A DNA stretch of 64,000 nucleotides from Mobula hypostoma. Its lineage: Eukaryota. The stretch's first letter is position 1. Each line of letters starts with the position of its first letter. A model generated the notes under the pieces. The model was given only the letters and a program-made list of their open reading frames with translations, was not told where the DNA came from and made no database searches. This document shows, in pieces, positions 1 through 64,000 of this stretch. The position numbers were made by a program, and so were the translations under genes. The stretch covers positions 100,814,001 to 100,878,000 of the forward strand of contig NC_086097.1 in assembly GCF_963921235.1 (NCBI RefSeq), in the 5' to 3' direction.

Positions 1-335
1 CAAGACAAAGGCCCCCAAGCTTAAAGCCAAAATGACACAGGAATGCCTTAAGAACAACAAAGTTAATGTCCTGGAGTGGCCAAGTCAGAGTCCAGACCTG
101 AATTCAATTGAGAATTTGTGGTTGGACTTGAAAAGGGCTGTTCACTCATGATCCCTGTGCAATCTGACAGAGCTTGAGCAGTTTTGTAAAGAAGAATGGG
201 GAAAAATTCCAGTGTCCAGATGTGCAAAGCTGAAAGAGACCTATCCACACAGACTCAAGGCTGTAATTGTTGCCAAAGGTATATTTACTAAATACTGACT
301 TGAATGGGGTGAGTAATTATGCAATCAATTATTTT
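1..335 (+). mobile_element. Tc1-like DNA transposon, decayed transposase C-terminus
   Basis: Translates as [20 protein letters not shown]...ELEQFCKEEWGKI...RLKAVIVAKG..TKY* (stop 296-298), the Tc1 [12 protein letters not shown] motif, with an internal stop. Confidence 0.9.
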
Positions 336-835
336 GAATATGCCACAGTCACCACTGACTTCATCAAGACCTGCATGGATAAGTGCTCACAAGAACACAT
401 TGAGTTTTTCCAGTCCAGGAGCCTTGGATGAACTAGGAGATTCGTAGTCTGCTGAGGGCTAGACCTCTGGCATTCAGGACTGGTTATGGCTATAATTAAC
501 TTCTGGCTGAGCAAGAATCTGGATCCACTTCAATTCGCCTATTGCCACAATATGTCCACAGTAGACACCATTTTGCAGGTTTTTCATGGAACTCTTACAT
601 CAGGACGTTGTTGATAGACTGCAGCTCAGTGTTCAACACCATCATCCCCTCAAAACTTATCATCAGGCTCCAAGAACTAGGCTTCTGTACCTTCTGCAAA
701 TGGATCCTCAACTTACTTATCAGGAGATCACAGTTCAGGTGGAATGGAAATGTCATCTCCTCCTCACTGACTATCAACTCAGGCATACCTCAAAGCTGTG
801 TGCTTAGTGCCCTGCTCTATTCTCTCTATACCTGT
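336..835 (+). mobile_element. Rex1/Babar-type LINE RT fragment
   Basis: LLIDCSSVFNTIIP and GIPQSCVLSALLYSLYT resemble Rex1 RT motifs (FIDYSSAFNTI; GxPQGCVLSPLLYSLYT). Confidence 0.75.
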
Positions 836-1252
836 GTGTTTACGCATTTCCTTCAAGCTCCTCTGCATTCCTTGGCCATAACTTCATGGTTCTCTCCACT
901 GCTGCCACTCCAATAAAACATCCTTGCTGAAATCTGATACCTACTGCATCTTCTGAGCAGGGAAAGAGCTTGCCAGTGATTGTGACTATTGACACTGGAT
1001 ATTTGTGAGGTGTTCTTTGGTTGGATATAACATGCAGGTTTGTGAATGTTGGTCTGTGTGATTCAAGTTGGTACCTGATTGAGAACGAAGAGCCAAAAAT
1101 TACTGATTGCCAGTTGCTGGGTAGAGGGCAATAAATGGATGGTGGCCTGGAGCAGAGCCAATAGAAAGGTGTTAAAGGTCAAACACACCACCTACAGCCA
1201 ATGACACGGGAATGCAATATTTGAATTGGTAAGAAATGAATATAAAAGTAAG

Positions 1253-1742
1253 ATAGAAACATAGAAAACCTACAGCACAATACAGGCCCTTCAGCCCACA
1301 AAGCTATGCCGAACATGTCCCTGCCTTAGAACTAGCTAGGCTTTACCGATAGCCCTCTATTTTGCTAAGCTCCATGTAGCCATCCAGGAGTCTCTTAAAA
1401 AACCCTATCGTTTCCACCTCCACCACCGCTGCCGGCAGCCCATTCCACGCACTCACCACTCTCTGCATAAAAAACTTACCCCCTACATCTCCTCTGTACC
1501 TACTGCCAGGCACCTTAAAACTATGCCCTCTCATACTAGCCATTTCAACCCTGGGGAAAAGCCTCTGACTATCTACACAACCAAAGCCTCTCATTATCTT
1601 GTACACCTCTATCAGGTCACCTCTCATCCTCCATCGCTCCAAGGAGAAAAGGCCGAGTTCACTCAACCTATTCTCATAAGGCATGCTCCCCAATCCAGGC
1701 AGCATCCTTGTAAATCTTCTCTGCACCCTTTCTATTGTTTCC
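1253..1742 (-). mobile_element. CR1 LINE 3' fragment
   Basis: ORF 1343-1726 QRRFTRMLPG...RMRGDLIEVYK...FFMQRVVSAWN; (TTTCTATG)n tail. Confidence 0.92.
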
Positions 1743-2989
1743 TATGGTAGATGCTTCAAATGTGCAGGCAGCAGTAATTCAGTAGGAGAGCAACTATTGT
1801 GGATGTGAGGCGCCCCACAGACTTGTGGAGATTCGAAAAGGGACTATGAGGAACATGTGGCCAGCAGCAGGAACTACTTTTTAACTGGTATTATGTTTTC
1901 TGTTCTTTGACTGTTCATGAAAGGCCAGGAAAACTTAATTGGTGTGTGCACAGGTATTGGTTGTGCAAGTTCACGTGCTCTTCCACTGAGACAATAAAGG
2001 TACTTATTGGTAATTATAGATTCTCCCTGTTGATAATTTTTACAAGGGGTGATTCTTGTAACAACGCTTTGTTGGAATTACAAGGAATTCAATGTCTAGT
2101 CGGGGCCCAGCAATAGATATTAATCATGTAGGTCTATATCCTGCCAGCCACATTCAATATTAAGGTTATTACAGCAAATCAGAAAAAGGTCTTTTTGGAA
2201 ATATTAGCCATAATGTCAGCAGGCAAGCTGATCTCTGAACACAGCCTGTGCACAAGTATGCTGCACTCACATTGAAAGCTATGCTATCTGTCAGAACCAC
2301 CTTAAGGAAGCTCCCACACTCAGTAGAATGAAAATCAAAGCTCAGTATGATTTCCTCCACACCACACAATGTCATCATTACAGAACCATCGAACAGGAAC
2401 CTTAGCACCCCTTCCTGACTGGATTTGCAGTTAAAAAAAACTCATCAGATTAACATACCAGCACTGGTATAATCTGAACCTCATTGGCTCATTCAGCACA
2501 ACCTTGTCACTGAGCATCTTAGTATTTGCATGACCACAATTGCAAAACTAATGCCACTACAAAAAAAGCATTACAAATCATATTTATTAATTAAACCACA
2601 CATCACTGCATAGAATGATCATCTAAACCTTTATTCCTGTTTTCCTGGAACAAATGTTCAATATGTTTTACATACTCAGATGTTCCCACTCAATACTAGC
2701 TCAGTAAGTGCAGAATGGCTGGTGAAAGATAGATAGTTTTCAACAAAGGAGATTGCAGGAGACTGTGAAAGATGACCTCAAACATTTTCAGGCTACATCA
2801 TCTGGACATTGGGGCCAGCAGTCTGGCTTATACCTAGGGTGCTGGCAGGAACATGAATCTTGTCTTCCTGAGAAAAGAGCAACTTCACAAAGCCATTCTC
2901 AGATCCTCAACATGGAGGCCAATCTTTTTAGAGGACAGACTGCTGCAAAATTCTGCAAACTCTTTAGCACATGATAATCCCTTGCCATG

Positions 2990-3252
2990 GTGGAGGTCAC
3001 ATTTTACTGCTAATAAAATTGATGCACCATCAATAACTCCAAAAGACTGGAAGTAGAGTAAATACTGAAAGGCTTTTATTAGCAGTAAAATGTGACCTCC
3101 ACCATGCTGAGTATCTGCCCCTGGACTGAGAGGAGGAGCAATGGCACAATCGCCTTTATTCAGGGTCTGTGGGAGGAGCCACAGGAGCAGTCAGCAGAGG
3201 GGCGTGTCCAGACAGGTAACCCTGTTACAACATATATATATGGTTTACCACA
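2990..3252 (-). mobile_element. Short LTR (3020-3252, TG...CA) with about 30 bp of adjacent internal sequence
   Basis: Minus strand begins TGTGGTAAACC and ends GGTGCATCA; contains AATAAA; CCATG direct repeat at 2985-2989 and 3253-3257. Confidence 0.7.
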
Positions 3253-3349
3253 CCATGTTGACAGTACCTGAGTCTGTACCACAACAAAATCAGAACATAC
3301 ACCAGAATAGTGCAGTTCATCGCAGCACTGTAGAGAGGCTATTGCTTAC

Positions 3350-3383
3350 CTAGTGTGTGCAGATCTCACTGCTATGCTGCCCT
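3350..3383 (-). CDS. Probable 34-nt micro-exon of the CCDC9-family gene ((E)GSIAVRSAHT)
   Basis: Strong acceptor ttttttggtttttatacag and donor AG|gtaagc; open only in the phase-1 frame required by exon 22038-22090; no protein homology recognised. Confidence 0.55.
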
Positions 3384-4916
3384 CTGTATAAAAACCAAAA
3401 AATGTGTATGAAATCAAGTACTAATGTGCCTCCATCTTCACAATCTTCTTGGTCTTCAACCACTAGCCAGTCACTACTTTGGAAAATGTGAGTATGTGCT
3501 TTCACTATGTGAAGCTTATAAATTGGAAGAGTATGGGCCGGCAGTAGAGATGGATGTGAAAACACAAATTATCTCTGAGGATGGCATTACTTTTGATTGT
3601 TTCAGCTCTGCTTCTGGCTGAAGTCTCAATAACTATCATCCCAAGAACAATCATGATGATAAGGATGATAAGACATAGACAAAGCTGACTTCCTCCGGTC
3701 AGTTTCTGCATTTAGTTGTGTTGCAATTGAGAGATAAGTGTCAGGGAATGGTGACATCCCTACTTAAGTCAGTGTGAAAGAGATGAAGGCAAAAAAAAAT
3801 GCAGAGACACAAGAAAATGCAGATGCTGGAATTAGGAGTAAAAGTATTGGAGAAATTCAACAAGATAAGCAGCATCTGTGGTGGAAATGGCACATTCGAA
3901 ATTTTGGGTCATGACCCCTTGTACAAACAGGATGTTCTTCTCATGGGAGAATCCAGAAATGGACTACATTCTTCAAAATAAAGGGATACTCATTTCCTGA
4001 CTGAGATAAGGAAGATTTTTTTTTCTTTTACATATTTAATTGACATTGGAAATGGATCAAAGGTGGTGACGAATTAGAGTGGTGGAGGAAGATTGAAAAT
4101 CCGGCTGAGTGGTGCCACATCAACAGCCTCTCACTCAATCTCAGCAAAACCAAGGAGCTGATTATTGACTTCAGGAGGAGGAAACCAGATGCCCAGGAGT
4201 CAGACCTCATCGAGGGATGAGAGGTGGAGAGGGCCAGCAACTTTAAATTCCTCGGTGTTATCATCTCAGAGGATCGATTCTAGGTCCAGTACAAAGTGCC
4301 ATTACAAAGAAAGCATGGCAATGCCTCTACTTTCTCAGAAGTTTGCATAGATTTGGCATGTCATCTGAACCTTTTGACAATAGATGTGCAGTGGAGAGTA
4401 TATTGACTGGTTGCATCATGGTCTAGTATGGAAACACAAATGCCTGAAATGGAAAAACCTATAAAAACCTATAAAACCACTCCAGTCTATCATGGGTAAA
4501 GCCCTACCCACCATTGAGCACATCTACAAGGAGTGCTGTCACAGGGAAGCAGCATCATCAAGAACCCTCACCATCCAGGCCATGCTCTCTTCACATTGTC
4601 ACCATTAGGAAAATGGTCCAAGAGCCTCAGGACCCACATCACCAGGTTCAGGAACGATTATTAACCTTTGACCATCAGACTCTTGAACCAGAGGGGATAA
4701 CTTCACTCATCCCAACACAGAACTGAACACAATCTATGGACTCACTTTCAAGGACTCTTCACCTCATGTTCTTCATATTTATTGTTTGTTTATTTATTAA
4801 TTATGATTATTTATATTTTTCTTTCTTTTGTATTAGCAGTTTGTTGTCTTTTTCACAATGGCTGTTTGCTCATCTTGTATGCGGTCTTCCATTAATTCTA
4901 TTGCGATTCCTTGTAT

Positions 4917-5607
4917 TGTAAGGGGGTTTCAAGTTTTATGTTACTGCGAAGGCTAATTAAAATGGCGTCTTTGTTATGTTAATCTGGGGAATGCGGCTTT
5001 GTTGTGTTAAACGCTGAGCAAGTTTGCACAACGGTTTGTTTTTACTTTAGTGTGTGATAAGAGAGTGCTGTTAACCAATTGGGATAGTTGTTATGGTTTT
5101 GGTGTATTTGAAGATACTGTATGCGCGGGGTTTTGGGGCAGAAGGCGGGAGATCGAGACAGAGGATGGACGAGGTGCTGTGAGTCCGCTAACGGGGTCGG
5201 GCCCCGAGCGGGACATTCGGCGCGGAGACGGAGACGGACTGGTGTGGAGCGTCTGGTCGACCACCATTGGTGGTCCCAAGCAGCCGGTCGAGGTGGTCCG
5301 AGGGGGTCGCAGGGTGAAGAAGAAGGTCCTTGAGCTCCAACTGTTTGTGCACGAAGAGATTGAACTTTGATAAGTGTGGCGCCTTTTATTTTCCTTTTAT
5401 ATTTTATTCTCTTTTAATTATGTAGTTCCAGTTATATCTATAAACTGTAAATCATTTAATTGCATCTGGTGTATTGTCTGTTATTTGGGCGAGGTGGGGT
5501 ACCTCACACAGCATCCACACAAACAAGTTATCCAGTTTGGCGGGACCGAGGCTGTTTCCCTAGACGACAGCGAGCCGAGCAACCCTGAGAGTGGCCGGGG
5601 GGCTACA
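4917..5607 (+). repeat. 5' LTR
   Basis: TGTAAGGGG...GGCTACA; about 31 differences from the 3' LTR by manual count (~95-96% identity). Confidence 0.95.
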
Positions 5608-5610
5608 TTG

Positions 5611-5629
5611 TGGGGGCTTTGTCCGGGAT
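5611..5629 (+). promoter_or_regulatory. Primer-binding site, tRNA-Pro type
   Basis: TGGGGGCTTTGTCCGGGAT 3 nt after the LTR; canonical tRNA-Pro PBS is TGGGGGCTCGTCCGGGAT. Confidence 0.85.
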
Positions 5630-5859
5630 GCTTGAGTCTGTTGGTATGCTGTGTGGGTGCCCTGTTTAAATCTATAATGTGTGTCTCTGTGGGTTATTTG
5701 CTGTTGATTGCTGTATGCGTTGTGGGTGCGGTCTTTGTTCGAGTTCAGACTAGCATTGACGAGTTGGAGGTGGCACTCGGGGCCGTCCATGCGGTTGGGA
5801 GAGAGAGGAAAGAGTGGTCTGATTTGGAGGTCAAGTCTGCGAATAAATGTTCTAGCTCT

Positions 5860-6200
5860 GGCAGGCTCCGCCTGGCACTTGGGATAGTGTCCAACCCAAG
5901 AGGGGCGGAGGCGTGCGAGATGTGGGCGGAGCGGATCTCTCAGTTGTTAGATGAGTGGCAGTGCTCGGTTGAGGGAGAGCGACAGGGATTGGTTGAAATT
6001 TTGAGTAGGCGGGCTGGTGACGGTGTTAGAGCTGTCAGGTTCACTTACACCATAGTGACAGCTGTCAGTTATTTGAAAAAGGGGGGAAAGTTTTCAGTGT
6101 GTCTTCTCTGGCGAGGAGGGCGGCTAAATTGCTTGCAGGATCATTTCAGGGGATCAGTTGTTCAGCTGATCAGCGAGGTGTCGGGAAACTTAGTGGAGGC
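5860..6200 (+). pseudogene. PNMA-like Gypsy gag remnant
   Basis: [44 protein letters not shown] resembles the PNMA/Gypsy capsid signature (FSG..P.GEE.FE.W...L.EWQ.S..EK..RL.ESL). Confidence 0.75.
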
Positions 6201-6264
6201 CCAGTGGGGGAGCGGCCTGAGGTCTCTGGGGAAGCACACTCCCAGCAATGTACCAATGAACTTC

Positions 6265-7060
6265 TGAAAGGAAAAGACCCTATTCCTGAAGGCTTAGAGG
6301 GGCCACGCCCCAGGGTGTCGCTATGGATAGAGGGAAGCGATGCTAAAACTATCCTCAACCCACAGATCAAGTTGTTGTACAGTTCGTTTTACAACCGGTG
6401 TCTGAAGCATTTATCCTTGACAACCACAAGGGCACCGGAGACTTTGGGTACTAGTGGCAGTAGTTATCCAGAAGACGATGATTGGTTAATGACCCTGGAG
6501 TTCATGGAGGCATTTTCTGGGCACCCAGCGTGTCGAGTTGCTTCTGAGGACGTGTGTAGCAGGCTTGAGCCAGTACCGAATTTAAACGAGACCCAGCGGT
6601 GGTATGGCTTGGGGAAAGTAGCTGAGGGTGAGACCCTCTTAGTAGATGCTCCGAACTACCACGAGGGAGGGGAGTTGACCGCTGAAGACACCTCAGTGAG
6701 AGAGAGGTCGCAGCAACTGGACCCTGGCGGCGTGGAAGATGAAGGCAGCGTATGTGTGGATTATGTGATGTGGTTTAATGTGCTGCATCTGAGGAGTGGA
6801 TGTTGCCAGATCCTGAGGAGTGCGGCTGTTGAGCTGAAGATGGCCTTTACTCGTTCCCTAGGATTCTTCCGATCCGAAAAGACGCCCAAGGGCATATCCG
6901 GAGCCCCTGCATCCTTCCCGCGGGGCATGAGGAAGACCATGGGGGAAGTGAAGGTGTGTGGAGTTTTGACGTATGTGGATGACCGCCTAGAGCTTGGATT
7001 CGCCTGGGGGGACTATGAGGCGAGGCGAGTGGCTGAGCCCGGGCGACCGAAGCGAAGTGT
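6265..7060 (+). pseudogene. Gypsy pol remnant: degenerate protease and internally deleted RT
   Basis: IPEGLEGP..VSLWIEG...LLYSSFYNRCLKHL (protease region, DTG lost); CVDY..WFNVLHLRSGCCQI..KMAF..LGFF..PKGISGAPASF..VLTYVDD (RT). Confidence 0.85.
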
Positions 7061-7079
7061 CAAATGTGGAGGAGTTTTT

Positions 7080-7793
7080 GGCCGGAGGAGTTTGGTGCAA
7101 TGTGAGGAAAATGACCCGACATACCAGTTGAACTTCCTGGTGTTGGGACAGACGGTGGTGGACCGGGGGATGGAAACCCAGGTCGTCAATCTGAATGAGA
7201 CACAGGGAAGAGAGGGGATTTGCACCGCACTGCGGTCATGAACTGATGAATTAATCCAGCGAGAAGGAACGATGACCCACCTTCGAAGGGATCAGCAGAA
7301 ACTCAAGACGTCCATTCAAAACAGATTGTAAGATTTACTAGTTGGGGAAGATCAAGGAAGTGTTCCGACTAAGGTCAACAGAAAACCGAGAGCCCAGGGA
7401 GGGGAGTTTGACTACACTCCCAAGGAGGTGAAGAAATGGAGGACAGATCTCGGAAAAGGGAGGCGGACGCTTGAAAGGAACCTGAAGATGACTATCGCGA
7501 GTTTAAATGAAGTGGAAAAACTGAAAGTTGACCTGGAAGACGCCCTCAGGAAGAAACCGCCGGAGGCTGAACATTCTTTAACTGCTGCTTTTCAGGTCAG
7601 GGTGGAAGAAGCTGGTGGGGTAACTGCGTCCCAGATTGAGATGGCCAGGAACCCTGAGTCAGAACTGCGGAGGCTGTGGCGAGAGTTGAAGGAGTCCCTG
7701 AAGAAGCTGACGTCTCGACTGCAGGAGGCTGAAGGGGTAGCCCCGGCTAAATGTTTCAGTTTGGAGAAACTCAAACAGCAGCTACCAATCGAG
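7080..7793 (+). pseudogene. Captured myosin heavy-chain rod fragments (sarcomeric type, MYH16-like) inside the LTR element
   Basis: [68 protein letters not shown]...[13 protein letters not shown] match myosin II tail motifs (RLEEAGGATSAQIEM; KKLAQRLQEAE..AKCSSLEKTKQRL); two in-frame stops. Confidence 0.85.
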
Positions 7794-8284
7794 GGAATGA
7801 GGAAGGATACGGGTTCGAAGGATGATGTGCTGCACATGTGGTACATGCTGCCTTTCGCTAACTTCCCCGTGATTGAGGAAGAGACCTTTGGCCCTTCTCC
7901 CACCGAGTCAGGTGTAGTGGGGAGGGCTAGCTGTCGGCAGTCTGAGTTATGGCAGGATCAGGAAGGAGGAGAGGCGGGGCCCCGGACACGGGACTGGGAG
8001 CTCCGAGCTGTAGTGGTGGCCTGAGTGAGAGAGGAGTTGGCAAGCAGGCCCGAGGTATCCCTAGTAGTGTCTGAGCCTTTTGGGTTTAGGTGAGCGGGTA
8101 CGGAGGTCTCAGAGGGTTAAGAAGCTCCCAGATAGGTTGGCCTATGTAGCGCCTGTGGGACGGGAGTAAGGTCCACTGTTCGGGGAGCACTGTCACTGTG
8201 TGCATCTGTGTATGTGTGTGTTGTGTGTCTGCAGGACTGGTTGGCGAGTTACTTAGCAGTCATGAGGATATGACTTTATTTGGT

Positions 8285-8294
8285 GGGGGGAGAG
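8285..8294 (+). promoter_or_regulatory. Polypurine tract
   Basis: GGGGGGAGAG immediately before the 3' LTR. Confidence 0.85.
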
Positions 8295-8986
8295 TGTAAG
8301 GGGGTTTTGACTTTTATGTTACTGCGGAGGCTAATTAAAATGGCGTCTTTGTTATGTTAATCTGGGGAATGCGGCTTTGTTGTGTTAAACGCTGAGAAAG
8401 TTTGCGCTAACAGTTTGTTTTTGCTTTAGTGTGTGATAAGAGAGTGCTATTAACCAATTGGGATAGTTGTTATGGTTTTGGTGTATTTGAAGATACTGTA
8501 TGCGCGGCGTTTTGGGGCAGAAGGCGGGAGATCGAGACAGAGGATGGACGAGGTGCTGTGAGTCTGCTAACGGGGTCGGACCCCGAGCGGGACGTTCGGC
8601 GAGGAGACGGAGATGGACTGGTGTGGAGCGTCTGGTCGACCACCATTGGTAGTCCCAGGTGGCCGGTCGTGGTGGTCCGAGGGGGTGGCAGGGTGAAGAA
8701 GAAGGTCCTTGAGCTCCAACTGTTTGTGCACGAAGAGATTGAACTTTGATAAGTGTGGCGCCTTTTATTTTCCTTTTATATTTTATTCCCTTTTAATTAT
8801 ATAGTTCCAGTAATATCTATAAACTGTAAATCATCTAATTGCATCTGGTGTATTGTCTGTTATTTGGGCGGGGTGGGGTACCTCACACAGCATCCACACA
8901 AACAAGTTATCCAGTTTGGCAGGGCCAAGGCTGTTTCCCTAGACGACAGCGAGCCGAGCGACCCTGAGAGTGGCCGGGGGGCTACA
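8295..8986 (+). repeat. 3' LTR
   Basis: Direct repeat of 4917-5607, followed by the GTAT duplication. Confidence 0.95.
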
Positions 8987-9243
8987 GTATTTACTATGAT
9001 TGCCTGCAAGGAAATGAATCTTGGAGTTGTATATGGTGAGGTGTATATATATATATATATATACTCTGGTAATTGATTTACTTTGAACTTTGAAATCTTT
9101 GGAATTTCATGCCAAAGACAGGAAAGAGCACAGAGCCTTAGGTATAGTTAAGATTGATTTAGATGAATTTTTAAACAGTTAGAGAATTAATAGTATGGGG
9201 AAAGGGCAAAAACTGCATGAGAGATGTTGGATTAGCCATGATG

Positions 9244-9940
9244 TTGGGGGAGAAAATGCGGCGTGACGGCAGCGTGCACGGCCACTTCGGTGATGAATAT
9301 CTGTTATCTGTCAAGTAGGGGACTGTGCACATTTCTGTTTTGATGGAGACAGACGTGAGAGCACAGTGAAACATCTGGAAAGCTTCTGAAATGCCCGCTT
9401 CGCTGCCGCTGCTACTGTGTGGTAACCGGAATCTCTGGAGCTGAAGGCTCCGAAATCCTCGGCTTTGCATGTTTCAGTGGCCGGGGAGAGATCGAAGGCG
9501 TTCGGCGGAGAATGGTGCTCGGGAGGTTGTATCGGAGGGGCTGATTGGAGGCTCGAAGTTTTCAGACGGATGGACTCAGTGTTGGCTGGGGTCGGCTGTT
9601 TCCCAGGTATCAGCAAATTGACGGTGCCTGGAGGTTTATGGCAGGGAGTTTCTCCCTTTTGCCTCCTGCTATCGGGGACTCGGGAGTCGATCGACTCGGG
9701 ACTTGGAGACTTTTTTTTTACTGTGCCCATGGTCTGTTCTTTATCAAATTATGGTATTGCTTTGCAGTGCTGTAATTATATGTTATAATTATGTGGTTCT
9801 GTCAGTGTTAGTCTTTGGTCTGTCCTGTTTTCTGTGATATCACTCCGGAGAAACATTGTATCATTTCTTAATGCATGTATGCATTTCTAAATGACAATAA
9901 AAGAGGACTGAATGTTCTCATAATCTAGTCTAATCTAATC
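9244..9940 (+). mobile_element. GC-rich non-coding retroposon with (TCTAA)n tail, inserted in an old CR1 3' end
   Basis: CpG-rich head, AATAAA, TCTAGTCTAATCTAATC end; flanks join into a CR1-type tail (ATTAGCCATGAT|CCTACCGAACGGTGG). Confidence 0.55.
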
Positions 9941-10594
9941 CTACCGAACGGTGGAACATGTCTGAGGTGCTGATCACCTGACTCCTCTTCCCATTTCTTA
10001 TGACCATTTGCAATCCAGAGTATGGGTACAGAGGAACACTTAAAAAATATGAGTACTAAAGTACAAGGAGCATGAACTAAGAGTCAAAACGTGGTGTAAT
10101 TTGATGAATGTTGCACATGAAAATGCATTCATTGACCTTGACCACTTAAGTGAGGTCACTAAACTTCAAGGAGCTGCACCCACATCTTTAGGGCTAGATT
10201 TCTGGAAATAACCACTGTGGTCAATCCCAGGAGCCCCTGCAACTAAAGGACATTGCACCTATGTTACACCACCTATGTCAAGTCCTCCCATACAGCACTC
10301 AAAAAACTTTAACCCACTCTCTTGTTATATAATTTACTATTGCTTCGCAAGTCTGATGCATTGGTTCACCCATGACAGACTGGCACAATACACCCATCAT
10401 GTAACAGGGGTTATAGAACCAGGGGGCTGAAGAATGACCAGCATTCTAGTCAGTCATGATATTGGCCCATTGCTGATGCTAATTACCAAATGGTTAATAC
10501 TGTAGAATGCCGAATTTATTATCATGGTCAGGATGAATTTGACCTAACTGTCCACAGTGAATAGGGATGAACTAATTGAACATCATAATCCCCA

Positions 10595-10969
10595 AACACG
10601 AGGAATTCTGCAGATGCTGGAAATTCAAGCACCACACATCAAAGTTGCTGGTGAACGCAGCAGGCCAGGCAGCATCTGTAGGAAGAGGTACAGTCAACGT
10701 TTCGGGCTGAGAACCTTTGTCAGATCTAACTGAAGGAAGTGCTAGTAAGATATTTTAAAGTGGGAGGGGGAGGGGGAGATCCAAAATGATAGGAGAAGAC
10801 CCCCTCCTGTCTTCTCCTATCATTTTGGATCTCCCCCTCCCCCTCCCACTTTCAAATCTCTTACTAGCTCTTCCTTCAGTTAGTCCTGACGAAGGGTCTC
10901 GGCCCGAAACGTCGACTGAACCCCTTCCTAGAGATGCTGCCTGGTCTGCTGCGTTCACCGGCAACTTTG
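10595..10969. mobile_element. Penelope-like element terminus in inverted (hairpin) arrangement
   Basis: Arms 10638-10800 and 10809-10971; 13-bp TSD ATCATAATCCCCA (10582-10594, 10970-10982); same terminus family as the GIY-YIG-bearing copy at 54.1-54.8 kb. Confidence 0.85.
10881..10918 (+). ncRNA. Minimal type I hammerhead ribozyme motif
   Basis: TAGTC-CTGACGA-A-GGGT(CTCG)GCCC-GAAA-C-GTC-GACTG: intact core, stems I and II, palindromic ACGT stem III. Confidence 0.75.
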
Positions 10970-11051
10970 ATCATAATCCCCATGTCTTTTTGTGATCACG
11001 TTCCCACATAACCACCAATTGGTCAAAGCAAATGTACTGGAAAGTTTCATT

Positions 11052-11885
11052 TAGAAATATAGAAAACTTACAGCACAATACAGGCCCTTCAGCCCACAAT
11101 GCTGTGCCAAACATGTATTTACTTTAGAAATTACCAAGGGTTACCCATAGCCCTTTATTTTTCTAATCTCCATGTACCTATCCAGGAGTCTCTTAAAAGA
11201 CCCTATTGTATCTGCCTCCACCACTGTCGCCAGCAGCCCATTCCATGCATTCACCAATCTCTGCGTAAAAAACTTACCCCTGACATTTCCTCTGTACCTA
11301 CTTCCAAGCACCTTAAAACTGTGCCCTCTCGTGATAGCCATTTCAGCCCTGGGGAAAAGCCTCTGACTATCCACATGATCAATGCCTCTCATCATCTTGT
11401 ACACGTCTATCAGGTCACCTCCCATCCTCCATCGCTAAAGTTCACTCAAACTATTCTCGTAAGGCATGCTCCCCTATCCATGCAACATCCTTGTAAATCT
11501 CCCCTGCACTCTTTCTATAGATTCCACATCCTTCCTGTAGTGAGGTGACCAGAACTGAGCATAGTACTCCAAGTGGGGTCTGACCAGGGTCCTATATAGC
11601 TGTAACATTACCTCTCGGCTCTTAAATTCAATTCCATGGTTGATGAAGGCCAATACACCAAATGCCTTCTTAACCACAGAGTCAACCTGCGCAGCAGCTT
11701 TGAGTGTCCTATGGACCCCAAAATCCCTCTGATCCTCCACACTGCCAAGAGTCTTACCATTAATACTATATTCTGCCATCATACTTGAGCTACTAAAATT
11801 AACCACCTCACACTTATCTGGGTTGAATTCCATCTGCCATTTCTCAGCCCAGTTTTGCATCCTATCGATGTCCTGCTGTAACCAA
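11052..11885 (-). mobile_element. CR1 LINE 3' fragment
   Basis: WAEKWQMEFNPDKC, LVRPHLEY..QFWSP, GDLIDVYK; CR1 tail. Confidence 0.92.
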
Positions 11886-12704
11886 TCTTAGAATGCAGCC
11901 TTGCCTGGCAAGCTATGGATTTTTAACAGCCGTACCTAATTGCTATGAAATTGTGGTGGTCAATTTTCATGATATTGCATGGTGAGATTATTCTCAATGC
12001 TGGAAGCTGGAATTGTACATTTTTTGACCCAGCAACAAGAAAAACATAAGGATATATGTTTAAGTCAATATGAAGCAAGGTACAGAGATAGTAGTGTCTT
12101 CATGTGTCTGCTGCTCTTCCCTTCTGAACAGTAGAAACCTTAAAAAGTGGCTCTAACACATTTTGGAAATAAAACATACTGCAGCCATGAAATGTCGGGA
12201 ATAGAAGTGAGAATCAGAATAACAAAAATGGTTATTCACATAGAACATGCACCTTATTTTTACTCTCTCCACACATGTTGCTTGGCTCTTCAGTGTTTCC
12301 AGCATTTCTGATTTTATTGGAACTGAACTCATTCAGGCAAGTGAAGGCCATTCATCAGATTTCTGCTGTCTATTTAAAGTCACTTTCCCCAGGTCAGACA
12401 GAAGATCACAAGTGAAGCAACTGAAAATGACTTGGTCTATGATACTGTTCTGAGGAACTGCATGGGAGAGGTGAGAGGTGATTGGCCTCAAACAACCTTA
12501 ACTGTCTTCTTTAATTTTAAGTCTGACATCAGCCAAAAGAGCTTTCCTTTGATTCACAACTGCAAGTTACCATACTCAAAGAGCATCAAGGATAGACATT
12601 CCTGCATTCAACACAAAGGCTGCAAGAATATTTGAACTTAGTGAAATACAAACAGCTCACTAGTGAAATGGTTATAGGGAATATATACCACTTGAAGACA
12701 TTAT

Positions 12705-14096
12705 TGATAATTTCTATCCAAGGAGAACGTGGTAACCTGCCACAATGACTATTATCCAGTAGCACTTAATCCTCTGTGATGAAGTGCTTTGAGAGACTAG
12801 TCATGAAACAGATCAACTCCTGCCAGAGGAGCAACTAGGATCTGCTTCAATTTGCCCACCATCACAACAGGTCAACAGCAGATGCCATTTCATTGGCTCT
12901 TCACTCAGCCCTAGAACACCTGGACAGTGAAGATGCACCCATCAAGATGGTCTTCATTGACTACACCTCATCATCCAACAGTTTTATCCCCTCAAAGCTA
13001 ATCAATAAGCTCCAAAACCTTCTTTGTGCAACTGGATTCTTGATATTGTCATAATCAGTTTGGAAATGAAACATCTCCTCTACAATCAACATCAACACAG
13101 GTATAACACAAGGCTGTGTGCTTAGACCCCTGATCTACTCGCTTTATGTTTATGACTGTGAGGCCAAGTACAGCTCCAATGCCATATGTTGTCCAATGAC
13201 GACAACATTGTTATTGGGCCCAAATCAACGGTGGTGACAAGTCAGCATGTAGGAGGAAGATTGAAAATTTGGTTGAATGGTGCCACAACAACCTCTAACT
13301 CAACATTAGTAAAACCAAAGAGCTGATTATTGACTACAGGAGGAGAAAACTGGAGGTTTATAAGCTAGTTCTCATTAGAGGATCGGAGGTGGAGAGAGTC
13401 AAAAACTTTAAATTCCTTAATGTCATCATTTCAGAGGATCTGTCTTGGGACCAGCACAAAAAAGGCACAGCAGCACTTCTACTTTCTTAGAAATTTGTGC
13501 AGATTCGGTATTTCATTTAAAACTTTGACAAACTTCTGTAAATCCAAAGCAGAAATTATATTGACTGGTTAAATCGCAACTTGGTATGGAGAAAGAATGC
13601 CCAAGAAAGGAAAAGCCTACAAAGAGTAGTGGACATAGCCCAGACCATCATAGGAAAAGACCCACCCTAACATTGTGCACATATGCAAGGAGTGCTGCTA
13701 CAAGAAAGCAGCATCCATCATCAAGGAACTCCACCATCTAGGCCAGATTCTCTTCTCACTGCTGCCATCAGAAAGAGATCTATAGGAGCCTAAGGCACAC
13801 ACTAGCAGGTTCAGAAATAGTTATTACCATTTAACCATCAAGCTCCTGAACCAGTGTATAACTTCACTCAACTCATCACTGAACTGATACCACAACCAAT
13901 GGACTTGCTTTCAAAGACTCCACAACTCAGTTTTATTTATTTATTATTTATTATTTTTGTATTTGCGCAATTTATCCTTTTCTGCGCATTGGTTGTTTGT
14001 CAGTCTTGTTCGTGTGTAGTTTTTTACTGATTCGATTGTATTTCTTGTTCTACTGTGAATGCCTGCAAGAAAATGGATCTCAGGGTAGTATATGGT
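12705..14096 (+). mobile_element. Rex1/Babar-type LINE, decayed; tail resumes at about 18298-18330
   Basis: PVAL...MKCFERLV, LQFA, QGCVL.PL.YSLY and SKTKELIIDYRR motifs; tail split at TATATGGT|GACATAGACGTACTTTGATAATAAA. Confidence 0.8.
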
Positions 14097-14713
14097 TCAA
14101 AGTATATTTATTATCAAAGTATGTATGCTCTATACTACTTTGAGGTTCATTTTTCTTACAGGCAGCCACAAACCAAAGACACCCAATAGAACCCATTAAA
14201 AAGACCATCAAACGCCCAATGTGCAGGAATAAAAACAAATTGAGCAAACAATAAAAGTAAGCAAATAACATTCAGAACTGAAGATCACGAAAGAGAGTCC
14301 ACAGTCACAAAGCCAGTCAGAACCTATCCAGTAGGCTGTTGGTTGCAGGCCACAGCCTCAGTTCAGCGCAGACGAGTAAACCTCGCAAGCAGCAAGCTGA
14401 ACACCAGTCTCCCCATCTCCTCCAGCCCTGACATCCTGACCTTTCCAATCTGGTCCAGTGCTTTAATTAGCTGAACAGCGGGCTGTTCCTCACTCTCAGA
14501 CCCAGGCCTTGCTGCTTCGATATGCTCTCATGCCTGGGACCTGTGGCCTCGATTCAGCCCATACCCAATCTTTCTAATTTGACCTGGAGCTTAAATCGGT
14601 CAAACACCGATTTACATAGAAACATAGAAACATAGAAAATAGGTGCAGGAGTAGGCCATTCGGCCCTTCGAGCCTGCACCGCCATTTATTATGATCATGG
14701 CTGATCATCCAAC

Positions 14714-17713
14714 TCAGAACCCAGCCTTCCCTCCATACCCCCTGACCCCTGTAGCCACAAGGGCCATATCTAACTTCCTTTTAAACATAGCTAATGAACT
14801 GGCCTCAACAGTTTGCTGTGGCAGAGAATTCCACAGATTCACCACTCTCTGTGTGAAGAAGTTTTTCCTAACCTCGGTCCTAAAAGGCTTCCCCTCTATC
14901 CTCAAACTGTGACCCCTCGTTCTAGACCTCCCCAACATCGGAAACAATCTTCCCGCATCTAGCCTGTCCAATCCCTTTAGGATCTTATACGTTTCAATCA
15001 GATCCCCCCTCAATCTTCTAAATTCCAACGAGTACAAGCCCAGTTCATCCAGTCTTTCTTCATATGAAAGACCTGCCATCCCAGGAATCAATCTGGTGAA
15101 CCTTCTTTGTACTCCCTCTATGGCAAAGATGTCTTTCCTCAGATTAGGGGACCAAAACTGCACACAATACTCCAGGTGTGGTCTCACCAAGGCCTTGTAC
15201 AACTGCAGTAGTACCTCCCTGCTCCTGTACTCGAATCCTCTCGCTATAAATGCCAGCATACCGTTCGCCTTTTTCACCGCCTGCTGTACCTGCATGCCCA
15301 CTTTCAATGACTGGTGTATAATGACACCCAGGTCTCGTTGCACCTCCCCTTTTCCTAATCGGCCACCATTCAGATAATAATCTGTTTTCCTATTTTTGCC
15401 ACCAAAGTGGATAACTTCACATTTATCCACATTAAATTGCATCTGCCATGAGTTTGCCCACTCACCCAACCTATCCAAGTCACCCTGCATCCTCTTAGTA
15501 TCCTCCTCACTGCTAACACTGCCACCCAGCTTTGTGTCATCCGCAAACTTGGAGATGCTGCATTTAATTCCCTCATCCAAGTCATTAATATATATTGTAA
15601 ACAACTGAGGTCCCAGCACTGAGCCTTGCGGTACCCCACTAGTCACCGCCTGCCATTCTGAAAAGGTCCCGTTTATTCCCACTCTTTGCTTCCTGTCTGC
15701 TAACCAATTCTCCACCCACACCAATACCTTACCCCCAATACCGTGTGCTTTAAGTTTGCACACTAATCTCCTGTGTGGGACCTTGTCAAAAGCCTTTTGA
15801 AAATCCAAATATACCACATCCACTGGTTCTCCCCTATCCACTCTACTAGTTACATCCTCAAAAAATTCTATGAGATTCGTCAGACATGATTTTCCTTTCA
15901 CAAATCCATGCTGACTTTGTCCGATCATTTCACCGCTTTCCAAATGTGCTGTTATCACATCCTTGATAACTGACTCCAGCAGTTTCCCCACCACCGACGT
16001 TAGGCTAACCGGCCTATAATTCCCCGGTTTCTCTCTCTCTCCTTTTTTAAAAAGTGGGGTTACATTAGCCACCCTCCAATCCTCAGGAACTAGTCCAGAA
16101 TCTAACGAGTTTTGAAAAATTATTACTAATGCATCCACTATTTCTTGGGCCACTTCCTTAAGCACTCTGGGATGCAGACCATCTGGCCCCGGGGATTTAT
16201 CTGCCTTCAATCCCTTCAATTTACCTAACACCACTTCCCTACTAACATGTATTTCGCTCAGTTCCTCCATCTCACTGGACCCTCTGTCCCTTACTATTTC
16301 TGGAAGATTATTTATGTCCTCCTTAGTGAAGACAGAACCAAAGTAATTATTCAATTGGTCTGCCATGTCCTTGCTCCCCATAATCAATTCACCTGTTTCT
16401 GTTTGCAGGGGACCTACATTTGTCTTTATCAGTCTTTTCCTTTTTACATATCTATAAAAGCTTTTACAGTCCGTTTTTATGTTCTCTGCCAGTTTTCTCT
16501 CATAATCTTTTTTCCCCTTCCTAATTAAGCCCTTTGTCCTCCTCTGCTGAACTCTGAATTTCTCCCAGTCCTCAGGTGAGCCACTTTCTCTGGCTAATTT
16601 GTATGCTACTTCTTTGGAATTGATACTATCCCTAATTTCTCTTGTCAGCCACGGGTGCACTACCTTCCTTGATTTATTCTTTTGCCAAACTGGGATGAAC
16701 AATTGTTGTAGTTCATCCATGCAACCTTTAAATGCCTGCCATTGCATATCCACCGTCAATCCTTGAAGTGTCATTTGCCAGTCTATCTTAGCTAATTCAC
16801 GTCTCATACCTTCAAAGTTACCCCTCTTTAAGTTCAGAACCTTTGTTTCTGAATTAACTACGTCACTCTCCATGTTAATGAAGAATTCCACCATATTATG
16901 GTCACTCTTACCCAAGGGGCCTCTCACAACAAGATCGCTAATTAACCCTTCCTCATTGCTCAAAACCCAGTCCAGAATAGCCTGCTCTCTAGTCGGTTCC
17001 TCGACATGTTGGTTCAAAAAACCATCCCGCATACATTCCAAGAAATCCTCTTCCTCAGCACCTTTACCAATTTGGTTCACCCAGTCTACATGTAGATTGA
17101 AGTCACCCATTATAACTGCTGTTCCTTTATTGCACACATTTCTAATTTCCTGTTTAATACCATCTCCGACCTCACTACTACTGTTAGGTGGCCTGTACAC
17201 AACTCCCACCAGCGTCTTCTGCCCCTTAGTGTTACGCAGCTCTACCCATATCGATTCCACATCTTCCCGGCTTATGTCCTTCCTTTCTATTGCGTTAATC
17301 TCTTTTTTAACCAGCAACGCCACCCCACCTCCCCTTCCTTCATGTCTATCCCTCCTGAATATTGAATATCCCTGAACGTTGAGCTCCCATCCCTGGTCAC
17401 CCTGGAGCCATGTCTCTGTGATCCCAACTATATCATAATCATTAATAACAATCTGCACTTTCAATTCATCCACCTTATTACGAATGCTCCTTGCATTGAC
17501 ACATAAAGCCTTCAGGCGCTCTTTTACAACTCTCTTAGCCCTTTTTAATGCTTGCCCTGGATTTGTCGGCCTGCCACTTTTACTTTTCCCCTTTGTACTT
17601 TTTGCTTCTACGCTCACTTTACACCCCTCTGTCTCTCTGCACTGGTTCCCATCCCTCTGTTGTGAACTAACCTCCTCAAACCTAGCCGCTTTAATTTGAT
17701 TCCCACCCCCCAA
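14714..17713 (-). CDS. CR1 ORF2: APE endonuclease plus reverse transcriptase, uninterrupted 999 codons (first codon called by the track is TTG)
   Basis: NARSI, GITETWL, YRPP, GDFN, SDH (EN); SPGPDG, YRPVSLTS, LDFQKAFD, GVPQGSVLGP, FADD (RT). Confidence 0.95.
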   Translation of the reverse strand: MGGGNQIKAARFEEVSSQQRDGNQCRETEGCKVSVEAKSTKGKSKSGRPTNPGQALKRAKRVVKERLKALCVNARSIRNKVDELKVQIVINDYDIVGITETWLQGDQGWELNVQGYSIFRRDRHEGRGGGVALLVKKEINAIERKDISREDVESIWVELRNTKGQKTLVGVVYRPPNSSSEVGDGIKQEIRNVCNKGTAVIMGDFNLHVDWVNQIGKGAEEEDFLECMRDGFLNQHVEEPTREQAILDWVLSNEEGLISDLVVRGPLGKSDHNMVEFFINMESDVVNSETKVLNLKRGNFEGMRRELAKIDWQMTLQGLTVDMQWQAFKGCMDELQQLFIPVWQKNKSRKVVHPWLTREIRDSINSKEVAYKLARESGSPEDWEKFRVQQRRTKGLIRKGKKDYERKLAENIKTDCKSFYRYVKRKRLIKTNVGPLQTETGELIMGSKDMADQLNNYFGSVFTKEDINNLPEIVRDRGSSEMEELSEIHVSREVVLGKLKGLKADKSPGPDGLHPRVLKEVAQEIVDALVIIFQNSLDSGLVPEDWRVANVTPLFKKGEREKPGNYRPVSLTSVVGKLLESVIKDVITAHLESGEMIGQSQHGFVKGKSCLTNLIEFFEDVTSRVDRGEPVDVVYLDFQKAFDKVPHRRLVCKLKAHGIGGKVLVWVENWLADRKQRVGINGTFSEWQAVTSGVPQGSVLGPQLFTIYINDLDEGIKCSISKFADDTKLGGSVSSEEDTKRMQGDLDRLGEWANSWQMQFNVDKCEVIHFGGKNRKTDYYLNGGRLGKGEVQRDLGVIIHQSLKVGMQVQQAVKKANGMLAFIARGFEYRSREVLLQLYKALVRPHLEYCVQFWSPNLRKDIFAIEGVQRRFTRLIPGMAGLSYEERLDELGLYSLEFRRLRGDLIETYKILKGLDRLDAGRLFPMLGRSRTRGHSLRIEGKPFRTEVRKNFFTQRVVNLWNSLPQQTVEASSLAMFKRKLDMALVATGVRGYGGKAGF

Positions 17714-17718
17714 CCATT

Positions 17719-17900
17719 CTAGTTTAAAGTCACCTCAGTAGCCCCCGCTAATCTCCCTGCCAGGATATTGGTCCCCCTAGGATTTAAGTGTAACCCGTCC
17801 TTTTTGTACAGGTCACACCTGCGCCAAAAGAGGTCCCAATGATCCAAAAACTTGAATCCCTGCCCCCTGCTCCAATCCCTCAGCCACGCATTTATCCTCC
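17719..17900 (-). CDS. CR1 ORF1 C-terminal fragment (SGNH/GDSL esterase-like)
   Basis: RINAWLRDWSRGQGFKFLDHWDLFWRRCDLYKKDGLHLNPRGTNILAGRLAGATEVTLN*; DxxH motif. Confidence 0.88.
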
Positions 17901-18404
17901 AACTTGTTTCTCACTCTCGGGCCTGGGCCCTGCTGCCTCAACTCTGCCTTACCACAGCTCACCTCGCCTCACTTCTGCTGCTTTGGATCACCTCCAAGTC
18001 CACTCCAGCAATGTTCAAACATTGGGTTGTTCCCTGCTCTCAGACCCAGGCCCCCTGCCTTGATTTGGCTCATATACACCACGCAGAAACATCCTGCACT
18101 TTTGAGACTTCAGTTTTTGCTCAAAAATGCTCAGTTGTACAGGTGGTTCAAAAGCTTAACTCCAAGACAGAAGTGACAGGCTATTGATTGCAGTGATCAT
18201 TTTTGAGAAAAAGTGTGTTAATAATGTAGTTAGTAGTTTTTTTTGTTGCCAGCAAGTCGTTGCTGTGCTTCACCAGTGCCATCTTAAACCAGTGACTGGT
18301 GACATAGACGTACTTTGATAATAAATCAAAGTAAACATCCTAACAGCTAAACATCCTCCATCACAACGGTCTGGCTAAGGAGCTTAAACCCGGAACATTA
18401 GCTC

Positions 18405-21400
18405 TACTCTCAGTGGCCAGTTTATTAGGTGACCTTTACACCTGCTCATTAATGCAAGTATCTAATCAGCCAATCAAGAGGCAGCAACTCCATACATAAA
18501 AGCATACAGACATAGTCAAGTGGTTCAGTTGTTCAGATCAAACATCAGAATGGGGAAGAAATGTGATCCAAGTGATTTTAACCGTGGAATGATTGTTGGT
18601 GCCAGACGGGGTGGTTTGAGTATCTCAGAAACTGCTGATCTCCTATGGTTTTTATGCACAATATCTAGAGCAAAGATGATCAGACTAGCAACCTGGTAAA
18701 CTAGACAACATCAAACAAGAAATGGAAAGGTTAAAGATCAACATCTTGGGAATGTGCGAGATGAGGTGGAAAAGAGCTGGTAAAACAAGCTCAGAGGGAT
18801 ATACCACCATTTACTCAGGAGGAGAAACACATGAAAAAGGTGTTGGAATTATGTTAGATGAAGAACATGCAAAATCAATAAAGGGCTATTGGACAATATA
18901 AGATCCAATGTTACTTGTGAAACTACATGCAAAACCTTTTGACATTAACATTGTTCAAGTTTATGCCCCAACAGCAGACAGCAGTGAAGAAAGCATCGAT
19001 CAATTTTATGACAAACTAGAAACAGCATTAAGTAAAAGCTCAGAAAATACCATTATTCAAGGTGACTTCAATGCAAGAGTAGGCAAGACCAGGGACGAGG
19101 ACAATATTGGGCATTATGGCATAGGTGAGAGAAATGAGAGAGGTGAACGACTAGCTACATGGGTGACAGAAAAAGATTATATAATTGGTAATACCATCTT
19201 CAGGCAACACCCGAGAAAACTATAGACATGGAAGAGCCCAGGGGATAACACCAGAAACCAGATTGATTACGTGCTTATAAGGAGAAGGTATAGAAATGCT
19301 CTGAAATCATGCAAAACATATCCGGGTGCAGACTGCTACAGTGATCACGTACCAATAATCAGCGTGATGTACCTGAGATGCAGAATGCTTAAAAGACCAA
19401 GAGTAGTGCCAAAGCTGAATTTGGGACTTTGGAGAAAAAACAGTGACATCAAAAATGAATTCCAAATAACTGTGAAGAACAAATTCGAGGCTCTACAAAA
19501 CATCACTATTATTTAACAGCAATGGGAAAACCTCAGATAACATAACACAAGCAGCACAAGAGGTGATTCCCAAACAACAGAAAAAAGCTGAAAAGAAATG
19601 GATGACAGAAGAAATTCTGAATCTTAAGGAACAAAGAAGAAAATGTAAGGAAAATGAAAAAACCTACGTATCCTTGCATGCACAGATAACAACCAAGTGC
19701 AAGGAAGCAAAAGAAAAGTGGCTTAAGGACAAATGTGAGTTAATAGAACAATTGCAGAAGACCAACAACAGCAAACGTATGCACGGTGAGACAAAAAAGG
19801 TCATAAATTGGAAGAAAAGTGGGGCAACAACAGGATGTATAAAAGCAAAAGACGGCTCTACAACTATGGAAAAAGGAAAAATAATGCAAAGATGGTCAGA
19901 ATACATCAAGGACCTATACGACGACAAAGACCAAGAGGACAACTTTGATATTGGCAACAACAACAAGGGCCCAGCAATACTGAAAGAAGAAGTGAAATAT
20001 GCTATAAAGAAAATGTGAAAGGGGAAATCATCAGGACCAGATAACATTCTGGTTGAACTGTATGAAGTGCTAGAAGATTTTGGTGTAGAGAAATTAACAA
20101 TCTTATTGAATAGAATATACAACGGTGGCAAAGTATCAGAAGATCTTTTAAAGACAATATGCATTGCACTGCCAAAGAAACCAGGTGCAACAGAGTGTGG
20201 ACAACACAGAACAATTAGTTTAATGAGCCACCTCACAAAAATTCTACTTAGAAACATCATGCTCAGAATAAGAAACAAAATTAAACCAGAGATCAGTGAA
20301 GAACAATGCGGCTTTGTCGAAGGCAAGGGAACATCAAACGCCACTTATATTCTCAAAGGTCAATAGAAGTACAAGACCTATACTTCTGTTTCATTGACTA
20401 CACAAAAGCCTTTGACACAGGGAAACACCAAGTCATCGTGAAAATGCTTAAAGACATTAATATCGACGGAAAAGATCTAAGAATAATCAGGATTCTCTAC
20501 TGGCAACAAAGTGCAGCCATACAGATAGACAACAAGATTGGTGAATATCAGCCAATAAAGCGAGGAGTCAGACAGGGTTGTATTCTATCACCAGACCTGT
20601 TCTCCCTGTATTCATGAGAACCATACAAGACCAACCTGGAATAAGTATAGGAGGATATAATATCAACAACCTCCGCTATGCAGATGATACAGTACTGATA
20701 GCAAACAGTGAAGTAAATTTACAGAAACTAGTATCTACCATCAACTCAGAAAACAAAAGACTTGGCCTAACCTTAAACAAAAAGAAAACTGAAGTAATGG
20801 TAATATCAAAGAAACCTGATATCCCAAGCTGTAGGATCGTATTGGGAAATGAAATCCTGAAACAAGTTCACAACTTCAAGTACCTTGGATCGTGGGTAAC
20901 ATCTGATGGCAAATGCGAAACAGATATAAAAGCAAGAATAGCAATGGCAAGAACAACATTTACAGAAATGAGAAACATCCTAACAAACAAGAAAATAGCA
21001 ATTGACATCTGTCTTAGAACTCTTAGCTGCTACATTCTTCCTATATTGATGTATGGCTGCGAGTCATGGACCATCACAAATGCAATGAAAAGAAGAATCA
21101 TGCAGCAGAGATGTGGTTCCTCAGAAAAATGCTATGCATATCATATAAGGGCAGGATAACCAATGAAGAAGTTCTACAGAGAACGAAAACAAAACGTACA
21201 TTACTTTAAAAAAAAAATCAGAAAACAGCAATCAAAATTCTTTGGACACATCATGAGAAGAGAGACATCAGAACATTTAGTTACAAGCTGGAAGGGAAAA
21301 GAAGCAGAGGCAGACAGAGAATGAAAGTGATAGATGGAATAACAGCATGGTTAGAAACAAGGGAGGCAACAACTACAATTCGGAGGGTCAGGGACCGTGA

Positions 21401-21650
21401 TGGATGGAGAGACATGATCGCCCATGTCGAATGGCAAGGCACCTGAATGAATGATCTAGAGTTTACAAAAAAAAACATCCAGTGAGTGGGTTTGTGGGCA
21501 AACACACCTTGTTCATGAAAGGGTTCAAGCTGACAAGGTGGCAACAGTAACCCAACTAACCACGTGGTGTGCAGAAGAGCATCTCTGAACGCACAACATG
21601 TCAAAACTTGAAGTGGATGGGCTACAGCAGCAGAACTATGAACATGCACT
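18405..21650 (+). mobile_element. Tc1-like element (transposase N-terminal part) split by the RTE insertion
   Basis: MGKKCDPSDFNRGMIVGARRGGLSISETADLL from 18550, continuing after 21461; CAGTGGCCAGTTTATTAGGT-type terminus. Confidence 0.8.
18671..21453 (+). mobile_element. RTE-clade LINE, near full ORF with stops and frameshifts
   Basis: VQVYAPT, GDFNA, NERGERL, SDH, FIDYTKAFD, GVRQGCILSP, LRYADD; (TGAA)n tail; TSD ATCTAGAG (18663-18670, 21454-21461). Confidence 0.93.
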
Positions 21651-22037
21651 CAGTAGATACGGAGTGTGCTTCCCTTTCCACACTTGCTGCATGAACTTGT
21701 TAGTGTTTTTGGCACTTTGTTTTTATTTTAACATTACACCAATCTCCAAGGCCCATAGCTATAATTACCCATTTCTTGATGATGTGCAAGTTAATTTGAT
21801 TGAAGTCTATAAGAGCCCTGGAAGTAGAGGTTAATTTGTTCCCTTAGCATTACTGGCTAAAGATCATTTTTAAACATTGCCATTCTTTTTACAATATTTT
21901 ACCTATGATTAAAGAATTCAATCTCAAAAAATCACAAGCCTGAGATATTATGATCCTTAAAATTAAACTGTAAGATTAACCAGAGATTGATCATGACATT
22001 TTAGAATATACTGCCTTTGTACTGCTTAAAAACTAAC

Positions 22038-22090
22038 CTTTTCTCTTCTGAAAGCCAAGCTCATTTTCCACAGAAAAATCTTCTTGAAAC
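22038..22090 (-). CDS. CCDC9B: CCDC9-family internal exon, 53 nt ((M)FQEDFSVENELGFQKRK)
   Basis: ttttttaaaccag|G...AAAG|gttagt; first G completes the split ATG of exon 31127-31311 to give EDM-F as in the CCDC9 KTDGMF motif; paralog choice uncertain. Confidence 0.75.
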
Positions 22091-22354
22091 CTGGTTTAAA
22101 AAATGCAGTCATTATTGTATGTACACTCCACACTTTCAACACTTCCATATGAATGGTCATTGTTGACTCTGCACCTGGAAAGGAATCCAATGGCACAGTT
22201 CTGTGTATAAATGAGATTAGATAATACCAAATTCAGTTCTCAATTTTGGTGAAATTTCAGCATTAAAACATTGTTCATTTTATTCAGATCAAAATATTCG
22301 AAACAATGAAAGAAAATTAATAGTTGCAAGATACTTAGGTTTTAAATGAGCTTC

Positions 22355-22625
22355 ATAAAGGTATCAAATTACAATACCTCACACTTGTCTGCATTAAATT
22401 CCATCTGCCATTTTCAGCCCATTTTTCCAGCTGGTCCAGCCTTCCACGACGCACCCAATCTTGGTGTAATCTGCATATTTGCTGATGCATTTTACTACAT
22501 TTCCATCCAGATCGTTGATATAGATGACAAACAATAACGGATCCCTGTGGCATATCACTAGTCATATGCATCATCTACTACCACTCTCTGGCTTCCCTCA
22601 CAAAGCCACTGTCAAATCCAGTTTA
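22355..22625 (-). mobile_element. Decayed CR1 fragment
   Basis: TSDMPQGS and EKWAE..WNL remnants. Confidence 0.65.
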
Positions 22626-22689
22626 CTTCTCCTCCACAATCACCATCAGTTCAAGTCCACCGCAAGTCTGTGTCATCAGTTCCCTACTC

Positions 22690-23560
22690 TACTGGATTTA
22701 TACTTATGACTGTGAGGGTAAGTACAGCTCCAATGTTATATTTAAGTTTGCTGATGATGCCTTTGTTGTAGGCTGAATCAAAAGTGGTGACAAATCAGCA
22801 TAAAGGAGAAAAATTGAAAATATGGTTGAATAGTGCCACAAAAAATACCTCTCACTCAATATCAGCAACACCAAAGAGCTGATTATCATCTACAGGAAGA
22901 CGAAACCAGAGATTCATGAGCCAGTCCTCAGAGGTGGCAAAGGTCAGCAATTTTTGATTCCTTGGTGTTATCATTGCTGAGGACCTGTTCTGGATCTAGC
23001 TTGTAAAAGTGCCGTTACAAAGGCGGCAAAGTAGCACTTTTACTTTCTTAGAAGTTTGTAAAGACTCAGCATGTCATTTAAAACTCTGACAAACTTCTAT
23101 AGATGTGTGCTGGAGAGTATGCTGACTGGTTACATCATGGCCTGGTACGGGGCTTTGAATAGGAAAAGCTACAGAAAGTAGTAGATATAGCCCTGTGCAT
23201 CAGAAGTTAAGCCCTTCCCAGCACTGAGCACATCAAACAGAAGCACTGTCATAGGAAAGCAGCGTCCACCATCAAGGAGCCCGACGATCCAGGCCACGCT
23301 TTCTTTTCGCTGCAGCCATCACAAAGATGGTACAGGGAGCCTCAAGTCCCACACCAGTTTCAGGTACAGTTATTACACCTCAACATTCAGGCTCTTGAAC
23401 CAGAGGGGATACCTTTACTCATCATAACACTGAACTGATTTCACAACTTATTGACTCACTTTTAAGGACTCTACAACTTGTGTTCTTGATATATTTACTT
23501 ATTTACGATTACTATTGTTTTTTCTTTTTTGTATTCACATTGTTTTTTGTCTTTGCACAT
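22690..23560 (+). mobile_element. Rex1/Babar-type LINE 3' part
   Basis: KFADD, NISNTKELII and the Rex-type 3' region shared with 4.0-4.9 kb and 13.2-14.0 kb. Confidence 0.78.
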
Positions 23561-24533
23561 TAGATGGCAAACATCTTTGCCTCTGTAATCTGTATATGGT
23601 CCATTACCTCAGTGCTGTTTTGCCTTACTTCTATAGACTTTATCCATCTCCCGAGTAAATACAGATGCAAAAATATCCAACTAACATCTCTTTAGGCTTT
23701 GTGCATTTACGACCACTCTGATCTTCAAGAGGACCAATTTTGTCCCTTCCTATCCTTTTGCTCTTAATATATCTGTAAATGCCCTTAGAATCGCCTTCAC
23801 CTTGTCTGCTAGAGCAACTCCATTCCTTCTTTTAGCCCTCCTGATTTCCTTCCTAAGTGCTTGCTTGCATTTCTTATACACCTCAAGTATCTCATTTGTT
23901 CCTGCCTGCCTATACTTGCTATGCACCTCCTTCTTCTTAATCATATCTCTCAAAAAAAAGCCTCCCTCAACCTATTACCCTTGCCTTTTACACTGACAGG
24001 AATATACAAACTCTATACTCACAAAATGTCACCTTTGAAGACCTCCCACTTACCAAGTACAGCTTTGCCAGAAAACAACCTGTCCCAATCTACTCCTACC
24101 AGATCCTTTCTAATACCATCAAAATTGGCCTTTCTCCAATTTAGGATCTTCACCTGAAGACCAGACATACATTTCTTCACAATTATCTTGAAACTAAAGG
24201 CATTATGATCACTAGATGCAAAGCGTTCCCTTACACAAACTTCTGTCACCTGCCCTGTCTCATTCCCTTATAGGAGATATAGTATCTCACTCGCCTTTTT
24301 TAGGATCTCTATGTATTGATTAAGGTAACTTTCTTGAATATGTCTTTTTACAGTGTGGGAATCTCAATCAATATGTGGCAAATTAAAATCACCTACTATC
24401 ACAACCTTATGTTTCTTGCAACTGGATCAGAATCAGATATAATATCATTGGTATACAGTATGTTCTAAAATTTGTTAACTTCACAGCAACAGTAGAATGA
24501 AATACATGATAAATAAATACAGAGAAAAATGAG

Positions 24534-24729
24534 GAAGAGGTACAGTCGACGTTTCAGGCCGAGACCCTTCATCAGGACTACATTGGTTTGTAGTCCTGAC
24601 GAAGGGTCTCGGCCTGAAACATCGACTGTACCTCTTCCTAGAGATGCTGCCTGGCCTGCTGTGTTCACCAGCAACTTTGATGTGTGTTGCTTGAATTTCC
24701 AGCATCTGCAGAATTCCTTGTGTTTGCAT
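24534..24729. mobile_element. Penelope-like terminus with inverted hammerhead-containing segment
   Basis: Arms 24532-24582 and 24589-24639; 13-bp TSD AGAGAAAAATGAG (24521-24533, 24730-24742). Confidence 0.85.
24543..24580 (-). ncRNA. Minimal type I hammerhead ribozyme motif on the host-gene sense strand
   Basis: Minus strand TAGTC-CTGATGA-A-GGGT(CTCG)GCCT-GAAA-C-GTC-GACTG; stem II closes with G-U. Confidence 0.65.
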
Positions 24730-24756
24730 AGAGAAAAATGAGTTACATTAAGTGTG

Positions 24757-24758
<2 letters not shown>

Positions 24759-24802
<44 letters not shown>

Positions 24803-24819
24803 CACATATATATATATAT
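24759..24819. repeat. (TG)n(TA)n microsatellite
   Basis: Direct inspection. Confidence 0.95.
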
Positions 24820-27800
24820 TTAATGACTATTAAATAGTTAAGTTAAAATAGGTTAGTGCAAAATAACAAATAAAGAAAATAGTGAGGTAGTGTTCATGGG
24901 TTCAATGTCCATTTAGAAATCAGATGGCAGGGTGGAACAAACTGTTCCTGAATCACTGATGTACTCCTTCCCAACGGTAACAGTGTGAAGAGGGCTCGAC
25001 CTGGGTTGTTGGAATCTTAATGATGGACGCCACCTTCCTAAGACACCTTGCCTTAAAGATGTCTTGGATACTACGGAGGCTGATACCCATGATAGAGCTG
25101 ACTAATTTTACAGGGTCCTGGAACCTATTTCAATCTTCTGCAGTAGTCCCCCACCCCACCTCCCCACCAGACGATGATGCAGCCAGTCAGAATGTTCTCC
25201 ATGGTACATTTGTAGAAGTTTCCAAGTGTTTTAGTTGACAAACCATAGCTCCTTAAACTCCTAATGAAATATAGCCGCTGTCTTGCCTTTTTTTTATAGC
25301 TGCATCAGGTTAGGCCCTTAGAGATATTGACACCTAGGAACTTGAAATTGCTCACTCTCTCCACTTCTGATCCCTGTATGAGGATTGGTTTATGTTTCCT
25401 CGTCTTACCCTTGCTGAAATTCATAATCAGCTCTTTGAGCTTGCTGACGCTGAGTGCAAGGTTGATGTTGTGACACCACTCAACTAATTGATATACCTCA
25501 TTCCTGCACGCCCTTTTGTCACCATCTGAAATTCTGCAAACAATGGCTGGTCTTCATGATGTTGGGCTTTGCTTTGCAGGAATAATGGCCTGCAAACCCT
25601 GCCAGAATTGACATGCATCCAATGTCATCCCTATTCTCTCCTGGAACTGTGTCTTGGTTCTTGAAATAGCCCTCCATGAGTCATATGTGGTTTTCTTTAC
25701 AGACCTCGATCTGCAGACTTAAATGCCACAGATCTAGCCCTTATCAAGCTGGAAGTTCCTGGTTCATCCATGTCTTTTGGTTTGGGAATGTACAGCAAGT
25801 TTTCATAGGCACACACTCATTCACATAGGCTTTAATGAAGTCCGTGACAACTGTGGCATACTCATCCAGATTCCAAGATGACTCCCTGAACATAATCCAG
25901 TCCACTGATTCAAAGCAGTCCTGTAGACGCTCCTGTGCTTCCCTTGTCCATACATTCTTGGTCCTCACTACCAGTGCTGCAGTCTTCAGTCTCTGCCTAT
26001 ACTCAGGGAGCAGAAGTACAGCCAGGTGATCAGACTTTCCAAGGTGTGGACGTGGGATAGCACAGTAGGCACTCTTGATCTTAGTGTAATAGTGGTTCAA
26101 TGTGTTACCTCCTCTGGTACTACAGGTGAATTGTTGGTAATAATTATTAGTGACCTTATCAAGCTGGCCTAGTTAATGATGGGGAATACATCAGGGTGTG
26201 CTGTTTCATTCCTCTTGGTTACATCGCTCAGTTCATCTAAAGCCTGTTTGACATTACCCTGAGGTGGAATATACACCACTAGCAAAAAAATCGGTGAAAT
26301 CTCCCGTGGCAGGTAAAATAGCCAGCACTTAATTGAGGTATTCCAGGTCTGGTGAGCAATATTGGGACGTCACCAACACATTAATACACCACGAGGAGTT
26401 GATTGTGAGATACATCTCCACCGCTGCTTTTGAGAGACTTGACCGACCTGTCTTGTCTGTGTATTGTGAACTCGTCTATTTGAATCACTGTGTCCGGCAT
26501 GGAAGGGGTTAACCTAGATTTCAGAAAACAGAGGACACAAGCATTCCTAACGTCCATCTGATACAACACCCCAGCTCTGAGATCGTCAATTTTATTTACC
26601 AGAGACTATTCGTTTGCCAGCAAGGCATTGGGAGTTGAAAACCTCGTTTTTCCCAAGTGCACCGTCAGACCAGCACATCAACCCCTCTTTCACCAGTGGC
26701 TTCTTAAAGGGGCAAATTGGCTCCTCTGAATCCCACTGATAATTGGGTGGTCTATGTATAATCCCATTAATTTGGTCATCCTTTTCTTATTTCTCAGTTC
26801 CACCCATATAGAATCAGTAAATAAGATCTCCAGCCTATGCTGAGTACAGCCGTGGCATTTTCTTGACTAGTAATGCCATACACCCCCTTTTTAATCCCTC
26901 TCCCTCTATCACATCTAAAATTTATGATATGCACCAGCTGCTCCCATGGCTTCACATGACCCTGACTGGGAGTGGGTGGGGGGAGCTAAGCAGGAACCAC
27001 ACCTTGCCCAAGGGTGACTTGCAGGCTAACACCTTACACCTCATTTGGTAGAGACCTATCTCCACCCTGCCACTCAGCATTCAACACATACAACTCAGAT
27101 CATTAGTCCCACCACGTTCAATCTTTCAATTCCTGACATTGTATGTATACTTAACATCTTTTCCCACAACCCCTCCACTATTTATTCTGATGCTCTGCTC
27201 CCATCCCCCTGCACCTCTAGTTTAATTCCCTCCCCACCCCCATATATCACTAGCAAATCTTCTTGCAAGGGTATTAGCCCCCTCAAGTTCAGGTGTACTC
27301 CAGGCTGTAAAGATCTCATCTTCCCTGCAAGAGAGTCCAATAATTCAGAAATCTGAAGCCCTCCCTCCTGCACCATCACCTTAGCCACATGATTTTCTCA
27401 TTTCAGGCCTCACTAGCATGTGGCATAGGTAGCAATCCTGAGATCACAATCATGGAAGTCATGTCATCTTGTCACCCATTCCACCCATTTCTTGGTACTG
27501 ACATAGACCACAGCCTCTGGGTGCTTACCCTCCCACTTAAGAATGTTGTGGATTCAATCTGAGATATCTCTAACTCTGGGACCCAGGAGACAACATTCCA
27601 TGTGGAAATTTCATTCTCGTCCACAGAATCTCCTGTTCTTCTATCCATTGAATTTCCTATCACAACAGCTCACCTCTTCTCCCTTCCCTTCTGAGCCACT
27701 GAGCCAGACAGTGCCAGAGACCTGACCTCTGTGGCTGTCCTCTGCAAGGTCATCCTTGTTAGCAGTACCTTGTTATTGAGGGGAACAAGCACAAGGGTAC

Positions 27801-29865
27801 TTTGCACTGGCTGCCTATCCCCTTTCCCTCTCCCATCAGTCAACAGTTATCAGTATCCTGCACCTTGGGTGCAACTACTTCCTTGCATGTCCTGTCTATC
27901 AATCTCTCAGCTTCCCAAATGATTGAGGGTTTATCCAGTTCCAACTCCTTAACATGGTCTGTTAGAAGCTGCAGTTGAATGCACTTTTTGCAGGTGTAGT
28001 CGTCAGGGACGCTGGAGGTCTCTCTATGTTCCCAGATCCCGAGGGGGAAGGAGGGAGGAGAGGTAAAATCTTCTTACCTTCTCGCCTAAGCCTCTTGAGC
28101 CAAAGCCTCAACTCCCCGCTCTAACACTGGCCAACTCATACATTGGCCACTATGCTCAAACCTGACTTCTTTTTATTGGCTTCTTCCAAGTAGTAAATTA
28201 ATTACAATCCAATATCTCCTCAGGAACTGTAGGGTGCAGAATGTCCCAACTGCTCCCACTCACTTCTTTTGAAATCCCTCTTTCTCTCTGGTTCTCTCAG
28301 TTATTTTTGGTTTTATCTTCTGTAGCTATCTATTCTTCTGTCTACTTACCATGTATCTAGAGAAGTTTATGCATACTCCACTCCCTTCAGTTTCCAGAGA
28401 TATAGAAAATCATAGAAGAATTCACAAGTTAAACAAATCTCGGGAGACTGATACAAAGTCTTGACCTGAAACATCAACCACCATGTTGTCTCCACAGATG
28501 CTGCCTGACTCATTGAATTCTTCCAGTAGTTGGATTTTGCTTCAGATTCCACTATGTGCAGTCTCTTGTGTCTCCATATGGGAAAAACACCTTCTTTCCA
28601 AGCCTTCCAGCCCAATACCTGAAAACCCAACAACCACCCTTTATGTTGGTGAGGGACTGTTTCCCTCTTCTGGGGAAATTAGAACTAGAAGTCATAGTCT
28701 CAGAATCAACTATCTGGTTTCGGATTTCTCCATCAAATAGTTGCAAATCTGAAATGCCCCACTTGAAGGGCTGTGAATGTTCAGTCATCAAATACATTCA
28801 AGGCAAGGTTCAATAGACTTTTGGACTCTAAAGGGATCGAGTGAGTGAGAAAGTAGATTTGAGGTGGAGCATCTTATTGACAGGGTCAAGAAGCCATAAT
28901 TCACTTCTGCTCTTGCTTCGTACCTACTTACATCAGTCATTCTTCACTCTTACCCCAGTTTAAATTCACCTCTGGAATTAAACACATGCCCTGCGCCAAC
29001 CAAAACCTTTAAAACCAATTTTAAATACAAAGAGCACTAGCTATTTTCTCCCGATAATAAACAATAAACAAAGTGCTGCCTGAATCAAGACATTTTACAT
29101 ATAGCACAAAATTGATCTAATATCTGCATTAAGCTGAACTGTTGCAGGTTGTTCACACATTGAAAAAATTCTGCATATGATTTCAGGAGTGAATCAATTT
29201 AACTCCCTTTTTCCATTCATGTATCATAACCATAGATTTCTGTTCATTGACTTGGGGACTGCCAGTTTAACACATCTTCCCAAAATGGCAATTGTGGACA
29301 GTTCACAAACTACGAGATACATTTCTTCTGAATTCTGATCAATGCAATCGGCAGCATGTAACTTCCCTTTAAGAAATGTCCTTTTGAAACGTCTAAATGT
29401 ACTAGCGATTTTACGATCTCTGGAAGGATTCAGCAAACTTGGCTCAAGAATGCAGGTACAGCCATCGCTGAGGCAGACTTCAGTCCAGAATAAAGATTCG
29501 AGACTTGAGAGTGGAAAATGAACTGGTATTCAGCATCGTCTGTCTGTGTTTGACCCATTTCCTTCTCCTTGCTACTACTATCAGGGTGCAGGAGGCTTGA
29601 GTCCCATGTCGCCTGGTTTGGGATCAGTTGTTGCCCTGCAGACATCAGGATCCTGGACCAGTTTCACTTGTCTCAGTGCTGAACTGACTCTGCGGCTGTG
29701 TACTCACTTTTGGAAATTTGCAGTTCAAATTTGCATGATTTGTCCTCTTTTGCACCTTGGATGTTTCTCAGTTTTTGTTGTGTGTAGTTTTTCATGGATG
29801 CTATTGTGTTCCTTTGTTTTGTGAGTACCTGCATGAAGATGAATCTTAGGGTTGTACATGGTGTA

Positions 29866-30956
29866 TAGTGGATTCCAGTTAATTGGAACATCGGGACAAA
29901 TACATTTTGGCCCAATTAAGCAGGTGCCCCAATTAGCTGAAGTTTCATGGAAATATTTAAAAAATATATATAAAAAAAAGACAAACTACTGTTTAACTGA
30001 GTAACAAATTATATATTTAATACAATACAGAACAAATTAGAACACTACAAATATATGGGTGGTTGTCCATCATATGATGAATAGGAAACCTGTGCAGAAG
30101 AATTTTTAAAGAGTAAAAGCCCTGCACTGGGGCTCTCTCTCTCGACCTCAAAAGTCCAGGTCCAGTGGTACAAGTAGTCATCACAACTGGGGTCTTCCTT
30201 GGTTGTAGTGGATGATCATGACTTCTACTGTGCCTTGTCCTGCCCTACACTCTCCACAGAGCAATGCAGAACCGCCTTTCTGGCCGTTGGATCTCACTTT
30301 AGATGTCATCCGCCCAGTCTACCAGAGCTGACTTCACTTGCTTGGACAGGCATGTCTCTATTTCATAGGGGTACGAGACCCATCGGCTACCCTCACCTCG
30401 TGTAACCCGCCTGTAGAAGTGGTGTACCACAGTGTGGCGGCTGATGTATGCAAACAGCTACTTGGAGCCACAGGTGAGAGCTGAATGTCCGGTGGGGACC
30501 AAGGGTGACATTCAAGATGATTCAAATTCTTTGTAGATCCTAACTCGTTGAAGTAGTGAAATCATTTCATTTTCACACCCAGCTGTTTCAGGCATTTTCA
30601 AGCCTGAATGCTTGAAACTGTAGTGAGAGAAACTGTTATGAATTGCTTTATTGCCATTTCTCATCAACTAGCAATAACCAAAATCACTGCGTTTTCAACA
30701 CAAACACACACAATTGATGCTATTTAAAAACTGTTCACTCCAAGCACGGTGTAGTGTCTATTGGCCACAGAAGTGCACATGACTAATACTAATTAGAAAC
30801 TGCAACTGTTTCCTGTCCCAATTAAGCAGCAGAGTGTCCCAAATAAGTGAAGGGAATCCCAGTCACTTTCTTGCTTAGTTGTTTTGTACTTTAAGAGTTT
30901 TCCCAAATAAACAACTGTCCCAATTAATGAATGACCCAATTAATTGTAATGCACTG
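29866..30956. mobile_element. pogo/Tigger-like non-autonomous DNA transposon
   Basis: Imperfect TIRs TAGTGGATTCCAGTTAATTGG...CCAATTAATTGTAATGCACTG, TA on both sides, subterminal CCCAATTA repeats; splits a Rex-type tail (GGTGTA|CATACTTGGATAAAA). Confidence 0.75.
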
Positions 30957-31126
30957 TACATACTTGGATAAAAATTTTGACTTTTGAAATTATGGTGGAA
31001 AACATCAGTAATAACAAGGTAAAAATTTAATTTTATTACAACTGCTGTACTATCCAAGTAATTATATTTAGATAAATACAAAATGATATCTTCCTAAGTA
31101 CTGTAGAGGGGAGGAAATACACCTAC

Positions 31127-31311
31127 ATGTCCTCAGTTTTGTTTGCATCCCATGCCCTTTTCCATTCTCCTTTGGAATTCTTGTGACGTGCCAACCTTTC
31201 CTGATCAATCTGTTCTCGCTCCTTCTTCCAGCGGATGTACTCTGCTCTCTCCCGCCCCGTCATCAACATGGTCATATCCACGGTGCCTTTCTGTGCTGGA
31301 ATCCCACCCTC
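31127..31311 (-). CDS. CCDC9B: CCDC9-family internal exon, 185 nt (EGGIPAQKGTVDMTMLMTGRERAEYIRWKKEREQIDQERLARHKNSKGEWKRAWDANKTED)
   Basis: Conserved CCDC9/CCDC9B motif MTGRER.EY.RWK.ERE.ID..RL.RH....G.W.R.WD; tttttctgtttgcttcag| acceptor and AT|gtaggt donor; paralog uncertain. Confidence 0.92.
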
Positions 31312-31974
31312 CTGAAGCAAACAGAAAAAGTACTGTATTAAATGAACAACATTTTCATTAAAGTTATACTGCATAATTAGTCAAGATCAATATGTCTCCT
31401 TATCAATTCCAACCACCTGTATTGGACAAATAACACTAACTATTTGCCACCATCATTTGGGCCAATTACAAAGGAATGGATTTAACACTGTAAGCTATCA
31501 TCTAGCTTATCATTCGCAGTATCTGCTTCAAAGAGGTTTGATGGTTGTCCAGAATTCTTTACATTCATACATTGAACACAAGGGCCACTTTTACTTCTCA
31601 ACCATATCATGTAAACTGTCAATTCCCTTCTTTAATCACTGCAATCCTTGTGGTGCAGAAGGGATTTTTCCAGATGCTCACAAGGAAGATTTTATTCAGG
31701 GGTCTGGGCAAGTTGCATCATTGTCAATGCATAGGTCAATATACATAATACAGTTTATTTCCTATTCTGGTTTGCTGTAGCATTTCTGACTAATTTGAGT
31801 GGATTTCTGGGCTATGTTATGGGCAGTCAAGGAACAACAAATTTGCTGTGGACTGGAATTATTATATTAGATTGCCATTACTGATACCAATTATCATTTC
31901 AGATTATTTAACTGAATTTATATTTCCCAGTAGTCCCATTGGGATTTGAATCCATACTTCGAAATCAGATATCC

Positions 31975-34900
31975 AGATGGCAGGATGTATGTTGCCTCCT
32001 AGTTTCCAAGGTCAAGAGTATCTCCAAGAAAGTGCAAAGAGGGTAACCAGCCAAAGGTTGTTGGTACAAATGACAGAGGCAGAACAAGGGACAATTTTCC
32101 TGGTATTCAGTGAACCATCTAGAATGCTAAGGGCCTGGGTTGGATGGGATGCAATTGATGAACTGTGTCTAGGAAAGTTCCTGAGTCAATATATAGGGAG
32201 GTCTTCCAGGAAGAGTGCAATACAGGATCTCAGGGCAGGAGGCACAGTAAGTAACTGAAGTGGCAGTCAGGGAGCAATTTTGCTTGAAAAACAATTAATT
32301 ACTAATTTTAAGATAATAATGGAGAAGGATAGGTCATGTTTAAAGGTTATGGCTCTAAACTGAAGCAGGGATAATTTTGGGAGAAAAAGACAGGATCTAG
32401 CAGAGGTCAATTGGATGAGCCTCTTTAAAAGGAAAGGAACAACTGGCAAGTGGAAGGCTTTCAAGAGTGTGACAAGTACCCAAGAGCAGTGTGCTCCTGT
32501 TAGGGTGAAGGGTAAGCCTGGTAAGTTTTGGGAACCTTGACTGACAACAGATATTGAGGTTCTGATCAAGAGGAAGGAAGCATACATAGGGTTCAGAAGG
32601 TCAGAACTGAGCAAATCCCTTGATGACTAAAAAATGATAATACACTTAAGAAAGAAGTAAGCAAGGCATAGAGAGGGTATGAGATGGATCTGGCAGGTAA
32701 GTTTAATAACTCAAAGTACATTTATTATCAAAGTATGTATGCAGTATACAATTCTGAGATTCGTCTTCCCACAGACAGCCATGAAACTAAGAAAAACAAT
32801 GGATTCTGTTCAAAGAAAACATTAACCCTCCCATGCACAAAAGAAAAACAAATCGTGCAAATAGCAACAAAAAAAATCGAAAAACACAGAATATAAAACA
32901 CAAAGTCAAAAGAATCCAGCATTGCTGCCCCAATTCAAAATTGCCCAAAATAGCAACAAATACAGGAACGAAATCAGAAACCGATCATAATGTGAACACA
33001 GAGTCCAATCCACACACCGTGTTGATTAATCTTTGCTCCAGCACCATTTTCTGAGAGCATCGACAGAGAAATCGATCATTCGAATACAGGGACCTTCCTT
33101 TGGGAGCAACGAGTGAGATGGAGAGAGAAACTGTCACACACAGACATCTTTCTCTGGCAGCAGCAAGTGAGAGACTGGAAGATGGTGCAGAATGCCCACT
33201 CACTTTCTGCAATTGCCTCAATGATTTCAATCTTCCTAGGTGCCATATTCAGCAAGATATGGAGTTGATCACGGGCTCATGCCCCATCCCCAGGCTTCTT
33301 GGCCTTGATGCCGCATGCTTCACTCGATGTCTCACGGAACTCTCTCGGAGACACCAGATTGCTCATCAGCCTGAAAACACTCCACCAAGTAACAGAACCA
33401 CATTTGAAAGTAAAAGAAAATGTAAAATATGTGAAAGAAGTAGCTTAGTGGAGGATGTCACATTGTTCACTGACGCCATCTTCTTCAGGCAGGTTAAAGA
33501 AAGTCCCATGGCTATATTAAGAGTAAACTGGTGGCTAGGGAAAGAGTAGTACCCCTTGTATCTTGAGCTGCAGGAGACAGGTGAGATTGTTAACAAATAT
33601 TTCTTCTTGACGTTTACTGAGGACGAAAGGAAAACAAGTGAAGAGGTTTAGGAGGTCATTCACATTACCAAGGAGGAGGTATTTGTAGCCTTACAATACA
33701 TTATGTTGGATTAATCCCCAGGGTCTGACTGAGCACACCCCTGGATTTTGTGGGAGGCTACAGAGGAGATTGCAGAGTCCCTTGTGGAGATATTTACTTC
33801 ATCATTAGTCATTGGTGAAGTTCCTGAAGTTGTTCCATTGTTTACAAAGGCTAGCAAGGACAAGCCAAGAAGCTACAGACTGATCACTGACATCAGTAGT
33901 GGGGAAGTTACTGGACAGAATTCTGAGGAACTGTAGCTACCAGCATTAGGATAGACAGAGTCTGTTCAGGAGGAATTAGCATGGCTTTGTGAGTGGGAAG
34001 TTATGCTTGACAAGCCTTTTGAAAAAGTAACCAAAAATATAGATGAAGGTAGGACAGTGGATATGGTCTATTTGAACTTTAGCAAGACTTTCCACAAGGT
34101 CCTTCACAGTAGACTGATCAGGAAGGTTAGTTCCCATGGATCCAGACAGAGCTAGTTAGGTGGATTCAAAATTGGCTTTGAAGTATGAAGCAGAACATGA
34201 TAGCTAAAGACAGTTTCTTGGAATGGAGACCGGTGACCGGCAGTGTGCTACAAGGGTCTGTATGGGCACTTATTATTCATTATTTATATAAATGATTTGG
34301 ATGCAAATGCAGAAGGCTTGATCATTAAGTTTGTGTTTGACACATAATTAGGAGATATTGTTGATAATGAAGTAGGTTATTGTAGATTAGACTGGGATCT
34401 TAATCATTTAGGAAAGTGAGCTGGAGTGTAGCAAATGATTTTCAATACAGGTAAACGTGAGGTGAGACAACTTGGAAAGATTAAGTCAGCGTGGACTTGT
34501 ACTGTGAATGGGATGGCACTAGACAGTATAATGGAACAGAGGGATCTAGGAGTACAAGTGCCTAGATTGCTGAAAGCAGCGTCACATGGTAGTGAAAAAG
34601 TTGTTTTGCTTCAGTCAAGGCACTGAGGATATAACAGGACATAATGTTGCATAAGTTGTTAGTGAGGCCACACTTCGTGTACAACGTTATTGGAAAGATG
34701 AGGTTAAATTAGAAAGAGTGCAGAAAAGATATATGAGGATATTGCCAAGATGAGAGGGCCTGAGTTATAGGGAGAAGCTGGCCAGGCTAGATCTTTAGTC
34801 CTTGGAATGTAGAAGAATGAGGGGTGAGCTTATCAAAACACATAAAACTATGAGATGCATAGATACAGTAGCCAGTAACAGTCATTTTCCCAGGATAGGG

Positions 34901-35130
34901 GAGCCCAAAACTAGAGGTAATAGATTTGGGGTCAAAACCTAAAGATTTAAAAAAGACCTGATGTGCAACTTTAACATGCAAAGGGTCGTAGAAGCAGGGG
35001 CAACAGTATTACTTAAGAAGCTTTGGATAAGTACATGAAGGAGTGGAGTTTAGAGGAACATGGACCAAATGCAGGAAATCAGGACAAGTTAAATGACCAT
35101 CGTGGTTGGCAAGGACTAGTCGGGCCAAAA
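31975..35130 (+). mobile_element. Old CR1, heavily decayed, interrupted at about 32710-33486
   Basis: WEATEEIAESLVEIF, VVPLF.K, YL.FSK.F.KVL, QRDLGVQV remnants in CR1 order. Confidence 0.8.
32710..33486 (-). mobile_element. Non-coding Rex-tail element (AAGATGGCGTC head)
   Basis: Same head and CATACTTTGATAATAAATGTACTTTG end as 14097-18290. Confidence 0.65.
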
Positions 35131-37506
35131 AAATCTAAGGGTAGCTGATCAATTGTTGGATTATGGGAGAAACAGATGATGACCTAAAGACTACTATTCC
35201 GTATTTCAGAATCCAAAATGTTCACATTAATAAATCTGTAAGGATAAAGAAATGTGCAAATGCTGATGAGCAAATGATAGAGATTGAGTTAAAAGGTAAC
35301 CATAAATGCTATACTGCAATGACTTATTTTAAAATAATATTTACTTGGTGCTGGTGGCTATCCAAAAAAATACAAATGGAACCAAATTCGCATGAGACCA
35401 AGCATGTAGCTTGAAGTGGTCAGACCTATTAACTACTTTGGAGGCAGGACCAGAATTCTGCAGAGCTATTCTTACATTCTGATATGAAACAAAAGCTGGA
35501 AGCATTGTTTAAAGTGAAGCTATGGAACAGACAACTTCCTGGCAGTCGTACTGGGGACCTGCACTTCGGAACCAAGCCAATTCCAGTTTAGTTCCAACAC
35601 TGGTATCTACACACCAAAATGGAAAATTGTACAGCTACTAAGTTCAGAAAAAGAGGAACAATATAAACCAGGTAATCACACTCCAGTTGGTATACTCTCA
35701 ATCATGTGCAAAGTGACAGAGAGTGCCACTAACGGTATTATCAAGAGACACTTACTGCTACTAACATACCCACCAAAGCCCATTTTGGAATTCATTAGGA
35801 TCACAAGGCTGCAGATCTGATCACAGCCTTGGTCTGACCATGTTCTTGCCCAGGGTCTAGTGCCTCCTTCTGAGGTTGACAAAGGCACAGGAAGCCAAGT
35901 GATATGATACTGGTCTACTCAAAAAGGGAAGCGTATTTCAGAAATGCTGAGAAACTCAGTCCAAGAAAATGTAACCTTTAAAGTGTCAAAGCCTTTTACA
36001 GATCAAGGTAAAAATTAATTCACACAACTCCAAAACCAAAATGGTTTTGATGTTTCACAGTGGAGCAATTTTACACAGCTTCCCAGGTCCACAAGTGTCT
36101 ATTTGGGAATATGTCTTCTTATTCTTTGCAACATTTACATTTTTTCACCATTATCAATATCAACAGGAGTAGAATATTCATCTGCAGAGAAATTTTCAAG
36201 TAAAACAATTGCACTTACGTATTCATCAAGTAACCAACATCTACTTTGCCCATTTCCCCTGAATGATGCTACTTAAAGAGCCAGTATTCAAACTGCCCAT
36301 CTATTCCAACTGTGATTCTTGACCTTAAATGCAACGTGCAAATGTGCCTTCACTGCTTCACTCACAGAAGTAATTCTCAGTTTCTTATCCTCACATCATG
36401 CCAGACTACAATTGACCTGTGTCACATCTCATGATCATCTGCTCACTGCTGTATCAGGCAGGACACTCAAACTCCAGTATTTCCTCAGTCCACTGGAGTT
36501 GGCCATATGCACACAGGCATTTTTCTCTACTGTGAAAACATCTGCAGACTGGACTCTTGTCATTACAGAAACCTCCTCGAAAACATCTTACCTAGCTGGA
36601 ACTGTGGTGGCTTCCAAGGTCTTCTTGCACAGAGAACATGTACCTGCATGCCTCCCTGGGAGTACTCCTGCACACACCTACAAATCATTTACTTAGTTCA
36701 TAGATGCTTGCTGCAGACCTTAAAGGAATTTATCAAATATGTGGCATAAACATCCCAAATTCATATGGACATTAAGCACCCAACAGCTGTGCAGCCATAA
36801 TGTTTGATGAGTGCACAAATGAAAGCACAATCTTTTTGAAGAAATTGCTCTGACTTTACTAAGGATGGTAGCAGTAGTGCATTTTATCTGCTTTAAGAAA
36901 CACAATTACTGAATAAATTGACTTTGTCAAGTGGTATATATCCTATCTCAGCACAATTCAACTGCAATACTGGCATTAAATGTTCGGGGAGATAAAAGGA
37001 CTATTACCTATGTTCTGGCAATGTCTATTTGGACAGAAGGTTGGGTAGAGCGAGATAAAAGTAGTTTGACCTGTACCAACCTACAGAACATAGGAGGCTC
37101 TGCCTCAAGGTGGCAACATCCATCAAAGATCCCGCCATTTGGGCCATGCCATCTTCTTGCACCTGTCAGCAGGCAGGAGGTACCGAAGTCTCACAACACC
37201 AGGTACAAAAACAGCTACTCCCCTTCAACCATTCAGCTTTTGAAGAAACCTGCACAACCCTAAACATTACAGTTCAGTAACACTATTACAGCCTTGATCA
37301 CTTTGCACTAAAACTGACTTTCTTCCCACAAACTATGGACTCACTTTCAAGGACTCTTCATCTCATGTTGTTGATATCTTTTGCTTATTTCTTTAGTAGT
37401 ATTAATTCATTTTTTTCTTTCTTTTCACATTTGCAGTTTGTTTTATTTTGCACTCTGGTTATCTGCCTGTTGGTGCGCTCTTTCACTGATTGATTCCTTT
37501 ATGGTT

Positions 37507-39336
37507 AAGGAAAAGACTGATAAAGACAAATGTAGGTCCCCTGCAAACAGAAACAGGTGAATTGATTATGGGGAGCAAGGACATGGCAGACCAATTGAAT
37601 AATTACTTTGGTTCTGTCTTCACTAAGGAGGACATAAATAATCTTCCAGAAATAGTAAGGGACAGAGGGTCCAGTGAGATGGAGGAACTGAGCGAAATAC
37701 ATGTTAGTAGGGAAGTGGTGTTAGGTAAATTGAAGGGATTGAAGGCAGATAAATCCCCAGGGCCAGATGGTCTGCATCCCAGAGTGCTTAAGGAAGTGGC
37801 CCAAGAAATAGTGGATGCATTAGTGATAATTTTTCAAAACTCGTTAGATTCTGGACTAGTTCCTGAGGATTGGAGGGTGGCTAATGTAACCCCACTTTTT
37901 AAAAAAGGAGGGAGAGAGAAACCGGGGAATTATAGGCCGGTTAGCCTAACGTTGGTGGTGGGGAAACTGCTGGAGTCAGTTATCAAGGATGTGATAACAG
38001 CACATTTGGAAAGCGGTGAAATGATCGGACAAAGTCAGCATGGATTTGTGAAAGGAAAATCATGTCTGACGAATCTCATAGAATTTTTTGAGGATGTAAC
38101 TAGTAGAGTGGATAGGGGAGAACCAGTGGATGTGGTATATTTGGATTTTCAAAAGGCTTTTGACAAGGTCCCACACAGGAGATTAGTGTGCAAACTTAAA
38201 GCACATGGTATTGGGGGTAAGGTATTGGTGTGGGTGGAGAATTGGTTAGCAGACAGGAAGCAAAGTGTGGGAATAAACGGGACCTTTTCAGAATGGCAGG
38301 CGGTGACTAGTGGGGTACCGCAAGGCTCAGTGCTGGGACCCCAGTTGTTTACAATATATATTAATGACTTGGATGAGGGAATTAAATGCAGCATCTCCAA
38401 GTTTGCGGATGACACGAAGCTGGGTGGCAGTGTTAGCAGTGAGGAGGATGCTAAGAGGATGCAGGGTGACTTGGATAGGTTGGGTGAGTGGGCAAACTCA
38501 TGGCAGATGCAATTTAATGTGGATAAATGTGAAGTTATCCACTTTGGTGGCAAAAATAGGAAAACAGATTATTATCTGAATGGTGGCCGATTAGGAAAAG
38601 GGGAGGTGCAACGAGACCTGGGTGTCATTATACACCAGTCATTGAAAGTGGGCATGCAGGTACAGCAGGCGGTGAAAAAGGCGAACGGTATGCTGGCATT
38701 TATAGCGAGAGGATTCGAGTACAGGAGCAGGGAGGTACTACTGCAGTTGTACAAGGCCTTGGTGAGACCACACCTGGAGTATTGTGTGCAGTTTTGGTCC
38801 CCTAATCTGAGGAAAGACATCCTTGCCATAGAGGGAGTACAAAGAAGGTTCACCAGATTGATTCCTGGGATGGCAGGTCTTTCATATGAAGAAAGACTGG
38901 ATGAACTGGGCTTGTACTCGTTGGAATTTAGAAGATTGAGGGGGGATCTGATTGAAACGTATAAGATCCTAAAGGGATTGGACAGGCTAGATGCGGGAAG
39001 ATTGTTCCCGATGTTGGGGAGGTCTAGAACGAGGGGTCACAGTTTGAGGATAGAGGGGAAGCCTTTTAGGACCGAGGTTAGGAAAAACTTCTTCACACAG
39101 AGAGTGGTGAATCTGTGGAATTCTCTGCCACAGCAAACTGTTGAGGCCAGTTCATTAGCTATGTTTAAAAGGAAGTTAGATATGGCCCTTGTGGCTACAG
39201 GGGTCACGGGGTATGGAGGGAAGGCTGGGTTCTGAGTTGGATGATCAGCCATGATCATAATAAATGGCGGTGCAGGCTCGAAGGGCCGAATGGCCTACTC
39301 CTGCACCTATTTTCTATGTTTCTATGTTTCTATGTT
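37507..39336 (+). mobile_element. Young 5'-truncated CR1 (RT only), near-identical to 14614-16442, inserted in a Rex-type tail
   Basis: ORF 37490-39235 differs from the 999-aa ORF at only about 6 residues over ~575; same 3' UTR and (TTTCTATG)3 tail. Confidence 0.97.
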
Positions 39337-40189
39337 ATTGGATTTATTGAGTATGCTCACAAGAAAATGAATCTCGGGGTGGTATATGGTGACATATATG
39401 TAATTTGAACTTTTTTTGTTTGAATTCTGCTCTTTCTCTTAAAGTGTGTGCAATTCAGGTTTAATTTATGCTTTGCTTCTGAATGCTGTTCATATGATGT
39501 TATGTGTTTGTGATGCTGCAAGTGGGCTTTTCATCGCACCTGTACGTAAGGCAATAAACTCAGCTTTGAATTTAAAAAGATAAATATCAGTTTGAGAATT
39601 CACTCAATGATAATTAATGTTGCACTTCCTCAAACCTTGTACTTGGATATTAATTTGGGTTTTATGTACTGGCATTCTGCAGTAAATTTTAATCCAATGA
39701 ACAAGATGTACGATGGCAGCTTGCCATCTTCTTCTCAGGGACATTTAGGAATGGGCAGCAAGTGCTAATATACAGTACATATATCAGAAATTACATCCCA
39801 CAAATGAATAGATAAAGCAACATTTATTTATGGCATACAGCAGTTTACTTAAAACATGCAACAGTTAACATTTCAGGTTCATAACCTTTCATAAGAAAGA
39901 GAAACAATTAAAACTGCAGAGAAAGGAAAAAAAGAAGGGAAGGAAGAAACAAGAAAAATAATGAGAAGGTGGGAGACACTAAAGATCAATCACTGCAATC
40001 TGCAACATGTAATTTCACTTTGAGCAATGTACTTTTAAATCAACTTAATGATCTACAGATTTCACGACATTATAAGGGACTCAGTGACTTAACTCTCAAG
40101 CAAGCAGGAATAGTACCTATAAGCAGACAAAGGTTTATTGTCATGGCTGGAAGCAAGGCAGGAGGGGGAACTCTAAGCCAGGCTGAAAC

Positions 40190-41710
40190 ATAGAGGAAGG
40201 AGACCCCCACTGCCCAGCATCTTGTTAGCAGATATGCAGTTGCTGGAGAACAAAATTAAGAACCTGAGGGGAAGATTGCTGCATCGAAGAGAAATGAGAA
40301 ATTGTTATGTTCTATGTTTGACTGAGACATTGCTTAATGCCAGATACGAGAATCAAACACGAAGGCTTCTCAATTCACAGGATGGAACAAACTGCTGATT
40401 CCGAAAAAGCAAAATGGAGGTATGTATTTCATGATAAACTCTTAGTGGTGCTCTGATGTGGCAGCTTTGTTAAACTCATATCCCCCTGACCTTGAACACC
40501 TAACGGCCAAATGCTGTCTGTTCTATTTACCTTGGGAGTTCTCCTCCATAATCCTGACTACAGTTGATATACCACCAAAGGCTGACTGTAATCAAGTGCT
40601 TAAAATACTGCATGATGCCATCTTTAAACAAGAAACAGTCCATCTCAACACATTTCAAATCATAGTCGGAGACTTCAACTTGGCTTGTTTGAAGAAAACT
40701 CTGCCCAATTAGCACAAGCCTATAACTTGTAGCACTGGAGGTCCCAATATATTAGACATTTGTTATACTGAGATAAAGAATGTCTATCGTTCCATGCCCA
40801 GACTGCATTTCAGGAAGTCTGATCACTTAGCTGCATACAGGCGGAGGCTAAAGACTAAAGGTCCAGAGGTGACGTCAACAAAGAGGTGGCCATGGGAGGC
40901 AGAAGAGAAGAGCAGCTACAGGATTGCTTCAAATTAGTGCACTGGGCTGTGTTTAATGACTCATCTGTAGATCTGAATAAATATAACTGTGTGGCTAAGC
41001 AAAGCTCCAACGCCATATTCAAGTTTGCTGACAACACCACTGTCACTAGCTAAATTAGAGGTTATGATGAATCAGAATATAGAGGGAGACTTGAAAATCT
41101 GGCTGAGTGGTGCCATAGCAACAGCCTCTTACTAAAGTTAGCACGAGCAAGGAGCTGATTATTGACTTCAGGAGAAGGAAACCAGAGATCCCTGAGCCAG
41201 TCCTCATTGGAGGATCAGAGGTGGAGAGGGTCAGCAACTTTAAACTCTTTGGCATTATCATTTCAGAGGACCTGTCCTGGGCCCAGCATGTAAGTGCAAA
41301 TATGAAGAAAACACAGCAATGCCTCTACTTCCTTAGGAGTTTGCAAAGATTTGGCATGACATCTAAAATTTTGACAAACTCCTACAGATGTGTAGTGGAG
41401 TGCATATTGACTGGCTGTATCACAGCCTGGTATGGAAACATCAATGCCCTTGAATGGAAAATCCTACAAAAAGTAGTGGAAACAGCCCAGTCCATCACAG
41501 GCAAACCCTGCCAACCACTGAGCACATCTACATGAAGAGTTGTCACAGGAAAGCAGCATCCATTACTGGGGACCCACCTGGACCACCACCATCCAGGCCA
41601 TACTCCTTTCATGCTGTTACCATCAGGAAGAAGGTACAGGATCCCCAGGACTCTCACCACCACATTCAGGAACAGTTATTACCCCTCAGCAATCAAGCTC
41701 TCAACACTGT
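40190..41710 (+). mobile_element. Rex1/Babar-type LINE, endonuclease joined to post-RT region
   Basis: CLTET, FYLPWEF, IPP, VGDFN, KSDH, then KFADN and ERVSNFKLFGIIISEDLSW. Confidence 0.8.
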
Positions 41711-43034
41711 ACATACCTACATTACACACTGCTTTGAATTTGGCACAAATCAAAAACATTCAATCCTATAACTTAAGTTACTGTATGAAAATTGATAAAA
41801 TTCTACATTATCCATAATAAAGTTCCAAATTTTTACAGAATAGAAAAAAATGGCCATAATTTCCAAAGGAATAAATGTCTTGACATTTCTATCTTTTGTG
41901 GAAGCTCCAGTTAGCAACATTAAAATATTGCCAACTGGTTGTGCATATACCTCGAGAAGGCCTTAGGATCTTATGACAAGGAACTGAAAAAATCTGAAAA
42001 GCAGCTCTAAGCAGAAAACCAAAGAGGTGAATAAAGAATTACGTGGATGAAGTAGCAGAAACAGTCCTCTACATCAGAACAAGACTGCTGTTGCTCTGGG
42101 CCTTTTGCTAATCTAACTGACTGTTAGCCAGGCTGGCCTCAGACTCCTGCCACTGCATGTGCCCACAGATGTAAAGCTGTAGCGGTGTGGTATGAGGACC
42201 CAACTGAGGATTGTCTCTGCTCCGTCAGCTGCAAGGAACTATCCTAATATCTAGACTCTGTCACTTTCACAGGGTTTCTCATCAGCTGCACTGGCATATC
42301 TTCTGTGGAGAAGCATGATCAGCTGGTTCACAAGCTGCCAAATAAAGAACAGTACAACAGCCCTCTCTTTTCACAGCCACTGAATGACTAGCAAGTCTGT
42401 GTTATTATTGATTTAAATCAAGCCATCAGCACATTGTGCTTTCCAAAATGTTATTAATTGCCTGTACACCAGACTACATAAAGTTTTACTGCATACATTA
42501 CTTTATCCATAAGTCTATACTTTACAATTTCATGGTATACATCGCCCATTATAGCAAACTGTGGAAATAGAGTTCCATGAAAGATCTTACAAATAAATCA
42601 TTGGGGACTTATCCCTGAAAAGGAGTGTAATGCAGTACTAACCTAAGCCTATTACGTATAAGGCAATCTGCTCATTATGATTGCTGGGTGCAACTCAGCT
42701 TCCCCATTCATATCTCAGCAGTCAATTCTCAGCAAGAAGCTGATGGTAAAATACACAGCTTTTAGCCATCTCGGTACAAAACTGTTCGAAGACCTCAAAT
42801 TGGCACAAAACTTAATCTATTAGGCAGCAGTGATCCCACCTTCTTGTTGTCCCTCAGATATGAAATAGCTAAGGTAACCATCTCAAAGTACTAGGAAGGT
42901 ATCTCCTTAATTGGTCATTGTAAACTGACCCACGATTAGGCTAGGATTAAACAGGAAGATTATTGGGTGGCGTGGCTCAAAGGGGCTGAAAGCCCTACTT
43001 CCGGCTGTATCTCAATAAATAAATAAATGCACGT

Positions 43035-45400
43035 GTGCATCAGGAATTAGGTGTGTTTGTGATGGTTCATCAAGATAGATGAAGGAGTCAACTACTTCTA
43101 GAGTTTGACCATCGATGATGATGGATGAGAGGGAGTCAGTGTCCCGGGCAATGGCATTAGTCATCCCAAACCGCTTGCAGCCATGGGATATGTGGATGAT
43201 CAGATGCTGTAGTTGGCCTTCTGTGTGGGTAGTCAGTACTGGGTCGTCAGTGAACAACAACTCATGGATGCAGACCTCGCGATTCTTGGTCTTGGAGCAA
43301 AGGCAAGCAATGTTAAAGAGTTTGCTGTCAGCTCTGGCAGGTAGCTAGATACTCTCGACACTTTCTCCAAAAGCATACTGAAACAGCAAGAACAAGGTGC
43401 CGAAGAGGGTCGGTGTCAGAACGCAGCATTGCTTTACACCGTTTCTCTCTGGAAAGGCTTCTGAAGTTGCGCTATTAAAGCAGACAGTACTGTGCATGCC
43501 TTCATGGAAGGAAGTGATCATGCCCTGTAGTTTTGGAAGACAGCCTATCTTCTACAGCAATCTGAAGAACCCAATTCTGCTGACCAGGTCAAACACCTTT
43601 GTCAAGTCAATGAATGTGATGAAGAGTGTTTTCTGTTGTCTCGACATTTCTCTTGTTGCTGGCATAGTGAGAAGATCCACAGTTGATCTGCCTGCTCTAA
43701 AACCACACTGTGAGTCTGGGTAGACACACTGAGCAAGATCCTGCAGCCAAGCCAAAACAACTCAGGTAAAGGCCTTTCCCATGTTGCTGAGGAGGGAGAT
43801 GTCGCAGTAGTTGTTAAGCCACTGTGATTGGCCTTGTATTTGTACAAGGTGACAATGTTGGCATCTTGCATATATTGTGGAATGTAGCCTTTCTCCCAGC
43901 AGAAACAGAGGAACTTAAGCAGATGGTGTAGCAATGCTGGTTTGCCACTCTTCAAAACTTCTAGAGGGATACTATCATTTCCAGGGGTCTTCCCATAAGC
44001 GAAATAGTCAATGGCTTTGTTGAGCTCTTCCGGTGTGGAGTGCATCTAGCTCCTCCATGACTGGTAGATCTGGGATGGCCTCGAGTGCAGCGCTTGTAAC
44101 CCTACGTTGTGTTCAACCCAGCAGTGAAGCTGCTTGCCTTGATCAGATATGACTTCTCCAGTCTTAGGCTTCAGAAGGGCAATCTTGGTGACAGAGGGAC
44201 CTGTGGATTCCTTGATGACTTCATATATGGCTTACACATCCCCTGTGTCTACAGCAGTCTGGATACAGGTTCAGCCAGCAGATGTTGGTGTGGCGGCAAG
44301 CAACTTTCTAGACCTTGTTTCTCAGGGTGCTGGTGTTGGGATAATTCTTATAGGTAAGGAGGGCTTTTCTTTTGGCTTCAGTCACTGGTTCCATTTCTTC
44401 CCAGCTTTCCTCATACCAGTCTGCTTATATGTGTTCTCTCTTACTGAACCATATGCTTTTGATTGAATTGTTGTCATAGGTGGAGATTGACACAGTATCT
44501 TCAGAGAAGTCAGTGAACTTTTGCATTTGTTTGGCACCGAATGCACAACAAACGTTGATGCATGGTCAACACTTTCTCTTAGAGTGGTGCAGCTTTTTAG
44601 GTGCAATCCTCACTTTGCTGACTACCAGGGAGTGAGAGTGGTCAGTGTCACAGTCTGCACTGTGATAGCTGAAGGTGATAAAGACACTTCTGAAATCTGC
44701 ATGCCTGGTGATGACCAGGACTAGCTGATGCCAATGGTGAGATCATTGGTGTTTCCATGAGACTTTGTGAAGCTCCTTGCATTAGAAATATATGTTGTTC
44801 ATGCACAGTCCATGGTAACAGCACAGCTTTAGCAGACTCTACCCATTTTTGTTCATCTTACCCACTCCATATGGGCCCAAACAGCTGGGCCAGGCTTTGC
44901 CAGTCGAGAATTGAAGTTTCCCAACAGGTAGAACCCTTCAGTGCTAGGCATCTTGGATAATGCTTTATGCAGCGCCCCTTAGAAAAGATCTTTATCTTTG
45001 GGGGTGGCGCCAAGAGTGGAGGCATAGATGCTGATGAAGTTGACTAGGACAGATGATGCTGACAGGCAGAGAGGGAGGATTCTGTCTGTTCACCCCAATG
45101 GGAGCTCAACAGCTGCGGCAAGTGTATTCCTTACCGCAAAGCAGACACCATAGTCTTGGCTCTCCCGAGACTTCCCTTGACAAAAGAAGGTGTAGTTCAA
45201 CCCTCCATAGAGCTGCTGTCTGCCAAATGAGTCTCCTGAAGGCAGACGACCTCAGTATTCAGTCTGCAGAGTTCTCTATGATGGCAGTCATACATGCTTC
45301 ATAGGCTATTGGGTGTCATTAATGAGCCCAGGACACATGGTCCTGACATTCCAGCTTGCTATGTGAAGGGCAGGAGCCTTCTTGGTTCCTCTAAGTTTGC
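43035..45400 (-). mobile_element. RTE-clade LINE of a second family, decayed
   Basis: IASWNVRTMCPG, GKTPGNDSIP.EVLK, YPDSQCGFRAGRSTVD, FIDLTKVFDLV, LFTDD. Confidence 0.85.
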
Positions 45401-45406
45401 TTGGTC

Positions 45407-48400
45407 CACATCCTTTCTTAAACAAGGGGCCCAAAATTACTCACAATACTCCAAATGAGGACTCACCAGTGTTTTTAAGGCTTCAACATTACACTCTTTA
45501 TATTCTAGTCCTCTAAAAATGAATGCTAACATTGCATTTGCCTTCCTCACCATTGACTCAACCTGCAAATTAACCTTTAAGGAATCCTGCACAAGGACTC
45601 CCAAGTCCTTTTGACTATAGACTTTTGAATTTTCTCACTATTTAGAAAATAGTCTATGCTTTTATTTCTTCTACCAAACTGCATGACTACACACTTTCCA
45701 ACACACTGTACTCTACCTGCCACTTCTTTGATCATTCTCCTAGTCTGTCAAAATCCTTCTGTAGTCTCTGTTATTCCTCAACACTGTCTATCCCTCCAGA
45801 TAACTTCTTATCATCTCTAAACTTGGCCACAAAACCACCAATTCCATCATCCAAATCATTAGCATATAACATAAAAAGAAGAGGTTCCAACGCAGACCTC
45901 TGCAGAATATCACTAGAAACCAGCAACCAACCAGAAAGGCTCCCTTTATTCCCACTCTTTGCCTCCTGCCAATCAGCCAATGTTTTATCCATGCTAGTAT
46001 TTTTCCAGTAATACCATGGGCTCTTAACTTGTTAAATAGCCTCATGTGTGGCAGTTTAGCAAAGGCCTTCTGAAAAACCAAGTACACATCCTCCAATTCT
46101 CCTTGTCTACTCTGCTTGTTATTTCTTCAAAGAATTCCAATAGATTTGTCAGGCAGGATTTTCCCTTAAGGAAACCATGCTGACTTTGGCCTATTTTATC
46201 ATGCGCCTCCAAGTACTCTGAAATCTCAATCTTAACAATCGATTCCAACATCTTCCCAACCACTGAAGTCGGACTCATTGGCGTATAATTTCCTTTCTTC
46301 TGCCTCTCTCCCTTCTTAAAGCATGGAGTGACATTTGCAATTTTCCTGTCTTCCAGAACCATGCCAGAATCCAGTGATTCTTGAAAGATCATTACTCATG
46401 TTTCCACAATCTCTTCAGCCCCTCTTTCAGAACCCTGAGGTGTACACCATCTGGTCCAGGTGACTTATCTACCTTCAGATCTTTCAGTTTCCCAAGCAAC
46501 TTCTCACTAGTAATGGCAACTTTACTCTCTTCTTCCCCCTTAAAAACTCGAACTTCTGGCATACTGTTAGTGCCTTCCACAGTGAAGACTGACGCAAAAT
46601 ATTTATTCAGTTCTTCCACTATTTCCTTTGTCCCCATTACTACCTCTCCAGCATCATTTTCCAGTGGTTCAATATCTACTCTCACCTCCCTTTTACACTT
46701 TATGTATCTGAAGAAACTTTTGGTATCTTCTTTAATATTATTTGGTAGCTTACTTTCGTATTCCATCTTTTCCTTCTTAGTGTTTTTTTTTAGTTGTTTT
46801 CTGTTGGTTTTTAAAAGCTTCCCAATCCTCTAATTTACAACAAATTTTTGCTCTGTATATGCAGTCTCTTTGGCTTTTAGGTTGATTTTGGTTTTCTTGT
46901 CAGCCATGGTTGCATCATTCTGCCTTTAGAATACTACTTCCTGGGGATTTTCCTGGTGGTAACTGATGGAGTAACAACAATCTGCCATTGGTCCAACCTT
47001 AATTATCTTACTATTTCCAACCTATCTTAAAACTTCTTTTTTAAGTGTGATATTCTTTCATTATGACTGGAAGGAGTGCCAGAAGTACTAAGAAGGATGA
47101 TCTCCCTGCTTCTTTGGATTCTATTATGGATTTGCTGCAAAGTCATACACGAGAGGCCTCTGTGAAGTTTCAACAATTCAGCTCTGCATTTAAACAAATA
47201 GATGGTAAATTAGATTCTATTCAACCAACTCTTAATGAACATGATAAACGTATAAAAATAATGAAGCAATTTTGTCGTCTCTAGAAATGGAAGTGGATGA
47301 ATTGCAAAAGCTTTGTGAAAAGCAATCGAAGTCCAACGAAAAGTTGAGACAGAAGATGATCAACCTAGAAAATAGAAATAGAAGAAACAACCTATGGGTT
47401 CTGGGCCTCGAAGAATTAATCGAAGGTAATCATCCTATGGAATTTTTTGAAAACATTTTGCAAGAATTATTTCCAGAAATTTTGACGTCTTTGCCTATGA
47501 TTGATCAAGTTCACAGACCTCCCGTATTTAGACCTAAGCGAGATAGACCAAGATCAGTAATAATCTGTTTCCATGAATTTAAAACAAAGGAACCGTTAAT
47601 TCGCGAATCTCGTTGAAGAGGCATGATTGACTATAATGGTCGTAAGATTAGAATTGTCGAAGGTTACTCGCCTGAGGTTATACAGGAATGTGCTAAATTC
47701 AAAGAAGTTATGTCTGTGTTTTTTAACAAGGGTTTCAAGCCTTCCTTTCGTTACCCAGCCCGACTCAGAATCACACTTAAAAATGGTTCTTTCAAATGGT
47801 TTCGTTTGACTGTTGAAGCACAAAGGTTTTTAAAATCTGAAGGCTAGCTGTTTAATTTGTCTTTACATGAGGACACAAGATTAAATGAGAGACTTTAAAT
47901 TCGCAGATCCCGTCGAAGGGGCATGATTGGTTATAGGTTGGAATATTAAAATTTTCGAAGATTATTCATTTGAAGTTATGCAGGAACATGCTAAGTTTAA
48001 ACAAGCTTTGTTGGATTTTTTTTTAACAATGGTTTCAAGCTATCCCCTGGCTACTCAGTTTGACTGAGAATCTCGTTAAAGATGGATCCTTCAAATGGTT
48101 TCATTTGAATGCTGAAGCACAAAGACTTTTTAAATTTGAAGGCTAACTGCTTAGTCTGTTTTTTCATGAAGATACAAGATTAATGTTTAATGTCCTTCTA
48201 TATGAATAATTGCATCTTTTACTTTTGGTAAACCTTTGTAACTAATTTCCTTTGTATTTTTAATACTGTATTTTTGTATATAAGAATTGAATTTCTTGTT
48301 TGGATATTGTTTTGTCTAGGTTGGAATAGAAATAACCTTGAAACTAATTGGAGCGATCACCAGGTTTTTTGGGGGGTTGTCCATAGTTGTAGATGCCAGC

Positions 48401-51400
48401 TTTCTATTGGTTGGCCTTCTTTCTTTGGGAGGTGGGCGGGGGTATGTTTTTTTTTTCTCAGAAGCTGTTTTCGAATTTTTAACCAACTTGTTGCTTGGTT
48501 ACCATTTCTCAAGGTTTATGGGTTGGTTTTAACTTACATTTTAACCCTTCCTTTAAATAATATTAAAAATGGACCAAACTATTAACTTACTCAGTTTTAA
48601 CGTGAAAGGGTTAAGTCACCCTGTTAAACGTAATAAGATTTTTGCTTATATTAATAAATTTAAAGACCCTATTATTTTCTTACAAGAAACTCACATAGGC
48701 AAATGTGATAATTTACGTTCTTTTAGCCGTTGGAATGGACTTTGTTTTCATTCTTCTTTTCAGGCCAAATCTAGAGGAGTTTCGATTCTTATAGATAATA
48801 CACTTTCCTTTGTCCAACATAAAGTAGCGTCGGATACCAATGGATGTTTTGTTATAGTTTCAGGAAAAGTAGATAATAAATTAATAGTATTTGCCAATGT
48901 GTATGCCCCAAATGTAGATGATCCAGGATTCTTTGAGCGTTTCTTTTTTCGTTTTTACCAGATTTGAGTCTCTATTCTCTGGTGATGGGAGGAGATTTTA
49001 ACTATTGGCTAAACCCAATGTTAGATCGATCATCTTCTAAACCAGTGTCCCTTAATAAATCAGCTTTGTTTATTCAATCTTTTTTTATTCAAGTGTGGTA
49101 TTGTTGATGTTTGGCGTTTTTTACATCCTTTAGATAGGGAGTAGTCATTTTTTTCCTATGTCCATCGTACATGTTCCAGGATTGATTTTTTTTATCGATA
49201 GTCAAATGATTTCATCAGTTCATTCCTGTGTATATAAAGAGATTGCTGTTTCAGATCCTGCCCCTGTATTTCTATCTTTAAATCTCCCTGGTCTTCCTCA
49301 AACAAACAGATTTTAGCATTTTAATACAACTTTGTTATCTGGTAAGGAATTTTTAAAATTTCTAGAGAGGCATATTATTCTGTTTTTTGAATAGAATAAA
49401 AAGGAACAGACTTCTAATCTTACTGTATGGGATACTTTCAAGGCCTGTATTAGAGGACAAATTATTTCTTACACTGCGAGTGTTAAGAATAAAGCTAATA
49501 AAGAAAGAACTGAATTAGCCAATCAATTGAAACAATTAGATCAAAAATATGCTGTAGCTCCAGATCCTGTTTTATATAAAAGACGTGTCGAAGTTAAAAC
49601 TAAATATGATCTTCTGTTAACATATCCAATTGAAACTGAACTTCTTAAAGATAAAACTCAATTTTACATTCATGGAGATAAATCAGGCAAAGTATTGGCC
49701 AACCAATTAAAAACTTCTGTAGTTAAATGACAAATTAAAGAAATTTGTAAAACTAATGGTGATAGGACAACTGATCACTCTGAAATAAATGATACCTTTA
49801 GAGAATTCTATTCTAAACTTTATAGTTCTGATTTCCCTAAAGATAGTACTGTGGTGAATAATTTCTTGATCAATTAAATATCCCTGCACTTTCTGCAGAT
49901 AATTGCAAACCGATGGATCAACCCATTTCTTATGAGGAAATTGCCGAGGCTATATGTTCATTACACTCGGGGAAGGCTCCGGGTCCAGATGGATTTTCTG
50001 GAGAATTTTATAAGGCTTTTTCCTCATTAATTATATCGCAGTTACACTTAGTCTTTCTGGATTCTTTCAAATTGGATAGCTTGCCTCAATCTTTCTATGA
50101 AGCTTTTATTTTGCTTATCCTCGAAAAAGAACAAGGACCCAACTGAATGCTCTACATATAGACCAATTTCATACTCAATGTTGATACTAAAATCCTTTCT
50201 AAAGTTCTGGCTCGTAGGATTGAAAATATTTTACCTTCTATTATCTCTGATGATCAGACTGGATTTATTAAAAACTGACATTCGCATTTTAATATACGCC
50301 GTGTATTAAATATTATTTACTCTCCTTCTCAGGAGATATCAGAATGTGTGATATCCTTAGATGCTGAGAAGGCCTTCGATCGGGTTGAATGGAATTATTT
50401 ATTTAAAACCTTAGAAAAATTTAATTTTGGACCAGATTTTATTCCATGGATTAAATTACTTTATTTATCTCCTTCTGCTCGGGTTCTTACTAATTTTCAA
50501 AATTCCAAACCATTTAAACTTCACCGCGGAACTAGACAAGGCTGTCAGTGGAGTTCTTTGCTCTTTGATCTAGCTTTAAAACCCCTAGCCATTGCTTTTC
50601 GAGAATCTAATGATATCCGTGGTATTTTAAGGCGAGGTATTACTCACAAAATCTCTCTTTACGCTGATGATATATTGTTTTTTATCTCTAATGTTGAGAC
50701 CTTGTTACCTTGCATACTTTCTTTACTCTCCAGTTTCAGCCAGTTTTCAGGATATAAATTGATCCTACATAAGAGTGAATTATTTCCTTCAAATAATTTG
50801 GTATCAATTAATACTAATCTCCCTTTTAAAATTGTTAGGAATCAATTTACTTATTTGGGTGAAAGAGTCACTAAGAATTACAAACACCTGTTTAAAGAAA
50901 ACTTTCTTACTTTATTGAACCATGTAAAAAGGATATCATTAAATTGGTCAACTTTTTCAATATCATTGATTGGACAAATTAATTCTATTAAAATGAATAT
51001 TCTACCTAAATTTATATATCTTTTTCAGGCTTTACCCGTTTTTATTCCTAAATCCTTTTTTTGACTCTCTTGATCCTATTTTGTCCTCTTATATGTGGAA
51101 AAATAAACGTCCTTGATTAAATAAAGTTCATCTCCAAATATCTAAAAAGTCTGGAGGTTCAGCCTTACCCAATTTTAAGTTTTATTACTGGGCAGTTAAT
51201 ATACAATATCTTACGTTTTGGCTGTATTATATTAATCGTGTACACTGTCCGGTATGGGTTTCTTTAGAAACTAACTCTGTTAATAAATTATCTATTATTT
51301 CTCTTCTTGGATTCTCACTTCCTTTATCTGTAAGTAAACTAACTGATAATTTAATAGTTAACCATACTCTGAGGATTTGGATACAATTTAGAAACATTGA

Positions 51401-53590
51401 GAATTTCCCTTTCAAGTCCCACTTATTCTAACTCTTTTTTAACGCTCCATGACTGATTTAGTTTTTAAAGAATGGGACAATTTGGGTATTAAATGTTTTT
51501 GGGATCTGTTTGTTGGAGGAAATCTTTTTTCATTTGAGCAACTGTCAGCTTACCCAAAACTCACTTCTTTAGATACTTACAAATCAGAGACTTTCTCAGA
51601 TCTCAATTATGCACATTTCCTATAAGCTCAGATAAGAACTTACTACACGCAATTTTCAATTTGACACCTTTTCATAATGGTTCAATATCTAATATTTATG
51701 GCATGTTACTGGAGACGAGGAATGTTCCTTTAGACAAAATTAAGAATCTCTGGGAATAAGATTTACAGACATCAATATCTGAGGAAACTTGGAATAAAAT
51801 TTTTAAACTGGTTAATACTTCATCGTTATGTGCTCGCCATTCCCTCATACAATTTAAGGTGGTAGTAGAGCTCATATAACTAAGGATAAGCTATCTCGTT
51901 TTTATTCGGATATATCTCCCTACTGTGACAGATGTAATAATGGAGAAGCTTCATTAATTCATATGTTTTGGACTTGTCCGAGTCTTGAAAAATATTGGAA
52001 GGAAGTTTTTCAAGCTTTTTTTTACTTTTCAAAGTCAATTTTAAGCCTAATCCTCTGACGGCCCTATTTGGTATTGTTGCCGGACAAGATATCAAGCTGA
52101 AGATATCTGACTTACTTATTTTGACCTTTAGCTCTCTTATAGCTAGGAGGGTGCTTTTGTTTAGATGGAAAAATGTTTTTCCTCCTACTCATGCTCAATG
52201 GTTATATGACGTTATGTCATGCTTAGACTTAGAGAAGATTTGTTGTTCAATTTCTGAATCTCATCAAGACCTTCAAACATTGTGGGGACCTTTTCTGAAT
52301 TATTTTCAAAACGTTCAATTCATTGTTTCAATTCAAATGTTGGCTATTATTATTTTTTATTATATGAGAAGGTATTTTAGCTTTTTTCTCCTTAATAAAC
52401 AGCTTCGGTCTTGGTAGGGAGTTAGATTCTTTTTTTTGTAATAAATTAGTATATTTCAATATAACTACTGATTAACTTACATGAATATGGGGTAATGAGA
52501 TTGTTATTATGGATAGATATAATGTAATTGGCAGTTTTAAAAAATCTTTTTTGACCTTTTATATATACTTCCTTGTACTCTGTATTCTTCTATGTAGAAA
52601 CTAATAAAAAATATTGGAAAGAATACTACTTCCAGCTATAAGTTTCTTTCGGCCATGCTTCAGGGATGCCCACAATATCATGCACGCCAAACAGTAACTG
52701 TGCTACAAGTTCATCAGCCTTATTCCGTATACTGACTGCATTTCAATGTAACACCTTCAGTCCTATATTCATTACCCTGTTCAATTTTGTCCCTCTTTTA
52801 CATTTCAACTCATCCTATTGAATGCAATTTTGCTCTATCATCAACCTAACCTTGCTGGCAGTCTCATTACACACTGCCTCTATTTGTAAACCAACTACCC
52901 TATCCTCAGCCCTGTCTCTCCAGTTTCCATCCACTTGCCAAATTAGTTTAAACCCTCCTGAACACCTCTAGCAAACTTGCAAGGATATTGGTTCTCCTCG
53001 GATACAGGTGTCACCCATCCCTTTTGTAGCCAGAAAAGATCCCAATGATCGAGAGACTTGAAACCCTGCCCCCTGCACAATTTCCTCAGCTAAATCATCC
53101 TATTTTTACTCTCACTTGTGTATGGCACAGGCAGCAATCCAGAAACTACTATCCTGGAGGTCCTGCTATTCAACTTTCTACCTAGCACCCTAAAATTTCT
53201 GTTCAGAACTTGCTCACCTTTCCTACCTATGTCATTGGTGCCAATATGTACCAAGACTTTTGGTTGCTCACCACCCGATCCAAGAATCCCTGATCCTGGC
53301 ACCTGAGAGGCAACATACTATCCAGGTGTCTCTATCATGCCCACAGAATCTGGTCTCTATTAGCTATGGAAAATCCTATCACTGCTACAGTGCTCTTCAC
53401 CTCTCTTCTCTTCAGAGCCACAGCACCAGACTCAGTGCCAGAGACCCGGTCACTGCGGCTCCCCCGGTAGTTCATCCCCCTCAACAGTATCCAAGGTGGT
53501 ATACTTTATTATTGAGGGGAATAGCCACAGGGGTACACTGCATTGGCTGCCCATTTCCTTTCCTTCTCATGACACTCATCAGCAGCCTGC
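45407..53590 (-). mobile_element. Old CR1 interrupted by the L1 (45407-46927 and 52634-53590)
   Basis: KSPGPDG, QSQHGFLKGKSCLTNLLEFFE on the left; ORF1 VHIGTNDIG..VVSGLLPVP on the right. Confidence 0.85.
46942..52619 (+). mobile_element. Apparently full-length, decayed L1-clade LINE
   Basis: ORF1 (LENRNRRNNL.VLGL.E, HR, RPRSVII.F); ORF2 from 48569 (SFNVKGL, LQETH, NVYAPN, LDAEKAFDRVEW, RGTRQGC, YADD, C..C..HMFWTC); AATAAA end; 14-bp TSD AGAATACTACTTCC (46928-46941, 52620-52633). Confidence 0.93.
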
Positions 53591-54084
53591 CAGCTCTCCA
53601 GCTGCTCTCCCATTACTTAGTTTTCTGGCTAATGGTACATACTTTGAATCTTTGAACTAATTCACCCAAATCTTGCCACTGTGTCCCCTTGTTTGAAACT
53701 TTTCCAGTGGTGAAAACATCTCAACCTACCAAGTCATATTCACTTCAATAAGCCAGAAGTCAAACACCACCAAGTTCACTGGACCAACCTGCACGACCTA
53801 AACATTACAGGTTAGCAAAACTATGACCACTTTGACGACTTTACATTAACATTACATTACTTTATAATTCTTATTTTGTATTCTAATTGTGTTATTTCTT
53901 GTAAAAATTGTGTATAGTTTGTGTTTTTCTTGTGAATGCTTCCATGACCCTATGTGCCTGTGTTGTTACTGGGAGTAAGTTTCTTATAGCAGTGGTACAT
54001 ACTGTACATGTACTTTTACTTAGGTCAAACTCAGCTTTGACTTTGGGAAAGAAACTACAGAACAGCACTGAATTTTCTCTGTAC

Positions 54085-54770
54085 TCTCACAAATATGAGA
54101 AAATCTGCAGAACTTGGAAATCTGAAACAACACATGCAAAATGATGGAGGAATGCAGATGGTCAGGCAGGATTATTGGGAAAGAGTAAACAGTCGGCATT
54201 TCGGACCCTTCATCAGGACTGGAAAGAAAGGAAAGTCAAAGTAAGAAGGTGGGGGGAGGGGAGTAAGTCGTACAAAGTGGTAGGTGATAGGTGAAACCAG
54301 GAGAGGGGAGAGGGTAAAGTAAAGAGGGTGAGCTGGGAAGTTGATTGCTGAACTGGAGGGCTGGAGAAGGGGGAATCTGATAGGAGAGGATAGAAGGCCA
54401 TGGAAGAAAGGGAAGGAGCAGGAGCACCAGAAGGGGTGATGGGCAGTTAGAGAGATATGGTGAGAGAGGAAAACAGGAATGCAGAATTGTGAAGGGGAGG
54501 GGGGCATTACCAGAAGTTTGAGAAATCGATATCCATGCCATCAGGTTGGAGGCTACCCAGATAGAATATAAAGTGTTGCTCCTCCAACCTGGGCGTGGCC
54601 TCATTGTGGGAGTAGAGGAGGCCATGGACTGACATGTTGGAATGGGAATGGGAAGTGGAATTGAAATGGATGGCTTCTGAGAAATTCTGCTTTTTCTGGC
54701 GATTGGTGTATAGGTGCATGGTGAAGCTGCCTCTCAGAGGTAGATTGGCCTGCTGAGTTCCTCTCTTTGT
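54085..54770 (-). mobile_element. Penelope-like element 3' part (GIY-YIG C-terminus and terminus)
   Basis: HFNSTSHSHSNMSVHGLL...RLEEQHFIFYLGSLQPDGMDIDFSNF; degenerate hammerhead at 54190-54222. Confidence 0.82.
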
Positions 54771-54859
54771 ACTCCGTACATTTCCAGTGTCTGTTCAAAT
54801 TACTTTCTAGCTGACCAGCAGCAGAAATAGCTAGTGTTGATACATACAGTGAGAAAGCA

Positions 54860-55870
54860 ATTAGATCCCATATAAACCCAGAAAATTGCAACATGCCCAT
54901 GTGCAAGGTACAGTTCCTCAAGCCTTTATTGGGCTTCATTACAACAGTACAGTAGGCCACAGACAGACAAGTCAGATGGGGATTTAATGTGGCAGGGAAC
55001 AGGAAGCTGAGGCTCATCTTGGAGGACTGAACACAAATGCTGCATGACATGGTCATCCCAATTTACAGTGTGAGCATTGAATGCAGGACTAAGTCAACAG
55101 AGGGACTGTTTGGCTGTCTGGAGGGTTGCTGTTGTTCCTTCTGGTGCCTTGCGGTACATCGTTTCTTTAGCATTTTGTTTGTTTCTTTTTTCGAGGCCGA
55201 GTTGCTAGCCTGCCGCTCAATCCAGCACAGATGAAAAGTATGCAAGGATCCGGCCGGATTCAAATTCGCCTCACAGTCCGGTGTGGATGGCACTACACCA
55301 CTGGCCTGCTTTCTCTGCTGAGTGAGGTGCTAATAGGACAGAATTTGCATCTCTTGTCGTGGCATGGGAAAGTGGTGGAAGGACAATGATTGGTAGAGAC
55401 AGAACAGTAGATGAGGAAATCCTGAGGGAAGAGTCTCTTCAGAATGTTGAACGGGTAGATTAGTTTGGTGATAGAATCTCACTGAAGGTACCAGAAATTG
55501 GAACAGGTGATCCTTAGAAGGTGGAGGCTGGTAACCAGAAAGCACATGTAGGGATACTCTGTCCAGCAGAGTGGCAGAGAGTAGAGGTGCAGGAGATGTG
55601 GTCAAGTGTTCTACAAATGCGATAGTGTGGAAACCACTATCTCGGGGTCACCTGTGTGGAAAGTCTCATGATCAAAGCAGACACAGTAACTTGGAGAAGT
55701 CAGGAAGGGAGAAGGTATAGTCAAGATAACTGAAAGTCTGTAGGTGTGTAATGTATAATTGTTGCTAGTTTCTGTGAGATGGAAACAGAATCCAGAAAGG
55801 AAAGAACCACAATTGAAGCATGTGAAAGTGAGAGCAGAGTGGAAATTAGCTGTGAAAGTAGTGAACTTTG
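54860..55870 (-). mobile_element. Older Penelope-like remnants
   Basis: ANFHSALTFT-type RT/linker remnant and a second decayed HFN/GLL-type segment. Confidence 0.5.
55135..55305 (-). mobile_element. tRNA-derived SINE
   Basis: Minus strand A-box-like TGGTGTAGTG and B-box-like TTTGAATCC. Confidence 0.55.
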
Positions 55871-57439
55871 AGTTCTTTATTACTGGAAAAGTGTACAAGG
55901 TCAGACTTGTAGTTGCAGGTGTATATACAACCTCTGTGATAACCTCCTTGGTGAATCCAAAAATGCCTCTCTCAAATACCTTCAACTACCTTTAACTCAC
56001 CAATGACAGCAAACAACTATTGAAGACACCAGCAACTCAAAAGAACTGCACAAATTGCCAAATCAAATAAATTAGCAAAGAATCTACACAATAATTAATG
56101 AACCCTAATGAAAGTGCTGGAAAATGCTATTTACATTATATTCAATTTTCAGGAGTTGGATCACTGGGTAAGGTCGTGTGAGGGTAGTGGTAAGCTGACT
56201 TAAATCCAGTGTTGTTGGGAAGCCCAGCACCTGAGCCTAATGACATGATAGAATACTGTGCAACTTGCAGCAGCTCATGTCTCATTGCATCCGTTTCATT
56301 TATCTAGCCTGGCGGCACAGCTCATGGGTCTGGAATGTGCCTACACAGCAGCCTGGCAAATAAATGAAGCTCATTTTGTTAATGGTGTACATTGCAGCTA
56401 ATGAGTACCAGTAATAGAGAGAATGAAAGTTTAGTGTCATATCTAGTGCAATCAAGTGGGCTACTTTGAATTCGATGTTGAACTTCTTAACCTTTGCTGA
56501 AGCTGCACTCATCCAGAAAAGTCAAGATATTTCACCTCACCTGACTTGCATCTTTAAGGTGATGCAAATTCTTGAGCACATTATTAGCCTCAGAACACAA
56601 AGCCTCTGACCTGCCTCTGTAGTGACAATATTTATGTGGCTTCAATCTGCTTCACATCACATAAAGCTGTGCAAGGTTCAGAAAGATCATAGAGTGAAAC
56701 ACAGAGCTCTAAACTGTGGTGATCTGCCTGTTCTGTTTCATGCATTTAGTGCTCAGGAACTAACTCATTTACAAATATACATTCAGCACACTTCCAGTTG
56801 GAAATATACCAAAGACAATAGTTTGTATTCGTAAGTATCCTCACTGCAACTAAAACATGGGCATTACCAAGCCTAATTTCCACTCTCCCCCCACCCCCAG
56901 CAGTCCACACTATGCCTTTCCATTAATGGTTATTTATGATTTTGATCATTCTCAAAACTCCCTTTCCTCTCAATAGGAACTGCCCTCCTGACATTGATCT
57001 TATCCACTTATATTGCAGTATCCTCTCTGAAAATCTTGGTGTTCTTTCCCCATCCCGTGTACACTTCATCCTTCTATGGTTGCTATCTGAATGCTATTTT
57101 TCCCTTCATGCCACCTTCTAGGATTGCTGCAGGCCAATCAAGAACAGGTGAATGAAATTCATAATATACCATCAGAAACCATTTATGGAGGTTCTTGTGG
57201 CAAGAACTTTGTTTAAATAGATGAAAGAACACAGGCTGTATTCTTTAGATTTATCTATTTGAAATCAATTTTAAAAATTACTCTTCATAGCTTATTCATA
57301 CTTCAGCATATTTCAGACTTACCCACACTAAAATGTAGTTAACACACCAGCAAGATAAAACAAAATTTTAACAAGAACATTTACTTCTAGACAAATAGCA
57401 TAATCCAAGGAATGGAACATTTTCTTAGTGGTTGTGATT

Positions 57440-57700
57440 TTGTGGCAGCTAACCACCATGCATACTGAGTTCTTGGGTGTAGACCTGTAGATTCAAGTTG
57501 AATCCCAGCACGGCAGCTAGGGAATCAAGTAATTAAATAAATCTGGCAATTTAACCAAAAACAAGACTTGGTAACATTAACCATGGAAGTACTTGACTGT
57601 TGCAAAAAACTACCAGGTTCATTGTTTACCTACCATGTTTATCTCATCTGGCATGTGTATAATTTCAGAACCACTGATTGGTTGACCTTTAACTGACTCC
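57440..57700 (+). mobile_element. Deu-domain (SacSINE-like) SINE remnant
   Basis: B-box-like GTTGAATCCC followed by TTAAATAAATCTGG...CCATGGAA...AAAAAC...GGTTCA. Confidence 0.5.
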
Positions 57701-58788
57701 TCAGTGGAAGCAACATAAGTATTATCAAGATCCTGAGAATTAATAAATTTTAAAAATCTATTTCCAAGAATCTACTTGTCAATTAATACAAATACATCTC
57801 AAGAAATTTCAGCATGTTGCATAAAATACTGATGCCCTGCCTTGCAAAGTGGCAACATGATTTTCACTGGTGGCATTCCAGTTTACAAATTTAAGAATAA
57901 AACTGCTGTGAATTACATACAAACTAGTCTGCATTTGAAAAAGGTTCTAGTGCTTTCCCAGCATATATGATGAATAAATTCTTCTCGGGCTTCCATCCAG
58001 TTTGTAGCTTGCATTTATTTACTAGTCTGAATTGAGAGACTGTGATCCTTAACATTCAATGAAACACGTAAGCAGTTAGGAAATACTATCCTCAGGCTTA
58101 TTTTATCAGTTATTGGTTCTGAAGGAAGAAACTTCAAGTGTGCTCTGATTTATGGGTAAATATTTGAACTACACGACTGTACCCTTCTTTGACAGAACCA
58201 TTTACATATTGTGAAGCACGCAAATCCAAAATCAGAATGCGTAAAAGATTGAAAGATAAAGTTTACAAAGTAAACTTAAAGGGAGTAAACTATATAGAAA
58301 GTCATGTCTGATTCCAAGAGCAAGATACTGCTGATTTTCTAAATCTGAAATCAGATCATCAGTCTGAAACATTTAACTTGATTTCTCTCTACAATGCTGT
58401 GACCTGCCCTGCTTTATTTAAGAGTGTCTCAGTGTTACTGGGTGCTATATCTGGGAGGTTACACCAATGGTTTCCTGTTTGAGAAGTTCCTGATAAGTTC
58501 TATCACTGCAAATGTTAAGTTATGCTTATGTTTCTCAGAAGAAATTGAGGAGATAAGTCCAATTCACCCAGATCCAATAAAATTGATCTTGTGAATATAT
58601 GGCAATGAACAATCCTAGAAAATTTCCAGATCCTTACATGGTAGTAATCCTCAATGCAATAGCTTAAATTTTCATTAAAAATTGTCATTGCAATTTGCAT
58701 AACAATTATTAACATTATCTTTGAGATCACCAAATACATAGCTACAAAACACATTATGCAACATTTCTCTGCATTGGTTTTAACTTAC

Positions 58789-58968
58789 CTGCCAGTCTTT
58801 CTCACAGCACTTCTTTTCAGTATCATATTTTACCATCTCAAAGTCAGAGCTGCCCCAGTTCTGCACATGACGTCGACTTCCAACTTTCTTATCCCCCTCA
58901 GGCAAGGGACCTGTACGCCGACGATCATCCAGGAAATTTCTAAATGGATTCCTGTCAACTTTTCCTTC
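58789..58968 (-). CDS. CCDC9B: CCDC9-family internal exon, 180 nt (EGKVDRNPFRNFLDDRRRTGPLPEGDKKVGSRRHVQNWGSSDFEMVKYDTEKKCCEKDWQ)
   Basis: Frame missed by the ORF track; matches the CCDC9 NP.RNFLDD.RR.GP...SRRH..NWG..DFE motif; tttttag| acceptor and CAG|gtaagt donor; phase 0-0. Confidence 0.92.
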
Positions 58969-59159
58969 CTAAAAATTGGGATAAAGTAGTTCTTATTATT
59001 TTCTATCCCTTTCATGTTATTTTGCCACATTATGAGCATAGTAACAAAAATATAACCATGTGCTATCTTTCAGATCACTCAAAGTTTCAAAATTGATGAG
59101 GTCAAAATTGATGATGCCAGAGGTCAATTTTTTAAGCATGTATTCTTACTTCCAGCACA

Positions 59160-60825
59160 GCAAACATAGAAAACTTAAAAAACCTACAGCACAATACAGG
59201 GCCTTCGGCCCACAAATCTGTGCCGAACATGTCCCTACCTTAGAAATTACTAGGGTTACCCATAGCCCTCTATTTTTCTAAGCTCCATGTACCTATCCAA
59301 GAGTCTCTTACAAGATCCTATCGTATCCACTTCCACCACCATCGCCGGCAGCCCATTCCCTGCACTCACCACTCTTTGCGTAAAAAACTTACCCCTCACA
59401 TCTCCTCTGTACCTACTTCCAAGCACCTTAAAACTGTGCCCTCTTGTGCTAGCCATTTCGGTCCTTGGAAAAAGCCTCCCACACGATCAATGCCTCTCAT
59501 CATCTTATACACCTGTATCAGGTCACCTCTCATCCTCTGTCTCTCCAAGGAGAAAAGGTCAAGTTCACTCAACCTATTCTCGTAAGGCATGCTCCCCAAT
59601 CCAGACAACATCCTTATAAATCTCCTCTGCACCCTTTCTATGGTTTCTACATCCTTCCTGTAATGAGGCGACCAGAACTGAGCACAGTACTCCAAGTGGG
59701 GTCTGACCAGGGACGATTGATGAAGACCAATGCACCATATGCCTTCTTAACCACACAGTCAGCTTGTGCAGCAGCTTTGAGTGTCCTAAGGACTCGGACT
59801 CCAAGATCCCTCTGATCCTCCACACTACCAAGACTCTTACCATTAATACTATATTCTTCTAGCATATTTGACCTACCAAAATGAACCGCTTCACACTTAT
59901 CTGGGTTGAACTCCATCTGCCACTTCTCAGCCCAGTTTTGCATCTTATCAATGTCCCGCTGTAACCTCTGACAGCCCTCCACACCATCCATAACACCCCC
60001 AACCTTTGTGTTATCAGCAAATTTACTAACCCATCCTTCTACTCCCTCATCCAGGTCATTTATAAGAATCATGAAAAGTAGGGGTCACAGAACAGATCCC
60101 TGAGGCACACCACTGGTGACCGACCATGCAGAATATGACCCGTCTACAACCACTCTTTACCTTCTGTGGGCAAGCCAGATCTGGATCCACAAAGCAATGT
60201 CCCCTTGGATCCCATGCCTCCTTACTTTCTCAATAAGCCTTGCATGGGGTACCTTATCAAATGCCTTGCTGAAATCTATATACACTACATCTACTGCTCT
60301 ACCTTCATCAATGTGTTTAGTCACATCCTCAAAAAATTCAATCAGGCTCGTAAGGCACGACCTGCCTTTCAGAAAGCCATGCTGACTATCCCTAATCATA
60401 TTATACCTCTCCAATTGTTCATATATCCTGCCTCTCAGGATCTTCTCCATCAACTTACCAACTACTGAAGTAAGACTCTCTGGCCTATAATTTCCTGGGC
60501 TATCTCTACTCCCTTTCTTGAATAAGGAAACAACATCCGCAACCCTCCAATCTTCCGGAACCTCTCCCGTCCCCATTGATGATGCAAAGATCATCGTCAG
60601 AGGCTCAGCAATCTCCTCTCTCGCCTCCCACAGTAGCCTGGGGTACATCTCATCCAGTCCTGGTGACTTGATGCTTTCCAAAAGCTCCAGCACATCCTCT
60701 TTCTTAATATCTACATGCTCAAGATTTTCAGTCCGCTGTACATCACCCCTACAATCGCCAAGATCCTTTTCCATAGTGAATACTGAAGCAAAGTACTCAT
60801 TAAGTACCTCTGCTATCTCCTCCGG
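59160..60825 (-). mobile_element. CR1 LINE, 5'-truncated, with several lesions
   Basis: VPEDWRVA, SQHGFLKGRSCLT, DFSKAFDKVPH, KFADN; same tail family as 1253-1742 and 11052-11885. Confidence 0.93.
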
Positions 60826-62084
60826 TCGGGCTAAGTCCCCATGTCTTCCTTCAGTAAGCTGTTTAAGTGTTCCCTGCCATTTGTACTCTCCATTACATAA
60901 TAGAGATCATTTGGCCCCACAGATCTCCCCGCCATTCAATGTGACAATGGCTGATCGGCCCCAGGACTCATCGAATCCATGCCAGCCTCCATGGCCATTG
61001 ATTCCTGAAAAGCGGGATTATACCAGGTTAAGCCTCTGGCTTGATAGAGTGAGGGATATACAAGCTTACAGAGTTGATGAGATACATTTCTGCTGCTGAT
61101 GGTGGTCCACAGCACTTCATGGATGCCTATTTCTGAGTTGCCAGTTCTTTTTAGAGTCTTATCATCAGGATTGCTTAATGACATTTCCAGTACACAAGTG
61201 TAATGGAAAATAAAATAATTTTTACTCCAGATCCAATATGGCACAAAAAAACACAATGTTAAGGAACACAATAATAATCTTTTAAAAACACTCAATAAAT
61301 ATAAATACGCAAGATAATTTATATGTATAGATTGATTATATGTCTATAAAGTGACGCCAGGCACTGGATTGTCTGTGGTGTGTGGTGACTTTTAGCATAA
61401 TAAAGTCCCACCTTCGCAACAAGTGTTCAAGTGCTCACTGCCACCAGGGCTGACAGAGCTGGCAGCTATATCCTTCAAGACACTGCCAGTTCAGTCATTA
61501 CCCCTTAGAGGGTTTTGGGCTAAATGCAGGTAGATGAGACTAGCTTACTTGGCAAACAGTCAACATTCATGAATTGGACCAATGGGGCCTGTTTTTGTGC
61601 TGTACCACACTAAATACAGTGTCAGTTTCAGTGCTTCTTCCAAATGTTGTTCCACATGAAGAAATACAAATTGGAGGGAAGCCATGTTTGACCTGATACC
61701 CTAAGACCTCAAGGGGTTTGGAGTTAACATTGCTGGGTTGCTCCTTCTAACCTGCATACCATTATATTGGCATCTCCGGTGACTCTGTCCAGTCAGATAT
61801 TGTGATGTAAGAGTCTGACCCATGGTTTAAGTCTGACTCTGATTACAACCATATCAGTTTGCTGCTGACAAGCCAATGAACCACTCTTAAATTAGATACC
61901 TAAATGTTTGTCAGAAAGACTTCGTATGGTTGAATGAATTGAGAGTGACTTTGCTGTGTCTACATTCAATGACAGATGATCCATCTGATTTTATTCTTTG
62001 TGATTCTAGTGATAATATAATTACTGGGTGGCTTATTTACTGGGTCCCTTTCAGAGTTGAGCTTTCAAACCGCCTGTACAGCCT

Positions 62085-62570
62085 GGCATTTTTGCAGTGT
62101 GAACCGAAGTCTCGAGGGTGCAGGATGGTTGCGGGCTGGACCGAACTGAGATGGCGGGGCCTGGGTCTGAGAGCAAAGAATGAGCCAGTGTTTGGCCGAT
62201 TTAAGCATTGGGCCAGATTGAAAAGGTGAAGGTGTTAGGAGCGGAGGAGAGGGACGGGATGGTGTTCAGCTCACTGCTCCACAAGGTTTGCTCATCTTTG
62301 CACTGAACTGAGGCTGTGGCCTGCAACTAATGGGCTCCTGGACCTGCTAGTGATGACTGGCTTTGTGGCTGTGAACTTACTTTTGTGAACTGAATGTTAT
62401 TTACTTCCTCTTTATTGTTTGCACGATTTGTTCTTTTCTTTTTGCACATTGGGTGTTTGGTGGTCTTTTTAAGTTGGTTCTGTTGGGTTTCTTTGTTTTG
62501 TGGCTATTTGTAAGGTGGCGAATTTCAAGGTTGTATACAGTACACATTGATAATAAATGCACTTTGAATT
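62085..62570 (+). mobile_element. Non-coding Rex-tail element fragment
   Basis: Ends AGGTTGTATACAGTACACATTGATAATAAATGCACTTTGAA, as in 14097-18290 and 32710-33486. Confidence 0.6.
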
Positions 62571-62599
62571 TTGTTAAGCTATTTTTCACAGTGATTTGA

Positions 62600-62870
62600 G
62601 AGTCAACAACATTGAATGGGCCAGGTATAGAAGGAAGATTTCCTCTTCACATTTTAGTGAACTTTATGGATTTTCTACAACAATCCAGTGATTTTTGAGG
62701 AATAGTTGCAATTATTCTAATTTACACATTAATTGAACTTAACTTCTACACCTGTCATGGTGGGATTTAAACTCTGGTTTCTGGACTGTTAGTCCTGGCC
62801 CTAAGCCATGGTGGGATTTGAACTTGCATTTCTGGACTGTTAGTCTTAACGCTAGTACAGTAACTTAACC
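62600..62870 (-). mobile_element. Deu-type SINE remnant with a ~51-bp tandem duplication of the B-box region
   Basis: CATGGTGGGATTT(A/G)AACT...TTTCTGGACTGTTAGTC occurs twice (62756-62846). Confidence 0.55.
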
Positions 62871-63311
62871 ACAGCCCCATCACTGTCACACCATCAATGA
62901 AAGAGGCACATCCACACCGAAATGGTCAACCGGACTGCTGCCAGCGCTCTCACAACCATCTTCTTCCACCTTTTTAAATTGCTTTTCTTAGTTTTCGCAA
63001 TACCATACTATGAACTCAATGCCAATGTCTTCAGGACCCTCAGTGGTTGCCAGCACCCAAACTCCAAACCTAATCACCTTTTTGCATGAACATTTACTAG
63101 ACAGTTTCTAACAATTAGGGAATTTATTTATGTATATGGATTAGAGAAGTAATGGTTGTTCTCCTTAGACCAGAGATCTTTCGACACACTCAGCGATTCA
63201 GGAACACTTTCTTCCCCTCTGCCATATGATTTCGAGGTGGACATTGAACCTATGAATACCACCTCACTACTTTTTTTTATTTGTTTGTTTTTTTTTAACT
63301 ATTTATTTTAA

Positions 63312-63605
63312 ATAGAAACATAGAAAACTTACTGCACAATGCAGGCCCTTCAGCCCACAATGCTGTGCCAAACATGTATTTATTTTAGAAATTACCTAGG
63401 GTTACCCATAGCCCTCTATTTTTCTAAGCTCCATGTACCTATCCAGGAATCTCTTAAAAGTCCCTAACGTATCCACCTTCACCACCGTGGCCAGCAGCCC
63501 ATTCCACGCACTCACCACTCTCTGCGTAAAAAAAATTACCCCTGACATCCCCTCCATACCTACTTGCAAGCACCTTAAAACTGTGCCCTCTCATGTTAGC
63601 CATCA
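63312..63605 (-). mobile_element. CR1 3' end fragment
   Basis: Same 3' sequence and tail as 1253-1742. Confidence 0.88.
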
Positions 63606-64000
63606 GACTCACTGCTTCAGTTTTAACTTAACTATTTAATAGATATACGTTTGTATATATATTCTGTATATGCATGTCTGTGTGTGTGTGTATGTGTATA
63701 TATATATATATAATAAATAAATAAATATATGCATGTGTCTGTACTTATTGCAATTCAGGGTTTATTTCTCTATATTTATTTATCATGTATCGTATTGCTG
63801 CCGTAAAGTTAACAAATTTCATGACATATGTCGGTGATATCAAACCTGATTCTGATTCTGAGCGGATCTGATAGAAGTACGTATGTAAAGATATAGACAG
63901 AACAGGTAGAGCAAATTTCTTACTGCTAACAAAGGGATCAAGAACCAAAATGAAGGTAATTGACCAAAAGTCCAAAGGCAATGTAATGGCAATGGCACAG

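Follow-up and report, generated by a model that had tools for sequence, protein, structure and literature searches.

A myosin heavy-chain rod fragment carried by a non-autonomous Ty3/Gypsy retrotransposon family in the ray Mobula hypostoma

Introduction

How does a stretch of myosin-like sequence come to lie inside the pol frame of a retrotransposon? The question is raised by a locus of Mobula hypostoma, within the 64,000-nucleotide stretch of DNA analyzed here (the window), where an earlier reading made from the letters alone (hereafter, the sequence-only reading) noticed that a Gypsy-type frame passes from reverse transcriptase (RT) into myosin II tail motifs and then returns to Gypsy-type sequence. 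The evidence presented below makes it highly probable that a defective Gypsy element captured a spliced MYH16-like mRNA and was amplified in trans. LTR retroelements are known to transduce host mRNA; the present case adds an example that is well resolved, comes from an unusual host and involves a high copy number.

Structure of the element

Positions 4917-8986 of the window are one copy of a 4.07-kb non-autonomous Ty3/Gypsy LTR element with an interior of only 2.7 kb. The element lies between the two copies of a perfect 4-bp target-site duplication, GTAT (4913-4916 and 8987-8990), and is bounded by direct LTRs with TG...CA ends, on the plus strand: a 5' LTR of 691 nt (4917-5607) and a 3' LTR of 692 nt (8295-8986), which are 95.5% identical over 692 columns (blastn; K2P distance 0.045 from 30 differences). 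The 5' LTR is adjoined by a primer-binding-site-like stretch, read from the sequence (5608-5630, plus strand), which may resemble a tRNA-Pro primer-binding site, and the G-rich polypurine tract GGTGGGGGGAGAG (8281-8294, plus strand) is located directly 5' of the 3' LTR, so that the tract and LTR which the sequence-only reading had placed after the Pol tail are both present. A search of the window with Rfam at gathering thresholds returned 0 matches.

The coding remnants were mapped by tblastn onto a stingray Gag-Pol protein (P0141; 1,566 residues, with Pfam domains for PNMA-type Gag, zinc knuckle, RVT_1, RNase H and integrase). All are on the plus strand and keep the order Gag, protease region, RT, RNase H. 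The PNMA-like Gag remnant (5863-6039; P0141 residues 155-217, E = 9e-6) is in a frame other than that of Pol and matches Pfam PNMA at E = 5e-4, under the cut-off. It is followed by a Pol remnant from between the zinc knuckle and RT, that is, the protease region (6156-6521; residues 444-569, 41% identity, E = 2e-16), by a partial RT (6732-7046; residues 892-995, 46% identity, E = 3e-20) with the YVDD motif at 6972-6983, and by a 30-residue RNase H fragment (7077-7166; residues 1167-1196, 50% identity, E = 0.001), the 3' end of which is a secondary deletion junction into myosin. The sequence-only reading had seen neither RNase H nor an integrase core; the former is thus detectable after all, and for the latter the reading stands, given that no integrase was found in the window copy by Pfam searches or by tblastn with P0141. 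Beyond the myosin-like region, a weak match to the C-terminal tail of Pol remains (7795-8270; blastx E = 0.002-0.1), with all blastx matches falling on the extreme C-termini of related Gypsy Pol proteins; the same region is also present in a relative that carries no myosin (L063, see below). The earlier claim of a return to Gypsy-type sequence holds with respect to RRSQRVKKLPDRL, which does occur near 8100, but not with respect to the frame, which differs. An apparent TRIM72/PRY-SPRY identity of positions 7815-8020 proved spurious: TRIM72 chains in the PDB matched at E = 0.05-0.9 only, with no Pfam match. It is likewise unsupported in a fuller relative of the element (L054), and the stretch aligns weakly with Pol C-termini and occurs in myosin-less elements.

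A single frame, composed of the segments 6030-7241, 7245-7328 and 7332-8024, is broken only by TGA at 7239-7241 and TAA at 7329-7331, the two stops that the sequence-only reading had bridged, and includes, in this order, the protease, RT and RNase H remnants, about 210 codons of myosin II rod (7157-7794) and the Pol C-terminal tail. The peptide strings quoted in that reading are present in the sequence, among them EEAGG (7605-7619) and KQQLPIE (7773-7793). A separate 297-codon open frame (5374-6267, plus strand) extends from inside the 5' LTR through the primer-binding site into the Gag remnant and overlaps the Pol-frame ORF by 238 nt, in a layout reminiscent of a gag-pol frameshift.

The window RT lacks the N-terminal half that is found in L054, a relative with a 666-codon open frame, and the window ORF matches Pfam RVT_1 at only E = 0.23. 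For L054, the RVT_1 match is over the cut-off (39.4 bits) and the best solved-structure match is the Ty3 RT (4ol8, E = 1.7e-19); the nearest long proteins carry Gypsy-type Pol names. Together with the E = 3e-20 match between the window RT and P0141 and the colinearity of the Pol remnants with the stingray protein, this places the RT in the Ty3 type and bears out the original assignment to Gypsy. A gamma-retrovirus-like identity, prompted by the tRNA-Pro-like primer-binding site, was rejected because the RT is of the Ty3 type. This copy, whose RT has lost the N-terminal half, whose RNase H is down to 30 residues and which is devoid of integrase, has none of the enzymes (protease, RT, RNase H and integrase) in working form and cannot move alone.

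Myosin origin of the cargo

The 213-residue read-through translation of the cargo region (with X at both stops) aligned to the rod of the MYH16-like protein P0021 with a Smith-Waterman score of 230, compared to 70 for the reversed rod and 58.6 ± 8.3 for 300 shuffles (maximum 82; z = 20.5), well above the background of generic coiled coils. In a tblastn search of the window, P0021 matched with residues 969-1160 (E = 7e-18) and 1379-1416 (E = 4e-4), in native order, as had been proposed for the myosin II tail motifs. The less-deleted members of the family that the sequence-only reading suggested looking for do exist: L059 and L045 are, respectively, 48% and 45% identical to residues 888-1109 of P0021 (E = 7e-48 and 2e-45). 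The proposed affinity to MYH16 also finds support; when the least decayed related protein, a Narcine 'myosin-6-like' model (P0015), was used as the query, the best full-length matches, from chimaera, teleosts and lamprey, were named myosin-16-like. A PDB sequence search with the 230-residue ORF gave matches that are suggestive only (MYH7 residues 1361-1425, E = 0.007; residues 1008-1122, E = 0.07).

The Pfam profile that had been nominated as a check, Myosin_tail_1 (PF01576), did not match the window ORFs or the X-read-through, which hit only weak generic coiled-coil families. It is the top Pfam match of L059 (E = 3.6e-7, 28.9 bits) and L045 (E = 5.3e-6, 25 bits), in both cases under the curated cut-off of 38.1 bits. 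The cargo region is a decayed myosin-derived fragment, not a myosin.

The source is an intron-bearing MYH16-like gene (G000:C68, plus strand), of which four exons, all flanked by canonical AG/GT splice sites, were compared: the exon at rod residue ~886 (C68:14524969-14525196, 228 nt), exon A (C68:14612358-14612503, 146 nt), exon B (C68:14615500-14615590, 91 nt) and the exon at rod residue ~1385 (C68:14707345-14707477, 133 nt). The nucleotide identities to these exons are 90%, 96.6%, 92.9% and 95%, respectively, for L059, and 76%, 82.6%, 85% and 77% for the window copy, where the cargo can be divided into five blocks, all on the plus strand. Block 1 (7157-7228) corresponds to nt 51-122 of the ~886 exon; block 2 (7229-7565), assigned by tblastn with P0021 to rod residues ~969-1076, contains both stops and matches exon A at 7409-7540; block 3 (7562-7595) corresponds to nt 37-70 of exon B and follows an in-frame deletion across the A/B join; block 4 (7596-7699), the EEAGG..IEM.. 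region at rod residues ~1165-1200, resembles myosin at the protein level only; and block 5 (7700-7794) corresponds to nt 1-104 of the ~1385 exon and ends at the 3' capture junction.

The four exons span 182 kb in the gene and adjoin one another in L059, with the matches ending at exon borders. Exons A and B are 2,996 nt apart, and the distances to the outer exons are about 87 and 92 kb; with introns of such size, a 30-kb stretch surrounding exons A and B yielded no additional exon. Given that exons separated in the gene by introns of 3 kb to ~90 kb abut in the element, colinear and with the intervening introns absent, the cargo comes from a spliced mRNA of this gene or of its immediate ancestor, the origin that the sequence-only reading had postulated.

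These findings bear on the only reading that involves no capture at all, namely, that the region is a native coiled coil of the retroelement, myosin-like by virtue of composition and heptad periodicity. The weak generic coiled-coil families that are the sole Pfam matches of the window copy would be compatible with such an origin, but a native coiled coil would not show 77-97% nucleotide identity to four host myosin exons, or a score three times that of the reversed rod and 20.5 standard deviations over shuffles, nor would a relative precisely lacking the insert be expected. On this evidence from sequence comparison, we consider the native coiled coil refuted.

Other myosin-related loci were observed in the same genome, among them paralogues of the source gene at C40:17.1 Mb and C2:160.9 Mb. 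At G000:C68:15.30-15.90 Mb, there are at least 7 repeats of a MYH16-like unit so compact that its motor and rod exons fit into about 5 kb, at a spacing of about 75 kb; the units show 62-72% identity to a chimaera myosin-16-like protein and some contain stops, and the locus represents a tandem array of myosin genes or else a duplicated pseudogene. What looks like a processed myosin pseudogene, without relation to the element family, is located at G000:C18:48745523-48746731 (minus strand), where Myosin_tail_1 matches contiguously over profile positions 514-920 and six stops interrupt the match.

Capture junctions and the route of capture

Both capture junctions are defined by the insert-free relative, L063 (G000:C9:59968800-59972299), in which RNase H runs directly into the same Pol tail. 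The 5' crossover took place within GGAG[T/C]GGGAGAG, a stretch in which pol (GGAGTGGGAGAG) and the start of the exon (GGAGCGGGAGAG, with the preceding AG included) agree in 12 of 13 nt. The 3' crossover occurred in CGAGG (window 7790-7794), 5 nt common to both, and is located mid-exon, 36 nt before the exon end, as read against the gene, L059 and L063. Both joins are in frame, and the insert took the place of only about 57 nt of pol. The window copy does not retain the original 5' junction, a later deletion having joined RNase H to nt 51 of the first captured exon (7157-7162); hence the RT-myosin junction to which the sequence-only reading drew attention is a secondary deletion rather than the site of capture.

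The following scenario appears most likely. The ancestor of the family would have already lacked integrase before the capture, when it gained about 1.6 kb of spliced MYH16-like mRNA (rod residues ~886-1418), in sense orientation and in frame, between RNase H and the Pol tail. The most likely route consists of two template switches by RT, at short homologies, onto a co-packaged myosin mRNA, the same logic as in oncogene capture by retroviruses. The chimera would then have been copied by enzymes supplied in trans; it multiplied to roughly a thousand copies, with subfamilies split by different in-frame internal deletions, and the window copy belongs to a young, heavily deleted subfamily and later gained its two private or near-private stops. 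The myosin piece is most likely a passenger without a host role, although the frame staying open over 25% divergence and the lower pN/pS of the myosin part in the young subfamily (see below) speak against passenger status. In the original proposal of mRNA capture by template switching, the spliced mRNA is confirmed by the exon structure; the template switching itself is suggested by the microhomology at both junctions.

Template switching does not predict that the 5' junction should fall on the first nucleotides of an exon, as it does; this might be due to chance or to a splicing step. A splicing step is the essence of the classical oncogene model, in which the element would have resided in the intron upstream of the ~886 exon, a cryptic donor in pol would have been spliced to the exon acceptor in a read-through transcript, and a single later template switch would have restored the 3' end of the element. 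The 5' junction, within 2 nt of the exon acceptor site, fits this sequence of events, and so does the 3' junction, mid-exon with a 5-nt microhomology, as expected of a single template switch. Nevertheless, we rank read-through and splicing below template switching and consider it unlikely because the only nearby GT in L063 gives a product 2 nt too long; furthermore, the 12 of 13 nt common to pol and the exon start already explain a crossover at that place, and the coincidence with the exon start has, by a rough estimate, a chance of about 1/8. The microhomology at the two junctions would be accounted for equally well if a fragment of a processed myosin cDNA or pseudogene had been end-joined into a chromosomal copy of the element which then became the master, and contiguous stretches resembling myosin retrocopies do exist elsewhere in the genome (C18:48745523). 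Such an origin at the DNA level seems improbable, however, given that it calls for a double-strand break exactly inside a transcribed, packageable element and for an insert that happened to be in sense orientation and in frame at both ends while replacing only about 57 nt. In addition, the loci that surfaced in the genome searches included no free-standing retrocopy with matching ends.

Copy number, deletion series and autonomous relatives

A genome search with positions 7000-8290 of the window, which span both junctions, yielded 2,033 candidates; all 40 of these that were scored matched end to end, at 95-98% identity and with the same junctions, on many contigs, in accord with the mobile, high-copy family predicted by the sequence-only reading. 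The myosin-specific query P0015 produced 1,155 candidates, and each of the 150 that were scored was significant, one being the true exon; other myosin-specific queries gave 774 and 443 candidates. The number of myosin-bearing candidates in the genome is about 1,000.

The subfamilies retain different parts of an insert that once spanned residues ~886-1418, in line with the repeated deletions envisaged earlier. L059 retains residues 886-1132 and 1395-1418; L053 and the window copy retain parts of 900-1076, the 1165-1200 block and 1385-1418; and L054 starts later, after a different RNase H-to-myosin deletion. The measurable deletions are multiples of three (102, 120 and 27 nt), including a 102-nt in-frame deletion in the window copy relative to L053, at 7228/7229. 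Compared to L059, the window copy is missing 268 nt between the matches at 7088-7162 and 7157-7226.

A protein search identified many autonomous Gypsy elements in the genome, with open frames of up to 2,780 codons. In RNase H, the myosin-bearing family is only 65.5% identical to P0141, whereas the autonomous elements found are 70-81% identical, a difference that counts against the favored scenario. The myosin-less L063 also lacks integrase, and its RNase H region gives 6,254 genome candidates; a cargo-free non-autonomous lineage may be more abundant than the myosin-bearing one.

Maintenance of the open frame

The two stops of the window copy are late additions. Among 30 copies aligned to the window (94.8-97.2% identical), the TGA at 7239-7241 is found in one, that is, it is private, and the TAA at 7329-7331 in three; stops occur in 28 of 665 codon columns, none common to more than 6 copies, and this lack of a widely shared stop indicates that the subfamily founder had an open frame. 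Over a longer distance, L053 (724 codons) and L054 (666 codons) are both open while 25.2% diverged; about 21.6 stop-creating changes would be expected between them, and the probability of none is about 4e-10. L053 and L054 were chosen for their long open frames, which biases only their private decay.

The amino acid sequence appears to be hardly constrained, given that pN/pS between subfamilies (0.70-1.0) is indistinguishable from the frame-shifted baseline; for L053 versus L054, the value is 0.70 (CI 0.58-0.82), against a baseline of 0.66-0.78. Within the young subfamily, the myosin part has a pN/pS of 0.44 (CI 0.30-0.63) versus 0.69 and 0.71 in the shifted frames, with overlapping confidence intervals; the upstream part, at 0.73, shows no such difference. 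As a lead and not a result, these sequences suggest that selection acts to keep the frame open and not to preserve a given protein.

It is possible, although not the reading that we favor, that the chimeric frame is functional for the element, in the sense that propagating lineages must stay translatable, be it through avoidance of RNA decay or through a cis-acting protein. The openness of L053 and L054 despite their divergence, the lack of a stop common to more than 6 of the 30 copies, the frame-preserving deletions that separate the subfamilies and the lower pN/pS of the myosin part within the young subfamily would all be consistent with such a function. The between-subfamily pN/pS equal to the frame-shifted baseline, the selection of L053 and L054 for long frames and the overlapping intervals of the within-subfamily signal argue against it. 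As a tentative and somewhat doubtful conjecture, lineages might be selected to keep a chimeric frame of 650-720 codons open while the amino acids drift almost freely, if retrotransposition in trans needs an RNA that is translatable near its 3' end; the myosin rod would then have been tolerated as a long, stop-poor filler in the right frame. If so, escape from nonsense-mediated decay or cis-acting loading would be candidate reasons for the need to remain translatable. In any event, the myosin-bearing family lends itself to asking if the spread of non-autonomous retroelements requires that a frame stay open.

Related sequences in other rays

The 230-residue ORF matches only 19 proteins in a library of 1.84 billion protein representatives at E ≤ 0.001, and all but a few of these are short. 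Among the 10 that were looked up, nine look element-derived and the tenth is the real Narcine myosin, P0015. The nine models come from Mobula birostris, M. hypostoma, Hypanus sabinus and Hemitrygon akajei, and several bear myosin names: 'myosin-16-like', 'putative uncharacterized protein MYH16' and 'myosin heavy chain, striated muscle-like / cardiac muscle isoform-like'. The expectation that the family would seed spurious myosin-like gene models is thereby borne out in several rays. Such mislabelled copies inflate the number of myosin genes counted and may lead comparative work astray. In the models from Hypanus and Hemitrygon, the 3' junction and the internal deletions are those of subfamilies found in the M. 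hypostoma genome; the capture is therefore older than the split of these ray lineages, unless the element passed from one lineage to another.

Comparison with known cases of transduction

Acutely transforming retroviruses carry captured cellular genes (v-onc transduction). As in these viruses, a spliced host mRNA has replaced part of pol, in sense orientation and as an in-frame fusion, with short homologies at the junctions, and the product is replication-defective and needs helper enzymes. In contrast to v-onc genes, the captured sequence, a fragment of a structural coiled coil, offers no obvious growth advantage; it travels in an endogenous Ty3/Gypsy retrotransposon of a cartilaginous fish, and the chimera is a germ-line family of about a thousand copies that is represented in several ray genera. 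With processed pseudogenes and other LINE-mediated retrocopies, the cargo shares the origin as an intronless copy of a host mRNA; unlike these, it is located inside an LTR element, has neither a poly(A) tail of its own nor a LINE-type target duplication, and was amplified together with that element.

Captured gene fragments are known from LTR retrotransposons of plants, for example, Bs1 of maize. The myosin-bearing family resembles the Bs1 type in being a non-autonomous LTR element with intronless host pieces between gag and pol remnants that was amplified as a family; it differs from the plant cases in that the host is a vertebrate and there is a single cargo, with the source gene identified and both junctions resolved. 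Gene capture in plants is the subject of a review (PMC13317346), and maize retroelements have been surveyed (PMC2774510). Like large retrotransposon derivatives (LARD) and TRIM elements, the myosin-bearing family keeps the LTRs, primer-binding site and polypurine tract, has lost its coding capacity and would be mobilized in trans. The interiors of LARD and TRIM elements are typically non-coding, whereas the myosin-bearing family has a long open frame made of Pol scraps and host sequence. Such non-autonomous LTR elements are covered in PMC4717578.

Among the passages returned by a full-text literature search, we found no myosin-carrying retrotransposon, no gene capture by a ray transposon and no example of host gene capture by a vertebrate Gypsy element. 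As a record of transduction by a vertebrate LTR retrotransposon, the present one is unusually complete, comprising the source, the intron loss, the junctions, an insert-free relative and the deletions in one genome.

Other repeats in the window

The window is repeat-rich, and no host genes were recognized among its ORFs of at least 170 codons. An open LINE-type ORF2 of 1,006 codons, which resembles endonuclease and RT in sequence, occupies 14714-17734 (minus strand), and a near-identical 581-codon 3' part is located 20 kb away on the opposite strand (37490-39235, plus strand); the pair looks like a young non-LTR family. More RT-like open frames, from other LINE-type elements, are found at 19476-21159, 50279-51064 and 60157-60906. 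Finally, a short and probably SINE-like repeat, KLPVNAA(D/G)QAASLGRG..SGRDPSSG, occurs twice at 10548-10995, in opposite orientations, and is also inserted in L059 between RT and RNase H.
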